From: Myxococcales bacterium SG8_38
GTDB lineage: Bacteria; Myxococcota_A; Polyangia; Polyangiales; Houyiibacteriaceae
NCBI GenBank assembly: GCA_001303415.1
Contig: LJTN01000029.1
Span: 1,156-65,155 of the forward strand
Length of the DNA stretch: 64,000 bases
Direction of reading: 5' to 3'
In this document: in pieces, positions 1-64,000 of the stretch
Numbering within the stretch: position 1 is the first letter of the stretch
How the letters are laid out: every line of letters starts with the position of its first letter
Notes under the pieces: generated by a model
The model's database searches: none
What the model was told of the DNA's origin: nothing
What the model saw: the letters and a program-made list of their open reading frames with translations, nothing else
Program-made: the position numbers and the translations under genes

Positions 1-118
1 GCGCAATCCTCGAACCGGGAAACCAGTGCCAGTTCCGGAGAAACGGCTTCCCTTTTTCAAGGTCGGCAAGGAGCTCAAGGAGCTGGTGAACGACGGGGCC
101 TCAGAGGCTGGCGAATAG
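1..118 (+). CDS. C-terminal fragment of an HU/IHF-family DNA-binding protein (5' end outside window)
   Basis: Frame 2 reads [38 protein letters not shown] and stops at TAG 116-118. The RNPRTG..V.VP....P.FK.GK.LK pattern is the HU/IHF arm and C-terminus. Confidence 0.6.
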
Positions 119-128
119 GGGCGATCCC

Positions 129-1349
129 GTGAAACCCGAAGCCCAGCTTGCCGAGCTGAAGCACGGCGTCGTGGACTTGCACGTCGAGTCGGAGCTGCTG
201 GAACGTTTGAGCGAGGGCAAGCCCCTCAAGATCAAAGCGGGGTTCGATCCGACGCGGCCGGACTTGCACCTCGGGCACACGGTTCTGTTGAACAAGATGC
301 GCCAGTTTCAAGACCTCGGGCACGAGGTGGTGTTCATCGTGGGTGATTTCACCGCGCAGATCGGCGATCCCTCCGGACGAAGCAGCACGCGACCCGTCCC
401 GACGCGCGAGGAGATACTCGAAGGCGCGCGAACCTATGCAGAGCAGGCGTTCAAGATTCTAGACCGCGATCGAACGCAGATCGTCTACAACAGCGAGTGG
501 CTCGGCAAGATGGCATTCGACGACGTCATCCGGCTCGCTGGCAAATACACGCTCGCTCGGATGATGGAGCGGGACGACTTCAAGCGACGATGGGCCGAGC
601 ACCAGAGCATTTCGCTCCATGAGCTGCTGTACCCGCTTGCGCAGGCCTACGACTCGGTGGTCCTCGAATGCGACGTCGAGCTCGGTGGAACCGATCAGTT
701 GTTCAACCTGCTCGTGGGGCGCGAGATCATGCGCGAGACCGGGCAGCGGCCGCAAATCGTGATGACCACTCCGATTCTCGAAGGCATCAACGCGCGAGTG
801 GAAGACGGCAAGGTCATCGGCGCGAAGATGAGCAAGTCGCTCGATAACTACGTCGGCGTTGCGGAGCCTCCGAAGGAGCAATTCGGCAAGCTGATGAGCA
901 TCTCGGACGATCTGATGTGGCGATACTACGAGTTGCTATCCGTGGAGCCGGTTGCAGAGGTGGAGCGGCGCAAGCGCGCATGCGAGTCGGGCAGCATGAA
1001 TCCTCGTGATGCCAAGATCGCGTTGGCCAAAGAGATCGTGGGCCGGTACCACGATGCAGCGCAGGCCGACGTCGCCGAAGCGTCCTGGCTGGCGCAGTTC
1101 TCGAAACGTCAAATGCCGGACGAAATGCCCGAGCACGAGGTCACGCTCGAAGAGGACACCATCTGGATTCCCAAGCTCCTCAGCGACATCGGCTTGGCGA
1201 GAAGCTCGAGCGACGGACGTCGACGCATCCAGCAGGGCGGCGTCGAAATCGACGGCAGCCGAGTCACCGACCCCCAGGCGAAGCTCCCCAAGGGCCGCTA
1301 CGTCATCAAGTCCGGCAAACGCGCCTGGGCCGCCGTCACTCTGAAGTAG
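129..1349 (+). CDS. tyrS: Tyrosine--tRNA ligase (short form with C-terminal S4-like domain)
   Basis: Class I HIGH-type motif (DLHLGH), KMSKS motif (AKMSKSLDNY), and S4-like tail (RRRIQQGGVEIDGSRV). GTG start at 129. Confidence 0.95.
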   Translation: MKPEAQLAELKHGVVDLHVESELLERLSEGKPLKIKAGFDPTRPDLHLGHTVLLNKMRQFQDLGHEVVFIVGDFTAQIGDPSGRSSTRPVPTREEILEGARTYAEQAFKILDRDRTQIVYNSEWLGKMAFDDVIRLAGKYTLARMMERDDFKRRWAEHQSISLHELLYPLAQAYDSVVLECDVELGGTDQLFNLLVGREIMRETGQRPQIVMTTPILEGINARVEDGKVIGAKMSKSLDNYVGVAEPPKEQFGKLMSISDDLMWRYYELLSVEPVAEVERRKRACESGSMNPRDAKIALAKEIVGRYHDAAQADVAEASWLAQFSKRQMPDEMPEHEVTLEEDTIWIPKLLSDIGLARSSSDGRRRIQQGGVEIDGSRVTDPQAKLPKGRYVIKSGKRAWAAVTLK

Positions 1350-1510
1350 CGGGACACTCTCCGGGTCCCGAACCTGCCGAAATCACGAAGGTCCCCAGGC
1401 GAAGATCGCAGCGCCAAATCGTTCCACGATTTCCGGCCGAGCAGGGGGAGTGCCGTGCTAGCCTCTAGAACCTCCGAAACGAATCGCTGCGATCTTTTGC
1501 TGAGAAGCGG

Positions 1511-3184
1511 TTGAATGTCGGGAGGTTGGGAGGCAGGAGAGTGTCCCGGTCTTACAAGCAGCATCGGGATTTGGGCGATCGGTGGGATGTGATCGTCGTG
1601 GGGTCGGGGATCGGCGGATTGTCGGCGGCGGCGACGCTTTCGAAGCTTGCCGGCAAGCGGGTGCTGGTGCTCGAACGGCACTACAGGGCCGGCGGCTTTA
1701 CGCACACGTTCCGCCGGCCCGGCTACGAGTGGGACGTCGGCGTTCACTACATCGGGGACGTGTCCCACCCCCGTGCTGCGGGCCGGCGCCTCTTCGACTT
1801 CATCACCGACGGCAAGCTCGAGTGGGCAGACATGGGCGACGTCTACGACCGCATCATTTTGGGCAACGAAGCATACGACTTCGTGAAAGGCCTCGAGCGG
1901 TTTCGCGAACGCATGCACGGGTATTTCCCTCGGGACAGAGACGCGATCGATGCGTACCTGGAAAAGGTCATCGCGACGGCAAAGAAGGCCCAGCTCTTCT
2001 TTGCCGAAAAGCCGATGCCGCTCCTGGTATCCAAGCTGATCGGCGGGATGATGCGTCGCCCCGTTCTCAAGGAGGCCACCCGAACCACCCGCGAGGTGCT
2101 CGAGGAGATCACGTCGAACCAAGAGCTCATCGGCGTGCTAACCGGCCAATTCGGCGACTACGGTCTGGTTCCCGCAAAGAGCAGCTTCTTCATCCACGCC
2201 ATGGTCGCCAGCCACTACTTCCGAGGGGCGGCATATCCAATCGGCGGCTCCGCGAGGATCGCTGAGACCATTGCTCCGGTGATCGAAGCATCCGGAGGGG
2301 AGGTGGTGACCAATGCCGAAGTCACCGAGGTCCTGATCGAGGATGCTCGAGCGGTCGGTGTCAGGCTGGCCGATGGGCGTCCTCTTTACGCCCCGGTGAT
2401 CGTCAGTGATGCCGGCGTCGCCAATACCTTCGAGCGCCTGGTTCCGCGCGATGTCGCCGAGGCCGCCGGTCTTGCTGGGAAGGCCAAAGAGGTGGCGGCC
2501 TCGATTGCGCATCTGTGCCTATACGTCGGGCTCCAAGGCACCGCCGAAGACCTACAGCTTGAAAAGACCAACCTCTGGGTCTACCGGGACCACAGGCACG
2601 AGGAGAACATCGAGCGTTTCACCGCAGACCTCAACGCCCCGCTTCCCGTCGTCTATCTTTCGTTTCCATCGGCCAAGGATCCAGACTTCAATCGCCGTCA
2701 CCCGGGCCGTTCGACGATCGAGGCGATCACGCTGGGGTCCTACGAGCAGTTCCGAGCCTGGGAGGGCACGTCCTGGAAGAGACGGGGCCCGCAGTACGAG
2801 GAGCTGAAGGCCAGCCTCTCGGAGCGCCTACTCGACACGCTCTATCAGCACGCGCCTGCCACGCGCGGCAAGGTCGAGATCGCCGAGCTCTCGACGCCCC
2901 TTTCCACGCGCAACTTCGCGGGCCATCCGCATGGCGAGATCTACGGGCTGGCGCATACCCCGCGTCGCTTCGAGCAACGATGGCTCAAACCGCGCACCCC
3001 CATCGACGGTCTGTATCTCACGGGCGCGGACATCGCGTCGTGCGGCGTGATGGGGGCCCTAATCGGCGGCATGCTTTGCTGCTCGGCGGTGCTCAACGGA
3101 AACGTCTTGGCTCAGGTGCTCAAGCACCAGGCACAGGCTTTGCGGCAAAGCGCGCTTTCTCCAGGCGAGCCCGCAGAGGCCTGA
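1511..3184 (+). CDS. FAD/NAD(P)-dependent oxidoreductase, phytoene-desaturase/RetSat-like family
   Basis: N-terminal Rossmann dinucleotide motif DVIVVGSGIGGLSAAATLSKLAGKRVLVLERHYRAGG followed by GYEWDVGVHYIG. About 550 aa, typical for CrtI/retinol-saturase-like proteins. The true start may be a few codons downstream. Confidence 0.8.
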   Translation: MNVGRLGGRRVSRSYKQHRDLGDRWDVIVVGSGIGGLSAAATLSKLAGKRVLVLERHYRAGGFTHTFRRPGYEWDVGVHYIGDVSHPRAAGRRLFDFITDGKLEWADMGDVYDRIILGNEAYDFVKGLERFRERMHGYFPRDRDAIDAYLEKVIATAKKAQLFFAEKPMPLLVSKLIGGMMRRPVLKEATRTTREVLEEITSNQELIGVLTGQFGDYGLVPAKSSFFIHAMVASHYFRGAAYPIGGSARIAETIAPVIEASGGEVVTNAEVTEVLIEDARAVGVRLADGRPLYAPVIVSDAGVANTFERLVPRDVAEAAGLAGKAKEVAASIAHLCLYVGLQGTAEDLQLEKTNLWVYRDHRHEENIERFTADLNAPLPVVYLSFPSAKDPDFNRRHPGRSTIEAITLGSYEQFRAWEGTSWKRRGPQYEELKASLSERLLDTLYQHAPATRGKVEIAELSTPLSTRNFAGHPHGEIYGLAHTPRRFEQRWLKPRTPIDGLYLTGADIASCGVMGALIGGMLCCSAVLNGNVLAQVLKHQAQALRQSALSPGEPAEA

Positions 3185-3230
3185 GAGGCATTCCGCTCGC
3201 GGAGGCTCCCTGATTCGGTATGCTAGCCGA

Positions 3231-3815
3231 ATGATTCCACTCGATCTCGACCATCCCGTTTGGGAACAAGTCTACATGGTCGCGCCGCTCACCATCGTCG
3301 GGACCCGTGAGCCCGATGGCAGCTACGACTTGGCCCCAAAGCACATGGCGATGCCCATGAGCTGGCAAGATCACTATGGCTTCGTGTGCTCGCCTTCCCA
3401 CGCCACATACGTCAACGCGCGTCGCGAAGGTTGCTTCACGGTCAGCTTTCCAAGGCCCGATCAGATACTGCTGACGAGCTTGGCCGCCGCTCCCCGATGC
3501 AACGACGATCACAAGCACGCCCTTCAGGCCATCCCGACGATTCCAGCCCGCAAGATCGACGGCGTGCTCGTGGCACAGGCCTATCTGCATCTGGAATGCG
3601 AGCTCGACCGCATCATCGATGATCTCGGCGACAACAGCGTGATCATCGGGCGCATCGTGCAGGCTTTCGTCGCCGAAGACAGCGCCCGGGAGGTAGACCG
3701 CGACGCCCAGGAGATGATCGCGCATTCGCCAATGCTCGTGTACCTGCATCCGGGACGTTTCGCCAGGATCGTAGAGACCAATGCCTTCCCCTATCACGTC
3801 GGTTTCAAGCGCTAG
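3231..3815 (+). CDS. Flavin reductase-like (FMN-binding split-barrel) domain protein
   Basis: 194 aa. APLTIVGTREPDGSYDLAPKHMAMPMS and the later HLECELDRII resemble the flavin-reductase-like domain. High GC3 frame. Confidence 0.55.
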   Translation: MIPLDLDHPVWEQVYMVAPLTIVGTREPDGSYDLAPKHMAMPMSWQDHYGFVCSPSHATYVNARREGCFTVSFPRPDQILLTSLAAAPRCNDDHKHALQAIPTIPARKIDGVLVAQAYLHLECELDRIIDDLGDNSVIIGRIVQAFVAEDSAREVDRDAQEMIAHSPMLVYLHPGRFARIVETNAFPYHVGFKR

Positions 3816-3825
3816 CGCACACGCC

Positions 3826-4928
3826 ATGTCGCAGGATCTGCCGAAGCGCATTGTGGAGCACCTCGATCGAAGCCGCGCGGCGATGTCCGATCTCCTGGAG
3901 CAACTGGTGCTGTGCGAATCGCCCTCGAGCGATCCGTCCTCGCTGCGCCGCATGCTGCAAGTGCTGGCGGGGGCATTCGAGCAGCGAGGTTTCCGTCCCG
4001 TGATCCTCCCGGGGAAGCAGAGCGGCGGAATGCTCTTGGCTGTTCCCGAGCGCCGGCCGCGTCCGAGGAGGCACCAGCTCGTGCTCGGACACTGCGACAC
4101 CGTGTGGCCCGTAGGCACGCTTCAAACCATGCCGGCCAAGGTCGAAGACGGCACGTTTTGGGGTCCCGGCGCGTACGATATGAAGGCGAGATTGGAAGCC
4201 ACGACTCGACGCGCATGATCGTTCGCTTGGCGCGCCGCGCGGACCGGTGTTTCGTGCTGGAGCCATCGCTCGGTCCCGAGGGAAGCCTCAAGACCGCGCG
4301 CAAAGGAGTGGGCAGGTTCACGATCACGGTGAAGGGAAGAGCGGCTCATGCGGGCCTCGATCCGGGCCAAGGCGCGAGCGCGATTCTCGAGCTTTCACTC
4401 ATCGTCCAGCAGTTGTTCGCGCTCAACGACGCAGAGCGGGGCGTCACCGTGAACGTCGGCACCATCGACGGGGGGCTGAGCCCGAACGTGGTTGCTCCCG
4501 AGAGCAAGGCGACTGTCGACGTGCGCGTGCCCACCAAAGAGGATGCCGCGCGAATCGAAGCCATCATTTTCGGAATCCAACCGCAAACCCCGGGAACGCG
4601 GGTGGAGATTCGTGGCGCAATCGGCCGCCCGCCAATGGAACGGACAGCGCGAAACCAGCGTCTGTGGCGCCTCGCCGTGCGATGCGCGGAGGAGCTCGGG
4701 TTTCAGATCGATCAGGCGGCGGCGGGCGGGGGCTCGGACGGCAACACGACCAGCCAACTGGCTCCGACGCTCGATGGCCTCGGCGCGGTGGGCGCAGGGG
4801 CGCATGCGCTAAGCGAGCATCTGGTGCTCGACAAGATGATCGAGCGGTCGGCGTTGCTTGCCCGGCTTCTGTCTTGCCCGCCCCTCGACGTCGCGGTGCC
4901 CCCGGAGGATGACACGCACTCGGTCTAG
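3826..4928 (+). pseudogene. M20-family metallopeptidase (carboxypeptidase G2-like) disrupted by an internal deletion plus frameshift
   Basis: The N-terminal part (frame of 3781..4218) carries LGHCDTVWP and GPGAYDMKA. The C-terminal part (frame of 3912..4928) carries EGEIGSHDS..FVLEPS..GRFTITVKGRAAHAG..GGSDGN..GAGAHALSEH. The two frames overlap at about 4185-4200, so about 30 aa between the DMK and DEE-type motifs are absent. Confidence 0.75.
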
Positions 4929-6244
4929 AGCCCTGCCGCGCCGATCACCGCCTGTCGCAAGGGGAAATCCTCCCCTACTTCTTCGAGCAATCGGTCTGCG
5001 GGGCATCGCGCCTGTTCCAGAAGGTCGCGTAGGGGCCGAAGCAGCACCGTTTCGTCCTCGCCCGCCGCGTTGGTCTCGCCGATGCGCCGGAGGCCGGACT
5101 CCGCAAGCTCCAGGATCTCTCCCGCCCAGTCCGCGGCCTCGCGGTTCATGAACTTGGTGCGGATTCCGAGGCGCGCGAGATCGTCTCGTTGCCGCTGAAC
5201 TTCGGGAAACGACCATGGGTCGACCAGGCGTTCGAGCCCGCGCAAGCTATCCTCGTCGTAGAGCAAGCCCTTCCACAATGCGGGCAGGGCATAGAGCATG
5301 TCCGGCCCTTGTGCGTCGGCACCCCGGTACTCGAGGGTGCTCTTCAGCCGCACCTCGGGGAACAGGGTCCGAAGATGAACGACCCAGTCCTCGTAGCGCG
5401 CTGCGACCCCTCGAAAGCCGTTCTCCAAGAACGCTCGAAACGTCTGCCCGGTGTTGTAGTAAGCTTTCCCGCCACGCTTCACGAGGAACATCGGCACGTC
5501 GAGCGCCCACTCCACGTAGTCCCTGTAGGACGGGTAGTCCTTCCACGCGAAGGGAAGAAGCCCGGATCGGTCGCGGTCCATGTGCAGCCACGTGAGCGCG
5601 CGGTAGGACTTGTAGCCGCTCCGCTTTCCCTCGTTCCACGGGCTGTTGGCAAACATGGCCGTAACCATCGGCTGCGCTCGAAGCCCGGCACGCAACTTGC
5701 GCATGGCGTCTTCCTCCGACGCGTAGTCCAAGTTGGCCTGCACCGTGCACGTCTTGGTCATCATGTCGCCGGCCATGGGGCCACGCGTCGGCATGTACGT
5801 GCGCATGACCTCGTAACGCATCTTGGGCACCCAACCGAGCTGGTCCACCGTTGCAAACGGGTGGGAGCCGAGCCCGAGCCATATCAGACCGAAGTCCTCG
5901 ATGACGGGCTGCAGGTCGGCCCAGTGCGCGTCTGATTCGGCCTTGCCCTCGTGAACGGACCGATAGGGCGAGCCCGACAGCTCGATCTGCGAGCCGGGCT
6001 CGAGCGTCACAGAGGCATCCGCGCGTCGGAGCGCGATGATCGGGCCGTCGTCGAGCTCTTGCTCGGGCTCCCAGCCATGCTCTCTGATGAGCGCTTCGAA
6101 GATCGCCACGACACTGATGCGGCCCTCGTAGGGCAGATGCGCACCGTCGGCTCTACGGACCGCGATTCGCTCTGCTTCCGTGCCGATTCGCCAGCGCTCC
6201 CGTGGCTTCTCCGCATCGTGAAACAGCACGAGCAGGTCATCCAT
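4925..6244 (-). CDS. gshA: Glutamate--cysteine ligase, plant/alpha-proteobacterial type (GCS2 family)
   Basis: WRIGTEAER, TLEPGSQIELSG, MRTYMPTRG, CTVQANLDY, FANSPW, LFPEVRLK..EYRGAD and LPALWKGLLYDED align along the full length with plant-type GCL. I chose ATG 6244 (MDDLLVLF) because the 530-aa ORF extension would overlap pyrE. Confidence 0.9.
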   Translation of the reverse strand: MDDLLVLFHDAEKPRERWRIGTEAERIAVRRADGAHLPYEGRISVVAIFEALIREHGWEPEQELDDGPIIALRRADASVTLEPGSQIELSGSPYRSVHEGKAESDAHWADLQPVIEDFGLIWLGLGSHPFATVDQLGWVPKMRYEVMRTYMPTRGPMAGDMMTKTCTVQANLDYASEEDAMRKLRAGLRAQPMVTAMFANSPWNEGKRSGYKSYRALTWLHMDRDRSGLLPFAWKDYPSYRDYVEWALDVPMFLVKRGGKAYYNTGQTFRAFLENGFRGVAARYEDWVVHLRTLFPEVRLKSTLEYRGADAQGPDMLYALPALWKGLLYDEDSLRGLERLVDPWSFPEVQRQRDDLARLGIRTKFMNREAADWAGEILELAESGLRRIGETNAAGEDETVLLRPLRDLLEQARCPADRLLEEVGEDFPLRQAVIGAAGL

Positions 6245-6391
6245 TCCGCGAAGGGGGGCGTCGGGTTTCGGCAACGTGTCCTCTGAATCCGCTTTTCGGG
6301 CGCGGGACCCTACCACGAAGCCCACACGGGTGCTGCCGGGAAGAGCCGGTTCGAGGTTGCGCGATGGGCCGGGACGTGGTGGAACAGCGGC

Positions 6392-6940
6392 GTGGATCGA
6401 TTGCTCGAGCTGCTCCGGGAACGAGGATTCCGACGCGGCCACTTCGTGTTGAGCTCCGGGCTGGAGAGCGATTTTTTCATCGACTGTAAACCGGCCGTGC
6501 TGCTCGCCGAGGGCCACGCATTGGTCGGTCGGGCATTGCTGGAGCGAATTCGAGACTTCGTCGGCCCGGTTTCCGCCGTGGCGGGCGTGGAGCTCGGGGG
6601 GTGCCCTCTCGCCTCGGCCGTGGCGTTTGCCTCGTGGTCGGCCGGTTCACCGATCGACGCGGTCTACATACGCAAGGCGACCAAGGGGCATGGCACGAAG
6701 CGGCTCCTCGAAGGCGCCGACCACCTTGCCACTGGCGCCAAGCTCGTGATCGTGGAGGACACCGTGACGACCGGCGGCTCGACGCTTCGGGCCGTACAGG
6801 CAGTTCGGGATGCCGGGCTTGGCGTCGCGGGCGTGATTGCGGTGGTCGATCGTCTCGAAGGTGGCGCCGACGCGATCCGCGGCGCCGAGGTTCCGTTCAG
6901 CGCGCTCTTCGATCGAACCGATTTCATGGGGCACACATGA
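6392..6940 (+). CDS. pyrE: Orotate phosphoribosyltransferase
   Basis: GHFVLSSGLESDFFIDCK and the PRPP-binding loop KLVIVEDTVTTGGS. 182 aa. Confidence 0.9.
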   Translation: MDRLLELLRERGFRRGHFVLSSGLESDFFIDCKPAVLLAEGHALVGRALLERIRDFVGPVSAVAGVELGGCPLASAVAFASWSAGSPIDAVYIRKATKGHGTKRLLEGADHLATGAKLVIVEDTVTTGGSTLRAVQAVRDAGLGVAGVIAVVDRLEGGADAIRGAEVPFSALFDRTDFMGHT

Positions 6941-7584
6941 AGCGCGCGGCTCTGGCGTTGTGGGTGATGACGGCGCTCTGCGGGTCCGCGTGCAAGCCAC
7001 ACTCCGTCTCGATGGAGCCCGGTCCGCGCACCTTCAGCCCGGAGTCCTATTCTCGTGTCTGGGAGGCATGGACACGGGAGAAGGAGTCGTTTTCCTGGAA
7101 GGAGCTGGCGCACGAGATCTTCGTGTCCGCCACGTTCGAGTCTTGGGAGTTCCGATGGGCGTACGTGGTGCGCTACGCGTACGACTACAGCCTCGCGCCG
7201 GAGACTCGCGACGAGATGCTTCAGGCGAGCCTGGCAAGCTCCCGGCGGGAGCACCGCTTCTTCGTGACCCTGTCGGGAATGGACTTCCGGGAGTCGAATC
7301 TGGCCGATCCGTCATCGGCCTGGCGAGTCCTCTTGATAGACCCGGAGGGCAACCAGACCGCCCCGATCCTGATGGAACGCGTGAGGAGACCCACCGCCGT
7401 GGACCGAGTCTATTTCCCTCAGGTCAATTCGTTTCGGCAGACGTTTCGCTTGACGTTTCCGGCAGTTGACGCCGACGGCCGCGCGACCATTCCCGATGGC
7501 GCCCCGTTCGTGGTGCTCCGATTCACGGGCGCTCGCGGCCGCGCCGACCTTCGTTGGGACCTCGGGCCCGGCAAAGGCGATTGA
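6937..7584 (+). CDS. Hypothetical lipoprotein
   Basis: ATG 6937 overlaps the pyrE stop (ATGA). The signal peptide MKRAALALWVMTALCGSAC has lipobox-like Cys residues. The upstream part of ORF 6601..7584 is an artefactual extension inside pyrE. Confidence 0.6.
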   Translation: MKRAALALWVMTALCGSACKPHSVSMEPGPRTFSPESYSRVWEAWTREKESFSWKELAHEIFVSATFESWEFRWAYVVRYAYDYSLAPETRDEMLQASLASSRREHRFFVTLSGMDFRESNLADPSSAWRVLLIDPEGNQTAPILMERVRRPTAVDRVYFPQVNSFRQTFRLTFPAVDADGRATIPDGAPFVVLRFTGARGRADLRWDLGPGKGD

Positions 7585-7591
7585 CGAAGGT

Positions 7592-7621
7592 TTGACAGGC
7601 GCGATCCCGGGTCGCTATGAT
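7592..7621 (+). promoter_or_regulatory. Candidate sigma70-type promoter (TTGACA-N18-TATGAT) for the HEAT-repeat gene
   Basis: TTGACA at 7592-7597 and TATGAT at 7616-7621, in the 180-nt gap after the lipoprotein stop. GGAGG at 7671-7675 and ATG 7682 lie downstream. Confidence 0.35.
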
Positions 7622-7764
7622 TTCATCGTCGCGTAAGCCTTCGTAACGAATGGGGAAACGGGCCTTGCGGGGAGGTTTGGAATGATTGTGCGCCACAGGG
7701 GGTTTCCGATCCGGTTCGCCGGGAAAATGCGATCTTCAACCTCAAGGAGATCTACACACGGACG

Positions 7765-9291
7765 TTGGCTGCCAACGCAGGCGACCGACAAAGCGCTGAG
7801 GTGAAAGCCGTGACCGACGTGGTCGTCGATCCGCTCAACCAAGCCTATCTCAACTACCCGGAGGATCGGATCAACGGGCTCGGGATCCTCGACCTCTTGT
7901 ACGAGATGCAGGACCCACGAAGTCTCCCCGCCTTGATCGAGGCGCTCAATTGGCGACTGCAGGTCTCGGAGGATCACGCCATCCGTGCGGCGCAGACCAT
8001 CCAGGTGCTGGATGTGCCTGCCGCCGACAGGCCCAAAGTGATCGAGGCACTGGCTCGCTCGCTCGAGCGCATCACCGGCTCCCGTCCCGAGGACAACAAG
8101 ATGCGCGTGGCCATGATCATGGCGCTCGGCTCTCTCGAGGATAGAGGTGCGACGCAGATCCTGACCGAGATCGCAACCCGGCAAGACGAAAATCAGAACT
8201 TCTTGATCAACCGGCTCGCCGCGCAGCAGCTCGGTGAGCTCCGGGACCCCGAGGCGATTCCCGCCCTCATCAAGTGCTTGTTCTTGTTCGCTCCGAATCA
8301 GCCTGATCTGCGCATGAACGACGTGGCCGCCGAAGCACTGATCTTGATCGGGCGACCTTCGTTGAAGCCTTTGCTCCGAGTCCTGGAAGGCAAGGACGCG
8401 ACGGCCAATGCAATCGCCCAACACTACCTCGACGCGGTCAAGGCCCGCCGTCCGGACCTCGCCACTCGCATGACGGTTCGCCAGGTGACGGGAGGCGAGG
8501 CCAGCTTTGCTCTGGGCGCGCTGGGCTTCTCCGAAGCGCTCGAGCCGCTCCTCGAGGAGGCGAGCTCGTCCGACATTCCGCGCAAGCTGAACGCTGCCAT
8601 CGCACTGGTGCGCATTGACGTGCCGGACGGTCAAAAGGACCGCGTCCGTTCCACCTTGCAGAGGATCTACGGCGAGCTTCCGAAAGGCTTCGAAGGCATC
8701 GCAATGCGCGGACAGTTGCTGGCTGCAATCGCGCATACCTACGACGAGCGGATGATGCCGTTCATCTACGAACAGGTGACCGACAAGCGCGCCAATCCCG
8801 AGCTTCGGCTCATTGCTGCACAGAACTATGCCCTGCTGGCCAACAAGACGGAGGCGGAGAATCTGGCGAGTGTGATCGAGCGCGAAGAGCGATCCGAGGA
8901 AGGCGGCTACAAGGAAAAGCTCGAGGAGCACAAGCCGCTCCTCGCCATGGCAGAGGAGTGCGACACCAGCGTCGATTGCTGGATTTCCAAAGCGGCGAGC
9001 CCGGACAGCACCAAGGCACGCAAGGGAGCGTACATGCTAGGCCGCTACGCGAATGGAAACGAAAAGGCCATCGACGCCTTGGTGGGGCAGCTCGGAAGCG
9101 CGGACCTCGGCGTGCGCCTCTCAGCGCTGATGGCGCTCGATCGCATCGCCAAGGATGGAAGCCCCGCTGCGGTGGCCAAGATTGACGAGCTCCGAACCCG
9201 CGAGGAGGGGCAATCGGTCTGGACGAGATTCCGCGGCGAGGCACTGCCGATTCAAGCCCGGCTTCGGGGCCGGGCTGCGGACGCCGGCTAG
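7765..9291 (+). CDS. HEAT/PBS-lyase-type repeat protein (5' end probably extends to ATG 7682 through a frameshift)
   Basis: Repeated helical units have the D/N-P..R..A...L pattern (DPRSLPALIEAL, DPEAIPALIKCL, ADLGVRLSALMALDRI). The same frame upstream of 7765 still reads as a HEAT unit (SDPVRRENAIFNLKEIY) but lacks a start codon. Confidence 0.75.
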   Translation: MAANAGDRQSAEVKAVTDVVVDPLNQAYLNYPEDRINGLGILDLLYEMQDPRSLPALIEALNWRLQVSEDHAIRAAQTIQVLDVPAADRPKVIEALARSLERITGSRPEDNKMRVAMIMALGSLEDRGATQILTEIATRQDENQNFLINRLAAQQLGELRDPEAIPALIKCLFLFAPNQPDLRMNDVAAEALILIGRPSLKPLLRVLEGKDATANAIAQHYLDAVKARRPDLATRMTVRQVTGGEASFALGALGFSEALEPLLEEASSSDIPRKLNAAIALVRIDVPDGQKDRVRSTLQRIYGELPKGFEGIAMRGQLLAAIAHTYDERMMPFIYEQVTDKRANPELRLIAAQNYALLANKTEAENLASVIEREERSEEGGYKEKLEEHKPLLAMAEECDTSVDCWISKAASPDSTKARKGAYMLGRYANGNEKAIDALVGQLGSADLGVRLSALMALDRIAKDGSPAAVAKIDELRTREEGQSVWTRFRGEALPIQARLRGRAADAG

Positions 9292-9309
9292 CACGGCTGG
9301 CGAGGGACG

Positions 9310-10209
9310 GTGAGGCGAGCCGCTGCGCTTTTCTTGATGAGCGGGTTGGCGGTTGCCGGCTGCGCCCGCGACTCGAGCGATTCGGGCTCGGGTCCGTCGG
9401 AGACGGGCTCGCGCAACGACGTGGTCGCTCGAGTCGACGGCCGCGTGATCAGCGCATCGGAGGTGGCGGCCCGAATGAAGGCCGACGGTGTCAGCGCCGA
9501 GGAGGCCCTCGACACGATGATCGACGAGGTGCTCCTGGTCGCCGAGGCAAGGCGTCTCGAACTGAGCGAGACCGAGGAAGACGAACGCGCCATCGATCGG
9601 CTCATGGTCCGGTCTTTGCTTCGGGACATCGAACGGGAGATCACCCCCGAATCGATCAGCAAGCAAGAGGTCCGCCGAGACTTCGAGAGTCACGCCGAGA
9701 AGCTGCAGTCCCCGGAGCGAAGACGGTCGTGGCACATCGTGGTCAAGGACCGGAGCGAGGCCGGCAAGGCTTTGGCGCAGTCGATCTTGAAGAGGGTCCG
9801 CCGGGCGGATGACCCACGGGTGGTGTATGAGCGCTACGCCGACAGCGGCGACGACGACGCTGCGATCGAGGTCGAGGCCGAAGAGCTTCCGGCCATCACG
9901 ATGAAGGCCAGGATCGAGCGGCCCTACAAGGAGGCTCTTTTTTCCGCCGAGTCGCCCGGCCTGCTGAATCGGTTGGTCGAGACGTCCCATGGCTGGCACA
10001 TCGTCTTCCTGCAGGAAATCGTGCCTGCCGAACGGCGAACGATCGACGAGGTAGAGGACGAGATTCGCGAACGCCTCAGCCAGAAGAAGCGGTTCGAGAG
10101 CGTCGTCGCCATCATCGACAGGCTACGGGCGGAAGGCTTGGTGAGCTACGACGACGAGGGGGTCGAGCGTCTCTTGTCGATGCGCGGGTTACCGGAGCGA
10201 GCGGAGTGA
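9310..10209 (+). CDS. PpiC/parvulin-type peptidyl-prolyl isomerase-like lipoprotein (PrsA/SurA-like)
   Basis: Lipobox LAVAGC. The N-terminal chaperone-like region (IDEVLLVAEARR) and two WHIV segments (RRSWHIVVKD, SHGWHIVFLQEI) are typical of parvulin domains. The domain is divergent. Confidence 0.6.
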   Translation: MRRAAALFLMSGLAVAGCARDSSDSGSGPSETGSRNDVVARVDGRVISASEVAARMKADGVSAEEALDTMIDEVLLVAEARRLELSETEEDERAIDRLMVRSLLRDIEREITPESISKQEVRRDFESHAEKLQSPERRRSWHIVVKDRSEAGKALAQSILKRVRRADDPRVVYERYADSGDDDAAIEVEAEELPAITMKARIERPYKEALFSAESPGLLNRLVETSHGWHIVFLQEIVPAERRTIDEVEDEIRERLSQKKRFESVVAIIDRLRAEGLVSYDDEGVERLLSMRGLPERAE

Positions 10210-11270
10210 GCCACCCCACGGTTTGGGGCGGACGGCTCCCATCCGTTACCATGATCGGTTGGATGCGGAACCGGATCGGCGAACGGATCGGAGCATGGGT
10301 AGCGACTGCCCACCTGGCAGACGGTGCGATGAGCTCGGTCTACGAAGCACGCCACTTCCAAACACGCGCTCTGGTCGCGATCAAGGTCCTCGGGCACGGC
10401 GCAGCACGCGATCCCGTGGCCAGGGAGCGCTTCGTGCGCGAATACGAGACGGCCAAGTCCTTGCGAGACCCGCACATCGTCGAGGTGATCGATTTCGGCG
10501 AGACGGCTGACGGAGCGCCATTCATCGCGATGGAGCTTCTGGAAGGAGAAACGCTGGCCTCGCTCCTGCGGCGCGAAGGGCCCATATGTCCGGCGCGCAC
10601 CGTGCGGATCATCTGCCAGCTCGCGCTCGCGCTACGCCATGCTCACTCCGAAGGGGTCATTCATCGGGATCTCAAGCCGGGCAACGTGTTCGTGTGCGAG
10701 ATGAGCGGGGAGGAGCACATCCGCGTACTCGACTTTGGATCGGTTAAGCTCCAGCTGTCCATCGGTCCAAAGCTCACCGCCTTCGGCACGACGCTGGGCT
10801 CCCCCTGCTACATGTCGCCGGAGCAAGCGCTGGGGCGGCTCGACGTGGATCCTCGAAGCGACGTCTTCTCGTTGGCGGCAATCCTCTACGAGGTCGCCAC
10901 GGGCGAAATGGCGTTCGCTGGAGGTACGGTTGGCGAGGTCTTGGCCAAGATCATCGAAACCGAGCCCACGGCGCTGAGCGATTTGAACCCGGACTACCCC
11001 TGGCGGCTGGACGACGTGGTCCGAAGGGGGCTTCGCAAAGACAAGTCGGTACGATTCGCAAGCGCCATCGAGCTCGCCGAGGCGATGCTTCGGGCCCTGG
11101 GGCTCCCCGCGGAAGTCGAGCGCTGGGCGCACGGACCGCTCGACGACATCGAGCGCTTGCTGCCTCTCTCGCGCTTCAGTGCAGAGCCACCAGGAGGTCC
11201 CCCCGGACTTCGTAGAGCTGCGGCGGGTGAGCGGGGTCTCGGTCGGCCGACAACGATCCCACCGAAGTGA
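10206..11270 (+). CDS. Ser/Thr protein kinase (kinase domain only)
   Basis: VAIKVL, catalytic loop HRDLKPGNVF, DFG, and SPCYMSPEQ. The GTG start overlaps the upstream stop (GTGA). Confidence 0.85.
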   Translation: MSHPTVWGGRLPSVTMIGWMRNRIGERIGAWVATAHLADGAMSSVYEARHFQTRALVAIKVLGHGAARDPVARERFVREYETAKSLRDPHIVEVIDFGETADGAPFIAMELLEGETLASLLRREGPICPARTVRIICQLALALRHAHSEGVIHRDLKPGNVFVCEMSGEEHIRVLDFGSVKLQLSIGPKLTAFGTTLGSPCYMSPEQALGRLDVDPRSDVFSLAAILYEVATGEMAFAGGTVGEVLAKIIETEPTALSDLNPDYPWRLDDVVRRGLRKDKSVRFASAIELAEAMLRALGLPAEVERWAHGPLDDIERLLPLSRFSAEPPGGPPGLRRAAAGERGLGRPTTIPPK

Positions 11271-13005
11271 CCGAGGTAACGCCCACGCCGGTTTTCAAGG
11301 CGTCGGTGAGCGCCTCGCGCGTCTGGTATCCCTGCCGCAAGGCCCCGGAGATCATGCGGTAGGCGTCGTATCCGTAGGCGGCGAAGGTCGCCGGCGGCTG
11401 GCCGTAGCGCGTTTCGTAGGCCGTTCGAAAATGCTGGTTGATGGTTGAATCCGAGCCCTCGTAGAAAGGAAGTGCGATCAATGCGCCTTGAAGATAGCGC
11501 TGCGCCCGCCGAAGGAGGTTGGGCGCCCAGCTCGGACTGGGAAGCAGGAAGTGCACCTCCCGCTCGGCGTGGTCCGGGAGCGTGCCTTCGCCGATGCTCC
11601 AGGCGCCCTCCGCTGCGAAGGTCGGCGCGATCAGCGCAACATGCTCGCCGACATCGGCCAGCAGCACCGTGTTGCAGTCGGTCTCGAGCACGGTGCGGAC
11701 GTACTCGACGAACGACTTGGTTCCAGGGGGATAGGCCACGCCGTCGCAATAGACGCCTCCGGCTGCGGCGACTTCTTGGTCGAACAAACGCTCCATCGTT
11801 CGACCGTAGCCGTGGTCGGGGTACAAGATGACGAATCGAGACGAGCCACGCTTGCGGGCGGCTCGCACCAGCGCTTCGAGCTCGTCACGCGGGCTGTAGA
11901 GAAAACGAAACACCCTTTCTCCGGCGCCGGAGACGTCTTCGGAAGCCGAGAAGCTGATGAGGGGCACGCCGGCACGGCGCGTCACTTCCGCTGCAGCTTC
12001 GGTGGTTCGGCTTCCGACCGGACCGAGGACCGCGATGACCCGCTGGTCGCCGATCAGCGATTCCACTGCGGACGACGTCTTGGAAGGGCTGTCGCCCGTA
12101 TCTCGCACGACGAGCTCAGGCCCCCCCTCGTCGAGCTGCGCAAGCTGCATGCCTTGAAGCAGCTGGCGCCCGACCTCCTGCCCGCGGCCGCTCAACGGAA
12201 GCAAGGCCCCGAGCACATACGGATTCCCGTAGAGGAACTCATCGGCGCGCGCGACGAGCATGGCAACCTCCGGGTCGTCGAGAAAGCCGCTACCACGCAG
12301 GGCATCCGCCGTCGTCGTAATCAGGTCGGCGTCCTGTGTCTCGAGCGCATGCTGCAGCAGGCGCATCGATATCGCGACGTGGGGCAGGGCGCCCGTGCGA
12401 AGCTCGCCGAAAAGCGCAGCCGCCTCCTCGATGGTGACCTTTTGCGCCAGAAGCTCGATCGCAGCATCCAGGCGTTCGGGGTCCGGAGGCGCTGCGCCAC
12501 GGGCGATGAGGGCATCCACGACGCGGAGCCCGAGGCTCCCATCGATCGTCTGCTCCGATGCGATCACCGCAGTATCCCAAAGGAGCGCCTGCTCCTCGTC
12601 GGAGAAACGCTCCGCGGCAAGGGGCTCGATGCCTTGGAGCGCCCGCTCCGGATCTCCGAGCTTCAATCGGCACATCGCAAGGTGAAGCGAGGCGTGCAGC
12701 GCGATGGCCCGGTCGTCGCTGTCCTGTGCTTGCTCGAGGTGCGGAACGCCGCTCTGACAGCGGCCGAGGTCGGCCTGCAGCACGCCGAGCTCTAATCGAG
12801 CCAGATCTGCTTCCACGGTGCCCGGATGATTGATGATGAACGTCTCGTACGCGTTTTGAGCGGCGCGCGCGTCGCCTCGGGACGCAAGCTCCCGAGCCTG
12901 CGCAATTTCTGCCGGAGGTACTTTTTCGAGCGGGCTTTCGACCTTCTTCGGCGCGCAGCTGGTGAGCAGCATCAGCGCGGCGCACGACAATGCGCTTCGG
13001 GACAT
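11176..13005 (-). CDS. Lipoprotein with N-terminal TPR-like repeats and a C-terminal periplasmic-binding-protein (LivK/Peripla_BP_6-like) domain, an LpoA-like architecture
   Basis: I chose ATG 13005 (MSRSALSCAALMLLTSC, lipobox). Helical repeats (GDARAAQNAYETFI...). The C-terminal VIAVLGPVGSRTTEAAAEV..GVPLISFSA..RFVILYPDHGYGR is typical of type I periplasmic binding proteins. The 734-aa ORF extension overlaps rsmA. Confidence 0.7.
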   Translation of the reverse strand: MSRSALSCAALMLLTSCAPKKVESPLEKVPPAEIAQARELASRGDARAAQNAYETFIINHPGTVEADLARLELGVLQADLGRCQSGVPHLEQAQDSDDRAIALHASLHLAMCRLKLGDPERALQGIEPLAAERFSDEEQALLWDTAVIASEQTIDGSLGLRVVDALIARGAAPPDPERLDAAIELLAQKVTIEEAAALFGELRTGALPHVAISMRLLQHALETQDADLITTTADALRGSGFLDDPEVAMLVARADEFLYGNPYVLGALLPLSGRGQEVGRQLLQGMQLAQLDEGGPELVVRDTGDSPSKTSSAVESLIGDQRVIAVLGPVGSRTTEAAAEVTRRAGVPLISFSASEDVSGAGERVFRFLYSPRDELEALVRAARKRGSSRFVILYPDHGYGRTMERLFDQEVAAAGGVYCDGVAYPPGTKSFVEYVRTVLETDCNTVLLADVGEHVALIAPTFAAEGAWSIGEGTLPDHAEREVHFLLPSPSWAPNLLRRAQRYLQGALIALPFYEGSDSTINQHFRTAYETRYGQPPATFAAYGYDAYRMISGALRQGYQTREALTDALKTGVGVTSVTSVGSLSADRDPAHPPQLYEVRGDLLVALH

Positions 13006-13054
13006 GCCGTCGCACGATACATGGCCCTCTCGCGGTCCGCCATGCGGCGTCCGA

Positions 13055-13897
13055 TCACCGCACGGCTTCCCACTGCGCGGCCAAGCGCGCGAATTCCTCG
13101 ATAGAAAGCGTTTCACCGCGTCGCGAGCCGTCGATCGCAGCGGCCTCGAGGGCCTGGGCGGCACGCTCTGAATCGCCCAGCGCGCGAAGGGCGTTGCGAA
13201 GCGTCTTGCGGCGCGTTTGAAACGCTGCGCGCACGACCGCCTGAAAAGCGGGCGTCTCTTCGGCGAGGGGCGTCGTGCGTGGGATGAGGCGCACCACGGC
13301 GCTTTCGACATCGGGAGGTGGATAGAACGCGCCGGGCCGCAGGCGGCACACCGTGTCGATGGTGAATCCGGCCCGCGCAAAGATGGTCAGCGCTCCGTAT
13401 TCCTTCGTGCCAGGTGACGCCACAAGACGGTCTCGAACCTCCCGCTGCACCATCAGCACCGCGCCCATGAGCACCTGCCGATGCGCGATAACCTGCCGGA
13501 GAATCGCTCCGGTCGACTGGTAAGGGAGATTGCCCGCAATCACGAGCTTCGAGCCGTAACGGGCTGAATATGCGGTGAAATCGAGCTCGGCCGCATCTGC
13601 TTGGACGATCTCCAGCTCTGGGCTGTCGCCGAGCTCTTCGCGCAGCACCCGAACCATGTCCCGATCGAGCTCGACCGCGAGCACGTGGCAGCCGCGCTCG
13701 ACGAGAGCATGTGTGAGCGTCCCAAGGCCTGCGCCGAGCTCGACCACGCGCTTCCCGAGGGCGGCTGCCGCGTCGGCAATTTGGGCGACTGCGGCCGGCT
13801 GGATCAGAAAATTCTGGGAGAACGATCGCTTCGGCGCCAGATCATATTTTCTAAGCAGATCTCGGGCATCGGGCGGAGGGTGCTGCCCCGGGGTCAC
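13055..13897 (-). CDS. rsmA: 16S rRNA (adenine1518/1519-N6)-dimethyltransferase
   Basis: FSQNFLIQPA, SAM motif VVELGAGLGTLTHAL, and NLPYQ. Confidence 0.9.
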   Translation of the reverse strand: MTPGQHPPPDARDLLRKYDLAPKRSFSQNFLIQPAAVAQIADAAAALGKRVVELGAGLGTLTHALVERGCHVLAVELDRDMVRVLREELGDSPELEIVQADAAELDFTAYSARYGSKLVIAGNLPYQSTGAILRQVIAHRQVLMGAVLMVQREVRDRLVASPGTKEYGALTIFARAGFTIDTVCRLRPGAFYPPPDVESAVVRLIPRTTPLAEETPAFQAVVRAAFQTRRKTLRNALRALGDSERAAQALEAAAIDGSRRGETLSIEEFARLAAQWEAVR

Positions 13898-13927
13898 GCG
13901 GGCAACTCGCTAGAATCATGAACTTTT

Positions 13928-13943
13928 TGGCACGGAACTGGCA
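13928..13943 (+). promoter_or_regulatory. Candidate sigma54 (-24/-12) promoter TGGCACGGAACTGGCA
   Basis: TGGCAC-N5-TGGC keeps the canonical GG-N10-GC spacing, with one mismatch (TGGC versus TTGC). It lies about 100 nt upstream of a small ORF and about 290 nt upstream of the sigma54 activator gene. Confidence 0.4.
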
Positions 13944-13970
13944 TGGGAAGATCGCATCATGTCACGGGGT

Positions 13971-13998
13971 TTGTCACCGGAGCACGCGTTATTATATT
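13971..13998 (+). promoter_or_regulatory. Candidate sigma70-type promoter TTGTCA-N16-TATATT
   Basis: Each hexamer matches 5/6 with a 16-nt spacer. It overlaps the second copy of a TGTCAC direct repeat (13960-13965 and 13972-13977). Confidence 0.35.
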
Positions 13999-14042
13999 GG
14001 TGGCGTGGGTCGTTTGACCTACGTTAAGGATTAGGGAACCAA

Positions 14043-14210
14043 ATGCTTCCAGGCTTCATCATCGAGCAAATCCGGCAACGGGAGGAAGAGGCAAAGCGCG
14101 AAGTTCCTCGGATTGAGCTTCCGCTGCCAATGCCGGAAGGCTCTCAAGCGCCCGAGCGCGAAGAAGAGCCGACGCGAGGCGTGGTGATCATCGACCTCCT
14201 AGCAGACTGA
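14043..14210 (+). CDS. Unannotated small ORF (55 aa), acidic and Pro-rich
   Basis: MLPGFIIEQIRQREEEAKREVPRIELPLPMPEGSQAPEREEEPTRGVVIIDLLAD. It is preceded by AAGGATTAGGGA. It falls below the ORF-track size cut-off. GC3 is about 64 percent by hand count, lower than neighbouring genes. Confidence 0.35.
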   Translation: MLPGFIIEQIRQREEEAKREVPRIELPLPMPEGSQAPEREEEPTRGVVIIDLLAD

Positions 14211-14230
14211 TGATCCGCTAGACTGCGGGT

Positions 14231-16618
14231 GTGTCAGTCCGTGCCTCCATGGGCCTGGATGAGCTGCTCACCGTGCTCCAAGAAGCACGAAGGACCGAAG
14301 CGGTTCAGGATCGAACGGCCCTGGAGGCGGACTTGGCCTGGTGCTGGATCGAGCGGGGCGAGCTCGGAAAGGCCATTAGTTTGCTCTCGGAGCCCGTCGC
14401 CGAGGGACACACGCTCGTCGCCCGACGGCTGACCCGCGCGGAGATCCAGGGGTACTTCGGGAACGAGGACGCCGCGCTGCAGCTGCTCGAGCGCGGCCCC
14501 AATCGGAGCGAATCCTCGGTCATGGTGCAAGCGCGTGTTGCTGCGGCGCGGGGCGACTGGGCTAGGGCTCGTGCGCTCGACATCGATGCGTTCGATGCGC
14601 CAGGAGCCAAGCGGCGGGCGGCGTTGTTGGCTGCGCGTGCGTGCGTGGAGCAGAAGCGATTCGACGAAGCTTCGGCGCTCCTCGCACGCGTGGAGCCGCA
14701 CAGCGTGGCAGAGGGGCTCGAAGCGAGCTTGTTGGACGCTCACATCCGAAGGGTCGAGCTCCCGGCTGCGCTGGTCCGCATTGCAGAGCGTGCGCGCTCA
14801 GCCGGAGCTGCTCGCATCGAAGCGGATGCATGGGCCGATCTCGCGCTATTGCATCGATCGCACGAGCAACCGGAGGAGATGCGCAAGGCCGCGGTGCGCG
14901 CAGTCGAGCTCTGGGATGACATGGTGACCTCGCTTCCGGCACCCTTGCGGGCCGGTTTTTGGCGGGACGTGAGACGCGCCGCCGTACGGACCGCATCGAA
15001 GCGGCCCAAGCCCGACGTCGCCTCGCCAGCCATGAACGGTCTCGAAAGCTTACTTTCTAATCTTCGACGGCTTGCGGCCGAACGTGACCCCGCCAAGCTT
15101 CTCGCGGTCATCACCGACGGAGCGATCGAGCTCACCGGAGCTGAACGCGGCTTCGTGTTGCTCGTGGACGAGCACGGCACGCTCGAGGCTACGACGGTTC
15201 GCGGCGCCGAAACCCACCTCGGGAAGGAGACCGCAGCCTTCAGCCGATCCATCGCCGAAACGGTCCTGATCGATGGTGATCCGGTGGTGACGATTGACGC
15301 TGCGCGTGATGTCCGTGTCCAGGATTTCATGTCCGTTCACCACTTGATGCTCAAGTCGGTGGCTTGCCTTCCCATCGAGTCCCGCGGACGCACCTGGGGC
15401 GTGCTCTACCTAGAGCATCGAAGCGCGAGTGGCCGGTTCGCCGGCATCGATTTTTCGCTGCTTCGCGCGTACGCCGACCAGGCCGCAATTGCCATCGAAA
15501 CCTCGGAGCTCTTCGCGAGAATCGAGGCACAGAAGGGCGAGCTCAAAGAGGCAAATCGAGCGCTGCGCGAGGCAAATGCGCGGCTCGAGCAACGGCTTCG
15601 AGATCATGGCCCGGCAATCGACCCAGCTCCGCGCGTCGACCGCGCCCAAGGGCCGTCGTCTCGCGGCGAGCGTTGGGGGTTGGTCGGTGCGAGTGAAGGA
15701 ATGCGACGCGTGTATAAAATGCTTGAACGCGTCTCCGAAGCCGACGTGCCCGTCGTGATCATCGGTGAAAGCGGAACGGGAAAAGAGCTGGTCGCCCGCG
15801 CGATTCACCGCAACAGTCCACGTTCCGAGGCCCCGTACGTGTCCATGAGCTGTGGGGCGGTTCCCGAGGGGCTCCTCGAAAGCGAGTTGTTTGGACACGT
15901 GGCTGGCGCGTTCACGGGCGCCGCGCAGCCTCGCGACGGGGTCTTCGTTCAGGCTCACGGGGGCACGCTATTCATGGACGAGATCGCCGACATGCCAGCC
16001 CGGATGCAGCTCGACCTGCTGCGCGTGTTGCAGGAGCGGAGGGTTCGGCCGGTGGGCGGCTCCGAAGAAAGGCCCGTGGACGTGCGGCTGCTCACCGCAT
16101 CGAAGCGTCCGCTCCGGGAGCTCATCGAGGAAGGAACGCTTCGTGAAGACTTGTACTACCGGTTGGCGGTCGTCGAGATCCGACTCCCGCCGCTCCGGGA
16201 GCGACACTCCGACATTGCGCTGCTCTGCGATCATTTCCTTCGGCGCATCGCCGAGGATCGGAGCGAGCCGAAGAAGCGCCTGTCCCCGGATGCATATCGC
16301 CGCCTCTATGCTCACGACTTTCCAGGCAATGTTCGCGAGCTCGAGCATCTTCTGCTCAACGCTACGGTATTCGCCAAGGACGACGTCATCGAAGCGGACG
16401 AGCTCGCCATCGAGATCGGTCCCGCCTCGGCGACGTCCGCAGGCGATGTCGGCAGCTATCGCGACTACAAGCAAGGGGAGCGGGATCGAATCCTCGCCGC
16501 GCTCAACGCCAACGACTGGAACCGGGCCCGTGCGGCAAGGGCGCTCGGGATGGCGCGTCGCACCTTCTACCGACGGCTCAAGGAGCACGACATCGAACTA
16601 CCCAAGGGCAGCGGCTAG
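14231..16618 (+). CDS. Sigma54-dependent transcriptional activator (helical/TPR-like N-terminus, GAF, AAA+ sigma54-interaction domain, Fis-type HTH)
   Basis: Walker A GESGTGKELVARAIH, the sigma54-contact loop ESELFGHVAGAFTGA, LFMDEI, RVRPVGG, and RLAVVEIRLPPLRER. The C-terminal HTH is NWNRARAARALGMARRTFYRRL. A GAF-like segment (GFVLLVDEHGTLE...GVLYLEH) is present. Confidence 0.9.
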   Translation: MSVRASMGLDELLTVLQEARRTEAVQDRTALEADLAWCWIERGELGKAISLLSEPVAEGHTLVARRLTRAEIQGYFGNEDAALQLLERGPNRSESSVMVQARVAAARGDWARARALDIDAFDAPGAKRRAALLAARACVEQKRFDEASALLARVEPHSVAEGLEASLLDAHIRRVELPAALVRIAERARSAGAARIEADAWADLALLHRSHEQPEEMRKAAVRAVELWDDMVTSLPAPLRAGFWRDVRRAAVRTASKRPKPDVASPAMNGLESLLSNLRRLAAERDPAKLLAVITDGAIELTGAERGFVLLVDEHGTLEATTVRGAETHLGKETAAFSRSIAETVLIDGDPVVTIDAARDVRVQDFMSVHHLMLKSVACLPIESRGRTWGVLYLEHRSASGRFAGIDFSLLRAYADQAAIAIETSELFARIEAQKGELKEANRALREANARLEQRLRDHGPAIDPAPRVDRAQGPSSRGERWGLVGASEGMRRVYKMLERVSEADVPVVIIGESGTGKELVARAIHRNSPRSEAPYVSMSCGAVPEGLLESELFGHVAGAFTGAAQPRDGVFVQAHGGTLFMDEIADMPARMQLDLLRVLQERRVRPVGGSEERPVDVRLLTASKRPLRELIEEGTLREDLYYRLAVVEIRLPPLRERHSDIALLCDHFLRRIAEDRSEPKKRLSPDAYRRLYAHDFPGNVRELEHLLLNATVFAKDDVIEADELAIEIGPASATSAGDVGSYRDYKQGERDRILAALNANDWNRARAARALGMARRTFYRRLKEHDIELPKGSG

Positions 16619-16632
16619 ACCGAGGGGTCTAG
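16615..16632. terminator. Hairpin CTAGACC-GAGG-GGTCTAG containing the stop codons of both convergent genes
   Basis: A 7-bp perfect stem with a 4-nt loop and no U-tract. TAG of the activator is at 16616-16618 and the stop of the LysM gene is at 16629-16631. Confidence 0.3.
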
Positions 16633-17552
16633 AGCTCGGCCGGCGACACCGCCGAAGACACGCCCGCGTCGTACTTTTCGGGTGTCTCCCCTGGTGGAAG
16701 ATACAGCGGCGCCTCGCCTGGTCGTGACCAATCGACCCAGTACACCGCATCGTCCCGTACATCGACGTGCACGAAGCTGCCTCGCGGGTAGTACCCGACT
16801 CCGACCTTGGGAAGCGTGAGGCAGTAGTCGCGCAGTGTTTCGTTGGGAATTCCCTCGACGCGAATGTCGACGGCCCGTCCGCTTCCGTGGCGGCTCGATT
16901 CCCCAACATCCGAACGGAAGGCGCTCACCACGACGATCGTGCGGCCGTTGAAGTGATCCGCCAGGTAGGCGAGGAGACGCATGAGCCGACCGTGAGGACG
17001 CGTTTCCCCGTTCGTCTGGCGATCCCTCAGGAAGCGGGCGAGGCGGGCGCGTGCCTTTGGGTCCGGCTTTCCTGCTTCGTCGAAAAGGCGAACACGCAGG
17101 CTCTCTTGGCTCGCCGGCCGCTCGAGCGTCACTAGGCCATGGAGAATCGAGTTGCGCGCCTTGGTGGCTTTCGCGTCGTCGCTGTAACCCGGAAGCTCGA
17201 GGCGCTGGCCGACCCGCAGCGTAGCCTCGGGGCTCAGCCCGTTTGCTTTCGCCAGGGCCTTCACGCTGACGTTGTTCAGCTGTGCGAGCCCGATCAGGGT
17301 CTGCCCCGGGTACACGTAGATGACGCCCTTCGGCGGGATCCGAAGCACCTGACCCACGCGCAGGGTGGAGGTCTTCTTGAGCTGGTTTGCGGCGGCCAGA
17401 TTGGTTACGGAGACTCGATAGCGTTGGGCGATGGCACCGAGGGTCTGGCCCTCCTGCACCGTATGTTTCCGCTGCGCATGCGCCGGGGCATGCAGGAAAA
17501 AGACCAACAGGACCACCACGGTGGCCCGCCAAACCCCACTCGAGCTCATCAC
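16629..17552 (-). CDS. Secreted 2xLysM protein with a C-terminal DUF882/peptidase M15A-like (MepK-like) domain
   Basis: Signal peptide. Two LysM repeats (HTVQEGQTLGAIAQRY..., YVYPGQTLIGLAQLN...). The C-terminus VVSAFRS..SRHGSGRAVDIRVEGI..GVGYYPRGSFVHVDVRD matches the Zn-binding pattern of M15A/DUF882. Confidence 0.8.
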   Translation of the reverse strand: MMSSSGVWRATVVVLLVFFLHAPAHAQRKHTVQEGQTLGAIAQRYRVSVTNLAAANQLKKTSTLRVGQVLRIPPKGVIYVYPGQTLIGLAQLNNVSVKALAKANGLSPEATLRVGQRLELPGYSDDAKATKARNSILHGLVTLERPASQESLRVRLFDEAGKPDPKARARLARFLRDRQTNGETRPHGRLMRLLAYLADHFNGRTIVVVSAFRSDVGESSRHGSGRAVDIRVEGIPNETLRDYCLTLPKVGVGYYPRGSFVHVDVRDDAVYWVDWSRPGEAPLYLPPGETPEKYDAGVSSAVSPAEL

Positions 17553-17744
17553 GACCTGAACGGCTATTGTTGGCTAGTGTGGGAAGGGGGCAACTATCCG
17601 ACTGCCTCCATCGCTTTTTTTGCCTTCGGCGGCGACCGTTGCGACCATGAAAACCGACACCTTCGCTCGTTGACAATCGGTGGGTTCGCGCGTCGAGCAC
17701 AAGCAGTGCGCGACGATCGCGGATGTCTGCGTTCCGCTGACTAG

Positions 17745-17830
17745 GTTCATATAACTTATATATAATTATTGATTAATTTAGACCTGATTTTTTCTAAGTT
17801 GCTTGACCCTTAGGAGGTTCGGTCATAGCT
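17745..17830 (+). promoter_or_regulatory. AT-rich island with candidate promoter (TTGACC 17803-17808, TAGCTT-like -10 near 17826) upstream of the HTH gene and pilMNOPQ
   Basis: GTTCATATAACTTATATATAATTATTGATTAATTTAGACCTGATTTTTTCTAAG is about 80 percent A+T in an otherwise GC-rich window. It lies in the 300-nt divergent gap. Confidence 0.4.
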
Positions 17831-17834
17831 TTGA

Positions 17835-17851
17835 GGAGACCCAGGGTCTCC
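17835..17851. promoter_or_regulatory. Perfect 17-nt palindrome GGAGACCC-A-GGGTCTCC (candidate operator or 5' hairpin)
   Basis: 8+1+8 perfect dyad read directly from the sequence, immediately before the HTH gene. Confidence 0.4.
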
Positions 17852-17867
17852 TTTGGCGAGCCGATTC

Positions 17868-18185
17868 ATGACCTACGATCCAGAGGCCAACGAAGCGATG
17901 CAAAAGCCCGGCGCCACGGGTGCGTCCGCCTCTGAAGCGGACACGCGCGAAAGGGCTGGCAAGCCCAAGGCGAGCAAGAAGAGTGGCAACAAGCCCAATA
18001 ATGTTCGCAAGATTCGGATCGAACGCATGATGTCCAAAGCTGAGTTGGCTCGTCGCGCGAACCTATCGGTGTTGACGATTGATCGTGTCGAGAAGGGTTT
18101 TGGATGTCGGATGGACACAAAACGAAAGATTCATTCTCGAAGCTTTGGGTCTGAGACTCGCCGATCGGGTGCGTGTGTTCGGTGA
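17868..18185 (+). CDS. XRE-family helix-turn-helix protein with a Lys-rich N-terminal tail and an apparent +1 frameshift near 18129-18132
   Basis: HTH: MSKAELARRANLSVLTIDRVEKG. After KRKI the annotated frame reads HSRSFGSETRRSGACVR. The +1 frame reads (I)ILEALGLRLADRVRVFGEEE, stopping at 18193-18195, which is the expected XRE C-terminal helix. The start is uncertain (TTG 17853 or ATG 17868). Confidence 0.6.
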   Translation: MTYDPEANEAMQKPGATGASASEADTRERAGKPKASKKSGNKPNNVRKIRIERMMSKAELARRANLSVLTIDRVEKGFGCRMDTKRKIHSRSFGSETRRSGACVR

Positions 18186-18204
18186 GGAGGAGTAGCGTGC
18201 CTAC

Positions 18205-19254
18205 ATGGCATCCGAGGGGAAGAACTTAATCGGCGTCGACATCGGCTCGAGCTCGATCAAGGTTTGTGAGATCAGAGAGGGCCGGAGGGGGGCGCGAACC
18301 ATCACGAGGTTCGGGTTTCACCCTCTACCTGCCGAGACCATCGTAGACGGCCATATCATCAATTCGGGCGCCGTCGTCGAGGGTTTGGAGAAGCTCTTCG
18401 CGCGCTCGAAGCGACGCAACATCGCCCTGCGAGCGAGCGGCCACGGTGTGATCATCAAGAAAATCGCGATGCCGCTCATGACCGCCGCGGAGCTTCACGA
18501 GCAGATCAACTGGGAAGCCGAGCAGCACATCCCGTTCGACCTCGACGAGGTTCAGGTCGACTACGAGGTGCTGCACGAGCGGCCTGACCACGGTCAGATG
18601 GACGTCCTGCTCGTAGCGGCAAAGAAGGAAGAAATTACGGATCTAATCAACCTGGCGATGGAGGCTCGCCTTCGTCCGATGGTCGTCGATTTGGATGCGT
18701 TTACGGTCCAAAACGTCTTCGAAGCGGCGTACGGACCTGCAGCAGCCGATCAGACCACCGTGTTGGTGCATTGCGGCGCCTCGACGACCACGGTGAACAT
18801 CTTGGCGGACGGCACCACCGCGTTTACGCGCGACATCGCCAATGGCGGAAACGGCATCACCGAGGAGATTCAGCGCCAGCTGGGCATCGGGCGGGAAGAG
18901 GCAGAGTCCTACAAGTGCGGAGGGGAAGGCCGCGGTATCGTTCCAAGAGAGGTGCCCGAAATCGTCAATCAGGCGGTCGAGCAGCTCGCGGGTGAGATTC
19001 AGCGCTCATTGGACTTCTACTTGGCCACCAGCGGCGACCGGGACTTGAGCCGCATCTGTCTTTCGGGCGGCACCGCGAACATTCAATCGTTCTCCGAGAT
19101 CCTTCAGGGGCGGACGGAGGTGCCGGTCGAGATGCTCGACGCGACGCGCGTGGCCGACATCGACGAGAAGGCAGCAGTCGAGCTGCAAGGACGTACCTCG
19201 CAAGCCGTCGTGAGCATCGGATTGGCGCTGCGCAAGGAGCGGGAGCGTAACTGA
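18205..19254 (+). CDS. pilM: Type IV pilus assembly protein PilM (actin-like ATPase fold)
   Basis: GVDIGSSSIKVCEI, VDLDAFTVQNVF and LSGGTANI. Followed by pilNOPQ. Confidence 0.9.
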   Translation: MASEGKNLIGVDIGSSSIKVCEIREGRRGARTITRFGFHPLPAETIVDGHIINSGAVVEGLEKLFARSKRRNIALRASGHGVIIKKIAMPLMTAAELHEQINWEAEQHIPFDLDEVQVDYEVLHERPDHGQMDVLLVAAKKEEITDLINLAMEARLRPMVVDLDAFTVQNVFEAAYGPAAADQTTVLVHCGASTTTVNILADGTTAFTRDIANGGNGITEEIQRQLGIGREEAESYKCGGEGRGIVPREVPEIVNQAVEQLAGEIQRSLDFYLATSGDRDLSRICLSGGTANIQSFSEILQGRTEVPVEMLDATRVADIDEKAAVELQGRTSQAVVSIGLALRKERERN

Positions 19255-19925
19255 TGATTCGCATCAATCTGCTACCCACCGACAAGAAAAAGCGTGCGCG
19301 GCGCCCCGGTCCCGTTGCGTTGCCCGCAGGTGATCTGAGCATCGGCACATGGGGCGCGATTTACGGAGGCGCGATTGCCATCTGGCTCGCCGTGCTCGGG
19401 GTCCTCTACTTCGTCCAGAGCGGGGAGCTCGAGACGATCGTGCAAGAAAACAAGACGCTCGAGGCGAGGCGAGACGAGCTGCAAGGCAAGACCAAGGGGT
19501 TGGCCGACGTGGAGGCCCGGTTGGAGAAGAGCCGCCGTCTGGAGCAGGTCGTGCAGGAGCTGGAGCGGGCCAGGCGGGGTCCAACCCGCGCCGTCATGGA
19601 GCTGTCGAAGATCCTCAGCGACCCGGGCGGGCCGACCATCAACCCAGCCGAGCTTCAGGAGATGAGGGAAGAGAATCCGCTGGCCGGTTACAACGAGTCC
19701 TGGGACGTTCGCCGCCTGTGGCTCACGCGTTTCGAGGAAGTCGACCACGAATGCAAGATCGCCGGCATGGGACGCTCCAACGAAGACGTTGCCGAGTTCT
19801 TGCGCCGGCTGACGCTTAGCGAGATCTATGACGACGTGACGCTTCAGCGGACACGCGCGGCAAGCGATCCGGAGACCGGCCTCGGGACGGTCGGCTTCGA
19901 CATAACCTGCAAGGTGAGATACTGA
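19254..19925 (+). CDS. pilN: Type IV pilus assembly protein PilN
   Basis: MIRINLLP start, a single TM helix, a coiled coil, and TGATG overlap with pilM. Confidence 0.8.
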   Translation: MIRINLLPTDKKKRARRPGPVALPAGDLSIGTWGAIYGGAIAIWLAVLGVLYFVQSGELETIVQENKTLEARRDELQGKTKGLADVEARLEKSRRLEQVVQELERARRGPTRAVMELSKILSDPGGPTINPAELQEMREENPLAGYNESWDVRRLWLTRFEEVDHECKIAGMGRSNEDVAEFLRRLTLSEIYDDVTLQRTRAASDPETGLGTVGFDITCKVRY

Positions 19926-20506
19926 TGGCGAGCATCGAAGAGAGGTTTGTAGGCCTGCCGAGTTGGGGGAAGGCGCTCGTCCTCGTGGGGTTGCTCGCCC
20001 TGCTCGGAGCCGCCTACTACGCGTTGATCCATGGTGGCATCTCGTCCGACCTCCAGTCCGCGAAGGCCAAGAATGCGCAGCTCCAGGAGCAGATCCGCGA
20101 AGCAGAGCGCCGCGAGAAGCAGTACCTGGAACTGACACAAGAGCTCGCAAACCGTGAAACGGACGATCGCCAAAATCGCCGCATCCTGCCGGAGGATGCC
20201 GAGATTGCAGCCTTCCTCCAGGATCTCAATCGGGTCGCGGAGCTCAGCGGTCTCACCATTCGCCTCGTCGAGCCGCGCCCCGAGCAACGCCAAGAGCTCT
20301 ATACGAAGATTCCGGTGGTGTTGGCTTTGACGGGCCGCTTTCATCAGCTCACGAAGTTCTTCTACAACGTGAGCAAGCTGGATAGGGCCATCAGCATGGA
20401 GAACATACGGATGACTCAGCCCAAGCTGCTTCCGTCGGGAGAAGTGGTCATCGACGTCGATGTTCGCGCAACGACGTACCGTCGTCCGCCGGGTGAGGGG
20501 AAATGA
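19925..20506 (+). CDS. pilO: Type IV pilus assembly protein PilO
   Basis: One TM helix, a coiled coil, then IPVVLALTGRFHQLTKFFYNVSKLDRAISMENI, typical of PilO. Position is between pilN and pilP. Confidence 0.75.
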   Translation: MASIEERFVGLPSWGKALVLVGLLALLGAAYYALIHGGISSDLQSAKAKNAQLQEQIREAERREKQYLELTQELANRETDDRQNRRILPEDAEIAAFLQDLNRVAELSGLTIRLVEPRPEQRQELYTKIPVVLALTGRFHQLTKFFYNVSKLDRAISMENIRMTQPKLLPSGEVVIDVDVRATTYRRPPGEGK

Positions 20507-21132
20507 CCATGTTTTCCAAGAGCCCGATGTTGATTTGCTTGCTCCTCCTAGCCGCTGCGATTGGCGCAGGGTGCGGAGGCGGTGATGAGGAGTTCGGCGG
20601 CCCACGGGGGCTCGGGCCAGGGGGCGGCACCCGCGCAAAGAAGGGTGCAACGACCGCGCCGGACGAAGCAGCCGCACCCAAGACGGACCTCGGGCCAATC
20701 GTGTACACCGACGAGGACTTCGTGGAGCTCGACGTCCAGAACCGAGACCCGTTCCGCTCGTACGCCAAAGCGTTCAAGGCGCAGGCTGCTGCGCCGGCGC
20801 AACGTCGCGTGTTGATGCCGAGCACTAGCCTCGACGAGATGAAGCTCATCGCCATCGTCACCGGCATCACGACGCCGCGCGCCATGCTCACGGACACGAC
20901 GCAAGTCGGACACGTGGTCCGCCGGGGCGACTACATAGGCCGTCCCGAAGTGGTACAGACCGGAGGTTCAGAGGGAATACCGGTCACACTGAACTGGCGT
21001 GTGGACCGCATCCGTCCAGGATCAGTCGTGCTGACGCGCGAAGATCCAACGTCACCGGATAAGCCGCCTCTGACGCGCGTGATGCCGCTCCACGAAGGTG
21101 GGGAGCCGACGCAGCTCACCGAGTCTCCCTGA
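20503..21132 (+). CDS. pilP: Type IV pilus assembly lipoprotein PilP
   Basis: Lipobox AIGAGC, RDPFRSY motif, C-terminal beta-rich domain, and ATGA overlap with pilO. Confidence 0.65.
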   Translation: MTMFSKSPMLICLLLLAAAIGAGCGGGDEEFGGPRGLGPGGGTRAKKGATTAPDEAAAPKTDLGPIVYTDEDFVELDVQNRDPFRSYAKAFKAQAAAPAQRRVLMPSTSLDEMKLIAIVTGITTPRAMLTDTTQVGHVVRRGDYIGRPEVVQTGGSEGIPVTLNWRVDRIRPGSVVLTREDPTSPDKPPLTRVMPLHEGGEPTQLTESP

Positions 21133-21215
21133 GAGCCAATTCGCAGTCGGTAGTTTTCTTGCTTCGTCCGTCGCTGGCGTCCGATGATTAACGTCAGCTG
21201 GCAGAGGAGTCAGGA

Positions 21216-23384
21216 ATGCGTATTCATTGGGGTCTCGCAATCGCCGTAGGGGCAGCTTTCGCATGGGTGAACATGGCTCGTGCGTTAGGGTCGGAAATCG
21301 ACCACGTCCGAATCGACGGCGAGCGCGACGGAGCATTCATCTCGATCGAAGGTGCGTTTCAAGATCCGCGATACGCGGTACGCGCTCGCGAGGATGGGCG
21401 CCTGATCATCATCGACATCGACAACGCCGCGCTGCCGCCGGGAGGCATCGAGACGAGGGGAACGAGCGCGTTGATCGCACGCACCGTGGCGAGCAGCACT
21501 GCGCAGGGCGCGCGAATCGAGCTGAAGCTCACCGACAAGGCCACCTATCACGCGCGTGCCAGCAACGATCGCATCACCGTCGATCTCCGGCGCGGCGGCG
21601 CGGCGGCCCGAGCCAAGCCGAAGACCTCTGCGGGCTCGAGCGCGCCTCGCATCGAACGGGTGGATCTCGAGCAGAGAGACGGTCGTGACCGAGTGGTCAT
21701 TTCCGTGCAAGGCGACGCGGAGTTTCGCGTATCTACGCGGGCTGGCGCGCCCCCCAGGTTGGAGGTTCTCGGCGCGCGCGTGAATCCCGACGTCAAGCGC
21801 CGTTTGGAGGCGCCGCGCGACGCCTTGATCGGTTCGGTCGAGCTCGAGCAAAAGGGAGACCGTGCGATCGTGGAGGTGCATGGCTCCGAGGGGGCTGCGG
21901 GCACGGCCATCCGCTCTGGGGACCGGATCGTCTGGATGTTCTCGCCCACGACCACCGAGACGCGTCCGCATTCCCGCACGATTGCACGTGAGAAAGACTA
22001 TGCCGCGGAGGTCGATGGACCCGAGGTGGCCGGCTTTTTGAGCCAGCTGCCCATGCAGATTGGACGAAAGCAAGACCAGCGTTACTCCGGCCGCCGAATC
22101 GACCTCGACTTCAAGGACGCCGACATCCACAACATTCTGCGGCTGCTCTCCGAGGTCGGCGGAGTAAACGTCGTCACCGCCGACAACGTCGGTGGCACGG
22201 TCACGATCCGCATGCGCGACGTTCCCTGGGATCAGGCCCTAGACGTGATCCTGCAGGCCAAGGGGCTCGGCATGGTGCGTCAGGGCAATCTGCTTCGGGT
22301 CGCCCCTCTCGCGCAGCTCGAGCAGGAGCGGGAGGCGGCCATTGCCCGACAGAAGCAGCAGCAGCAGCTCGCTCCGCTCGAAACGCGCCTCATTCCGGTG
22401 AGCTATGCGACTGCGCAGGGGCTCCAGCCGCGTGTTCGCGAGCTTCTCACCGATCGAGGGACCGTCTCGGTCGACACCCGGACGAACATGCTGATCGTGC
22501 GCGACATCGTCGGACAGCTCGACCAGGTCGAAGACTTGGTCCGGAGCCTGGATACGCAGACACCGCAGGTTCTGATCGAGTCACGCATCGTGGAGGCGAG
22601 CAGCACGTACTCGCGGGACATCGGCATTCAGTGGGGCGGCGCCGCAGTGATGAGCAGCGCAACGGGCAATCCCACCGGTCTGCGCTTCCCGTCCGACATC
22701 GGCATTGCGGGCGGTGTTCCCGTCGACAACGCGCCGACGCAAGGGCTCTCGCCGTTCAACGGCACGGTGAACAATCCGAACTTCGCGGTGAACCTGCCGG
22801 CCGTGACTGGTAACGGCGCAGGCGGCGCGCTTGGTCTGACCATGGGAAGCCTCAGCGGCGCCGTGAACCTGAACGTGCGTCTGAGCGCGGCGGAGGCGGC
22901 CGGCTCCGTTCGAATCATCAGCTCTCCGCGCGTGTTGACGTTGGACAACAAAGAGGCGTCGATCTCGCAGGGTACGTTGATTCCGTTCTCTCAGGTGAGC
23001 GCGCAGGGCGTCAACACGGCCTTCCAGGAAGCCAAGCTCGAGCTCAACGTCACTCCGCACGTGACCAGCGACGGCGCGGTGGCCATGGACGTGAAGATCA
23101 CGCGTAACGAGCCCGACTTCGGCCGCGTTGGCGCAAACGGCGACCCGACCATCCTCGAGCGCGAGGCGGTCACGCAGCTTCTCGTCGATGACGGCGATAC
23201 CGCGGTCATCGGGGGCATCTACACACGCAACACGGGCCGGAACGTCGACCAGGTGCCGTTCTTGGGCGACATTCCGGTGCTCGGCGTCTTCTTCAAGCGG
23301 CGCCGCTTCCGCGAGGACCGCAACGAGCTGCTGATTTTCCTCACGCCGCGGATCGTCAACCGCGCCTTGGCCCTCCCGGAATAG
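21216..23384 (+). CDS. pilQ: Type IV pilus secretin PilQ with N-terminal AMIN-like repeats
   Basis: The secretin C-terminal domain has QVLIESRIVEAS, ISSPRVLTLDNKEASISQG and VPFLGDIPVLGVFFKRR..ELLIFLTPRIV. Repeated AMIN-like units (RDGRDRVVISVQGDAEF and similar) occur in the N-terminus. Confidence 0.9.
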   Translation: MRIHWGLAIAVGAAFAWVNMARALGSEIDHVRIDGERDGAFISIEGAFQDPRYAVRAREDGRLIIIDIDNAALPPGGIETRGTSALIARTVASSTAQGARIELKLTDKATYHARASNDRITVDLRRGGAAARAKPKTSAGSSAPRIERVDLEQRDGRDRVVISVQGDAEFRVSTRAGAPPRLEVLGARVNPDVKRRLEAPRDALIGSVELEQKGDRAIVEVHGSEGAAGTAIRSGDRIVWMFSPTTTETRPHSRTIAREKDYAAEVDGPEVAGFLSQLPMQIGRKQDQRYSGRRIDLDFKDADIHNILRLLSEVGGVNVVTADNVGGTVTIRMRDVPWDQALDVILQAKGLGMVRQGNLLRVAPLAQLEQEREAAIARQKQQQQLAPLETRLIPVSYATAQGLQPRVRELLTDRGTVSVDTRTNMLIVRDIVGQLDQVEDLVRSLDTQTPQVLIESRIVEASSTYSRDIGIQWGGAAVMSSATGNPTGLRFPSDIGIAGGVPVDNAPTQGLSPFNGTVNNPNFAVNLPAVTGNGAGGALGLTMGSLSGAVNLNVRLSAAEAAGSVRIISSPRVLTLDNKEASISQGTLIPFSQVSAQGVNTAFQEAKLELNVTPHVTSDGAVAMDVKITRNEPDFGRVGANGDPTILEREAVTQLLVDDGDTAVIGGIYTRNTGRNVDQVPFLGDIPVLGVFFKRRRFREDRNELLIFLTPRIVNRALALPE

Positions 23385-23398
23385 CCCGAGCTGGCCCC

Positions 23399-24997
23399 GT
23401 GACTGGGCGGCGGGCTCCCCGTATGCTCCGTGACGTGCGCGTGTATCTGTCAGGGCCCATGGGGGCTGGAAAGTCGACGGTCGCCGGTGTTGTCGCCGAC
23501 CTTCTGGGCACCCGTGCGCTCGATTTGGATGTCCAGGTGGAGCGCCTCTTTGGGAGGTCGATTCCCCAGATCTTCGCGGAGCAGGGCGAGCAAGCCTTTC
23601 GGGCGCTCGAGAAAGAGGCCCTGAGGACGCTCCCGGGGGACGTGGGGGTCGTGTCGCTCGGCGGAGGGACGCTCGTCGACGACGAGACACGGCAGAGGCT
23701 GCTTGGGGAAGGGATCGTGATCACGTTGATTGCGGACCCTGCGGTCCTGGCGGCGCGCGTGGGACGGGGGGAAGGGAGGCCTTTGCTCGGCCCGGACCCG
23801 GAGGCCGACCTCGCGCGAATCCTCGCGCAGAGGGCGAACGCCTATGCCGAGGCCCACGCGGTCATCGACACGAAGACCTTGGACCCCGAGGAAATCGCCG
23901 CAGAGATCGTGGCGGTGCGCAATCTCAGGTCCATCGTCGTGCCCCTCGGCCTGCGCACATACCGCGTCGAGGTGGGGCGCGGCGCACGCCATCGGGTCGG
24001 GGTACGCGCCCGCGAGCACGCGCAGGGCGAGGCCATCCTGGTATTCGATGGAGACGCACGGCGTCCCTGGGCTGGAGAAGTCATTCATGATCTGACGATA
24101 GCCGGCAAACCTCCAATCGAGGTGAAGCTGTTGGGTGACGAGGCGCACAAGGACATCGCCAGCGTCGAGCGGATCTGGGATACGGCGCTCGACGCAGGGG
24201 TCGATCGAAGCGCCATCATGATCGGGCTCGGAGGCGGGGTGATCGGGGATCTGACGGCCTTCGCAGCCTCCACCTTGCTCCGTGGCGTGGCGCTCGGACA
24301 GGTGCCCACCACGCTCTTGTCGATGGTCGACAGCTCCGTGGGTGGCAAGACCGGCTTCAACCGTCCGCGCGGCAAGAACCTCGTGGGGACCTTCTATCAG
24401 CCGAAGTTCGTGCTGTGCGACGTCGAGACCTTGTCCACGCTCCCGCGCGAAGAGCGCATCGCGGGGTTGGCGGAGGTCGTCAAGAGCGCTTGGCTCGACT
24501 CCGAGGAATCGGTGGCCATGCTCGAGCAGAATGCCGAGGCGCTGGTGGAAGGCGACGAGGACGCGACCATTGCCGCCGTCCGCATGTCGGTGATGCTCAA
24601 GTCACGCATCGTGCACGAGGACGAGCAAGAATCGGGGCGCCGGATGCTCCTGAACCTCGGGCACACCGTCGGTCACGGCCTCGAAGCGGCAAGCGACTAT
24701 CGCGGAATTCGTCACGGGGAAGGGGTCGCCCTCGGAATGATCGCGGCCACGCGCGTGGCCGCTCGCCTCGGCCGCGGGCGTCCGGAAGAGACCGAGCGGC
24801 TGACGCGGCTTTTGGAAAGGCTCGGCCTGCCCACCGATCTCGACGCGAAGCTGAACGCCCGTGCGCTCGAGTTCATCGGCTCGGACAAGAAGCGCCGCGG
24901 AGACACAATTCACTTCATAATTCCGCGACTTCCGGGACAGACCGAGATAGTCCGGCTGGGGCTCGAGGAGGTGCGAGAGGCGCTCAGGGCATCCTAA
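23399..24997 (+). CDS. aroKB: Fused shikimate kinase and 3-dehydroquinate synthase
   Basis: The N-terminal P-loop YLSGPMGAGKSTVAGVVA and SLGGG belong to AroK. The remainder has GGGVIGDLTAFAAST, VDSSVGGKTG, LNLGHTVGHGLE and HGEGVALG, which belong to AroB. Confidence 0.9.
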   Translation: MTGRRAPRMLRDVRVYLSGPMGAGKSTVAGVVADLLGTRALDLDVQVERLFGRSIPQIFAEQGEQAFRALEKEALRTLPGDVGVVSLGGGTLVDDETRQRLLGEGIVITLIADPAVLAARVGRGEGRPLLGPDPEADLARILAQRANAYAEAHAVIDTKTLDPEEIAAEIVAVRNLRSIVVPLGLRTYRVEVGRGARHRVGVRAREHAQGEAILVFDGDARRPWAGEVIHDLTIAGKPPIEVKLLGDEAHKDIASVERIWDTALDAGVDRSAIMIGLGGGVIGDLTAFAASTLLRGVALGQVPTTLLSMVDSSVGGKTGFNRPRGKNLVGTFYQPKFVLCDVETLSTLPREERIAGLAEVVKSAWLDSEESVAMLEQNAEALVEGDEDATIAAVRMSVMLKSRIVHEDEQESGRRMLLNLGHTVGHGLEAASDYRGIRHGEGVALGMIAATRVAARLGRGRPEETERLTRLLERLGLPTDLDAKLNARALEFIGSDKKRRGDTIHFIIPRLPGQTEIVRLGLEEVREALRAS

Positions 24998-25062
24998 GCT
25001 TCGGAAATTTGGCGGCTTCCGGACGGGCTCGATACCATGAAAGCACCCTTTGGAGGGGAGTT

Positions 25063-25743
25063 ATGCGCCGATTCATCCTCGTAGCTCTGATGGCGGTGAC
25101 GGTCACCGGCTGTGACCGCTTTCCCGACCTTTCAATTCAAGTCGTGGCGAACCTGCAGCCCGATGAAGACAACTGCTCGGTCTCTGCCGATCAACAAGAA
25201 GTGTGGCTGGCGGGAGTCTACGACTTGAACGTGCAGCGGGACTACTTCATCACGCCCAGAATCGAAAGCTACCTGGTCGACAACGCGCTCGAGTTCCAGG
25301 GACAACAAGGCAACATCCAAATCGACAGCTTCGACATCACGTTGCTGCTCCCCGATGGCACCAAGCCCGAGCTCGGCGCCGACTTGCCCAACCCCTACCG
25401 GGTCACCACCAGCGTCGTCATTCCCGTAAATGAGGCCGCGGGCGCAGCGTCCCTCGGCGCCGCCGCCGCAATCGGCATTCCAGCGTCTTACTACGACGTG
25501 CTGGTGGACATCGTGAACACCACGAGCTTCCGCTCGATCGTCTTGGAGATCGTCGCCAATGGAGAGACATCAGGAGGCTTTCGACAGCAGTCGCCGCCCT
25601 TCCGCTGGCCGATCGAATTCTGTGTGGGTTGCCTAGGTGCGATTTGCGAGGAGCCCGCAGAGCTTTTCGATCCGCTCGGGTGCTTCCCCGGCCAGGACGG
25701 CTGGCAGTATTGCGGCGAGATCGTCCCTCCGGCAGCGCCCTAG
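25063..25743 (+). CDS. Hypothetical lipoprotein, Cys-rich C-terminus
   Basis: ATG 25063 follows GGAGGGGAG. MRRFILVALMAVTVTGC is a signal peptide with lipobox. The upstream part of ORF 24415..25743 is an out-of-frame overlap with aroKB. Confidence 0.6.
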   Translation: MRRFILVALMAVTVTGCDRFPDLSIQVVANLQPDEDNCSVSADQQEVWLAGVYDLNVQRDYFITPRIESYLVDNALEFQGQQGNIQIDSFDITLLLPDGTKPELGADLPNPYRVTTSVVIPVNEAAGAASLGAAAAIGIPASYYDVLVDIVNTTSFRSIVLEIVANGETSGGFRQQSPPFRWPIEFCVGCLGAICEEPAELFDPLGCFPGQDGWQYCGEIVPPAAP

Positions 25744-27500
25744 CGCAGCGAAAAGAAATACGGCGGAACCAGGGCCACGTGCTCCCACTGAATGACCTGG
25801 AGCATGGCGAGCCACGTCTCGATGGGAAGCGGGGTGGTCGCGAGCCGTTCCCGCAGCCACAGCGCTTTCAGGTTGCGCGCCTCGTCTCCATTGCCGCTCA
25901 ACAAATCGGTGATCGCGTCGAGTACGCCCTTGCTCCGAGGCCAGACCTCGACCGGCGCATCGGCGCTGAGGCCGGCCGCGGCGCGGGCTCGATCGAGCGC
26001 CTCGCCGAGACCCGCCATCTCGTCCACCAGCTTCAGGTCTTTCCCGTCCTGGGCGGTCATCACCCGGCCTTCGGCCGCCGCGAGCACCGCCTCGCGGGGG
26101 ATCTTGCGTCCCGTGGCCACGCGGTCGATGAACCGGTCATAGGTATCGCGAAGCAGCTTCTCGAACGCCTCGCGCTCGGTCTCGTTCCAGGCACGCACCG
26201 GCGTCGCCCAGGCTGCGCGCTTTCCGCGCTGCAGGATGTACGTGTGGATGCCGGCGTCCTCGCTGAGCTCGGCCAGGTTGAACTTGCCGCCCACCACGCC
26301 AATCGATCCCACCAGGCTATTCGGATGCGCGAGGATTTGATCGGCGGCCGACGCGATGTAGTACCCGCCGCTCGCGGCGAGATCGCCCACGCTGGCGATC
26401 AGCGGCTTGGTCTCGGCGAGGTTGCGCGCCGCCTCCCACATCCGATCGCTCGCGAGCGCCGAGCCTCCGGGTGAGTTGATGCGCAACACGACGGCCTTGA
26501 CGTCCTCGTCCTCTTCGAGCCGCTCCATCACGCGGACGAAGGGGCCGGCCACCGCGTCACCGATCCGATCGGTCTCTCCGTCACGGATGGTGCCGGTCAC
26601 GAACACCAGGGCCACACGCTCGCCGCGCGATTTTGCTTCATCCTTCTCGCCGCTCAGCAGATCCAAGAACTGGCCGAGAGTCAGCTCCTCGGGCTTCGGC
26701 AGCATTCGGGTACGCTCGATCTTGTCGACGCCGGCGGCCTTCTTCACCTCCTCGCGTGACTCGCGAACGAATCCGATGGCGTCGACCAAACCGGTTTCTT
26801 TCGCAGCCGCCGACACATAGGGGCCTCCATCGATGATCGCTTTGGCCCTCTCGACATCGCCCTGCGTCCGAGCCTTGGTCGCTTCGATCAGAGCGCCGTA
26901 GAGGTCGTCGAGGATCGCGTCCATCGACTCCTTGGTTTCCTCCGGCATGTCGTCGCGCATGAATACGTCGCCCGCGCCTTTGTAACGGCCCATGTGGACG
27001 ATCTCCGCTTGCACGCCGATCTTTTCCAAGAAAGAGCGTGCGTACACCATCACCGCAGCGGGACCGATCAAATCGAGCACCCCGGCGGGCGACATGGTGA
27101 TCCGGTCGCAGGCCGAGGCGAGCAGGAGGTAGCCTACGTTGTCCGCCGTGTCGAAATGGCAGTGCACCGGCCGCTTGTCGGATCGGAAGTCATCGAGCGC
27201 CTCGGCAATGTCGCCGACGCTCGCCCAGGCCCCCTGTAAGGGGCCGACCCGGATGAACAAGCCCCTCACGTCGTTGTTCTCGGTGGACTCCCAGATGCGC
27301 TCCAAGATGTCGTGGAGCGTGGGCTGGGGAAGCTCGAACGGATCGTGCTCCGCTCCGTCGGGGAAGGGCTCGAGGATTCGTAGCTCGTGGACGACGGGCC
27401 CGCGCGAGGCAGGCTCGTCGCCCCGGCTGCAGGACATCATGCTGAACGATGTCACCATCGCAGCGAGAATGAGCGCGGAACGACGCGCGTCGTGCTTCAT
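25740..27500 (-). CDS. sppA: Signal peptide peptidase SppA, 67K type (two S49 domains)
   Basis: RINSPGGSALASD, ASVGDLAASGGYYIA and a second ClpP/crotonase-like half. 586 aa. Confidence 0.85.
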   Translation of the reverse strand: MKHDARRSALILAAMVTSFSMMSCSRGDEPASRGPVVHELRILEPFPDGAEHDPFELPQPTLHDILERIWESTENNDVRGLFIRVGPLQGAWASVGDIAEALDDFRSDKRPVHCHFDTADNVGYLLLASACDRITMSPAGVLDLIGPAAVMVYARSFLEKIGVQAEIVHMGRYKGAGDVFMRDDMPEETKESMDAILDDLYGALIEATKARTQGDVERAKAIIDGGPYVSAAAKETGLVDAIGFVRESREEVKKAAGVDKIERTRMLPKPEELTLGQFLDLLSGEKDEAKSRGERVALVFVTGTIRDGETDRIGDAVAGPFVRVMERLEEDEDVKAVVLRINSPGGSALASDRMWEAARNLAETKPLIASVGDLAASGGYYIASAADQILAHPNSLVGSIGVVGGKFNLAELSEDAGIHTYILQRGKRAAWATPVRAWNETEREAFEKLLRDTYDRFIDRVATGRKIPREAVLAAAEGRVMTAQDGKDLKLVDEMAGLGEALDRARAAAGLSADAPVEVWPRSKGVLDAITDLLSGNGDEARNLKALWLRERLATTPLPIETWLAMLQVIQWEHVALVPPYFFSLR

Positions 27501-29848
27501 GGCAGGGCTTGTCCTGACTCCTCTGTGGGCTCTTTGGGCGCTGGGCTCTGATCCGGTTCGGGCTCGTCAGGTAGCTTCGCGCGGGGTTCCAATTTCTTGA
27601 TGGCGGCTCGCGCCGTGGCGGCATGCGTGCCGGTCGGGTTGCGCTTGATGTAAGTGTAGTAGGCGGATACGGCCTCTTCATTTCGCCCGAGGCGCTCGTA
27701 GGTCCGGGCGAGCTCGAAATAGCCATCCGGGTGCCCTCGCTGTGCCGCCACCCGGAAATAGCGCAACGCCGATGCGTAATCCTCGGTGCCCACGGAGACC
27801 TGGCCGAGCGCGTCCATGGCGTCCGCCGAGCCGGGTTTGACCTCGAGCGCGCTGTCGAAAAATGCTCGTGCCCGCGCATAGTTTCCAGCCGCCAGCTCGT
27901 CCCAACCACGGCTCATGTACCATTCGTAGTCGCGCACCGGCGGCCGGCCGTCCACGAAAGCGTCGCTCCCAGCCGCTCTGGAAAGCTGATCGTACTCATC
28001 GTAGCGAGGCTTGCGTTCGGTCGCCGGCTTGGTGCTCCCCTTGCTCGAAGCCTCGCCCTTCGCCGGCGCCTCCGCCCGCGGGGAAGGCGATTTCTTCGCC
28101 GGAGCAGCGGTAGGCTCCGGCGCAGCCACCGGCGCCGTCTCCGTCCCTTTCTCAGGCTCTGCCGCCCCCGGGGCCTCAGGCGTCGTCTCCGGCGCGCCCT
28201 CAAGCGCCCCCGTCTCTGTCCCTGTCCCTGCCGCTGTCTCTGCCGCTGTACCTGCCGCTGCTCCTGCCCCTGTCTCTGCCGCTGCTCCTGCCGCTTCCTC
28301 CGAAGCCTCCGCCTCCCACTCCGCGAGCAGCTTTGCCGCCACCGGATGCCCGGGCTGCTCCGCGAGAATCGAATCTAGCGCGTCCTTGGCCCGGGCGTCG
28401 TTCCCCGCAGCCCGCTCGGCGCGCGCCATCAACAAGACGAATCGCGTTCCGCTCGACGAGAGCTCGGCGGCCTGTCTCGCGCTTTCCAAGCCATGCTCCA
28501 GCCCTCCGCCCGCTTCGGCGGCGCTCAACCTGGCGTCGATGCGGAACGCCTCTGCCGTGCGGCTGAAAGACATGGCGCGTGCTTGCTCGAGCGCTGCTCG
28601 CGCGGACGAAAGCTCTCCGGAAAGCCGAAACGCATCTGCCTCGGCGAGCTTCGCATCGATGCTCTGCGGATCGAGCGCGGTCGCGCGCTGCGCCAGAGTG
28701 AGCGCCGCCGTCGTGTGTGGCGCAACGGCCTCGGCTGGGGCTCCCTCATCCGATCGTGCCTGCGCGGCGAGCGCATGCGCGTTGGAAAGCTTTGCCAGAA
28801 GCTCCGGGTCTCCGTCTCCGCCAGTCTCCACGGCGCGGCCGTACGCCTCGATCGCATTTTCGTAGGCGTCGATGTGACCGAGTGCCAGGCTGGCATCGCC
28901 TTCCGTGATGCCGGCTGCGATGACCGCTGGATCGCTGCCAATGCCTGCCAACCGCGCAACACGCTCCCATTGCGCGGCCACCAATGCCAACCCGCCCACG
29001 ATGACGATCAACAGCAGCCAGCCGAGCGGCGACCACCCGCGCCCGGGAAGCTCTGGAATGTCATCGTCGTCGTCGAAGTAGCCCGGCGTGCTGCGCCGGG
29101 CGGTGGGCCGCGAAGGCTCCTCGAATACGGCGTCCTCGATCCGCATCGAGGAATCCCGCAACGCCTCCAGATCAGGCGACGGCTGGGGCGCGGGCGGCGC
29201 CTCCGAATCCAGCTCCAATTTCTGCTCCCATTCCTCCCAAGTCGCCGGCACAAGCTCCGGCTCCCAGTCGGCCGCCGATGCACGCTCCGATAGCGATTCC
29301 AACTCCGACTCCGGCGCAACCTTGGGTGCTGAGGCTGGCTCTGAAGCTGGCCCTGACGTCGACACCGACCCTTCCTCCTCTCTCCATACGGGCGACACGC
29401 CGAGGAGCGTCGGTTGCCGAAGGCGTCTCCCGGGCGGCACGCTCGACTCCCGGCCCACGGACTTGCGTCCGGCAGGCGTCGGGGGCAGTGGCGAGGGAGT
29501 CCTGGGGGACCGGATCTGCACCCCGGCTGCCTGGAAGAACGTGTCGAGCTCCGGGATCGATCCGAGCTTCTTCCAGGCTTCCTCGCCGCGCGCGATCTCG
29601 TCCTCCGGTCTGAGCTCCCCCGCGGCAATCCGCCGTTGCAGCTCGCGCAGCGACTCGATGACGTCGGTCATCCCGTCGGGACGCTTCACCCGCCACGCGT
29701 TGGCGGCTCGCCCGGCGTCGTCCACGCCGCCCGGGTACACCTTGAAGACGTGACCGCAGTTCGTGCATTTCACGCTGGTTCCTCGAACGGAAAGCAGCGT
29801 CTCGTCGAATTCGTATTCCGTGCTGCAGCGCTCGCAAATGACGTCCAT
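27497..29848 (-). CDS. MJ0042-type zinc-ribbon protein with GYF_2-like segment, one TM helix, TPR repeats and an Ala/Gly/Thr/Glu-rich low-complexity region
   Basis: MDVICERCSTEYEFDE..VKCTNCGHVFKV (CxxC...CxxC). WSPLGWLLLIVIVGGLALVAA is the TM helix. The C-terminal TPRs include GNYARARAFFDSALEVKPGSADA and GRNEEAVSAYYTYIKRNP. Confidence 0.75.
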   Translation of the reverse strand: MDVICERCSTEYEFDETLLSVRGTSVKCTNCGHVFKVYPGGVDDAGRAANAWRVKRPDGMTDVIESLRELQRRIAAGELRPEDEIARGEEAWKKLGSIPELDTFFQAAGVQIRSPRTPSPLPPTPAGRKSVGRESSVPPGRRLRQPTLLGVSPVWREEEGSVSTSGPASEPASAPKVAPESELESLSERASAADWEPELVPATWEEWEQKLELDSEAPPAPQPSPDLEALRDSSMRIEDAVFEEPSRPTARRSTPGYFDDDDDIPELPGRGWSPLGWLLLIVIVGGLALVAAQWERVARLAGIGSDPAVIAAGITEGDASLALGHIDAYENAIEAYGRAVETGGDGDPELLAKLSNAHALAAQARSDEGAPAEAVAPHTTAALTLAQRATALDPQSIDAKLAEADAFRLSGELSSARAALEQARAMSFSRTAEAFRIDARLSAAEAGGGLEHGLESARQAAELSSSGTRFVLLMARAERAAGNDARAKDALDSILAEQPGHPVAAKLLAEWEAEASEEAAGAAAETGAGAAAGTAAETAAGTGTETGALEGAPETTPEAPGAAEPEKGTETAPVAAPEPTAAPAKKSPSPRAEAPAKGEASSKGSTKPATERKPRYDEYDQLSRAAGSDAFVDGRPPVRDYEWYMSRGWDELAAGNYARARAFFDSALEVKPGSADAMDALGQVSVGTEDYASALRYFRVAAQRGHPDGYFELARTYERLGRNEEAVSAYYTYIKRNPTGTHAATARAAIKKLEPRAKLPDEPEPDQSPAPKEPTEESGQALP
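28208..28300 (-). repeat. Imperfect short tandem repeats (CTGCCGCTG-type units) encoding an AAGTAAETGAGAAA-type tract
   Basis: Read directly: gtctctgtccctgtccctgccgctgtctctgccgctgtacctgccgctgctcctgcccctgtctctgccgctgctcctgccgc. Confidence 0.6.
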
Positions 29849-29916
29849 CAGTAGAGAAGCCCCCCCGGCTTGCTTGGTGGTACGGTCCGTGGGCGCGCGC
29901 TACGACAACGCTGCCC

Positions 29917-30588
29917 ATGCGACACGACTTGGCCGCCCTCATCGACCACACGTTGCTGCGTCCCGACGCAACGCGTCCCGATTTCGAGCGCTTGTGTCAG
30001 GAAGCGGCCCAACACCGTTTTGCGGCAGTGTGTGTCAACTCGGCCCACGTCGCGTTTTGTACCGCACTGTTGCAAGACTGCCAGTTGGCGGTGGCAGCCA
30101 CCGTCGGGTTTCCACTCGGATCGAGCAGCACGGCCTCAAAACGTGCCGAGACGGCCCAAGCCGTCCGAGATGGCGCTGCCGAGATCGACATGGTGTGCCG
30201 AATCGATGCCCTCAAAGAGGGTCACCGCGCGCTCTTCATCGACGACATCGCGCAAACCGTCGGAGCCGCCGATGGCCGTCCAGTCAAGGTGATCCTGGAG
30301 ACCTGCCTTCTCACCGATGAGGAAAAGCGGCGGGGCGCACACTGGGCGAGGGCCGCCGGAGCCGCCTTTGTGAAGACTTCGACGGGCTTTTTGGGCGGAG
30401 GCGCCACCGAGCACGACGTCCGCTTGTTGCGCGCTGAGTTGGGCGGTGATTTCGGCATCAAAGCATCCGGCGGTATTCGCGATGCAGCCGCCGCCGACCG
30501 CTTGATCAGGGCCGGGGCCAATCGCCTCGGAACGAGCGCCGGTGTCGCGATCGTGACAGAATCGAGTGAGGAGGATAGGGAATACTGA
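29917..30588 (+). CDS. deoC: Deoxyribose-phosphate aldolase
   Basis: LIDHTLLRPDAT, AAVCVN, VKVILET and FVKTSTGF (Schiff-base Lys region). Confidence 0.9.
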   Translation: MRHDLAALIDHTLLRPDATRPDFERLCQEAAQHRFAAVCVNSAHVAFCTALLQDCQLAVAATVGFPLGSSSTASKRAETAQAVRDGAAEIDMVCRIDALKEGHRALFIDDIAQTVGAADGRPVKVILETCLLTDEEKRRGAHWARAAGAAFVKTSTGFLGGGATEHDVRLLRAELGGDFGIKASGGIRDAAAADRLIRAGANRLGTSAGVAIVTESSEEDREY

Positions 30589-30589
30589 T

Positions 30590-31228
30590 ATGACGGTTCA
30601 TTCGGTCACCGATGCCACTTTCGAAGCCGAGGTCTTGCGCTCGGAGCTGCCGGTTCTGGTAGACCTGTACGCGGATTGGTGCGGCCCGTGTAAGCAGTTG
30701 TCGCCCATCGTCGCGCAGGTCTCGGATGAGCTCGCGGGCAAGATCAAAGCCGTCAAGGTCGACGTGGACCGAAACCCCATGATCGCGCAGACGTTTCGCG
30801 CCACTTCGATTCCGATGCTGCTCGTCATCGCGCAGGGCAGGGTGGTGCAGCACCACGTGGGGGTGCTCGACAAGCCCTCTCTCTTGCGCCTCCTCGAGCC
30901 GGTGTTGCCGCGGTCGGCCGCCGAGGTTCGGCCGGAAGAGCTGGCGCTCTGGATCAAGCAAGGAAAGGCGCTTCCGGTGGACATTCGCGACGCTGCTTCG
31001 TACAGCCGATACCGCATCCCGACGGCGATCCACATTCCGGCTAGCGAGCTGGCGAGCCGCACCAAAGAGCTTCAGCCTTTCGACGGCCGGGTTCGAGTCC
31101 TCTACGGCCGCAGCGACGAAGCCAAGGAATGGGGCGAGCGGTTGCAGGCGGACGGCGTGCAGGTGGGGTTCCTCGCGGGTGGTTTTTTGCACTGGGAAGC
31201 CGACGGCCTGGAAGTCGAGCGCGGTTGA
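30590..31228 (+). CDS. Thioredoxin fused to a rhodanese-like domain
   Basis: Trx active site WCGPC (VLVDLYADWCGPCKQL). The C-terminal PVDIRDAASYSRYRIPTAIHIP...GFLAGGFLHWEADG is rhodanese-like. ATG 30590 follows GAGGAGGA. Confidence 0.8.
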   Translation: MTVHSVTDATFEAEVLRSELPVLVDLYADWCGPCKQLSPIVAQVSDELAGKIKAVKVDVDRNPMIAQTFRATSIPMLLVIAQGRVVQHHVGVLDKPSLLRLLEPVLPRSAAEVRPEELALWIKQGKALPVDIRDAASYSRYRIPTAIHIPASELASRTKELQPFDGRVRVLYGRSDEAKEWGERLQADGVQVGFLAGGFLHWEADGLEVERG

Positions 31229-31569
31229 AGCGAGCGCTGCAGATCCTGGGCGGCAACGCCTCGGCTCGCTCGGCACCGCCGGTCTTCGTTCGAGTTGGCT
31301 CGCGCATCGTCTCCGTGTCCGATGCAGGAGACGGCTCAGCGGCCCGCACCTTTGTAGCTTCGTTGACGGCGGCCGGCGCCGAGCCGATCGACCGGGAAAT
31401 CGAGCCACGCCCCGACGACCGACTCGTCATTCGAACGACTCCTGCCTCGCCCGAGGCGCAGCTTCGAGCCGAGGCGCTCGAAGAGGCGGCGGATGTGGTT
31501 CTGGGATCCGTTCGGCCCACGTTCGCCGTGCTTTTTGCCGCGGCTTGCGCGCGCGGGGCCAACAGCTAG
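31225..31569 (+). CDS. Hypothetical protein (114 aa), possibly translationally coupled to the thioredoxin-rhodanese gene
   Basis: TTG 31225 overlaps the upstream TGA. The frame has roughly 75 percent GC3 by hand count. No recognisable motif. The competing ORF 31179..32066 runs out of frame into citrate synthase. Confidence 0.4.
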   Translation: MKRALQILGGNASARSAPPVFVRVGSRIVSVSDAGDGSAARTFVASLTAAGAEPIDREIEPRPDDRLVIRTTPASPEAQLRAEALEEAADVVLGSVRPTFAVLFAAACARGANS

Positions 31570-31596
31570 GTTGCCGGCCGACATTTCAGCCCGAAA

Positions 31597-32754
<1,158 letters not shown>

Positions 32755-32758
32755 GGAT

Positions 32759-33841
32759 CTACGGCTTGCAGTTCGGTAACCGTCCTTCCACGAGGTCGAC
32801 GGTCCAGCGAATCTGCCTTTCTGCTTTGGGTGTCATGTAGACCTTGCAGTCCGCGCCGACGATGACCGCGTCGGCGGGGTAGGCGATGCGGCTCAACATC
32901 TTGAGCCCCTTCTCCGGCCCCAGCACGAAGACCGCCGTGCTCAGCGCGTCGGCGTAGATGCCCTCGGCGGTCATGATCGTCACAGATAGCGACTTGTCGG
33001 CCGGGCGTCCGGTCCTCGTATCGATGATGTGGTGCCAACGTTTGCCGGAGCCGTCGAAAACCGCGCGCTCATAGTCGCCGGAAGTCGAAAACGAAGCGCC
33101 CGTCGATTCGAGCGCAGCAAAATAGCTGCTCGGGTCGCGAGGATGTTGAATCCCAACGCGCCAGGGACGGCCGTCGCGCTTGCCGTGCACCTGGACCTGT
33201 CCTCCACCGTAAATCATGTAGTTGCTGACCCCTCCGCCTCTCAGGATGGCGCCCGCGTGATCGAGCGCGTAACCCTTGGCGATTCCACCCGTGCCAATCG
33301 CCATGCCGCGCTTCTTCAGGAACACGCTGCTGTACCTCGTGCTGACGCGAATGTTCTCGTAGTCGATTAGCTTCACATGCGGCTGGATCTCTTCCGGCTT
33401 CGGGATCTTGATCGAGTCGGGACGAAAATCGTAGAGGCCCCACAACGCAGCCCAGGAAAGGTCGAACGCGCCGCGCGACCACATCGACACGTCCAGACCC
33501 GCGTCGACGACGCGAAGCGTGTCATCGCTCACTTTCACGGGCTTCTTGCCCGCCGCAGCGTTGATCTTGGAGATATCGCTATCCTCACGCCATTCGGAGA
33601 GCAACGACTCTAGACGCTCGATCTCTTCGAAGGCGCGACGCACCACCTGCTCCGCATTGTCGGGCGGCGACTGCACCTCGATGCGAAACACCGTGCTCAT
33701 CAGCGGACGCGTGCGCGTCAGCAGAGGGGTGCCATCGGACTCGGACACCTCGTTGGGTGGCGACGGCTCGTCTGTCGCTCGCTGGCGTTCGCAACCAAAG
33801 CCAAATGCGAGCAATGCGATTGCGGCGCATGCACGAAGCAC
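32759..33841 (-). CDS. apbE: FAD:protein FMN transferase ApbE (lipoprotein)
   Basis: I chose GTG 33841 (MLRACAAIALLAFGFGC lipobox). MSTVFRIEV, ISKINAAAG, GGIAKGYALD, STSGDYER, HHIIDTRTG and ADALSTAVFVLG. The 533-aa ORF extension is not credible. Confidence 0.85.
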   Translation of the reverse strand: MLRACAAIALLAFGFGCERQRATDEPSPPNEVSESDGTPLLTRTRPLMSTVFRIEVQSPPDNAEQVVRRAFEEIERLESLLSEWREDSDISKINAAAGKKPVKVSDDTLRVVDAGLDVSMWSRGAFDLSWAALWGLYDFRPDSIKIPKPEEIQPHVKLIDYENIRVSTRYSSVFLKKRGMAIGTGGIAKGYALDHAGAILRGGGVSNYMIYGGGQVQVHGKRDGRPWRVGIQHPRDPSSYFAALESTGASFSTSGDYERAVFDGSGKRWHHIIDTRTGRPADKSLSVTIMTAEGIYADALSTAVFVLGPEKGLKMLSRIAYPADAVIVGADCKVYMTPKAERQIRWTVDLVEGRLPNCKP

Positions 33842-33911
33842 CGCGCAACTCTCGTCGTGAACTCCGGCTCCGTCAACCCGGCTTGCGCTTTGCCCCACGG
33901 TTGGTACGTCT

Positions 33912-34685
33912 GTGCAGATGCAGAGGGTCTTGGGGACGCAGGGGGGCCGCCTGTTGCTGATACTGGCCTGCTTTTCAGTGTGTCCGGTCCATCGTGTAGC
34001 CGCATTCGGCGACGCCACCGGGGTGGAGCTCGTCTCTCTCGACCTGAGCCAGGAGGTCGATGATGCACAAAACATGGCCGAACGGCTCGCGTGGGAGGTC
34101 CGCAAGCGCACCAGCGTAGAGCCAGTCTTGGAGCCCGGCCGCGCGCGCCTCGACAAGGCATCGCTCTTTCGAAGCCCCTTCCTGTATTGGCGTGGCAGCG
34201 AAGACTTTCCACCACTGAGCGAGGAGGCCATCGACGCCCTTCGAAAGTACGTCCATCGCGGAGGCTTCATCTTGATCGATGACGCCACGGCAGGCGGAGA
34301 AGCATTCGACCGTGCGGTTCGGCGGGAGCTTCTACGCGCGTTTCCCGCGCTCCCTCTCAAGGCGATTGCGTCGGATCACACCATCTATCGGTCGTTCTAC
34401 TTGCTTCAACGCCCCGTTGGGCGCGTGCAGGGCCCTGCGTTTCTCGAGGGCGTCACGTATGGAGACCGCATCGCCATCGTGTACTCGCGCCACGATCTCG
34501 GAGGTGCGTTACAGCGGGACAAGCTCGGCGCGTGGAGCCAGGCGGTCGTGCCCGGCGGAGAAGGTCAGCGCGAGCGCGCCATTCGGTTGGGCGTCAACCT
34601 CGTGCTGTACGCCCTTTGTACCGACTACAAAGACGATCAAGTGCACGCGCCCTTCATCATGAGGCGCCGGGGCGCGGGGCCCTGA
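33912..34685 (+). CDS. DUF4159-family protein (Bat/MoxR-associated)
   Basis: Signal or anchor segment, then SPFLYWRGSEDFPPLSEEAIDALRKYVHRGGFILIDD..IYRSFYLL..VYSRHDLGGA..AIRLGVNLVLYAL. This matches my recollection of DUF4159. The family assignment was not checked against any database. Confidence 0.65.
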   Translation: MQMQRVLGTQGGRLLLILACFSVCPVHRVAAFGDATGVELVSLDLSQEVDDAQNMAERLAWEVRKRTSVEPVLEPGRARLDKASLFRSPFLYWRGSEDFPPLSEEAIDALRKYVHRGGFILIDDATAGGEAFDRAVRRELLRAFPALPLKAIASDHTIYRSFYLLQRPVGRVQGPAFLEGVTYGDRIAIVYSRHDLGGALQRDKLGAWSQAVVPGGEGQRERAIRLGVNLVLYALCTDYKDDQVHAPFIMRRRGAGP

Positions 34686-34688
34686 GGT

Positions 34689-36905
34689 TTGAGCGTGTCG
34701 GATTGGGAGTGGCAGCTCGGCATCCTCGGCGGGAGCACGGCCGCTTGGGTCTTGGGTCTTGCCTTGCTGGCGTTGTGGCTCTTCGAGCTGCGATCGATTC
34801 GCGGGGAGGGGAACCCTCGGCGGCGCGTTGCGCTCGGCATGCTGGGCGGACTGGGAATTCTGGCGGTCTATCTCCTGGCGCTCCAGATCACGCTCGTTCG
34901 CGAAACCTTCGAGGAAGTGGCGGGAGGAACTGCCGTCCTGGTCGACAGCTCACGCAGCATGACGCTCTCCGGCACGAGCGGACGGAGGAGCGACGCCGTG
35001 CGCGCGCTCATCTCCGAGTGGCAACGCGACGATCGGGTGAGCCCGGCTGTCTACCTCTTCGGCTCGAGCACACGCGGCGCCGCGTGGAATGGCTTGGCCG
35101 AAGGCTACGAGCCGACGGATGACGAAACCGACATCCATCGCGCGCTGAGCTACGTGCTGGACAAGGGCACGGACCAAGACTTGGGATCGATCGTGGTCAT
35201 CACCGATGGAGCCGATGATGATTTCACCGCTGCTTCACTCGGGCTGGGATCGGTCGCGCCTGCCATTCACGCCGTCGTCGTCGGTGGTGACGATCCGCTC
35301 GACGACCAAGCGGTGGTCTCGCTTCGCGCCGATGCGACCGCGTATGTCAGTGTTCCGGCGGTAATTCGCGCCGACCTGCGGGCTGTCGGCGCATTGCGCC
35401 AAGTCGACCTTCGCGTGCAGCTCTGGCACGAAAGCCGACTCGAGCAAGAGAGCTTGGCGACTCTCGACGAGAACGGCCGGGCCACCGTCACCTTCGAGGT
35501 GATTCCCCGGCGGACTGGACGGGCCCTCTACCGCGTGTTGATTCCAGTCGCCGACAATGACGAGGTGCCCGAGAACAATGATCGTGCCGCCTTGCTCCGG
35601 GTGGGACGCGAGCGGCTACGAGCGTTGCTCGTCGCAGGAAGACCGAGCTGGGACGTACGGTTCTTGAGGGACTTCCTCAAGCGGGATGGCTCTATCGATC
35701 TCGTGTCCTTCTTCATTCTTCGCACGGCTGCAGATCTCACGGCTGCACCGACTCAAGAGCTCGCGTTGATCCCATTTCCTACCGACGAGCTGTTTCGGGA
35801 GCATTTGGGCAGCTTCGATGTGGTGATCTTTCAAAACTTCGACTACGCGCCCTACGAGATGGCCGCTTACCTTCCTCGTATCCGCGACTACGTGCAGCGT
35901 GGCGGATCCTTCGTCATGGTCGGCGGCGACCGATCGTTCGCAGAGGGCCGCTATGCAGGGACCCCCATCGAAGAAGTGTTGCCCGTCGAGCTTGGGGCAG
36001 CGAGGATCATCAAGGGGAGCTACAAGGCGGAGGTGAACGAGGCGCTTGCGAGGCATCCCATCGTGGCGCTCGGCCCCGATGCATCTCTCACGCAACAGAC
36101 GTGGAAGTCTCTTCCCAGCTTGCACGGTGCCAACGTCGTTGGTGACGTCGAGGAAGACGGACAGGTCTTGTTGCGGCACCCACGAGCCCGGCTAGGCAAC
36201 GGGAGGCCCCTACCGATTCTGGTGGTCGGCGAGGCGGGTAGAGGACGCGTCGCGGCATTCATGACCGATGCATCATGGCGTTGGCGGTTCGCGGCGGATG
36301 ATGTCACGGTCGGGTCGGACGAATACGAGCTGTTCTGGGATCGCATGATTCGCTGGCTCACGCGTGACCCGCTGCTCGAGCCTGCCAGACTCTCGACTGA
36401 CCGCGAGCGGTACGGGGTAGGGGGCGAGATGATCGTCTCGGGAAGGCTGAGAGACGAACGCTACCGGCCGATGAGCAGCGTACCGGTCGAGCTCAATTTT
36501 TCCCCCGCCACGAGCGAAGAGGCCGCGAAGGTCACCAATACCGATGCGGAGGGTGAGCTTCGCACGACGTTGCGCGCGCCCGATGCCCCAGGAGCCTACG
36601 AGATCATCGCATCGGTCGAAGACGAGGTGGTGGCGCGCGAGGTGTTCATCGTCGAGCAAAGCGGGGACGAGCTCGCGGACCTCGAGACGCGGCCCGACGA
36701 GCTTCGCGGGCTGGCGGAGCGAACCGGAGGACGTCTGTTCCTCGGTATCGAGGATGTTCCGCCGCTGTCCGAGCTTGCATCGACGAGCCGCCGTGCCGCG
36801 GGTCTCGTGTCCAAAGAGCCGCTCTCCAACCCTTGGTTCATCTTGCTCGCCATCCTGGTGCTCGGCGCCGGCTGGGTTCTGAGGAGGCGATGGGGACGCC
36901 GCTAA
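34689..36905 (+). CDS. Membrane protein: BatA_N-type double-TM N-terminus, vWA (MIDAS) domain, GATase1-like domain and C-terminal TM helix
   Basis: Two N-terminal TM helices. The MIDAS-like motif is VLVDSSRSMTLSG. ALLVAGRPSWDVRFL..FDVVIFQNFDY..GGSFVMVGGDRSF is the GATase-like fold. The C-terminal anchor is WFILLAILVLGAGWVL. TTG start. Confidence 0.7.
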   Translation: MSVSDWEWQLGILGGSTAAWVLGLALLALWLFELRSIRGEGNPRRRVALGMLGGLGILAVYLLALQITLVRETFEEVAGGTAVLVDSSRSMTLSGTSGRRSDAVRALISEWQRDDRVSPAVYLFGSSTRGAAWNGLAEGYEPTDDETDIHRALSYVLDKGTDQDLGSIVVITDGADDDFTAASLGLGSVAPAIHAVVVGGDDPLDDQAVVSLRADATAYVSVPAVIRADLRAVGALRQVDLRVQLWHESRLEQESLATLDENGRATVTFEVIPRRTGRALYRVLIPVADNDEVPENNDRAALLRVGRERLRALLVAGRPSWDVRFLRDFLKRDGSIDLVSFFILRTAADLTAAPTQELALIPFPTDELFREHLGSFDVVIFQNFDYAPYEMAAYLPRIRDYVQRGGSFVMVGGDRSFAEGRYAGTPIEEVLPVELGAARIIKGSYKAEVNEALARHPIVALGPDASLTQQTWKSLPSLHGANVVGDVEEDGQVLLRHPRARLGNGRPLPILVVGEAGRGRVAAFMTDASWRWRFAADDVTVGSDEYELFWDRMIRWLTRDPLLEPARLSTDRERYGVGGEMIVSGRLRDERYRPMSSVPVELNFSPATSEEAAKVTNTDAEGELRTTLRAPDAPGAYEIIASVEDEVVAREVFIVEQSGDELADLETRPDELRGLAERTGGRLFLGIEDVPPLSELASTSRRAAGLVSKEPLSNPWFILLAILVLGAGWVLRRRWGRR

Positions 36906-36907
36906 TC

Positions 36908-36933
36908 GCAGCGGCTTTTGCGTGCGCCGCTGC
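36908..36933 (+). terminator. Hairpin GCAGCGGC-N10-GCCGCTGC just after the stop codon (weak terminator candidate, no U-tract)
   Basis: An 8-bp perfect stem read directly from the sequence, 3 nt after TAA 36903-36905. Confidence 0.25.
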
Positions 36934-36979
36934 TGCCCTGGACATCGGCTGAGGCCATCCTACAAATAGCGCTCCCTTC

Positions 36980-39900
36980 ATGCAGCCCACCAAGCTACGC
37001 GGCGCGTGCACCCACAATCTGCGTTCGATCGACCTCGACATCGCGCCAGGCACCTACCTTGCCATCGTGGGTCCGTCGGGCGCAGGAAAGTCGTCCCTCG
37101 CCTTCGGCACGCTATACGCCGAGGGCCAGCGCCGCTACGTGGAGAGCTTCAGCGCGTACGCGCGCCAGTTCCTAGAGCGGCTCTCTAGGCCTCCGGTGGA
37201 AGAGCTCGACCCGGTGCCGGTCGGCATCGCGGTGGATCGCCAAGCGCCCGTCCGGACCAGCCGCTCGACGGTCGGCACCATGACCGAGATCGCGGACTAC
37301 GCGAAGCATCTGTGGGCCCACGCAGCCGAGCTTCACTGTCCGAGCTGCGGGCAGCTGGTCCACCGGGATGCGCCTACGCGAGCTGCCCAAAGCGTCGTGC
37401 GCGAGCTTCCGGGTCAAAAGCTGGTGGTGACCTATCCCGTCGCGGTGGCGGACCAGGAGCACTTCATCGGCGTTCGAGAGGGCCTGCTCAAGGAAGGCTA
37501 CCGGCGGGTCCGAGTGAAGGGAGAGGTCCGCGACCTGGACGAGGTCCGGCCGAGCGATGTCACCAACGGGCGCAGCGCTCTGGTCGACGTGGTGGCGGAC
37601 CGAACCACCGCGCGCCCCGGGGACCAAGCGCGTCTGGTCGAAGCGCTCGAGGATGCCATGCGCCGCGGCGGGGGGCGGGCGACCGTGTGGTCCATGGACG
37701 GCGCCGAGCTCGGGTTCTCCGAGGGGCTCCACTGTCCGACCTGCGACCGCTCCTTCCGTCGGGCGACCCCAGGCCTTTTCAGCTTCAACAGCCCCATAGG
37801 GGCCTGCGAGACCTGCCGTGGATTCGGACGAACGATCGAGATCGATCTCGACCGGGTGATTCCCGACTACGACCTCTCTCCAAACGAAGGGGCGATTCGC
37901 GCTTGGCAGGGCAAGGCAACCGCCTGGGAGCGCCGCGAGCTCAACAAGCACGCCAAAGCGGCCGGCATGCCGCTCGACCAGCCGCTGCGGCAGTGGACCC
38001 CAGCGCAGCTCGATTGGCTGATCGAAGGGGACGAGCTCGGCTATCCCAAGGGATGGTGGGGCATTCGAAGCTGGTTCAAGTGGATGGAGTCGCGCGCGTA
38101 CAAGATGCACGTGCGGGTCTTTCTTTCGAGGTACCGAAAGTACGAAACGTGCCGCGATTGCCGGGGCACTCGCCTCAAAGACGAAGCGCTGGCGTGGCAG
38201 ATCGACGGTCTCAGCCTGCCCGGCCTCTACGCGCTGCCGGCCAAACAGGCCCTTTCGTTCTTGAAACGGCAAGAGATGCGGTTTGCCGAAGATCCGGGCG
38301 CTGCCTTGCTGTGGCGCGAAGCGCTGGGGCGGCTCCAAGCGCTCCACGACGTCGGTCTCGGTTACCTCTCGCTCGATCGCACCTCGCGAACGCTCTCGGG
38401 CGGCGAGACCCAGCGCGTCGCGCTCACCAGCGCGCTGGGCGCCACGCTCAACGGGGCGATGTTCGTGCTCGACGAGCCGACCGTCGGGCTTCATCCACGT
38501 GACGTCGAGCGCTTGCTCGGTGTCGTCCGCGCGTTGTCCAAAGACGAGAACGTGGCAGTGGTCGTGGAGCATGACCGCGAGATGATCCTCGGAGCCGACC
38601 GAGTGGTCGAGCTCGGACCCGGCGCCGGGGCAAGCGGCGGACGGATCGTCTTCGACGGCACGCCGGCCGCGCTGCAAAAGGCACGTACGGCCACCGGGGC
38701 GGCCCTTGGCAGCAACGGTGCGTTTCGGCGCGTACGGCGGGAGCCCAAGGGCTGGATCGAGCTCGCTGCGGCCGCGGGACACAACCTGCGATCGATCGAC
38801 GTGTCGATACCGCTCGGCGTGATGACGTGCATCACCGGGGTGAGCGGATCGGGCAAGAGCAGTCTCGTTCTCGAAACCTTGCTGCCTGCCGTGCAGCAAC
38901 GGCTGGGCGACAAATCGGAGAACGCACCCCTGCAGCACGGGGGCCTCCGGGGTGCCGATTCGCTCGCAGGCGTTATCGGCGTCGACCAGGCCCCACTCGG
39001 TCGAACTTCGCGTGGGAACGCCGCGACGTATTTGAAGATTTGGGACTTGTTTCGAAAGCGCTTTGCCGACCAGCCATTGGCCAAGGAGCGGGGGTACAAA
39101 CCGGGTTTCTTCTCGTTCAACGTCCCGGGAGGCCGATGCGAGGCTTGCCGGGGCGATGGCGCCGAAACGGTGGAGATGCAGTTCTTGGCCGATGTGGTCT
39201 TCAGCTGTCCGGAGTGCCAAGGCCGCCGGTTCGTCGGTCCCGTTCTCGACGTGCGGTACCAAGGGCTTCACATCGCGGACGTCCTCGAACTGACCGCGCA
39301 CCAAGCAGCGGAGCGCTTCGCGGCGGACGGGCCGATCGTGCGCGCGCTCGAGCCCCTGGTCGAGGTAGGGCTCGGCTACCTGCGTCTCGGCCAGCCCCTC
39401 AACACGCTTTCGGGCGGTGAGGCGCAGCGACTCAAGCTCGCCGAAGCGCTGGTCCGCGCCCTGCCGGAATCCCTTCTGATCTTCGACGAGCCCACGGCGG
39501 GCCTCCACGCAAACGACGTGGCGCCGCTGATGGAGGTCTTCGACCGCTTGGTCGATCGGGGCGACACCGTCGTGGTCGTCGAGCACGACATGCAGGTGGC
39601 GGCCCATGCCGATCACGTCATCGACCTCGGGCCGGGAGCTGGCGAGGAAGGCGGGCGCATCGTGGCCCAAGGGCCGCCGGAAGCAGTCGCGCGGGCCAAG
39701 CGTTCTCAGAGCGCGCCGTATTTGGCGCGCGCGCTCGGAAGAACCGGCGCCGACAAACGTGCGAAACGTGCTGCAAAGCGCCAGGGCTCATCTGCTGGCA
39801 TCCGCGACATTCGAATCGCCGGCGCACGCGAGCACAACCTCAAGAACATCACCGTCCACATCCCGCGCGACCAGCTGGTGGTGCTCACCGGGCCCAGCGG

Positions 39901-42289
39901 AAGCGGCAAGAGCACGTTGGCGTTCGACGTGCTGTTCGCCGAGGGGCAGCGCCGCTATCTCGAAACGCTTTCGCCCTACGCGCGTCAATACATGCCGCAG
40001 CTCCCGCGTCCTTCGGTCGATCAGGTCGTGGGCGTTCCGCCGAGCGTATCGCTCGAGCAGCGACTCACGCGCGCCGGGGCGAACTCGACGGTGGCGACCG
40101 TGACCGAGGTGTCCCACTATCTTCGGCTGATCTGGGCTCGCATCGGAGTCCTGCACTGCGTGGATTGCGAGGTGCCGATCGCGGCGCGTTTGCCCTCCGA
40201 GCTGGCCAGGGATTTGAAGGAACGTTTCGGCGCGAAGCCCGTGACGTTGCTCGCGCCGGTGGTGCGCGGACGAAAAGGCATCCACCGCGAGCTGCTCGAC
40301 AAGGCTCGAAAGAAGGGCTTCACCGAGGCCCGCATCGACGGTGAGATCCGCAAGCTCGAGCCGGGATTGAAGCTCGATCGCTACGTCGAGCATGACGTCG
40401 AGCTGGTGGTGGGCCGCGCGCCGGCCAGAGCCCCCGAGCTCCCGCAGCTCCTCGAAGAGGCGTTGGCGGCGGGGGATGGTACCGCTTGGGCGCTCTGCGG
40501 CGACGAAGAGGCGCAGCTTTCGAGCAAGCGCGCGTGTCCGAGCTGCGGTCGCGGCTATCCAGAGCTCGACCCGCGATTCTTTTCGTTCAACACTCGCCAG
40601 GGCCAGTGCCCGGCGTGTGAAGGTCGCGGCGAGATCGTCAAAAAGAAGTGGCGAGGTCGCCGGAAGAAGCGCGACGTGCACAGGCGCGCGTGCGAGGAAT
40701 GCGGCCAGACCCGGCTTTCGCCGCTCGCGCGGGGCGTCACCGTCGGCGACATGTCGATCACCGACTTGTTCGAGCAAAGCGTTTCCGAAGCCGTGCACAC
40801 GCTGCAGAAGCTACGCCTGGAGGGTCGCGACGAAACGATCGCCAAGGCGCCGCTGCACGAAGCGCTCCGGCGCCTCTGGTTCCTCGAAGAAGTGGGGCTC
40901 GGTTATTTGGGCCTCGGGCGTGCAGCCGACACGTTGAGCGGCGGAGAGATGCAGCGCGTGCGGCTCGCCGCACAGCTCGGAAGCGGATTGACCGGGGTGC
41001 TCTATGTTCTCGACGAGCCCACGATTGGGTTGCACCCCCGCGACACGGGAAGGCTCCTCGGCGCCCTGCGCGGCCTGGTCGACCGAGGCAACTCCGTGCT
41101 CGTCGTGGAGCACGATGCCGACACCATCCGGGCAGCGGACCACGTCATCGACGTCGGTCCCGGCGGCGGGAAGCACGGCGGCCGGGTCGTGGCGCAGGGA
41201 CGGCTCGAGGCCCTCAAGGGGTCGGTCACGGGCGCAGCGCTCGGGCGTCCTCCCAAACTGCCTGCCCAACGGCGCCATACGAGAGACGCGGACTGGCTGG
41301 AGCTCACCGGGGTCGATCACCACAACTTGAAGAACGTCGACGTACGCCTCCCGCTCCGGCGGTTCGTCGCCGTGACCGGCGTCAGCGGCTCGGGCAAGAG
41401 CTCGTTGGTCCGCGAGGTCCTCTTGCGGGCGACGAGGGAGGCCGTCGGGATGGTCAACGACGCGCCGCCGGGGAGCTTTCGAGCCATCGCGGGATTCGAG
41501 CCTCTGAAGCGCGCCATCGAGATCGACCAGAGCCCCATCGGCCGCACGCCACGATCGGTTCCGGCCACGTACATCGGTATTTGGAACACCGTGCGACAGC
41601 TGTTGGCGGGAACCCCGGAAGCCCGGGCGCGTGGCTACACGGCGAGCCGCTTTTCGTTCAACGTCGAGGAAGGGCGGTGTCCGGAGTGCCAGGGACAGGG
41701 CTCCATTCACGTCGAGATGGCTTTTTTGCCCGACGTCGACGTTCCCTGCGAGACCTGCAATGGAATGCGGTTCACGCCGGAAACCTCGTCGGTCCGCTGG
41801 CAAGGGCTCAATGCCGGAGAGCTCCTTCAACTCGAGGTGACCGAGGCCGTCGAGGTGTTCGCACCCATCAAGGGGATTCGCGAGCCGCTAGAGCTCCTGG
41901 ATGAGCTAGGGCTCGGCTATCTGCACCTCGGGCAGCCGTCGAACACCCTGAGCGGGGGCGAGGCGCAGCGCATCAAGCTCGTGTCGGAGCTGGCGGTGGG
42001 GCTCAACACCGGCCCCACGCTCTACGTGATGGACGAGCCGACTACGGGGCTTCACCGCGACGACGTCGACCGATTGCTCGGCGTGCTCGATCGCTTGGTG
42101 GAGCGCGGCGACACGGTGGCTGTCATCGAGCATCATCCCGACGTGATGGTCGCAGCCGACTGGATCATCGACCTGGGACCGGAAGGGGGCGCGCAGGGCG
42201 GTCGCGTGATCGCGCAAGGCGCGCCCGAAACCATCGCCAAGCGCAAGCGCAGCCACACCGGCAAGATCCTTCGCCGCGAGCTCGGGTAG
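36980..42289 (+). CDS. Tandemly duplicated UvrA-like ABC ATPase (two complete UvrA-like units, four nucleotide-binding modules)
   Basis: Four Walker A motifs ([36 protein letters not shown]). Four ABC signatures ([32 protein letters not shown]). UvrA hallmarks occur twice ([33 protein letters not shown]...GRC..C.G.G). The units are joined by [21 protein letters not shown] near 39700-39790. Confidence 0.85.
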
Positions 42290-42312
42290 CGGGAACGAAG
42301 TAGGCCCGCCCC

Positions 42313-42786
42313 TCAGTGCGTGCCGAGCTCTTTGAGGTCCGGGCCGGCCCACAGCGGCACGGACAACCGTCGCTGAAGATCGGCGGCCGTCAGGCCATGC
42401 CGTATCTCGCGAACCCGCACGCCTTCCGCGGTGAAGTCGAACACCGCCACCGGACAAATGAGACGGGACACCCGGACCCCGCCGGAGCCGGTCGATCGAA
42501 TGAGCGACGACAGACCTTCGAGCCCGGTCGTGCTCAGCGCAATGACCGGACACGTGGCGCTCGGGGGAGCCTCGCTCGTATTCGCGCTTCCTTGCGGCGA
42601 GACCGCGCTCACCTCGACGAAGGCCACATCCGGAGAACGTGCGTGATCTTCGGCTTCCTCTGCTTCCACTGTGCGCCGCAGGAGCTGTGGCAGGCCTGCG
42701 CCGAACCAAGCCTCCTTCGATTCACATTCCTCAGCCGCGCGCCAGAGCAGGCGGTCGAGCTCAGCTGCGTGCGCGGGCGATGGCAT
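42313..42786 (-). CDS. Hypothetical protein with a weak CoA-transferase beta-subunit-like C-terminus
   Basis: I chose ATG 42786 (MPSPAHAAELD...). The tail ICPVAVFDFTAEGVRVREIRHGLTAADLQRRLSVPL resembles the ..AVFD....G..L.E..PG.T.E.. ending of family I CoA-transferase B subunits. At 157 aa it is too short for a full subunit. It overlaps the 3' end of carA by 26 nt. Confidence 0.3.
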   Translation of the reverse strand: MPSPAHAAELDRLLWRAAEECESKEAWFGAGLPQLLRRTVEAEEAEDHARSPDVAFVEVSAVSPQGSANTSEAPPSATCPVIALSTTGLEGLSSLIRSTGSGGVRVSRLICPVAVFDFTAEGVRVREIRHGLTAADLQRRLSVPLWAGPDLKELGTH

Positions 42787-43873
42787 CGGTGAAGCGTCGG
42801 AACAGATACCGCGAATCGTGAGGCCCCGCAGCCGCCTCTGGGTGATATTGGACGCTGAACGCCCCCGTCTCGAGATGCTCGATTCCTTCGCAGGTGCCAT
42901 CGTTGAGATGAAGATGCGTGAGCTCGCACTTGCCCATCAGCGAGTCGACGTCGACGCAGAATCCGTGATTCTGGGTCGTGATCTCGATGCGTCCCGTCTT
43001 GAGATCCTTGACTGGTTGATTGAGGCCGCGGTGCCCGAACTTCAGCTTGTAGCTTTCGCCGCCTAGCGCCAGGCTCAATAGCTGATGGCCGAGGCAAATA
43101 CCGAACATCGGCCGCTGACCAAGAAGCTCTCGCACGGTTGCAATGCCAGATGAAACCGCAGCTGGGTCTCCCGGACCGTTTGACAAGAAGATGCCATCGG
43201 GGTCGAGGGCCAGCACCTCTTTCGCGGTCGTGCTTGCAGGCACCACGGTGACCCTACACCCCTCATCGATCAGGCATCTCAAGATGTTCCGCTTGATGCC
43301 GAAATCCATCGCCACCACGCGCCACGAACGCGCATTGTCGCGCGGCTCCGACCACATGCCGCTGCCCTCGGTCCATTCGTACGCCTCCGGCGTCGTCACC
43401 TCGCCCGTCAGATTCTGGCCGACCATCGAAGGAGCCGCCTTGGCCCGATCGTGCAGCGAGGCAGGGTCTTCCGTGCCCACCGCCGCCATTTTCGCCCCGA
43501 CGTCTCGGATGTGCCGTGTCAACGATCGGGTGTCGATACCCGAGATGCCGACGATCCCGTGACGCTTCAAATACGCGTCGAGCGACTCCTTGGCGCGCCA
43601 GTTGCTCTCCACGGCCGATAGCTCGCGCACGACGAAGCCACGGAGCGCCGGACGCCTCGCTTCGCTGTCTTCGAGGGTGATTCCCGTGTTCCCGATCTGT
43701 GGGGCCGTCATCGTGACGATTTGCCCGCAATAGGAGGGATCGGTGAGCACCTCTTCGTAACCGGTCATGCCTGTCGTGAATACGGCCTCGCCGGTGGCGG
43801 CGCCCTCTGCGCCAAAGCTCTCACCCACGAAACGTGTCCCATCTGCGAGTACCAGATTTGCTTGCTTGTTCAT
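42761..43873 (-). CDS. carA: Carbamoyl-phosphate synthase small (glutamine amidotransferase) subunit
   Basis: FTTGMTGYEEVLTDPSYCGQIV, the GATase active site FGICLGHQLL, and HGFCVD. Confidence 0.95.
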   Translation of the reverse strand: MNKQANLVLADGTRFVGESFGAEGAATGEAVFTTGMTGYEEVLTDPSYCGQIVTMTAPQIGNTGITLEDSEARRPALRGFVVRELSAVESNWRAKESLDAYLKRHGIVGISGIDTRSLTRHIRDVGAKMAAVGTEDPASLHDRAKAAPSMVGQNLTGEVTTPEAYEWTEGSGMWSEPRDNARSWRVVAMDFGIKRNILRCLIDEGCRVTVVPASTTAKEVLALDPDGIFLSNGPGDPAAVSSGIATVRELLGQRPMFGICLGHQLLSLALGGESYKLKFGHRGLNQPVKDLKTGRIEITTQNHGFCVDVDSLMGKCELTHLHLNDGTCEGIEHLETGAFSVQYHPEAAAGPHDSRYLFRRFTDAIARARS

Positions 43874-45174
43874 CTTTCGAGCTCGTGCACGACTTGCCCT
43901 CCGACGATGGTCAACGAGGGCCTGCCCATCAGCTCACGGCCGAGCAACGGTGTGTTGTGTGACTTGGAGCGTAGCGCTTCTTGGTCGAGAATCCATCGGA
44001 CCTCCGGATCGAGCACCGTCAGATCGGCCCGCTTGCCCTCACGCAGCGACCCGCCGTCGAAATCAGGGATGAGCCGGGCAGGGGCTGTGGAGAGCGCCTC
44101 GACCATGCGCATCGGCCGCAGGGCTCCATCCCGAACCAGCTGAAGCATCGATGCGACGGCGCTCTCGAGACCATTGATACCTACGGAGGCGGCCTCGAAC
44201 TCACAGTCCTTTTCGAGATCGCTGTGAGGCGCATGATCGGTCGCGATGCAATCGATGGTGCCATCGGCAAGCGCCTGCCGCAGGGCTTCGCGGTCTTCAT
44301 CTTCGCGTAGAGGGGGGTTGACCTTGCAATAGGTGTCGTAGCTCAGCAAAGCCTCGTCCGTGAAGAGCAGATGATGCGGAGTGACCTCGGCCGAGACGCG
44401 AAGGCCCCGCGACTTGGCTTCCCGAAGCAGACGGACTGCGCCGAAGCTCGAAATGTGGGCCACGTGGTATCGAGCGCCCGTGGCCTCCGCCAGGATTAGA
44501 TCGCGCGCCACGATGATGTCCTCGGCCGCCCGCGGCCAGCCTCGTAGGCCGAGTTGTGTCGAACGCGCTCCTTCGTGCATCTGCGCGCCTTCGGTCAAGT
44601 GGTGGTCTTCGCAGTGTTGGGTGACCAGTAGATCGAAGGTGCGTGCATACTCCAGCGCGTGGCGCATCACGGCCGCGTTCATCACGCAACGTCCGTCGTC
44701 ACTCACGCCGACGGCGCCGGCGTCGCGGAGATCGGCCATCTCGGTCAGCTCTGAGCCTCTTTGCCCCCGCGTGACTGCACCGAAAGGCAAGAGCCGCACA
44801 CCGCCATGCTCCTCAGCGCGGGCGATCATCATTTCCGTGATCGCGCGCGTGTCGTTGACCGGCTTGGTATTGGGCATCGGGCAAACGGCCGTGAAGCCAC
44901 CCGCAGCGGCCGCATCGAGACCTGAAGCGATGTCCTCCTTGTATTCCTGCCCGGGCTCGCGCAGATGGACATGCAGATCGATGAAGCCGGGACACACCCA
45001 ATGGCCCGAGACGTCGACGATTCGTACCTGCTCGCTCGCGGTGTAGGACGCGCCCGCGCCGGAGCCAACGCTTCTGATCCGTCCCGATTCGATCACGACG
45101 TCGGCGGTTTCGTCGAGCCCTTGCGATGGATCGAGAACACGCCCGCCCCGGAGGACGATCAGCTGGCTCACCAT
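43870..45174 (-). CDS. pyrC: Dihydroorotase
   Basis: GFIDLHVHLREPG, VTQHCED, HVAHISS and DHAPH. ATGA overlap with carA. Confidence 0.9.
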   Translation of the reverse strand: MVSQLIVLRGGRVLDPSQGLDETADVVIESGRIRSVGSGAGASYTASEQVRIVDVSGHWVCPGFIDLHVHLREPGQEYKEDIASGLDAAAAGGFTAVCPMPNTKPVNDTRAITEMMIARAEEHGGVRLLPFGAVTRGQRGSELTEMADLRDAGAVGVSDDGRCVMNAAVMRHALEYARTFDLLVTQHCEDHHLTEGAQMHEGARSTQLGLRGWPRAAEDIIVARDLILAEATGARYHVAHISSFGAVRLLREAKSRGLRVSAEVTPHHLLFTDEALLSYDTYCKVNPPLREDEDREALRQALADGTIDCIATDHAPHSDLEKDCEFEAASVGINGLESAVASMLQLVRDGALRPMRMVEALSTAPARLIPDFDGGSLREGKRADLTVLDPEVRWILDQEALRSKSHNTPLLGRELMGRPSLTIVGGQVVHELER

Positions 45175-45217
45175 ATCCGTCCGCGCTTACGTGACGGACG
45201 CGAGGCAGTCAACCCGG

Positions 45218-45454
45218 TTAGCCGGCCTTGCGTTGCAGGTCATCGTCGGCGGCTGCGACGGTGCCTACCGAGGAAGTTTTCGCTTCTGCTTTCTTCTCCT
45301 CGACGCGCTTCTTCATCGTCATCACTTTCCGATAGACCGATGCGAAGTCTTTGTTGCGGGTGGCCATCGAGGGCGTGCCGCCTCGCAGTAGGGTTTGCAG
45401 GATGAATTCGAGAACTTGGATCTCGCCTTCGGAGAAACTGTTGCTGATGCGCAT
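45218..45454 (-). CDS. Small hypothetical protein (78 aa)
   Basis: MRISNSFSEGEIQVLEFILQTLLRGGTPSMATRNKDF...KKRVEEKKAEAK. Good GC3 bias. It lies between pilB and pyrC on the same strand. No family recognised. Confidence 0.4.
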   Translation of the reverse strand: MRISNSFSEGEIQVLEFILQTLLRGGTPSMATRNKDFASVYRKVMTMKKRVEEKKAEAKTSSVGTVAAADDDLQRKAG

Positions 45455-45671
45455 GGATCGGATCTACCACCGGGGGCTCTAGATGACAATCCGTGACTTG
45501 CAACGTAGTGCCACGAGATGTCATGCACTTTCGAGCTTCTCCTCTGACACGGCGGAATCAATAGCAATTCTGCGGTCACCAATAAAATGATAGACGATCG
45601 CGGCCTTCGACCCCGGGCCCCGTCCGCTGTTGACAAAGGCGCTCGCGTCAACCTCTACTGCGCCGCCCGGC

Positions 45672-47375
45672 TCACTTATCCGCGGCCGTCACGCGGACGA
45701 CCTCGTCGATCGTCGTGACGCCCTGAAGGACCTTGTTGAGGCCCGCCATGCGGAGGGTAGAAACACCCTCGCGAATCATTTCGTCCTTGAGCTCCGCCGT
45801 GGAGCCGCCCTGTAGAACGATCTCGCGGAGCCGCTCCGAAAACGGCATGACCTCATAGAGGGCGACGCGGCCCTTGTAGCCTGTGTCGTTGCAGACTTTG
45901 CAGCCGGTGCCGCGGAATGCGACCACGTTGGGAATTTCGCTCTCGGGAAAGCCTACGTCGAGCAGCACCTGCTCGTCGGTCGGAACTTGCACCTTGCACT
46001 CCTGGCAGATCTTGCGCGCCAGACGCTGGGCCAAGACCAAGTTCACCGACGCGGTCACCAAGAACGGCTCGATGCCCATGTTGAGCAAGCGCGTCACGGT
46101 GCTCGGCGCATCGTTGGTGTGGAGCGTCGACAAGACCAAGTGACCCGTCAAGGCTGCCTTGACCGCGATCTCCGCGGTTTCGAAGTCTCGAATCTCACCG
46201 ACCATGATGATGTCCGGGTCTTGCCGGAGGAACGAACGAAGCGCAGCCGCGAAATTCAAGCCGATGTCCTCGTGCATCTGGACCTGATTGATACCCATGA
46301 GATTGAACTCGATGGGATCCTCGGCCGTGCTGATGTTGGTCTCGACGCTATTCAGATCGGACAAGGCGGAATACAGCGTGGTCGTCTTACCGGAACCGGT
46401 CGGACCGGTGACCAACACCATGCCGTAGGGCTGGTGGATCGCGTCACGGAAATCGGAGAGCGGCTTGTGCTCGAAGCCCAACTTGGTCATGTCGAGCTGC
46501 AGGTTCGACTTGTCTAGAAGACGAAGGACGATCTTCTCGCCCCACAGTGTCGGAACGGCCGAGACGCGATAGTCCATCTCGCGGCCCTTTCCGAGCTTGA
46601 GCTTGATGCGCCCGTCCTGCGGCAAACGGCGCTCGGCGATGTCCAGAGACGACATGATTTTGAGACGGGACGCAATGGCATTCTTGAGCTTGATCGGAGG
46701 CGTCATCTCCTCGTGAAGGACGCCGTCGACGCGGTATCGAACACGCAAGACGCGTTCGTAGGGCTCGACGTGGATGTCGGAAGCGCCTTGCTTGATCGCA
46801 TTCAAGAGAATCGCGTTGCACAAGCGGACGACCGGCGCATCTTCGCTCGCTCTTTCCAGATCTAGAATGCTCTCGTCGTCTTCATCGATGGCGACTTCGA
46901 TCTCCGACTCGTCGAAGCCCTCCATGATGTCTTCGTAGGAAATCTCCGGCTGCGCATACGCTCTTTCGAGCGCGGCCATGATCGCGGTCTCCGACGAAAC
47001 GACTGGCTCCACGTTGTAACCGGTGAGGAACTTCACGTCATCGATCGCGTTGAGGTTGGAAGGGTCCGCCATCGCCACGATGAGCGAGCTGCCCGCGCGC
47101 GAAACCGGAATGATCTTGTGTCGCTCGCACACCTGCGGGCTGATGAGCTTGAGTATCTCGCGGTCGATTTCGTACTCGGACAGGTCGATCGCCTGAACCC
47201 GATACTGCTCGCTCAGAAAGTCGGTGATCTCTTGATCGGAGATGGCCCCCAAACGGGCAAGCGCGTAGCCGAGGCTGACGTTGTCGTCCTTCTGATGCTT
47301 CTGCGCCTCGCGCAATTGCTCGAGGCTGATCCGCTTTTCACGTACCAGAAGCTCGCCTAGTCGATTTCTGCTCAT
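45672..47375 (-). CDS. pilB: Type IV pilus assembly ATPase PilB (GspE/PilB family with N-terminal T2SSE_N domain)
   Basis: The N-terminus is LGELLVREKRISLEQLREAQ. Walker A is VTGPTGSGKTTT. Also present are the Asp box, RQDPDIIMVGEIRD and the tetracysteine motif (CQECK...CKVC). ATG 47375 was chosen, and GTG 47396 is also possible. Confidence 0.9.
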   Translation of the reverse strand: MSRNRLGELLVREKRISLEQLREAQKHQKDDNVSLGYALARLGAISDQEITDFLSEQYRVQAIDLSEYEIDREILKLISPQVCERHKIIPVSRAGSSLIVAMADPSNLNAIDDVKFLTGYNVEPVVSSETAIMAALERAYAQPEISYEDIMEGFDESEIEVAIDEDDESILDLERASEDAPVVRLCNAILLNAIKQGASDIHVEPYERVLRVRYRVDGVLHEEMTPPIKLKNAIASRLKIMSSLDIAERRLPQDGRIKLKLGKGREMDYRVSAVPTLWGEKIVLRLLDKSNLQLDMTKLGFEHKPLSDFRDAIHQPYGMVLVTGPTGSGKTTTLYSALSDLNSVETNISTAEDPIEFNLMGINQVQMHEDIGLNFAAALRSFLRQDPDIIMVGEIRDFETAEIAVKAALTGHLVLSTLHTNDAPSTVTRLLNMGIEPFLVTASVNLVLAQRLARKICQECKVQVPTDEQVLLDVGFPESEIPNVVAFRGTGCKVCNDTGYKGRVALYEVMPFSERLREIVLQGGSTAELKDEMIREGVSTLRMAGLNKVLQGVTTIDEVVRVTAADK

Positions 47376-47412
47376 GCTCGTGACATCCCCCACCAAGATC
47401 CAGCCTTAGTAT

Positions 47413-47441
47413 ATTTATTCATAGAATCAGGCCAAGCTCAA
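47413..47441 (-). promoter_or_regulatory. Candidate sigma70-type promoter for pilB (TTGAGC-N17-ATAAAT on the minus strand)
   Basis: The -35 is the complement of 47436-47441 and the -10 is the complement of 47413-47418, within a locally AT-rich stretch. Confidence 0.3.
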
Positions 47442-47603
47442 GTCTCATTGGGGCTAGCCGGGCTCTGAACAGCATAGCGGAGCAGCTGGAAGAGCCGGAA
47501 TTATGAGAAGAAGCGAACCGCTGGCAAACCCATCCGGGGCCCTCCCCAATTTCTCCTGCGTTTTTGGGCTGTTCCAAAACGGGCAGGTCAGCCTTGGCTT
47601 GCC

Positions 47604-48530
47604 GTGAGGCGGTCATCGGGGTACCGAGCGGGAGTGGCGAAGCCAAAAAAGCAGATAACCGCCGCCCCCAAGGACGTCGGCGAGGCGCTGGCTGAGATCG
47701 AGCAGCCGAAGATGAACTGGAAGGTGCTGGGCCTCATCGGTCTCGCGCTGGCCGTCGTCTGGATCATCGCGGGGATTTTGCAGCCGACGATCGGCTACGT
47801 GGGCTTGATCGTGGCCGGTGTCCTCACGGTCGTGGCCGCAGGATTCTTGGCGTGGGTCTGGCGGCTCACCCGGAAATCGGCTGACATCGCGGCGATTCTA
47901 AAGGGCGCGACCGACAAGGAAAGTCGATTGGCTGCGCTCGAGCAGCTTCGGGCCAGACAGAGCCCCGGAGGCAAGGACGCGCTCAACGCCGTGGCGCAGG
48001 CCCAGCTCGTCGCGCAGGAGGACCCGGCAGAAGCCATCCGAATTCTCGAGGCCATCGACATCAAGAAGGCGCCGGCCGTGGTCCAAGACGACGTGCGCGC
48101 CAACCTGGCCATGTTTTATCTCGTCGCGGGCCGCAGCCGGGACGCACGGGAGCTCGCAAACGAGATCCGCCTCGATCGGCAGCCGCAGGCAAGAGCCAAG
48201 GCGATGTACGCCGCCGTGGTTGCGGAGGCCTTTGCGCGCACCGGCGATGCCGAAGAAGCGCGAAAGCTCCTCGAAACCTACGATCCGAAAGACAAGGAGT
48301 ACGGCCAGGTATCCGGCATGCTTCTTCGTGCGCAGGTCTACACGTACGCAGCGACGAGAAAGCTCGGGCGTGCACGCGAGGCGATGGAGCAGCTCCTCGA
48401 CGTCGACCCCAACATGGTGGCCGCCTTCGTGCAGAAGGGAAACCGGCCAGAGCTGACCCGACTCGCCAAGCAAGTGCTCGCGGAAGCCGGCGCGCTGCCC
48501 AAACAGAAGATGCGCGTGCGCACGCGCTAG
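47604..48530 (+). CDS. Hypothetical membrane protein (two TM helices plus helical/TPR-like C-terminal domain)
   Basis: The TM segments are WKVLGLIGLALAVVWIIAGIL and VGLIVAGVLTVVAAGFLAWVW. The remainder is a helical repeat region. The start is uncertain. Confidence 0.6.
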   Translation: MRRSSGYRAGVAKPKKQITAAPKDVGEALAEIEQPKMNWKVLGLIGLALAVVWIIAGILQPTIGYVGLIVAGVLTVVAAGFLAWVWRLTRKSADIAAILKGATDKESRLAALEQLRARQSPGGKDALNAVAQAQLVAQEDPAEAIRILEAIDIKKAPAVVQDDVRANLAMFYLVAGRSRDARELANEIRLDRQPQARAKAMYAAVVAEAFARTGDAEEARKLLETYDPKDKEYGQVSGMLLRAQVYTYAATRKLGRAREAMEQLLDVDPNMVAAFVQKGNRPELTRLAKQVLAEAGALPKQKMRVRTR

Positions 48531-48536
48531 ACGCGG

Positions 48537-49394
48537 GTGAGCTTGCGTACCTGGACGATTCGGGAGGTTCTCGAGTGGGCGACCGAGGACTTTGCGCGGC
48601 GGGGAATCGAGAGCCCGCGGCTCGATGCCGAGTTGCTCGTCGCCAAGGCGCTCGGCATCGATCGAGTGGGTCTGTATCTCGATTTGAATCGTCCCTTGCT
48701 GGAGCAAGAGCGGGGCCTGATACGTCCGTTGGTGGCTCGGCGACGCGAAGGAGAGCCCGTTGCCTACATCTTGGGTTACCGCGAGTTTTATGCGCGCCGC
48801 TTTTGCGTCACGCCCGACGTCTTGATCCCGCGGCCCGATACGGAGACATTGATCGATCACGCGCTCGCATGCATCCCCGTGGATGCCCCATGTCGCGTGT
48901 TGGACGTGGGCACCGGGAGTGGAGCCATCGCGATCACCATCGCCGCGGAGCGACCGTTGGCGACGGTGACCGCCACCGATCTTTCCGAGGCCGCGCTCAA
49001 GGTGGCGAGGGGCAATGCCGAGACACACGAGGTCGCAGCGCGCATCCGATTCGAGCGCGTCGACCTCGTAGCGAGCGGAGAGCAGTACGACGTGATCCTT
49101 TCGAATCCACCCTACGTGGCGAGGTCGGACATCGAGACGCTGCAGACCGAGGTGCGCGACCACGAGCCGATTGCAGCCCTCGACGGAGGCGAAGACGGCC
49201 TCGACGTGGTGAAAGCGCTGTTGACGGCCACCGAACCTGCCACCGCCCCCGGGGCTCAGATTCTGATCGAGGTCGGACAGGGCCAAGCCCAAAGCGTGCT
49301 CGACTTCGCGATCGAGGAAACCTCTTGGGAGCCCGTGGCCGTCTACAAGGACCTCAATCGAGTCGATCGGGTGGTTCACCTGCGCCGTATCTGA
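48537..49394 (+). CDS. prmC: Release factor glutamine N5-methyltransferase
   Basis: VLIPRPDTE, SAM motif VLDVGTGSGAIAI, and the NPPY motif ILSNPPYV. Confidence 0.9.
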   Translation: MSLRTWTIREVLEWATEDFARRGIESPRLDAELLVAKALGIDRVGLYLDLNRPLLEQERGLIRPLVARRREGEPVAYILGYREFYARRFCVTPDVLIPRPDTETLIDHALACIPVDAPCRVLDVGTGSGAIAITIAAERPLATVTATDLSEAALKVARGNAETHEVAARIRFERVDLVASGEQYDVILSNPPYVARSDIETLQTEVRDHEPIAALDGGEDGLDVVKALLTATEPATAPGAQILIEVGQGQAQSVLDFAIEETSWEPVAVYKDLNRVDRVVHLRRI

Positions 49395-51331
49395 CGGAGC
49401 GCGAGCTCGCTGAAGAGCAGGGTCAGCGCGAGCAAGAGCAGCCAGGGCGCGAGCGGTTGCTCGACTCCCTGCGAGGCGTCTGCTGCGGACACCTCCGCGC
49501 CGGGCTGCTCCTCCGGCGGCGATTGCGAGATCAAATCGCTCTCCCCGGACGGAGCATCGACGACGAACGCAAAGCGCTCGCCACTCACACCATTCACGAG
49601 AACTCGATAGGCTCCGATTTCGCCGGTATCCCGAAACGTGACCCGATCGGCCTCAGGGAGATCCACGGTGCGGCCGGTCGGGGTCACCACTTGAATGCGC
49701 TGGCTCGACGTCGAGCCGGGCAAGGACACCGGCTCGTAGGGCTCGATTGCGTGATCCGTGCGGCCGGCGAGCCTACCCAAGGTGTCGAGAACGAATGGAA
49801 CGAACACGGGTTGGTAAGGCAGATCGGTCCACGCGTCGTCGATCGTCGTCCCAAACATCGCCACGCGCCCGCTGCGATACCGATGCTCCACCATCGCCGG
49901 TGAGCCGTCGCTGAACCGGGCGGTCACGACTGCATCGAGGTCGGTCTCGGCGATCGGTGTGCGAGCCCGCACCTTCGCCTGATCGAGCTCGGGAAGGGTG
50001 TCTGACTTGAAGGTCAACGCCCGCTCTTCCATGCGGGTGGCCGTGTACCGTCCGGGCAGCAGCTCGCGCAGCAAGCTCCCATAGACCCGGGGATTGATGC
50101 GGTCGCCAGCCGTGATCCAAATGCTGCCACCGCCGCTCACGAATCGCTCAATGAGGGGCAGCCATTTCTCTTCGAGCGTGGCGTTTGCCAAGACCACGAC
50201 GTCCGAGCGAATGATCGCGCTTTCGGATAGGTCCTGCGCATCGAGGGTCTCGACGGCGAAGGAGCGTCCGACGAGCGGGGCAACGCCGAGCGCATGGCTC
50301 AAGAAGGCCGTCTCCCTCTTTCGTGGATCGGGATGTGGGTCGCCGTCTACGAGGAGAACGTGAATGGTGTCCGAGCCTAGGAGCACGCCGCGCACGTTGT
50401 CGGCGGGAAGGACGTCATCCGGATCGAGCCGCAGCTCCACGACTGCATCCATGAGCCTGGGCTCGACCACGAGGGTCGCTTCCCCCCGATCGCCCATCCA
50501 CCGAACCGGCGCCCTTTGCGTCTCTTGTCCTTTCTGCCGCAGGCGGATCTTCTGCGGAACCTCGGTGCCGCTGCCCTCAATCTGGACGTCGAGCCGCACG
50601 CCTTCGGCCGGTTCCGATTCCGGAGTCACGTCGACTCGCGCGATCCGGCGATTGTCGGGACTGGGCGTGGAAACCACCTCGAACCCGACGCGAATGCCGC
50701 GGCTCGGCCATTCGCACTCGTCGGCGCGCGCGCCGGGCGTGAAGTCGGATATCACCAGCAGGCGGCGGTCGGCGAGCTCGCTCTCGAGCAGAAGCTCCAC
50801 CGCGGATTGCACCGCTTCGCACAAGGCGCCGGCACGGGTCGAGCGCGCGTCCACCTCGCGCAACGCATGCTCGATCAGGTCGAGCTCGGAACGTCTTCTC
50901 ACCCAGACGCGGGGCGGGTTCCCCGCGAGGACGATCGACGCCTCAGAGCCCTCCGGAAGCTTGCCGATCTGCTCCATCGACAGCTCGGCGGCGCGCTCGA
51001 TGAGCGTCTTGCCCTCGTGTATGGCCGCCATCGACAACGAATCGTCGAACACCACGGCGAGCGCATGCTGACGATCGAGGAGACTCGAGTGGACCACGCG
51101 GTAGGGCGCCGCCGCTACCAGCACGAGGGCCGCCACGAGCAACACGCGGATGACGAGCAACAGCCAGTCGACCACCCGGAGCCGGGCTGCCCGCGTGGCG
51201 TGGATCCGTTGCAGAAACGCGATCGTTGGCAGGGTCTGCTGCGGCAGCTTTTGGCGCCGCAACAGGTGCGCCGCGATCGGAATCCCAATCGCAACCATTG
51301 CGGCGAGGGCCCATGGAAGACCGAATCCCAC
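49376..51331 (-). CDS. BatA_N-domain / vWA-like membrane protein
   Basis: The N-terminus MGFGLPWALAAMVAIGIPIAAHLLRR (aerotolerance-regulator N-terminal type) is followed by a second TM helix, a MIDAS-like motif AVVFDDSLSMA, and a C-terminal TM helix. Confidence 0.7.
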   Translation of the reverse strand: MGFGLPWALAAMVAIGIPIAAHLLRRQKLPQQTLPTIAFLQRIHATRAARLRVVDWLLLVIRVLLVAALVLVAAAPYRVVHSSLLDRQHALAVVFDDSLSMAAIHEGKTLIERAAELSMEQIGKLPEGSEASIVLAGNPPRVWVRRRSELDLIEHALREVDARSTRAGALCEAVQSAVELLLESELADRRLLVISDFTPGARADECEWPSRGIRVGFEVVSTPSPDNRRIARVDVTPESEPAEGVRLDVQIEGSGTEVPQKIRLRQKGQETQRAPVRWMGDRGEATLVVEPRLMDAVVELRLDPDDVLPADNVRGVLLGSDTIHVLLVDGDPHPDPRKRETAFLSHALGVAPLVGRSFAVETLDAQDLSESAIIRSDVVVLANATLEEKWLPLIERFVSGGGSIWITAGDRINPRVYGSLLRELLPGRYTATRMEERALTFKSDTLPELDQAKVRARTPIAETDLDAVVTARFSDGSPAMVEHRYRSGRVAMFGTTIDDAWTDLPYQPVFVPFVLDTLGRLAGRTDHAIEPYEPVSLPGSTSSQRIQVVTPTGRTVDLPEADRVTFRDTGEIGAYRVLVNGVSGERFAFVVDAPSGESDLISQSPPEEQPGAEVSAADASQGVEQPLAPWLLLLALTLLFSELALRQIRRR

Positions 51332-51334
51332 GGC

Positions 51335-52113
51335 TCAAGCCTCCCGTAGCAACTGGAGCAAGGTATGCTCGGGCGGGGTATCCGTCCTCGCGAGCATGTA
51401 TCGCCCTCCCGCGGCGACGATGCGGGCTTGGCACGAAGCCACGAACTGATCGATCGCCTCGCGGTAGCGCCTTCGAATGCCCTCTGGATCCACCTCCACC
51501 GGGCTTTCGCCCTCGAGCCCCTCGAAACGCATCGGATGCTCGAATGGCAGCTCGAGCTCCGCGGGATCGAGCACGTGAAGCACGATGGTTTGATGACCCC
51601 GCGCCTGCAGCCGCGCGATTGGCTCGAGGGCGGAGTCTTCGAGATCGAGCAGGTCGCTCGCGACGACCACCAGCCCCATTCGTCCAGCGTGCTCGATCAG
51701 CTTGTCGAGAGATTCGTGTAGAGCGGTCTTGCCCTCCGGAGCGGATGGCTGAGCCAAGACTCGCATCAAGTAGTCGAGATGTGCTGCTCCGGAGCGCGGA
51801 GGCACCCGATCGCGGACCGTTTCGTCGAACGTGATCAGGGACACGGCGTCTCCCTGACGCGTCAGCACGTAGGCAAGGGCGGCCAGCAACGTGGCGGCGT
51901 GATCGAGCTTGCTTAGGTCTTTGCTGCCCCAGTGCATCGACCGCGAGATATCGAGCGCCAGCGTGCCCCGAAGCTGCGTTTCGTGCTCGAAATGCTTGAT
52001 GGTGTACCGGTCGGATCATGCATCCCGGCGAGAAGCCCATCGACGGTCCGCTTCGCCCGGAGCGTCAATCCCGCCAGGCGTACCGCGAGCTCGGGTTCGA
52101 GCACATGGGTCAC
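51335..52113 (-). pseudogene. DUF58-family gene disrupted by an internal deletion plus frameshift
   Basis: The GTG 52113 frame gives MTHVLEPELAVRLAGLTLRAKRTVDGLLAGMH, then nonsense. A second frame from 52015 gives SDRYTIKHFEHETQLRGTLALDISRSMHWGS... to 51335. The conserved segment normally between these parts (about 30 aa ending in ..IDW...AR) is missing. The total of 779 nt is not a multiple of 3. Confidence 0.75.
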
Positions 52114-53141
52114 GGCTCGATGCTTTGCCTTATGCCTTCGATCACGTCTGCGGGCGTCACCCCTTCGGCTTCCGCGCGAAAATTCATGACGAGGCGGTGA
52201 GTCAAGATGGGCTGCACCAGCGCGCGCACGTCTTCGATCTCCGCGGCGTATCGGCCATGCAGGATCGCCCTCGCTTTGGCCCCCAATACCAGGCCCTGAC
52301 TCGCACGCGGACCTGCGCCGAACGCCACGTTCTTTCGCACGATGTCGGGAGCCTTTCGGTCCTCGGGCCGGGACGCCCGCACGAGCGCAACGGCGTGCTG
52401 CACGACGTGGTCCGCAACCGGAACGCGGGGCACCAAATCCTGAAAGCCGATGATGTCCCGGGCCGACAGCACGGGCGTGACCGTCGTGGGCATGGGCGCA
52501 GTGGTGCGCTTCACGATTTCGATCTCCTCGTGCTGGCTCGGATATCGAACGTCGATTTGAAAGAGGAACCGGTCGAGCTGCGCCTCGGGAAGAGGATAGG
52601 TGCCCTCCTGCTCGATAGGGTTCTGCGTTGCGAAGACCAAGTATGGCTGCTCCAGAGCATAGGTGTTGCCGCTAGCGGTCACTTGCCCTTCGGCCATGGA
52701 TTGCAGCAGCGCAGCCTGCGTCTTGGGTGGCGCCCGGTTTATCTCGTCCGCCAGCAGGATGTTGGTGAACACCGGACCCGGGATGAACCGAAAGTGACGC
52801 CGGCCCGTGCTCGAATCTTCCTCGAGCACATCCGTGCCGGTCACGTCGCTCGGCATCAGATCCGGCGTGAACTGAATGCGGTTCGAGTGAAGGGACAGTG
52901 CATCGGCCAGCGTGGTGATGAGCAGCGTCTTGGCCAGACCGGGCACGCCTACGAAGAGCCCGTGACCGCGAGCGAACAAGGCGATGAGCAGCAGCTCGAT
53001 CACGTCTTCCTGGCCGATGATCCGTTGCCTGAGCCGGGCGACGATTTCATCACGCGCGCTCGCGAGCTGTTGGACCCGAACCACGTCGGACGGGGGGCTG
53101 CTCGGCGCTGCAGATTGTGTGCTACGTACGGGTTCGTTCAC
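52110..53141 (-). CDS. MoxR-family AAA+ ATPase
   Basis: IIGQEDVIELLLIALFARGHGLFVGVPGLAKT (Walker A), LLADEINRAPPKTQAALL (Walker B/sensor) and ATQNPIEQEGTYPLPEAQLDRF. Confidence 0.9.
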   Translation of the reverse strand: MNEPVRSTQSAAPSSPPSDVVRVQQLASARDEIVARLRQRIIGQEDVIELLLIALFARGHGLFVGVPGLAKTLLITTLADALSLHSNRIQFTPDLMPSDVTGTDVLEEDSSTGRRHFRFIPGPVFTNILLADEINRAPPKTQAALLQSMAEGQVTASGNTYALEQPYLVFATQNPIEQEGTYPLPEAQLDRFLFQIDVRYPSQHEEIEIVKRTTAPMPTTVTPVLSARDIIGFQDLVPRVPVADHVVQHAVALVRASRPEDRKAPDIVRKNVAFGAGPRASQGLVLGAKARAILHGRYAAEIEDVRALVQPILTHRLVMNFRAEAEGVTPADVIEGIRQSIEP

Positions 53142-53178
53142 GGGGACCTCTTAGCGCTTGGATACCGGGATCGCCACA

Positions 53179-54729
53179 CTACTCGCGGAGCCCGCCTAGC
53201 CTCGAGCACAACGCCTCCTCGTGATAGGCATGTGGAAGGGGAAGCTTCGACAAGATGCAATGGGGTTGAGGGTCGAATGGATTCTGGGCGATCGCCTGCT
53301 CGGCTGCCTCCCTGGCGGGGCCGAAATTGGAAACGCGGAACTGCGCCGTGGCCAGGCTGGAAAGCGCCGGGGCATGCGTCGGATAGCGCGACAGGGTGCG
53401 CATGAGTGGCGCCAGGGCGTCCCGCGGCCTGTTTCCCGCGATCGCTGAACGGGCGTAGCGTGAGGCGACCACCGGATCGTCGGGCGCCACCTGGTGAGCC
53501 TTGGCGTACTCGACCGACGCCGCTGCAGGCCTCGAACGGGTCCACAGCAGGTCGCCCAGGCGAAGGTGGTCGCGGGCGCGGTCCAGCTCCACGCCAGCGA
53601 GCTCGTCTTGCTCGGTAGCCTCGCCGCTCAGATAGCGAGGCAACAGTCTGGCCGGCGGCGACCTCGGCTCGTCTGCCAGCTTCTTCTTCCAGCGCTTCTC
53701 GAGACCCTTCCACGAAACCCCCGAAACACGGGCGAGCGCCTCTCTGGCGTCCTGCCCGCCGCCGATTCGATCGAGGCTCTTTTGAACCCCTTCGGCCCCG
53801 AACGCTTCGTAGTAGGCGGCGATGAACGAGGAGACCTGGGCAAACGCGAGCGACGCCAGCTTCTGCGTCGGCAGCAACGCAATCGACGGGTGCAGCTGAT
53901 CGAAATCCAGAAGCTCGTTGGATTCGAGGGCCTCGTGCAGCAATTGGCTCGATGCGGGGTCGTGACGTAACGATGGCTGGTCCTGCCTCCATCGCGTCTC
54001 GAGGAACTTGGCGAGCCCTTCCTGAAGCCAAACCGGGGCGCGGTCGAGCGTTGCCTTGGTCAGCACCAGATGGATGTACTCGTGCGCGATGGTATCGAGC
54101 CAGGGGTAGCCATGCATGAGCGCGCGGGGGGACGCGATCATCAGGCGGCCCCACTTGCACAAAGCGACCGTCCCGGTGTTGCGAATGGCTTCGACCGACA
54201 AGGTGGACACCTGCGACAGCGAATCGGCATCCGGATAGATCTCGAGACGAACCGGGCTGACCATCTTCACGCCGAGCTCGAGCTCGATCGCCGAGGCCAC
54301 GGCCTTGAGCGTATCGACTGCGTAAGGGACGAGGATCTCGTCTTCTCCCGGGGAGTAACGGACTTCGAAGTTGTCGTGCGTGAACGTCTCGTAACCCTTC
54401 GTCGTTTCGTAGGTTCGCACGATCACGTCCGCCAGCGCGCCGAGATTGTTGGCGCTAGAGCCCTCGCGCAGCTCCGCGACGCCCGCCGCGGCGGCCTCGT
54501 ATTCGCCTGCAAAGTAGTCGGCCAGCACCTCGAGCTCCACGATTCGCGACGTTCGCGGATAGCGCTCGAGGTACCGCGCCACCAGCACTTGCGCGGGAAC
54601 GCCTTCGCCAGCCGCAAGCGATGCCTCGAGCAAATCCAGCACCTCGGTCCCCGTGGCTTCGTCGGCGGGGGCGGAAGTCGGCAGGGAGCCGAGCAACAAG
54701 AAGAGGCCTACGAGGACGATGGGTCTCAT
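53179..54729 (-). CDS. Secreted HExxH (peptidase MA-like) protein with C-terminal TPR repeats
   Basis: Signal peptide MRPIVLVGLFLLLGSLPTSAPA. The candidate zinc site is IAHEYIHLV with a downstream WLQEGLAKFLE. The C-terminal TPR-like helices include LRLGDLLW...YAKAHQVAPDDP. Confidence 0.65.
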   Translation of the reverse strand: MRPIVLVGLFLLLGSLPTSAPADEATGTEVLDLLEASLAAGEGVPAQVLVARYLERYPRTSRIVELEVLADYFAGEYEAAAAGVAELREGSSANNLGALADVIVRTYETTKGYETFTHDNFEVRYSPGEDEILVPYAVDTLKAVASAIELELGVKMVSPVRLEIYPDADSLSQVSTLSVEAIRNTGTVALCKWGRLMIASPRALMHGYPWLDTIAHEYIHLVLTKATLDRAPVWLQEGLAKFLETRWRQDQPSLRHDPASSQLLHEALESNELLDFDQLHPSIALLPTQKLASLAFAQVSSFIAAYYEAFGAEGVQKSLDRIGGGQDAREALARVSGVSWKGLEKRWKKKLADEPRSPPARLLPRYLSGEATEQDELAGVELDRARDHLRLGDLLWTRSRPAAASVEYAKAHQVAPDDPVVASRYARSAIAGNRPRDALAPLMRTLSRYPTHAPALSSLATAQFRVSNFGPAREAAEQAIAQNPFDPQPHCILSKLPLPHAYHEEALCSRLGGLRE

Positions 54730-57653
54730 CGCAAGAGCCTTTCGTAGTAGTCATCGACGGCCTGTTGGTAGCCCTCGGGTGGTTTGCCGTTCATCGCATC
54801 GAGCACGCGGCGCCGCCATGCGAGCTCGTCGGCCTTCGATCGTGCGCCCGGAATCTCGACTCGTTCGTGCGCGCGCATCCCGGTTGCACTTTCCTCTCCG
54901 CCGGTTCCTGCCGACCCTCTCTGCTGAGACTCGAGATGCTGCCGCAGCCGCCGGAGCTGATCGGCAGCGGCCTCCTGCTGTTTGTGCGCTTCGAGCGGAT
55001 CGCCCTCCGCCAAGGCGCTTGCCGCGCGACGCATGGGTGCTTCGATGGACTCGAGCTGCTCGGCCGCCTGCTCGGACACCGGCACGCCGCCGACTTCCTC
55101 GCGGAGCCTGCGGGCGAGCTGATGTGTCGCCTCTCGTGCTGCTTCTTGATCGCCGGCCTGTCTCTCGAGCTGTTGCCGCTCCTGCTCGGTGAGTGAGCCT
55201 GCTATGTCGGGGACCGAGCCCTGGGCGGCCTGCTGCAGATCCTGCGCCCGCGCCGCCGCTTCTCGCGCCTGCGCTGCAGCCTCTGCCGTTTGACCGCCAC
55301 GCCCCCGGAACATCATCGCCGAGAGCTCGAGGTCCTTGGCCAGCGCGTTGGCAGCGCCCGCCAAACGATTGGCCATGGAGAGAGCTTCGCCGAGATCGCC
55401 CCCCTTGAGCGCTTCCTGGAAGTCCCTGACGCGCTCTTGTGCGCGCCCGCGGAGGTCGGACTCGTAGGGACCAAGAGCCTCGTCACTGAGGCCGCCGAGC
55501 AGCTCCGAAACTTCCCTCGCCATCTTCTCGAGTTGCTCGCGGATCCCGTCTCCGAACGAGTCTGTTTCGGCAGATGCACGTTCTACGGCCTTGTCGCCGA
55601 CGCGACGCGCCTTTTCGGCCATGCGCTTTTGCTCGACCTCGAGGTCGCGAATCGTGTCCATGGCCTCCATCAATGCCCGTTCACGCGGACCAAACCGGGC
55701 CTCGACCAACGACTCTTCACTCTGCGCAAGCGCTTGCGCCATGGCTTCGATGGTCTGATCCAGCTTCATCAGCGCCGCCTCGGCGGCGTCTAGGTCGCCT
55801 TTTGCAAGCGCCTCGCGGACGCTGCGAAGCGCGTCGGTCGACTCGCTCGCCTGCCGGGATTGTCGGTTGACGAACTCTCCGGGGACGTAACGCATGGCCT
55901 CGCGAAGACGCTGCTTGAGAGCCTCCATCCGCCGCTCCGCCCGGTCGAGCGCGGCCATCAGCGCCCGCTGAAGCTCCAGCGTCTGCTCCCTGCGCAGCTC
56001 GCTGATGAGAGACGCAATCTCGCGCCGCAGCTGCTGCATTTCGCGCGCAATCTCGGCCGCATCGTCGAGGCGCGCCTCGCTGATGAGATCGGCGACGAGC
56101 AGGCTGTCTTTTTCCAACTCTGCGACGATGATTTGGTCCTGGCGCTCCCGTTGGCTCGGATGGGTGCCGTCCCGATACATCTGCTCCTCTCGCTCGTGCT
56201 TTCGCTCCAGGCGCTTTTTCATGTCGAGAAGCAGCGGAATGGTGCGCGGGCCTCGATGATCGCCCAAGCTGGACAGCAGGCCCATCACTCCGCGGTAGGG
56301 GACCATGGCCAGGCTTCGACGCTCGCGCGCTTGGGGAAGAGCCTTCGGAAGGGGGCGTTCGAGCCTCACGGCAAGCGTCCCTAACAGCGCATCCAACAGC
56401 TTCTCCAGCTCCGCGATGCTGTCACGCCGCCTCGTGATCTCGGACGCGAGAGTCAACGTGCGCTCTGCAGAGCGTCCCACTCCTGGTCCGTCCACTCGGT
56501 TGCCGTCCTTCGCTTCCAGCCAAACCGTCACCGCATCGGCGGGAGCGAGCGAAAATTCCTCCAAGCGAAGCACCGTCTCTTCGTAGTGCTCCACGCGCGC
56601 CTCGTCCGATGGGGTGATGATCGGCCGCCGGAGGTGCTCACCGTTTGGCAGCTTGATGATGAGGGTCAGCTCCTGGATGCCGTAGTCGTCGGTCGTGCTG
56701 TGTTGAAGGAGGATGGGTTGCCGCTCCTCGGCGATCAAATCCTGCTCCGGCGCGATCATCTTCACCTGAGGAGGCTCGTCTAGCTGCACCCGGATCGAGC
56801 GGGCACGGTAGTCCACACGCCGCTCTCCGCGAGTGGACTCGACGTATATTTCGAAGGGCCCGTCGCTGTCGGCGACGAACGAGGCGATGAACCCGTCTCC
56901 GGCCCGGGTCGCCTCGACGTGCCGTCCGGGTAGCTCCACGACGACTCGGGCGGCATTTCCAATCGGCGTGACCGAGTACTCGACGGCCGTTCCCCGCGGA
57001 ACGACCAGATGGTCGGCATCCCCGGCCCGCTCGTTGGGGCGAGCCATGTAATCGGGGTAGTGGAGCTCGGCGTCCGTGCGGGCCACGACGTGACCGGTGC
57101 TCGCCCCCTCGATGATGCCAGGGTCGGGATGGAGCAGTGCGTAGCGACCTGCAGCCGCCCGGTCGAAGCCAAGTGACCACCATCCGACGGCAGCCAAAAC
57201 CAAGGTCACGGCAAGGACCGGTTGCCCGAGCCAGCCCCAGGGAATGAATTTCCGCGCCGGGGAGCTCTCGAGCGAACGGAGCAAACCGAGCCGTTGTGCG
57301 ACGACCAGCTCTCGGGAAAACGACTGCTCCGCTTGAAGCTCGTATGCGCTTTGCAACGGGGAGAGCAGGGACGGCTGTTGGGTCGCGACCAGAGCGAGCG
57401 CACCGTGTCCGCGAAGCCGGAGCAGCGGTTGGATGGACCATGCCACCGCCGCCGCAATCATGCCGAACACCAGAGCCCAGCCGATGCACAGCCACACGAA
57501 GGGCGTCATGGGGCCCAGCAGCCATGCAACCAGCACGAAGGCGATCAACCCGACCGCGACTGCAGAAGCGGCAATCCGCGCCGCCATCACGGCGGCGGCA
57601 GCCACGCGCAACTGTCGGCGATAGCTCGTCAACCTATCGGTCGTGGAACCCAC
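54726..57653 (-). CDS. Large membrane protein, DUF4175-like (N-terminal TM helices, beta-rich middle, long coiled coil)
   Basis: At least three N-terminal TM helices and an extended Glu/Arg/Ala/Leu coiled coil. The C-terminus is PPEGYQQAVDDYYERLLR. ATGA overlap with the downstream HExxH gene. The DUF4175 assignment is from memory of the family and was not tested. Confidence 0.55.
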   Translation of the reverse strand: MGSTTDRLTSYRRQLRVAAAAVMAARIAASAVAVGLIAFVLVAWLLGPMTPFVWLCIGWALVFGMIAAAVAWSIQPLLRLRGHGALALVATQQPSLLSPLQSAYELQAEQSFSRELVVAQRLGLLRSLESSPARKFIPWGWLGQPVLAVTLVLAAVGWWSLGFDRAAAGRYALLHPDPGIIEGASTGHVVARTDAELHYPDYMARPNERAGDADHLVVPRGTAVEYSVTPIGNAARVVVELPGRHVEATRAGDGFIASFVADSDGPFEIYVESTRGERRVDYRARSIRVQLDEPPQVKMIAPEQDLIAEERQPILLQHSTTDDYGIQELTLIIKLPNGEHLRRPIITPSDEARVEHYEETVLRLEEFSLAPADAVTVWLEAKDGNRVDGPGVGRSAERTLTLASEITRRRDSIAELEKLLDALLGTLAVRLERPLPKALPQARERRSLAMVPYRGVMGLLSSLGDHRGPRTIPLLLDMKKRLERKHEREEQMYRDGTHPSQRERQDQIIVAELEKDSLLVADLISEARLDDAAEIAREMQQLRREIASLISELRREQTLELQRALMAALDRAERRMEALKQRLREAMRYVPGEFVNRQSRQASESTDALRSVREALAKGDLDAAEAALMKLDQTIEAMAQALAQSEESLVEARFGPRERALMEAMDTIRDLEVEQKRMAEKARRVGDKAVERASAETDSFGDGIREQLEKMAREVSELLGGLSDEALGPYESDLRGRAQERVRDFQEALKGGDLGEALSMANRLAGAANALAKDLELSAMMFRGRGGQTAEAAAQAREAAARAQDLQQAAQGSVPDIAGSLTEQERQQLERQAGDQEAAREATHQLARRLREEVGGVPVSEQAAEQLESIEAPMRRAASALAEGDPLEAHKQQEAAADQLRRLRQHLESQQRGSAGTGGEESATGMRAHERVEIPGARSKADELAWRRRVLDAMNGKPPEGYQQAVDDYYERLLR

Positions 57654-57709
57654 CTTGCAATCGTAGCAGCCGAGCCCACACGTACAGGCTCCTTTTTGGG
57701 GCAGGCCTC

Positions 57710-57744
57710 AAAACGGAAAAGCCGGGGCTTTGCAGCTCCCGGCT
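57710..57744 (-). terminator. Rho-independent terminator of groESL
   Basis: The minus strand reads AGCCGGG-agctgcaaagc-CCCGGCT followed by TTTCCGTTTT, beginning 28 nt after the groEL stop. Confidence 0.6.
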
Positions 57745-57771
57745 CTCCCTGTGTCGGCTTTTGGCGATGGG

Positions 57772-59704
<1,933 letters not shown>

Positions 59705-59746
59705 TTAATCCCTCCATTTCGGGTATTTACGCTACCCGGTAACTCG

Positions 59747-59773
59747 TTGGCACTCATCGACCGAGAGTGCTGA
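59747..59773. promoter_or_regulatory. CIRCE (HrcA operator) inverted repeat TTGGCACTC-N9-GAGTGCTGA
   Basis: Two mismatches to the TTAGCACTC-N9-GAGTGCTAA consensus. It lies 43 nt upstream of the groES start. Confidence 0.85.
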
Positions 59774-59781
59774 TGGGCCGC

Positions 59782-59809
59782 AACCTAATCCTGAAAGTCG
59801 AGGAGTCAA
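59782..59809 (-). promoter_or_regulatory. Candidate groESL promoter (TTGACT-N16-TAGGTT on the minus strand) just upstream of CIRCE
   Basis: The -35 is the complement of 59804-59809 and the -10 is the complement of 59782-59787. Confidence 0.4.
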
Positions 59810-59887
59810 CCGCCGTGGGGGATGTTTCTTACCCCCGGGCGCACGGGTTTGCCCGCGCCATGGGGCCCTGCTAGCCTCCGCCGCCAT

Positions 59888-60133
59888 ATGGCACGCGTCA
59901 CCGTCGAAGATTGCTTGGAGCACGAGGAAAACCGCTTTGCGCTTGTCATCTTGGCTGCCCGAAGGACCCGGCAGCTGCTCAAGGGGGCGCCGTCGCTCGT
60001 GCACAGCAAGAACAAGCCGATCGTGACCGCGCTGCGGGAAATCGCCGATCAAAAAGTCTACTTCGCCCGGCCCGTCAAGAGCGCGGTGCAGGAGTACATC
60101 GTCGAGACCAAGCCGAACGAGTCGTCGCTCTAG
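59888..60133 (+). CDS. rpoZ: DNA-directed RNA polymerase subunit omega
   Basis: [33 protein letters not shown] 59888 was chosen within ORF 59822..60133. Confidence 0.9.
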
Positions 60134-60135
60134 GC

Positions 60136-60192
60136 CGAATCAGGCGTCCTGAGGCTTTGAGGGCGGATCAGTTCAGAGTGTGCTCGGTCTAG
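60136..60192 (+). repeat. Copy 1 of a ~57-nt direct repeat (downstream of rpoZ, upstream of the cyclase gene)
   Basis: cgaatcaggcgtcctgaggctttgagggcggatcagttcagagtgtgctcggtctag aligns with 61885-61940 with 1 indel and 4 mismatches. Confidence 0.85.
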
Positions 60193-60249
60193 GCCACGGC
60201 GCCATCTTTGCAGCCTGACAGTGCCCCAGGTAGCCTGGGTGAGGGGGTC

Positions 60250-61872
60250 ATGGCTCGCATCACCATCATGGGGCCGAGCGGGCGGCAGGAGCGTCAGCTC
60301 TTTCGCCACAATTCGCTCGGGCGCCACCCCCGCAACACGCACCAGGTTCTCGATCGGGTCGTTTCGAAGGAGCACTGCCACATCGACTTGGTCGCGGGTC
60401 ACTACGTCCTGCGGGACCTCGGCTCGCTCAACGGCACCTTCGTCAACGGCCAACGTGTGCAGGAGCGACGGCTCGAGCCCGGCGACGAGATCACCATCGG
60501 CTCCACGCGCATCGTTTTCGAGCCCGCACGGCGTAGCACGCACATTTCTTTCGATGGCCTCGGGGCCGAAGAGCTTCAGGACGCCACCAACCGTTTCAAG
60601 ATCGGCGACTCGGACGCGGGCCCGTTGATTCGCGCGAAGGTTTCCGTTCTAGCGGAGAAGACCTTTTTCGCCGAAGAGCTGATCGAGGACGAAGCGTCGC
60701 TGCGCCGCGACTACGAGAAGCTCCGCGCGAGCTACGAAGTGACGCGCGCCATTGAGATTGGAACCAGTGTCACGGCTTTGTGCAACAAGATCCTCGAAGT
60801 CGCTTTCCGGCTCGTCCCGGCGGACCGAGGGGTGATTCTCCTCCATGACGACCGAGGGCTCCTCGAGCCCGTTTCGGTGCGAACGGGCGAGGGGGTCGAC
60901 CCGGATCAAGAGGTCGTCGTATCGAAGACCGTCCTCGACACCGTGGTCCGCGAAAAGGAAGCCGTCCTGTCGCACGATGCTTCGTCGGATGCTCGCTTTC
61001 AGAGCGCGCAATCCGTGATCATGCAAGGAATCCGTTCAACCATGTGCGTTCCGCTCCTGCACAAGGATACGGTTCTCGGGGTCATGATGTTGGACTCGAA
61101 GCTCGCGACCCACGCGTTTACCGAGAAGGACCTGGCGCTTTTCGAAACGGTCGCCAGCCAGGCTGCGATCGCAATACAAAACACCCTGTTTGCGAAGAAG
61201 CTCGAGCAGGAGGCCGTGATGCGCGAGCGTTTTCGCCGTCTATTGTCTCCCGCCATCGCAGAGCAGGTCCTCTCCGGCGAGCTGGAGGTGAAGAAAGGCG
61301 GGGAGCTTCGAGAAACCACCATCCTCTTCGCGGACATTCGGGGCTTCACCGGCATCAGCGAGTCTTGCGCGCCGCAGGTGGTGGTCGATGCGCTCAACGA
61401 GTATTTCGAGCGCATGGTCGAGATCGTGTTCCGCTACGAGGGAACGCTCGACAAGTTCATCGGTGACGAGATGATGGTGCTCTTCGGAGCGCCTGTCGCT
61501 CATCTCGACGATCCGGTCCGCGCCGTGCGCGCGGCGCTCGAAATGCAGGCAGCGATGGCCGCGCTGAACTTGGGTCACGAAGCGCGTGGGTTGCCGCCTT
61601 TCGAGATCGGCATCGGCATCAACACGGGGGAAGTGGTCGCCGGCTACATCGGAAGCAGCGAAGCGCTCGAATACACCGTGATCGGCGACCCCGTGAACAC
61701 GGGCTCCCGCCTGTGCGCGATCGCAAAGCCGGGGCAGACGCTGATCAGCGAGGGAACCCGTGAAAAGCTGGGCGGCCAGTTCGAGCTGAGAGAGCTCCCC
61801 GACGAGCAACTCAAGGGCAAGACAAGGCCGACCAAGGTCTTCGAGCTGTTGGGCGGCGCCGAGCGCGACTAG
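60250..61872 (+). CDS. FHA-GAF-class III adenylate/guanylate cyclase
   Basis: The FHA domain has GRHPRNTHQV..VSKEHCHI...LRDLGSLNGTFVNG. The GAF-like region has ADRGVILLHDD..VLGVMMLD. The cyclase domain has TILFADIRGFTGISE, KFIGDEMMVLFGAP, IGINTGEVVAGYIGS and YTVIGDPVNTGSRL. ATG 60250 follows GAGGGGG. Confidence 0.9.
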   Translation: MARITIMGPSGRQERQLFRHNSLGRHPRNTHQVLDRVVSKEHCHIDLVAGHYVLRDLGSLNGTFVNGQRVQERRLEPGDEITIGSTRIVFEPARRSTHISFDGLGAEELQDATNRFKIGDSDAGPLIRAKVSVLAEKTFFAEELIEDEASLRRDYEKLRASYEVTRAIEIGTSVTALCNKILEVAFRLVPADRGVILLHDDRGLLEPVSVRTGEGVDPDQEVVVSKTVLDTVVREKEAVLSHDASSDARFQSAQSVIMQGIRSTMCVPLLHKDTVLGVMMLDSKLATHAFTEKDLALFETVASQAAIAIQNTLFAKKLEQEAVMRERFRRLLSPAIAEQVLSGELEVKKGGELRETTILFADIRGFTGISESCAPQVVVDALNEYFERMVEIVFRYEGTLDKFIGDEMMVLFGAPVAHLDDPVRAVRAALEMQAAMAALNLGHEARGLPPFEIGIGINTGEVVAGYIGSSEALEYTVIGDPVNTGSRLCAIAKPGQTLISEGTREKLGGQFELRELPDEQLKGKTRPTKVFELLGGAERD

Positions 61873-61884
61873 ACGAGCGGCGGG

Positions 61885-61940
61885 CGAATCGGCGTCCTGA
61901 GGCTTCGAGGGCGGATCAGCTCAGGGTGTACTCGGTCTAG
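61885..61940 (+). repeat. Copy 2 of the ~57-nt direct repeat (downstream of the cyclase gene, upstream of accA)
   Basis: cgaatcggcgtcctgaggcttcgagggcggatcagctcagggtgtactcggtctag. See copy 1. Confidence 0.85.
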
Positions 61941-61986
61941 CGAGGGCTTTGCGACGCTCTTCAGATGTGCGAAGCATGCGGAGAAC

Positions 61987-62943
61987 ATGGCGCACCTGGA
62001 CTTCGAAGAGCCGTTGGTCGAGCTCGAGGAACGAATCGCGGCCCTCAAAGCGCTGACCGAGGCCGACGACCCCGAAGCCGCGGCGATCGATGCGGAGATC
62101 CGCGCGCTCGAAACGCAGGCCGACCGGCTCCAACGCGAGCTCTACGCTGACCTTGACGTCTGGACGAAGGTGCAGCTCAGCCGTCATCCAGACCGTCCGT
62201 ACTTCCGAGACTACCTCGCCCTGCTGTTCGACGACTTCGTCGAGCTCCATGGCGACCGCGCGTTTCGGGATGATCCTGCGATCATGTGTGGATTTGCGCG
62301 TTTCGACGCGGAAATCGTTGCAGTCGTGGGACATCAAAAGGGCCGAACGGCCAAGGACAAGGCGTATCGCAACTTTGGCATGGCGCATCCGGAGGGCTAC
62401 CGAAAAGCCATTCGCATCATGAAGCTCGCGGAGCAAGCCATGCGGCCGGTGCTCACATTCATCGATACACCCGGTGCCTACCCGGGCATCGGCGCCGAGG
62501 AGCGCGGGCAGGCCGAGGCGATCGGGCGCGCGATCGAAACCATGAGTCAGCTTCGAGTGCCGATTATCAGCACGGTCGTGGGTGAGGGCGGGTCGGGCGG
62601 CGCTCTGGCCATCGGGGTGGCCGATCGCGTCCTGATGCAGGAGTTTGCCACCTACAGTGTGATCACACCGGAGGGATGCGCCTCGATCTTGTGGCGGGAC
62701 GCAGCGCGCGGCCCCGAAGCGGCAGAGCAGCTTCACCTCTTGGCGCATGATGCGGCGTCGCTCGGCGTCATCGACGAGGTGGTTCGGGAGCCGACGGGTG
62801 GGGCCCACCGCAAACCCGAGGAAGCCGCAAGGCTGCTGCGCGATCGGATCCGCGCTCATCTCGACGAGTTGCGCGGGCGTTCAGGCGCTGCGCTGGTCGC
62901 CGAGCGATATCAGCGATTTCGGGCACTTGGCACCTGGCGCTAG
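61987..62943 (+). CDS. accA: Acetyl-CoA carboxylase carboxyltransferase subunit alpha
   Basis: LDFEEPLVELE, RHPDRPY, FIDTPGAYPGIGAEERGQAEAI and GEGGSGGALA. Confidence 0.95.
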   Translation: MAHLDFEEPLVELEERIAALKALTEADDPEAAAIDAEIRALETQADRLQRELYADLDVWTKVQLSRHPDRPYFRDYLALLFDDFVELHGDRAFRDDPAIMCGFARFDAEIVAVVGHQKGRTAKDKAYRNFGMAHPEGYRKAIRIMKLAEQAMRPVLTFIDTPGAYPGIGAEERGQAEAIGRAIETMSQLRVPIISTVVGEGGSGGALAIGVADRVLMQEFATYSVITPEGCASILWRDAARGPEAAEQLHLLAHDAASLGVIDEVVREPTGGAHRKPEEAARLLRDRIRAHLDELRGRSGAALVAERYQRFRALGTWR

Positions 62944-62963
62944 GCACGTCTTTTTTGACGTGC
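62944..62963. terminator. Hairpin GCACGTC-TTTTTT-GACGTGC immediately after the accA stop (no trailing U-tract)
   Basis: A 7-bp perfect stem with a T6 loop, read directly from the sequence. Confidence 0.3.
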
Positions 62964-63002
62964 GTCCTCTGCCGTACCTACGATCCGGATGCGGGGTATG
63001 CC

Positions 63003-63788
63003 GTGAAGAGGCTCGTAGCAACGGTCGTCGTGACGACAGTGTTCGGCTGTAGCTCGGTGGGGCTGCATTCCCAGACCCGCAATGCGTCCGAGGAATCGAC
63101 CCGGGACGCCGAGCTCACCGCGCTTCGTTTGCAAAACGAGGAGCAGGAGCAAGAGCTTCGAGTGCTGCGGAGCCAGCTCGCGCTCGCCCGTGCGGAGGTT
63201 CAGGAGATCAAGGCAGCCGAGGAGCGCGAGCCCGAGCGCGGTAGGAAGCGCGCGGGCGATGATGCCTTGCCCTGGACCGAGCCTGACGCCGTCGAATCAG
63301 AGAGACAGGTGCTCCGGCTGGATGGCGAGCTCGTCGACGAGCGTCTGCCCATCACCTCGGACGTGCCGGACCTACCGGTTCTCATGGAGCCGCAAGAGCC
63401 GGGGCCGGCGTCCGATTCCGATGCGAGCATCGAAGGATATCGTAGAGCGCTCAGCTTGATTCGCGATGAACGATTCCAAGAGGCGTTGGTCGAGCTGGAT
63501 GCATTTCTAGCAGTGCACCCGAGCCATCCCTATTCGGACAATGCGCTCTTTTGGTGCGGCGAAATCCACTACCTGCGGCGCGAGTACGGGCCGGCACTGC
63601 AATACTTCGAACGCATCGACAAGCTGCATCCCTGGGGCAATAAGGCGCCGGACGCGCTCTACCGCATGGGGCAAATCTATCTGAGACGCGGTGATACGGC
63701 TCGTGCTCAGGCTTACTTCGACAAGGTTAGGGAGCAGTTCCCGAATACCGCGGCGGCGCGACTGGCGTTGCGGGAGGACGCATCATGA
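63003..63788 (+). CDS. cpoB: Tol-Pal system protein CpoB/YbgF (lipoprotein, coiled coil plus TPR)
   Basis: GTG 63003 (VKRLVATVVVTTVFGC lipobox). The coiled coil is LRLQNEEQEQELRVLRSQLALARAE. The YbgF-type TPR block is YRRALSLIRDERFQEALVELDAFLAVHPSHPYSDNALFW..APDALYRMGQIYLRRGD. Confidence 0.8.
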   Translation: MKRLVATVVVTTVFGCSSVGLHSQTRNASEESTRDAELTALRLQNEEQEQELRVLRSQLALARAEVQEIKAAEEREPERGRKRAGDDALPWTEPDAVESERQVLRLDGELVDERLPITSDVPDLPVLMEPQEPGPASDSDASIEGYRRALSLIRDERFQEALVELDAFLAVHPSHPYSDNALFWCGEIHYLRREYGPALQYFERIDKLHPWGNKAPDALYRMGQIYLRRGDTARAQAYFDKVREQFPNTAAARLALREDAS

Positions 63789-64000
63789 AGCTGGTGGGAT
63801 GGATGAGCATGGCGACTGTGCTGGTGGCAGGCACCGCGCTGGCGCAGGTCGACGTGGTCATGAACGACCAAGAGGCCGAGAAGAAAAAGGTCGAAGTCCC
63901 TGCGGACATGCCCGAGACGCATTCCGTCATCGAGGGAGATACGCTTTGGGACATCACCGAGCGATACTACGGCGACCCCTACGCATGGCCGCGGGTCTGG
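63785..64000 (+). CDS. LysM-domain protein, N-terminal fragment (runs off the window end)
   Basis: ATG 63785 overlaps the cpoB stop (ATGA). The signal peptide MKLVGWMSMATVLVAGTALA is followed by the LysM start HSVIEGDTLWDITERYYGDPYAWPRVW. Confidence 0.7.
   Translation, partial: MKLVGWMSMATVLVAGTALAQVDVVMNDQEAEKKKVEVPADMPETHSVIEGDTLWDITERYYGDPYAWPRVW

Follow-up and report, generated by a model that had tools for sequence, protein, structure and literature searches.

A tandem-fused UvrA with two non-equivalent units in Myxococcales bacterium SG8_38 and its relatives

UvrA is the first sensor in bacterial nucleotide excision repair. Class I UvrA is a homodimer of chains of about 940 amino acids (aa), whereas a 64,000-nucleotide stretch of the Myxococcales bacterium SG8_38 genome (hereafter the window) holds an open reading frame (ORF) for a single 1,769 aa chain made of two non-identical UvrA units. 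The locus raises the questions of whether this ORF is one real gene and, if so, what two unlike UvrA units might do within one polypeptide. The ORF lies at positions 36980..42289 on the forward strand, as do all parts of the gene described below, begins with ATG and continues uninterrupted for 1,769 aa plus a stop. Its product is 100% identical to the NCBI entry 'hypothetical protein AMJ62_08665 [Myxococcales bacterium SG8_38]'. A full-length match to the double UvrA was found in all 80 of the 80 best loci examined, and a long UvrA frame was present in 78 of 79 newly fetched related loci, in 66 of which it ran through both units without interruption for 1,700 aa or more. Most of the shorter UvrA frames among the fetched loci ended at a contig end, and the short match at one locus (L079) was due to scaffold gaps. 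More than 110 clusters of proteins of 1,740-1,850 aa, at 61-93% identity, were also found. Since the source DNA is a metagenome-assembled genome, and since one related locus (L061) has its frame split by a single frameshift, it could be argued that an assembly or sequencing error, or a pseudogene, has merged two adjacent uvrA genes. We give this argument practically no chance, as the identical protein is encoded on three independent assemblies (ENA and JGI assemblies are among the matches), related loci of dozens of species carry a single uninterrupted frame, cultured genomes encode proteins of the same length, and the catalytic motifs are all conserved. Given three assemblies with the identical ORF and dozens of species that conserve the frame, an assembly artefact is refuted for practical purposes, and the ORF is one genuine gene encoding a tandem-fused UvrA.

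A first-pass annotation of the window had proposed an uninterrupted fusion of two complete UvrA-like units with four ABC modules, and profile searches, motifs and frame conservation all agree with that proposal. The whole protein scored above the cut-offs of both TIGR00630 (1874 bits; cut-off 729.8 bits) and the NCBIfam UvrA equivalog NF001503, a 943-position model (1910 bits; cut-off 1147 bits). Each unit alone passed TIGR00630, with 894 bits for unit 1 and 986 bits for unit 2, and fell below the NF001503 cut-off, at 904 and 1009 bits. On the NF001503 model, aa 1-916 aligned to positions 7-937 in one stretch, while aa 937-1769 aligned in two stretches that are broken at the expected site of the insertion domain. 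Both are complete UvrA-like units. Unit 1 (36980..39724, aa 1-915) is a full class-I-type UvrA and unit 2 (39809..42286, aa 944-1769) is a class-I-type UvrA without the insertion domain; the two are 44% identical in their core. [quoted passage not shown] LSGGE signatures start at aa 472, 810, 1319 and 1657, Walker B (DEPT) motifs at aa 498, 836, 1345 and 1685, and there are twelve CxxC pairs, six per unit, corresponding to three zinc modules per unit. The four Walker A loops, four signatures and duplicated CxxC modules that had been noticed at first pass could thus all be placed in both units. Across 67 species-level sequences the Walker A, Walker B, signature and H-loop of all four modules and the twelve CxxC pairs were conserved, the first Walker A in 66 of the 67. 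The units are joined, as had been described, by a short basic linker of about 28 aa (aa 916-943, 39725..39808), which is poorly conserved (mean pairwise identity 26%, mean net charge +5.7) and in the 67 sequences is 25-63 aa long (median 28) and never shorter than 25 aa.

The two units differ in their insertion domains and in their UvrB-contact residues. Unit 1 contains NBD-I, a UvrB-binding domain, an insertion domain, NBD-II and three zinc modules. Its UvrB-binding domain (Pfam PF17760; aa 124-251, 37349..37732) includes Arg218 (37631-37633) and Glu224 (37649-37651), the equivalents of UvrA R216 and E222, and both residues were invariant in 67 of 67 family members. According to a published description, the R216A E222A mutant of UvrA has a disrupted surface for UvrB interaction (PMC3025350). 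In unit 1 the insertion domain (aa 280-390, 37817..38149) is 111 aa long and has a CxxC pair of zinc module 2 on either side; Pfam PF17755 matched aa 289-352, covering only model positions 1-64 of 110. The domain measures 110-115 aa in all 67 members, with a mean pairwise identity of 65%, and its AF2 model is confident and mostly helical. A second PF17760 stretch, a UvrB-binding-domain-like fold, is present in unit 2 (aa 1064-1185, 40169..40534) and is better conserved than the linker (mean identity 51% vs 26%). The contact arginine has been lost there, however, and Glu1153 stands at the R216-equivalent site; this column holds Arg in 2 of the 67 members, the E222-equivalent column holds Glu in 37 of the 67, and no conserved Arg was found anywhere in aa 1146-1161. 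In place of the insertion domain, unit 2 has a basic stub of 24 aa (aa 1214-1237, 40619..40690), which is 16-25 aa long in 67 of 67 members, has a mean net charge of +4.7 and was modeled as a beta-hairpin of moderate confidence (pLDDT 61-71). The first-pass annotation had noted the unequal insertions, and the zinc-module-2 CxxC pairs are indeed 111 aa apart in unit 1 vs 24 aa in unit 2; it had not recognized PF17760 in both units, nor that the asymmetry extends to the UvrB-contact residues. As judged from these alignments, only unit 1 retains the insertion domain and the predicted UvrB-docking residues, and unit 2 lacks both elements of class I UvrA. Unit 2 is a natural equivalent of the E. 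coli insertion-domain deletion mutant UvrA delta290-400, except that the deletion affects both protomers whereas the window protein retains one insertion domain.

To which kind of UvrA do these units belong? Both resemble class I UvrA, judging from bit scores, the two PF17760 stretches and TM-scores of 0.80-0.88. The class I structures 2r6f/3pih gave 742 and 817 bits for units 1 and 2 (both values apply to 2r6f, over aa 6-915 in unit 1), compared with 552-567 bits for the class II structure 2vf7 and 450-465 bits for Ecm16. AF2 models, in which units 1 and 2 were folded separately, had a pLDDT of 86.4 and a TM-score of 0.88 to 3uwx_A for unit 1, and a pLDDT of 86.3 and TM-scores of 0.80-0.87 to 3uwx, 2r6f and 3zqj for unit 2. 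Each unit shares with the class I UvrAs of E. coli, B. stearothermophilus (2R6F/3UWX), T. maritima (3PIH) and M. tuberculosis (3ZQJ) a pair of ABC nucleotide-binding domains, a UvrB-binding-domain fold and three zinc modules, and unit 1 shares the insertion domain as well. In their cores, units 1 and 2 are 47% and 53% identical to the B. stearothermophilus protein. The class II proteins, such as D. radiodurans UvrA2 (2VF7), Ecm16 (7SH1) and DrrC, are likewise UvrA-family ABC ATPases, found as an extra copy beside a canonical UvrA. By definition they lack the UvrB-binding domain and zinc module 1 (PMC9328131), whereas both units of the window protein keep the PF17760 fold and a zinc module 1 with its two CxxC pairs. 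Assignment to the class II or drug-resistance paralogues was rejected, since both units keep the UvrB-binding-domain fold and class I scores higher. Some doubles, about 1,600 aa long, do consist of two class-II-like units (e.g. P0230), but these form a different group from the window protein.

Fused UvrAs are already known, in that databases name such proteins UvrA and double-length forms have been recorded in both Chlamydia and Planctomycetes. The first-pass annotation had described them as a rare and functionally uncharacterised 'class III'. In the literature searched, no double UvrA had been studied functionally, in line with the second adjective, and 'class III' was not used as a UvrA term. 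The description as rare did not hold. A scan of genome contigs, whose matches were all family members, found a relative of the double UvrA encoded in at least 291 GTDB species genomes, and among 50%-identity representatives the 150 best matches to unit 1 were nearly all 1,200-2,340 aa long. Proteins of the same length are named UvrA in cultured Sandaracinus, Myxococcus, Corallococcus and Stigmatella, and double UvrAs also occur in Planctomycetota, Fibrobacterales, Thermodesulforhabdus and Kinetoplastibacterium. The gene is conserved across the Myxococcota, in the classes Polyangia and Myxococcia. Fused, double-length proteins are annotated as UvrA in Planctomycetes (Mahajan et al. 2021, PMC8567305), and the 1,786 aa ct333 of Chlamydia trachomatis, likewise a tandem double UvrA, is annotated 'UvrABC system protein A' (PMC6686042). 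The window protein is colinear, through the junction, with positions 5-1223 of the 1,809-position model NF001885/PRK00635. Membership in NF001885, which we take to be a Chlamydiae family, was rejected (1070 bits vs a cut-off of 3054), and five other double UvrAs that were tested also fell below its cut-off.

In a neighbor-joining tree of the separated units, 51 doubles (the window protein and 50 others) fell into one unit-1 clade and one unit-2 clade, which implies a shared origin. Bootstrap support for these clades was modest, with exact recovery in 22-29 of 100 replicates and a mean best Jaccard overlap of 0.91-0.97. The 'full + short' architecture was present in 39 of the 51. In this wider clade the R216-equivalent Arg was found in 48 of 52 unit 1 sequences and 4 of 53 unit 2 sequences, as against 38 of 38 single-unit UvrAs. 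We define here a clade of 'full unit + insertion-domain-less unit' doubles as those with both units in their own clades and with a unit 2 that lacks the insertion domain and the R216 equivalent. The window protein has all of these features, and the tree and alignments place it in what appears to be an old, multi-phylum clade of this kind. In some Planctomycetota representatives (P0150), too, the first unit is full and the second has no insertion domain. P0150 and P0178 (representatives from Planctomycetota and Fibrobacterales) lie outside the window protein's unit-1 and unit-2 clades, however, and unlike the window protein keep the R216-equivalent Arg in both units, which points to a separate origin and a symmetric capacity for UvrB docking.

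Whether the double UvrA stands alone in its host was approached through Myxococcus. Myxococcus xanthus has a damage-inducible uvrA, MXAN_2609, whose published RT-qPCR primers encode QMEKPK and YLRVLY. These two motifs were absent from every Myxococcaceae double UvrA retrieved and present in 966 aa single-unit UvrAs, which suggests that a canonical uvrA coexists with the double form; the double UvrA would then be a second sensor rather than the only one, and may not be the main sensor of excision repair. In two data sets from M. xanthus, MXAN_2609 was also the only damage-induced UvrA entry. Myxobacteria, moreover, produce metabolites prolifically. These three points, together with the loss of the UvrB-contact Arg from unit 2, would fit a specialised paralogue that, like the class II proteins Ecm16 and DrrC, does not need UvrB for its work, clearing DNA-binding metabolites or serving some other DNA transaction while canonical UvrA carries out excision repair. 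We consider this unlikely, in view of the UvrB-binding-domain fold that both units keep and class II proteins lose, the Arg218 and Glu224 that unit 1 keeps in every family member, and the higher class I scores of both units. The surroundings of the gene bear on it as well: its neighbors within the window are housekeeping genes, and no biosynthetic cluster or genes were found near it. The window contains no uvrB or uvrC, as had been noted at first pass; uvrB and uvrC are usually unlinked in bacteria. Inspection of the upstream region for a promoter, terminator or SOS box gave nothing of note.

We favor, with moderate confidence, a role as a covalent pseudo-dimer that senses damage and docks one UvrB through unit 1. 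The two units would pair inside one chain and replace the two protomers of the UvrA2 dimer, so that a single chain with six zinc modules and four working ATPase sites would sense DNA damage. Unit 1 would supply the sole insertion domain, the lesion-clamping element, and with Arg218 and Glu224 the sole canonical docking surface for UvrB (or Mfd). Unit 2 would contribute a canonical ATPase and DNA-binding core, a short basic hairpin at the second insertion-domain site, and a UvrB-binding-domain fold that has been kept but whose surface has changed. As a monomer, such a protein would bind DNA and recruit a single UvrB, always on the same side, and it would take part in nucleotide excision repair. 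The linker, being flexible and poorly conserved, would also allow units to pair between molecules (unit1:unit1 with unit2:unit2, or head-to-tail) into dimers or chains of doubles with at least eight ATPase sites. We find this quite improbable, since constant pairing of the two units is the simplest explanation of the conserved, complementary asymmetry, the minimum linker length would suit the bridging of paired units, and the fusion is stable across phyla.

Conventional UvrA binds DNA only as a dimer, and its two insertion domains divide the labor; in the current model for M. tuberculosis, one protomer releases its insertion domain and is bound by the first UvrB, while the insertion domain of the other protomer holds the lesion (PMC11985968). 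An insertion domain and a docking site on one and the same unit do not fit this scheme directly. It had been suggested at first pass that the double UvrA could recognise DNA differently from the UvrA of excision repair; this is plausible and gains support from the asymmetry that also covers the UvrB-contact residues. A stricter version of the pseudo-dimer, which we put forward only tentatively, is a hard-wired asymmetric UvrA 'dimer' that cannot dissociate, has one insertion domain and docks one UvrB on the unit bearing that domain. If such a dimer supports excision repair, neither two UvrB molecules nor disassembly of the UvrA dimer would be required for lesion hand-off. In such a natural system the two 'protomers', and likewise the four ATPase sites, could be mutated one at a time, allowing direct tests of strand choice and of A2B1 vs A2B2 stoichiometry. 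How a symmetric UvrA2 chooses the damaged strand, and whether one or two UvrB take part, was stated to be unresolved in a 2025 structural paper (PMC11985968). A widespread natural single-chain UvrA with independently mutable halves would offer a tool already at hand for these questions, and the protein is encoded by myxobacteria that are in culture and genetically tractable.

The gene is also overlapped by other ORFs, among them an 832 aa antisense ORF at 37172-39670, which we read as shadow ORFs of a 66%-GC gene.

The ORF encoding the double UvrA (36980-42289, + strand) begins with ATG and runs uninterrupted for 1,769 aa, with unit 1 at aa 1-915, the linker at aa 916-943 and unit 2 at aa 944-1769. 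Each ATPase motif is present four times, namely Walker A at aa 31, 620, 971 and 1467, the LSGGE signature at aa 472, 810, 1319 and 1657, and Walker B (DEPT) at aa 498, 836, 1345 and 1685, and there are 12 CxxC pairs. The first-pass annotation had proposed two UvrA units, and both were aligned by NF001503, the curated UvrA equivalog model: unit 1 (aa 1-916) as a single stretch on model positions 7-937 of 943, and unit 2 (aa 937-1769) as two stretches with the break at the expected site of the insertion domain. Using Pfam, we found two copies of the UvrB-interaction domain (PF17760) and a single copy, confined to unit 1, of the UvrA DNA-binding/insertion domain (PF17755). Based on the motif positions and these two sets of model hits, the earlier description of the protein, including the linker and a basic stub of ~20 aa in unit 2, was accurate. 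Within the unit 1 insertion domain (37817-38149), PF17755 covers just the first 64 of its 110 model positions; the latter half is rich in aromatic residues and is kept within the family. The AlphaFold2 model of this domain is mostly helical, and the insertion domain of M. tuberculosis UvrA has a beta-hairpin at residues 363-377 (PMC11985968).

Both units are closer to class I than to class II UvrA, with bit scores (unit 1 and unit 2, respectively) of 742 and 817 to the class I structure 2r6f, 552 and 567 to the class II UvrA2 structure 2vf7, and 465 and 450 to 7sh1 (Ecm16, class II). When the units were modelled separately with AlphaFold2, both models were confident (mean pLDDT 86.4 for unit 1 and 86.3 for unit 2), and superposition on structures of class I UvrA gave TM-scores of 0.80-0.88.

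An entry for Myxococcales bacterium SG8_38, "hypothetical protein AMJ62_08665", matches the protein at 100% identity, and gene calls on independent assemblies from ENA and JGI give the same sequence. When one genome from each GTDB species was scanned, at least 291 stretches proved to encode a relative; among these, the 80 best loci aligned to the query over its full length with 50-93% identity, almost all of them carrying the label Myxococcota. A long UvrA frame was present in 78 of the 79 newly fetched loci, and in 66 of the 78 it was uninterrupted, at least 1,700 aa long and spanned both units, while most of the shorter frames end at a contig end. Two loci deviate in ways that look due to assembly and not to biology, one on a long-contig MAG (L061) with a single frameshift near 11958-11964 (about residue 646) and one (L079) that is partial and flanked by scaffold gaps of 600 N. 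The identical protein on independent assemblies and the full-length frames in related loci exclude an assembly artefact as the source of the fusion.

In an alignment of 67 family members, the four ATPase motif sets and the twelve CxxC pairs were all conserved. The linker varies from 25 to 63 aa (median 28), with a mean identity of 26% and a mean net charge of +5.7. The unit 1 insertion domain is 110-115 aa throughout with 65% identity, and the unit 2 stub is 16-25 aa throughout, usually basic (mean net charge +4.7), and modelled by AlphaFold2 with moderate confidence as a beta-hairpin. The surface that interacts with UvrB (and Mfd) is formed in the E. coli/Bacillus proteins by R216 and E222, and R216A E222A is in use as a surface-disrupting variant (PMC3025350). 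Their counterparts in unit 1, R218 and E224, do not vary across the alignment (67/67); at the two corresponding positions of unit 2, Arg occurs in 2 and Glu in 37 of the 67 sequences, with no conserved Arg near the R216-equivalent column in this alignment. The asymmetry between the units extends beyond the insertion domain to the UvrB-contact residues. Since the mean identity of the unit 2 UvrB-binding domain is 51%, far above that of the linker, this domain remains under constraint despite the loss of the Arg.

DNA binding by UvrA requires dimerisation, and in structures of the M. tuberculosis protein the two insertion domains share the labour as "recognition" and "support" domains, with the support-domain protomer the first to bind UvrB; both A2B1 and A2B2 complexes were seen, and a hand-off by disassembly of the dimer was proposed (PMC11985968). 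The most economical reading of the double UvrA is as a putative intramolecular pseudo-dimer with the asymmetry built in, in which unit 1 would carry the sole insertion domain and the sole canonical UvrB dock, and unit 2 would contribute a canonical core and a basic hairpin. These sequence features suggest a putative single-UvrB, non-dissociating sensor, and such a half-deleted pseudo-dimer may have altered specificity. The arrangement has no simple mapping onto the two-UvrB scheme, which makes the protein interesting, yet leaves the functional claim uncertain.

With unit 1 as the query against 1.84 billion representatives clustered at 50% identity, the best 150 matches were almost entirely proteins of 1,200-2,340 aa; 83 of them could be cleanly divided into two complete units. 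Five architectures were found among the doubles: two full units, a full unit followed by a unit without an insertion domain (the type described here), the reverse order, two class-II-like units in about 1,600 aa, and a full unit with a class-II-like unit. Named doubles came from Polyangiaceae, Thermodesulforhabdus norvegica, Planctomycetota, Fibrobacterales, "bacterium HR30" and Ca. Kinetoplastibacterium crithidii (on a 0.8 Mb contig), and partial double-length proteins from Burkholderiales, Verrucomicrobiota, Spirochaetia and others. Starting from a Myxococcaceae homologue, a further search recovered a ~1,765-aa equivalent in cultured Archangium, Melittangium, Cystobacter, Myxococcus, Corallococcus, Stigmatella, Pyxidicoccus, Hyalangium and Polyangium, where the proteins are named "excinuclease ABC subunit UvrA" or "UvrABC system protein A", and ct333/uvrA of Chlamydia trachomatis is 5,361 bp and encodes 1,786 aa (PMC6686042). 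The earlier interpretation is therefore supported in part: the fusion and the asymmetric insertion domains stand, and the description of such proteins as rare is wrong, since they occur in many groups that include cultured myxobacteria and Chlamydia trachomatis. The double uvrA is a further member of a widespread, known kind, already annotated as UvrA in databases; the literature searched contained neither a functional nor a structural study of a double UvrA, and no paper in it applied the label "class III" to UvrA. Several representatives of ~1,590-1,680 aa (P0204, P0206, P0211, P0230, P0234, P0239 and others) consist of two class-II-like units, neither with a UvrB-binding domain, and older reviews may have meant this group when they spoke of a further UvrA class. 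P0201, P0237 and P0241 combine full and class-II-like units, and P0135 (2,334 aa) and P0143 (2,343 aa) have about 450-500 residues beyond the two units.

A neighbour-joining tree was produced from 222 units over 752 core columns, with a narrow sample of single-unit UvrAs. Fifty-one doubles, 39 of them full plus insertion-lacking and 12 full plus full, sit in one unit-1 clade and also in one unit-2 clade, which points to one old fusion behind them. Bootstrap values were modest: the clades were recovered exactly in 22-29 of 100 replicates, and the mean best overlap was 0.91-0.97. The R216-equivalent Arg is found in 48 of 52 unit 1 and 4 of 53 unit 2 sequences of the clade, and in all 38 single-unit UvrAs. 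Other double lineages, such as P0150 (Planctomycetota) and P0178 (Fibrobacterales), mostly have it in both units and appear to be separate fusions. A 984-aa single-unit protein on a 6.8 kb ENA contig (P0180), whose core is 63.5% identical to unit 1 of the double UvrA, falls within the unit-1 clade; it may be a double that was truncated or frameshifted, or else a truly split version of the fusion.

The uvrA gene of M. xanthus, MXAN_2609, is damage-inducible and LexA-regulated. The qPCR primers published for it correspond to the peptide motifs QMEKPK and YLRVLY, which are absent from all Myxococcaceae double UvrAs retrieved; both motifs occur in a 966-aa single-unit UvrA encoded on metagenomic contigs of 70% GC that contain the sequence of the forward primer. 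Myxococcus thus probably has a canonical UvrA besides the double, provided that the double is present in M. xanthus itself, and by extension the double UvrA of the window may be a second sensor and not the sole one.

As first noted, no uvrB or uvrC lies within the 64-kb window. Around the double uvrA are housekeeping genes, namely carA, dihydroorotase, citrate synthase, ApbE, a MoxR/DUF58/BatA group, groEL, and pilQ followed by an aroK-aroB fusion. This fusion, a 532-aa ORF (23399-24997, +) with shikimate kinase (SKI) and N- and C-terminal 3-dehydroquinate synthase domains, directly follows the PilQ-type secretin gene (21216-23384, +). Bat/MoxR-type genes lie on either side of the double uvrA, with DUF4159 and GATase1_like upstream (33912-36905, +) and BatA/VWA, DUF58 and a MoxR AAA ATPase downstream (49376-54160, -). 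A MoxR-DUF58-VWA-BatD-TPR operon also adjoins the orthologue in Sandaracinus amylolyticus (locus L083, 1-8866), and these genes are probably a conserved neighbourhood only. Directly downstream of uvrA, a called 157-aa gene without a Pfam match lies on the other strand (42313-42789, -) and overlaps the end of carA. The window also encodes two proteins of signalling, an FHA-GAF-adenylate/guanylate cyclase at 60208-61872 (+) and a GAF-containing sigma-54 activator at 14231-16618 (+).

What the first reader, a model, noticed from the sequence alone, without database searches (positions are those of the whole stretch)
49376..57653. Five-gene Bat-like MoxR/DUF58/vWA operon extended by an HExxH-TPR protein and a 975-aa coiled-coil membrane protein
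Five minus-strand genes have overlapping or near-abutting boundaries (ATGA at 54726-54729, GTGA at 52110-52113, 3-nt gap at 51332-51334). In order they are a DUF4175-like TM/coiled-coil giant, a secreted HExxH plus TPR protein, a MoxR AAA+ ATPase, DUF58, and a BatA_N/vWA membrane protein. MoxR-DUF58-vWA modules (the Bacteroides aerotolerance type) are widespread but have no established biochemical function. The tight coupling to a putative secreted metalloprotease and a very long coiled-coil envelope protein suggests an envelope-spanning, ATP-driven assembly or remodelling machine.
Basis: partly seen in the sequence, partly recalled or inferred. Interest (0 to 1): 0.55.

Follow-up and report, generated by a model that had tools for sequence, protein, structure and literature searches.

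The report
Conserved MoxR–metalloprotease envelope gene cluster
This is a real, strongly conserved five-gene cluster from an uncultured myxobacterium that couples a MoxR ATPase and its vWA partners to a predicted periplasmic zinc protease and a long membrane-anchored helical protein; its function is untested, and one gene (DUF58) is broken in this strain.

Summary
All five domain assignments and all stated gene junctions were confirmed: DUF4175, Peptidase_MA_2 plus TPR, AAA_3 MoxR, DUF58, and BatA_N plus VWA. The DUF58 gene, however, is not intact. A 97-nt deletion flanked by ATGCA microhomology removes its most conserved motif and shifts the frame. A contig from the same population still has the full 291-codon gene.

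The five genes keep the same order in 49 Polyangiales/Sandaracinaceae loci, at 32–97% protein identity. The same five families also cluster in Gemmatimonadota, in a different order. In six divergent contexts the DUF4175 gene is always followed by the Peptidase_MA_2 gene, and MoxR comes next in four of them. The deep core therefore looks like DUF4175–protease(–MoxR), not a Bat operon with add-ons.

Two further homologous components lie 12.5 kb away in the window: DUF4159 and a 738-aa vWA/GATase1-like membrane protein.

Best reading, by inference only: a cytoplasmic MoxR–DUF58 module acts on inner-membrane proteins with large periplasmic domains, and these organise or regulate a periplasmic gluzincin–TPR protease for envelope maintenance. 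I rate it a new variant of a known but poorly understood kind, of moderate interest.

The parts
54726..57653 (-). DUF4175-family membrane protein, 975 aa. It has three predicted TM segments (about 27-45, 52-70, 145-163) and a roughly 68-residue loop between TM2 and TM3. These are followed by two Ig/FN3-like beta-sandwiches (184-402), an A/R/E/L-rich helical region (405-913), and a conserved C-terminal YY motif.
   Evidence: Pfam DUF4175: 33.7 bits for the whole protein and 42.3 bits for residues 171-410 alone. AlphaFold model: pLDDT 85-90 in the beta region. Foldseek returns only generic FN3/Ig tandems. The GTG start is conserved, with synonymous variation downstream, in 13 relatives.
53179..54729 (-). 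Predicted periplasmic gluzincin metallopeptidase (Peptidase_MA_2) with a C-terminal TPR domain, 516 aa. It has an N-terminal signal-peptide-like segment (residues 4-22, ...SAPA/DE). The zinc-site motif is HEYIH (216-220) followed by WLQEGLA (E237). Its start overlaps the upstream stop codon (ATGA).
   Evidence: Pfam Peptidase_MA_2 52.2 bits, plus TPR_14 and TPR_19. H216, E217, H220 and E237 are invariant in 17 homologues of 65-90% identity. AlphaFold: pLDDT 82.7, pTM 0.80. Foldseek finds TPR proteins, M9 collagenases, M1 PepN and E. coli BepA, all at low TM-score.
52110..53141 (-). MoxR-type AAA+ ATPase, 343 aa (Walker A GVPGLAKT). It lies 37 nt downstream of the protease gene, behind a conserved AAGAGG ribosome-binding site.
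   Evidence: Pfam AAA_3 196.9 bits, AAA_lid_2 57.2 bits.
51335..52113 (-). DUF58 pseudogene. The ancestral start (GTG 52113-52111) overlaps the MoxR stop. A 97-nt deletion at 52017/52018, within ATGCA microhomology at 52018-52023, shifts the frame, and a premature TAA follows at 51913-51915. The remaining in-frame ORF is 51335-51937 (200 aa). It lacks the N-terminal motif, and its ATG start (M92 of the intact protein) lies just after the DISRS MIDAS residues (87-91).
   Evidence: Three-frame translation, sequence, and alignment with L001 and L004. The intact 291-aa allele is on contig L066, which is identical to the window elsewhere in the cluster; the deleted allele is on L067. DUF58 aligns as a single unbroken tblastn segment covering almost its whole length in all 49 loci that span it.
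49376..51331 (-). BatA_N / vWA / GATase1-like membrane protein, 651 aa. It has two N-terminal TM segments joined by a basic loop (7 K/R, 0 D/E), a vWA domain with MIDAS DDSLS (96-100), a GATase1-like middle region, and a C-terminal TM anchor (627-645). The large domain is predicted to be periplasmic.
   Evidence: Pfam BatA 47.7 bits and VWA_2 34.5 bits; NCBIfam TIGR02226 43.4 bits. It is 28% identical over its full length to the Gemmatirosa orthologue, which matches GATase1_like. The topology matches what was shown experimentally for BB0173 (PMC5700661).
57710..57749 (-). GC-rich hairpin plus U-run directly after groEL. It is probably the groESL terminator and separates the cluster from groESL transcription.
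   Evidence: Fold of 57654-57771: -52.4 kcal/mol, z = -3.3. Four relatives have an equivalent hairpin plus U-run at the same place, with different stem sequences. The consensus scan missed it; its predicted stem, with a bulged base and a shorter inner helix, does not fit the scan's simple stem-loop pattern.
57660..57668 (-). Conserved TGCTACGAT motif, resembling an extended -10 element, ending 6 nt before the GTG start of the DUF4175 gene. It is a candidate promoter, and the mRNA may be leaderless.
   Evidence: The TGCTA core, usually followed by C, holds the same position in all 13 relatives inspected, and there is no Shine-Dalgarno sequence. This is inference only.
33912..34685 (+). DUF4159 protein, 257 aa, with a signal-peptide-like N-terminus. 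It is a probable unlinked component: its homologue sits immediately upstream of MoxR in Gemmatimonadota clusters.
   Evidence: Pfam DUF4159 144.2 bits. tblastn of the L070 DUF4159 protein hits window 34062-34619, E 3e-8. DUF4159 lies next to MoxR in L068 and L070.
34689..36905 (+). 738-aa membrane protein with a MIDAS-like DSSRS motif, a GATase1_like domain, an Ig-like domain and a C-terminal TM segment. It starts 3 nt after the DUF4159 gene and is a probable second vWA/GATase1-like component.
   Evidence: Pfam GATase1_like 55 bits. It is 29% identical over 716 aa (E 2e-34) to the 758-aa protein encoded about 2 kb upstream of the MoxR cluster in L069. A homologue lies about 3.5 kb upstream of MoxR in L070.

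Best explanation
What it is (high confidence). This is a vertically inherited chromosomal cluster of an uncultured Polyangiales-type myxobacterium. It probably has its own promoter just after the groESL terminator. It encodes, in order:
- a DUF4175-family inner-membrane protein with a large, predicted periplasmic part made of Ig-like and helical domains;
- a Sec-exported gluzincin (Peptidase_MA_2) with a TPR domain;
- a cytoplasmic MoxR AAA+ ATPase;
- a cytoplasmic vWA-like DUF58 protein;
- a BatA_N-anchored membrane protein with predicted periplasmic vWA and GATase1-like domains.

In this strain DUF58 has been knocked out by a recent 97-nt microhomology deletion. A DUF4159 gene and a second vWA/GATase1-like gene 12.5 kb away probably belong to the same system.

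How it most likely works (inferred, moderate to low confidence). MoxR hexamers, recruited through the DUF58 vWA/MIDAS adaptor, use ATP on the only cytoplasmic surfaces of the membrane partners. These surfaces are the basic BatA_N hairpin loop and the roughly 68-residue TM2-TM3 loop of the DUF4175 protein. This assembles or remodels a periplasmic scaffold of vWA MIDAS domains, GATase1-like domains and the DUF4175 Ig-plus-helical stalk. The scaffold docks the TPR domain of the protease and controls its zinc-dependent activity. The protease is the only predicted enzyme on the periplasmic side. The output would be processing or quality control of envelope proteins, comparable in architecture to BepA. 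With DUF58 broken, this strain's system is probably impaired or running in a reduced mode.
For: Shown:
- All domains are above Pfam cut-offs.
- The catalytic H-E-H-E residues are invariant and also present in the Gemmatirosa homologue.
- MIDAS DxSxS motifs are present in intact DUF58 and in the BatA-vWA protein.
- Start and stop codons overlap or nearly abut.
- 49 loci keep the same five-gene order at protein identities down to 32-50%.
- The same five families, plus DUF4159 and a second vWA/GATase1-like protein, are clustered in a different order in Gemmatimonadota.
- DUF4175 is followed by Peptidase_MA_2 in 6 of 6 divergent contexts, and MoxR comes next in 4 of 6.
- Predicted topology places MoxR and DUF58 in the cytoplasm and the bulk of the other three proteins in the periplasm. 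This agrees with the experimentally determined periplasmic vWA domain of the BatA-type protein BB0173 (PMC5700661).

From established knowledge:
- MoxR ATPases act with vWA cofactors as chaperone-like remodellers; for example, ViaA binds RavA and stimulates its ATPase.
- RL3499 of the MoxR-proper subfamily is needed for membrane integrity and cell morphology (PMC3893208).
Against: - There are no experimental data for any member of this cluster type, and no co-folding could be run.
- Predicted TM helices 1-2 and the TM2-TM3 loop of the DUF4175 protein (residues 75-142, the proposed contact) are modelled with low to marginal confidence: pLDDT is below 50 for residues 75-181.
- That loop is only moderately conserved across the wider family.
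- Foldseek similarity of the protease to BepA is weak (TM about 0.2), and BepA belongs to a different peptidase family.
- A natural DUF58-null allele exists in the population. Clusters L073 and L076 have no adjacent DUF58 or BatA gene. So DUF58 may be dispensable, or the modules may be separable.
- Bat-type mutants in other bacteria have given diffuse or no phenotypes: Leptospira bat deletions did not support an oxidative-stress role (PMC3557215).
Confidence: 0.45

Rival explanations
1. Assembly or maturation chaperone for a static structure. MoxR and DUF58 act once, during biogenesis. They would load the MIDAS metal or fold and insert the vWA proteins and the DUF4175 protein into a passive envelope scaffold or tether. 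The peptidase would only process a partner proteolytically during assembly. There would be no ongoing ATP-regulated activity.
For: The literature consensus is that MoxR proteins mature specific complexes, such as methanol dehydrogenase, NorQ/NorD and CoxD (PMC3893208). MoxR has been proposed to coordinate the metal ion in Bat MIDAS domains (PMC3557215). The Ig-like plus long helical architecture of the DUF4175 protein looks structural.
Against: The vWA domains of the BatA-type proteins are predicted to be periplasmic (PMC5700661). A cytoplasmic ATPase therefore cannot reach their MIDAS sites after export. The fully conserved catalytic site of the protease, and its obligate pairing with DUF4175 in 6 of 6 contexts, suggest it is a central effector rather than an accessory.
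Confidence: 0.25
2. Two independent modules that merely sit side by side. A DUF4175-protease pair and a MoxR-DUF58-BatA 'Bat-like' module would have unrelated functions, and shared synteny in one clade would give a false impression of an operon.
For: DUF58 and BatA are not adjacent in L073, L074, L076 and L077. MoxR is absent next to the pair in L074 and L077. A 37-nt gap separates the protease gene from moxR in the window.
Against: MoxR directly follows the pair in 4 of 6 divergent contexts. All five families are clustered in a rearranged order in a second phylum (L068, L070), which synteny inertia cannot explain. The order has been kept in 49 loci at identities down to 32-35% for the DUF4175 and BatA-vWA proteins.
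Confidence: 0.12
3. A decaying, non-functional locus in this genome. On this reading the DUF58 frameshift is the first step in losing the system, so the cluster here does nothing.
For: The 97-nt frameshifting deletion removes the conserved RxYxxGD..IDW motif and separates the MIDAS residues from the remaining ORF. The deleted allele appears in two assemblies (window and L067).
Against: The other four genes are intact and are 100% identical at the nucleotide level to the contig carrying the intact allele. The event is therefore very recent and polymorphic, not long-term decay. The window and L067 may derive from the same read set, so the allele frequency is unknown.
Confidence: 0.1
4. A MoxR-vWA conflict (anti-phage or NTP-dependent defence) system of the kind defined around the bpMoxR domain.
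For: The MoxR protein matches Pfam bpMoxR (PF20030) at 38 bits, above its 27-bit cut-off.
Against: AAA_3 scores 196.9 bits on the same region. No vWA-beta-propeller partner is present. None of the five proteins hits PADLOC. The neighbourhood is stable and made of housekeeping genes (groESL, prmC, pilB, pyrC), and inheritance is vertical across 49 loci.
Confidence: 0.03

Closest known systems
Bacteroides aerotolerance (Bat) cluster and its spirochaete counterparts (B. fragilis batA-E with upstream moxR and DUF58; Borrelia bb0170-bb0176; Leptospira bat genes)
   Same: A MoxR AAA_3 ATPase is followed by DUF58 and then by a BatA_N-anchored vWA protein with a MIDAS motif. TPR-containing and large membrane proteins are encoded in the same cluster. 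The vWA domain faces the periplasm (PMC5700661; PMC3557215).
   Different: There is no BatD, no SH3 domain and no second tandem BatB. The TPR domain is fused to a gluzincin peptidase. The large membrane protein belongs to the DUF4175 family (Ig-like plus helical). The BatA-type protein is about twice as long, with GATase1-like and C-terminal TM parts. The gene order puts DUF4175 and the protease first.
Rhizobium leguminosarum RL3499-RL3502 (MoxR, DUF58, two vWA membrane proteins)
   Same: The MoxR-DUF58-vWA membrane core is the same. The reported phenotype (membrane integrity, cell morphology) matches the envelope role proposed here (as summarised in PMC3893208).
   Different: The four-gene composition of that operon is recalled from my own knowledge; the paper read here describes only RL3499. 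As recalled, it has no peptidase and no DUF4175 gene. I did not examine its sequences.
E. coli RavA-ViaA (MoxR ATPase plus vWA cofactor)
   Same: It is a model for how a MoxR hexamer uses a vWA/MIDAS cofactor as an adaptor to membrane-associated targets. ViaA binds RavA, stimulates its ATPase, and partly localises to the membrane (PMC3893208).
   Different: RavA belongs to a different MoxR subfamily. The partners differ (LdcI, Nuo), and no periplasmic components or protease are involved.
E. coli BepA (YfgC), a periplasmic M48 metalloprotease with a C-terminal TPR domain
   Same: The architecture and compartment are the same: a Sec-exported HExxH zinc protease fused to TPR repeats. BepA appears among the Foldseek hits (6sar, 6ait). 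From my own knowledge, BepA performs outer-membrane protein quality control.
   Different: The peptidase family differs (M48 versus Peptidase_MA_2; no M48 Pfam hit). TM-scores are only about 0.2. BepA is not encoded with MoxR, vWA or DUF4175 genes.
Gemmatimonadota clusters (Gemmatirosa kalamazoonensis plasmid 1, NZ_CP007129, 728831-747454; metagenomic L070), uncharacterised
   Same: All five families are clustered, and the proteins are detectably homologous. The BatA-vWA proteins are 28% identical over their full length (E 1e-28). The DUF4175 beta regions are 27% identical (E 9e-14). The peptidase cores are 37% identical around PVRLExY...HExxH...WLxEGL.
   Different: The order is TPR/Peptidase_MA_2, DUF4159, MoxR, DUF58, BatA-vWA, DUF4175. 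The protease is larger (872-882 aa) with TPR repeats on both sides. The DUF4175 protein is 1268 aa. DUF4159 and the second vWA/GATase1-like gene are adjacent rather than 12.5 kb away.

Membership tests
MoxR AAA+ ATPase (Pfam AAA_3) | AAA_3 ATPase core with P-loop, plus the AAA_lid_2 domain | tested here: met
   AAA_3 196.9 bits (cut-off 27) and AAA_lid_2 57.2 bits. The Walker A sequence GVPGLAKT is read from the sequence.
MoxR-vWA pairing (general MoxR system) | A vWA/MIDAS cofactor gene next to the ATPase gene | tested here: met
   DUF58 (a vWA-like protein, ancestrally with DISRS) overlaps the MoxR stop codon. BatA-vWA with DDSLS follows.
DUF58 (PF01882) | A full-length domain including the N-terminal R-x-Y-x-x-GD...IDW motif and the DxSxS MIDAS motif | tested here: not met
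   In the window only profile positions 48-210 of 216 are encoded in an ORF. The motif-coding 97 nt are deleted and the frame is shifted. The feature is met by the allele on L066 and by all 49 related loci.
BatA-type protein (PF07584 / TIGR02226) | An N-terminal double-TM BatA domain followed by a vWA domain with a MIDAS motif | tested here: met
   BatA 47.7 bits, TIGR02226 43.4 bits, VWA_2 34.5 bits. There are two TM peaks and a basic loop, and the MIDAS motif is DDSLS at 96-100.
Canonical Bat operon (B. fragilis type) | BatB (second vWA), BatC and BatE (stand-alone TPR; SH3) and BatD proteins in the cluster | tested here: not met
   None of the five proteins gave a BatD or SH3 Pfam hit at E <= 0.01, and the beta region gave none at E <= 5. 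TPR repeats occur only fused to the peptidase. A second vWA-like protein exists but lies 12.5 kb away.
DUF4175 (PF13779) | A match to the family profile beyond the low-complexity helical part | tested here: met
   The whole protein scores 33.7 bits, covering profile positions 3-768 of 825. Residues 171-410 alone score 42.3 bits on profile positions 178-393. There are 1147 representative relatives, and the top hits align across all of residues 1-410.
Gluzincin metallopeptidase (Peptidase_MA_2, PF13485) | An HExxH motif plus a downstream Glu as third zinc ligand, conserved among orthologues | tested here: met
   52.2 bits (cut-off 32.4). The motif reads HEYIH-x16-E within WLQEGLA. H216, E217, H220 and E237 are invariant in 17 sequences.
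Gluzincin metallopeptidase (Peptidase_MA_2, PF13485) | Proteolytic activity | not testable with these tools
   This needs a biochemical assay.
BepA / peptidase M48 | The M48 catalytic domain | tested here: not met
   There is no Peptidase_M48 hit. BepA appears only as a weak Foldseek match (TM about 0.2). The resemblance is one of architecture only.
MoxR-vWA-beta-propeller ternary conflict systems (bpMoxR) | A vWA protein and a beta-propeller partner, in a defence-island context | tested here: not met
   No beta-propeller domain was found in any cluster protein. PADLOC gave no hits. The neighbours are housekeeping genes.

The most novel reading that the evidence does not exclude
DUF4175 protein, Peptidase_MA_2/TPR protease and MoxR form a previously unrecognised, widely distributed trans-envelope module. 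In it, a cytoplasmic AAA+ ATPase controls a periplasmic zinc protease through a three-TM transducer bearing Ig-like domains and a helical stalk. The module is present in Myxococcota and Gemmatimonadota, and the DUF4175-protease pair recurs in further unassigned metagenomic lineages. DUF58, BatA-vWA, DUF4159 and GATase1-like proteins would be optional scaffold subunits. If so, this would give the first concrete effector activity to the long-enigmatic 'Bat/MoxR-DUF58-vWA' systems.
Probability: 0.25. Interest if true: 0.7.

Novelty: new variant of a known kind. Interest (0 to 1): 0.42.

Why it matters
MoxR-DUF58-vWA ('Bat-type') clusters occur in many bacterial phyla. They have been linked to aerotolerance, stress resistance, envelope integrity and virulence, yet no biochemical activity or substrate is known. 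This variant ties the module to the one partner with a predictable chemistry, a zinc protease with an intact active site. It also ties it to DUF4175, a family with more than a thousand representative clusters and no known role. The tight DUF4175-protease pairing across divergent lineages gives a concrete hypothesis that can be tested genetically. A cultured organism, Gemmatirosa kalamazoonensis, carries the cluster; Sandaracinus amylolyticus is a further candidate that I did not check. The natural DUF58-null allele shows that the gene can be lost in the wild, at least transiently.

Tried and rejected
- **Possible sixth gene.** The 493-aa minus-strand ORF 47898-49379, whose start overlaps the BatA-vWA stop, was considered and rejected. 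It is antisense to two plus-strand genes with Pfam support that are conserved in relatives: PrmC (48537-49394) and a TM/TPR protein (47604-48530). Its translation looks like junk.
- **Alternative start for the DUF4175 gene.** Gene callers chose a 953-aa form starting at an internal ATG. I rejected this because the GTG at 57653 is conserved with synonymous third-position changes downstream, and the ATG codon is not conserved.
- **Sigma-54 promoters.** I looked for them by eye in the groEL/DUF4175 and protease/moxR spacers. By eye, the GG-to-GC spacing is off by one in the first spacer, and the second spacer lacks a -12 element.
- **Consensus scans.** The sigma-70 scan found nothing. The terminator scan missed the groEL hairpin; its bulged stem with an inner helix does not fit the scan's simple stem-loop pattern.
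- **Rfam.** No hit anywhere in the window.
- **NCBIfam.** No specific model for the DUF4175 or DUF58 proteins.
- **PADLOC.** No hits.
- **Foldseek on the DUF4175 model.** Only generic Ig/FN3 matches, nothing for the helical part.
- **tblastn against plasmids.** A single hit, to Gemmatirosa, which proved useful.
- **The listing of cluster members.** Taxon names came back for only one of 20 representatives, an Elusimicrobia MAG. The phyla of L072-L077 therefore remain unassigned.
- **Literature.** 'DUF4175' occurs in four papers. The two versions of one A. baumannii study (the one I read) concern only the N-terminal region of AdvA; the other two, on barley and corals, I did not open. One search was wasted on the place name 'Bata'.
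- **L066 versus the window.** The 33 mismatches looked at first like strain divergence. All of them fall in groEL near the contig end, so they are not evidence about the cluster.

Full report
**1. Checking the observation**

The region holds four clean minus-strand ORFs: 54726-57653 (975 aa, GTG), 53179-54729 (516 aa, ATG), 52110-53141 (343 aa, GTG) and 49376-51331 (651 aa, GTG). The stated junctions are real:
- ATGA at 54726-54729, where the stop of gene 1 overlaps the start of gene 2;
- GTGA at 52110-52113, where the MoxR stop overlaps a GTG;
- a 3-nt gap at 51332-51334.

Pfam recovers every predicted domain above its gathering score: DUF4175 33.7 bits; Peptidase_MA_2 52.2 bits plus TPR_14 and TPR_19; AAA_3 196.9 bits plus AAA_lid_2; DUF58 105.9 bits; BatA 47.7 bits plus VWA_2 34.5 bits. 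NCBIfam adds TIGR02226. The weak whole-protein DUF4175 score is not a low-complexity artefact, because residues 171-410 alone score 42.3 bits on profile positions 178-393.

**2. The DUF58 gene is broken**

The stretch 52113 to 51335 is 779 nt, which is not a multiple of three. The frame opened by the GTG at 52113 ends at TAA 51913-51915. The DUF58 frame has a TGA at 52017-52015, and its first start codon after that is the ATG at 51937. This leaves a 200-aa ORF that matches only profile positions 48-210 of 216.

Alignment with two relatives shows a clean 97-nt gap in the window directly after ...GGGATGCAT. The gap removes the codons for RSPHRGASAIFKEHRAYRPGDDPRLIDWRAYAR, the most conserved DUF58 motif. 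The residual ORF begins at M92, just after the DISRS MIDAS residues (87-91), so it lacks them too.

The exact MoxR protein is found on two public contigs. L066 (ENA ERZ27279932, 66 kb) carries an intact 291-aa DUF58. L067 (Logan SRR29904085) carries the 200-aa remnant. L067 is 100% identical to window 46110-58252. L066 differs from the window only by the 97 nt and by 33 mismatches that all lie in groEL near the contig end. The two BLAST segments overlap by 6 nt at 52018-52023 (ATGCA[T/C]), which is the microhomology flanking the deletion.

The lesion is therefore very recent, and both alleles exist in assemblies. The window and L067 may come from the same reads, so the allele frequency is unknown. 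In all 49 related loci that span the gene, DUF58 aligns as a single unbroken segment covering almost its whole length, typically residues 1-290 of 291.

**3. Organism and neighbourhood**

The closest homologues are labelled Polyangiales, Myxococcales, Sandaracinaceae or 'delta proteobacterium' MAGs, and none is cultured. Upstream on the same strand lies groEL (57772-59403). Downstream and convergent lie prmC (48537-49394) and a TM/TPR gene (47604-48530), followed by a pilB-like ATPase and pyrC.

The 118-nt groEL/DUF4175 spacer folds into a strong GC-rich hairpin followed by a U-run (57710-57749; -52.4 kcal/mol, z = -3.3). Four relatives have an equivalent hairpin plus U-run with different stem sequences. 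The cluster is therefore probably transcribed separately from groESL.

A conserved TGCTAC(G/A)NT motif ends 6 nt before the conserved GTG start, and there is no Shine-Dalgarno sequence. This suggests an extended -10 promoter and a leaderless transcript, but it is inference only. The moxR gene has a conserved AAGAGG ribosome-binding site in its 37-nt spacer.

**4. Co-conservation**

A scan of species-representative genomes with a profile of the protease returned 60 loci, all from Myxococcota. I ran tblastn with the five proteins against these loci, using the intact DUF58 protein of the related locus L001. Forty-nine loci contain all five genes in the same order and on the same strand. The other loci are cut by contig ends, with two exceptions: L064 lacks the DUF4175 gene and most of the protease gene, and L058 has a moxR fragment on the opposite strand at its contig start.

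In the most distant Sandaracinaceae-type loci, protein identity falls to 32-38% for the DUF4175 protein, 41-50% for the protease and 32-36% for BatA-vWA.

**5. Beyond the clade**

tblastn of the DUF4175 protein against plasmids gave one hit, on the 1.1-Mb plasmid 1 of Gemmatirosa kalamazoonensis, phylum Gemmatimonadota. ORF and Pfam analysis of that locus, L068, gives this order:
- TPR / Peptidase_MA_2 / TPR, 872 aa;
- DUF4159;
- MoxR;
- DUF58;
- BatA_N / vWA / GATase1_like, 683 aa;
- DUF4175-like, 1268 aa.

Pairwise BLASTP confirms homology for the protease core (37% over 93 aa, including PVRLExY, HExxH and WLxEGL), the DUF4175 beta region (27%, E 9e-14) and BatA-vWA (28% over the full length, E 1e-28). 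Metagenomic Gemmatimonadota contigs repeat the arrangement: L070 includes the protease, while L069 lacks it.

An exhaustive HMMER search with residues 1-410 of the DUF4175 protein found 1147 representative clusters with E <= 1e-3 and 210 with E <= 1e-10. Most are 950-1050 aa, and the top-ranked ones align across the whole 410-residue query. One representative is labelled Elusimicrobia. I retrieved six divergent contexts:

| Locus | Gene order |
|---|---|
| L072 | DUF4175, protease/TPR, MoxR, DUF58, BatA-vWA, convergent prmC |
| L073, L076 | DUF4175, protease, MoxR, GHL10 |
| L075 | DUF4175 (1696 aa), protease, MoxR (cut by the contig end) |
| L074 | DUF4175, protease/TPR, glycosyltransferase |
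| L077 | DUF4175, protease/TPR/PEGA, unknown protein |

DUF4175 is thus followed by Peptidase_MA_2 in 6 of 6 contexts, and MoxR comes next in 4 of 6. DUF58 and BatA are adjacent in only one of the six, in addition to the main clade. The most persistent unit is the DUF4175-protease pair, usually with MoxR.

**6. A second locus in the window**

Two plus-strand genes, 12.5 kb from the cluster, are separated from each other by 3 nt:
- 33912-34685: DUF4159, 144 bits, with a signal-peptide-like N-terminus;
- 34689-36905: a 738-aa protein with N-terminal hydrophobic segments, a DSSRS MIDAS-like motif, GATase1_like (55 bits), a weak Ig-like match and a C-terminal TM segment.

Both have homologues in or just upstream of the MoxR cluster in Gemmatimonadota. 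The 738-aa protein is 29% identical over 716 aa (E 2e-34) to the 758-aa protein of L069. The L070 DUF4159 protein hits the window at 34062-34619 with E 3e-8. They are plausible additional components. They are not within 10 kb of the cluster in the other Myxococcota loci.

**7. Anatomy of the proteins**

*DUF4175 protein.* Hydropathy gives TM segments at about 27-45, 52-70 and 145-163. The N-terminus and the 75-142 loop carry net positive charge, so both are probably cytoplasmic and residues 165-975 periplasmic. The AlphaFold model (mean pLDDT 71.9) shows several parts:
- a low-confidence region with pLDDT below 50 from residue 75 to 181, spanning the TM2-TM3 loop and TM3, with only marginal confidence (about 50-60) for TM1-2;
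- two confident beta-sandwiches at 184-402, pLDDT 85-90;
- helices of about 20-60 residues from 405 to 913;
- a short C-terminal helical motif.

Foldseek finds only FN3/Ig tandems such as CbhA Fn3 and SiiE. Across 117 divergent family members, the best-conserved parts are the C-terminal 35 residues (R947, P959, Y969, Y970, L973) and acidic/Gly-Pro positions in the beta domains (D292, P295, D322, D323, D383, G389, P390). The latter are possibly a Ca-binding site, which is speculation.

*Protease.* It has an N-terminal hydrophobic segment ending in SAPA/DE and no twin-arginine motif. The model has pLDDT 82.7 and pTM 0.80. It shows an N-terminal helical repeat, an alpha/beta gluzincin core (114-353), a disordered linker (364-381) and TPR helices (382-510). 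H216, E217, H220 and E237 are invariant. Foldseek returns TPR proteins, M9 collagenases, M1 PepN and E. coli BepA, all at low TM-score.

*BatA-vWA.* It has two N-terminal TM segments around a loop with 7 K/R and no D/E, a MIDAS motif DDSLS, a GATase1-like middle region (weak DUF7408 and Glyco_hydro_42M matches here, GATase1_like in the Gemmatirosa orthologue) and a C-terminal TM segment with an RRR tail. This is the topology shown experimentally for Borrelia BB0173, whose vWA domain is periplasmic (PMC5700661).

*MoxR and intact DUF58.* Neither has a convincing TM segment. The single hydropathy peak in MoxR (residues 47-65) lies at the start of its AAA+ domain.

**8. Mechanism**

Shown: gene content, conservation, intact catalytic and MIDAS motifs, and predicted topology.

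Inferred: MoxR hexamers use DUF58 as a vWA adaptor, by analogy with RavA-ViaA (PMC3893208). They act on the short cytoplasmic loops of the BatA_N hairpin and the DUF4175 protein. The periplasmic vWA, GATase1-like, Ig and helical domains form a scaffold that docks and regulates the TPR-bearing protease. The protease then processes or degrades envelope proteins.

Envelope phenotypes of related MoxR-proper systems fit this direction; RL3499 affects membrane integrity and morphology. Cytoplasmic zinc loading of the protease by MoxR is unlikely, because the protease carries a Sec-type rather than a Tat-type signal. That conclusion comes from reading the sequence, not from a predictor.

Weaknesses are the lack of any experiment, low model confidence for the cytoplasmic loop, a viable DUF58-null allele, and clusters without adjacent DUF58 or BatA genes.

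**9. Comparison with known systems and novelty**

The MoxR-DUF58-BatA core is the known Bat-type or MoxR-proper arrangement (PMC5700661, PMC3557215, PMC3893208). The cluster fails membership of the canonical Bat operon because it has no BatD, no SH3 domain and no stand-alone TPR protein. It is not a bpMoxR conflict system: there is no beta-propeller and no PADLOC hit. BepA is an analogue in architecture only.

In the searchable literature I found no description of a link between DUF4175, Peptidase_MA_2 and MoxR. DUF4175 appears in four papers. The two versions of one A. baumannii study, which I read, concern only the N-terminus of AdvA; the other two, on barley and corals, I did not open.

I therefore rate this a new variant of a known kind. 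The comparative evidence is solid and the mechanism is untested. It is still well above routine, because the protease link makes a long-standing puzzle testable.

Noticed in passing
window 33912-36905 (+): A DUF4159 gene (257 aa) and a 738-aa vWA-like/GATase1_like membrane protein gene, separated by 3 nt. Both are homologues of genes that lie in or just upstream of the MoxR cluster in Gemmatimonadota. They are probably unlinked components of the same system.
   Followed up: partly
window 52017/52018, with L066 and L067: The 97-nt DUF58 deletion is polymorphic. An otherwise identical public contig (ENA ERZ27279932 k141_4560308) has the intact gene, and a Logan contig from SRR29904085 has the deletion. 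The deletion is flanked by ATGCA microhomology.
   Followed up: yes
window 57654-57771 (-): There is a conserved terminator-like hairpin after groEL. A conserved TGCTAC(G/A)NT motif ends 6 nt before the GTG start of the DUF4175 gene, and no Shine-Dalgarno sequence is present. Together these suggest a leaderless mRNA.
   Followed up: partly
window 36980-42289 (+): A 1769-aa ORF with ABC_tran, UvrA_inter and UvrA DNA-binding domains. From my own knowledge of UvrA's usual size, this is about twice as long as a normal UvrA, so it may be a duplicated or fused UvrA paralogue.
   Followed up: no
window 32005-32101 (-): ARAGORN calls a 97-nt tRNA-Met, which from my own knowledge is unusually long for a bacterial tRNA. 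It may carry an insertion or be a false positive. Rfam gave no hit at gathering score anywhere in the window.
   Followed up: no
window 21216-24997 (+) and 45672-47396 (-): A PilQ-like secretin with AMIN, STN and Secretin domains is followed by a fused shikimate kinase / 3-dehydroquinate synthase gene. A PilB-like T2SSE ATPase lies 20 kb away. These are type IV pilus genes scattered around the cluster.
   Followed up: no
window 25740-29848 (-): A zinc-ribbon/TPR protein (783 aa) is immediately upstream of, and overlaps by 4 nt, a Peptidase_S49 (SppA-like) gene (586 aa). This is a second TPR-plus-protease pairing in the same window.
   Followed up: no
L064 (CP070650.1, Myxococcales bin861), around locus position 10001: This is the only related locus where just the last ~100 residues of the protease are detectable and no DUF4175 gene is found upstream, while MoxR, DUF58 and BatA are intact. 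It could be a rearrangement, a deletion or a masked stretch.
   Followed up: no
L073 and L076: In two divergent contexts the DUF4175-protease-MoxR triad is followed by a GHL10 (glycoside-hydrolase-like) gene instead of DUF58 and BatA. This hints at an alternative partner linked to the cell wall or polysaccharide.
   Followed up: no
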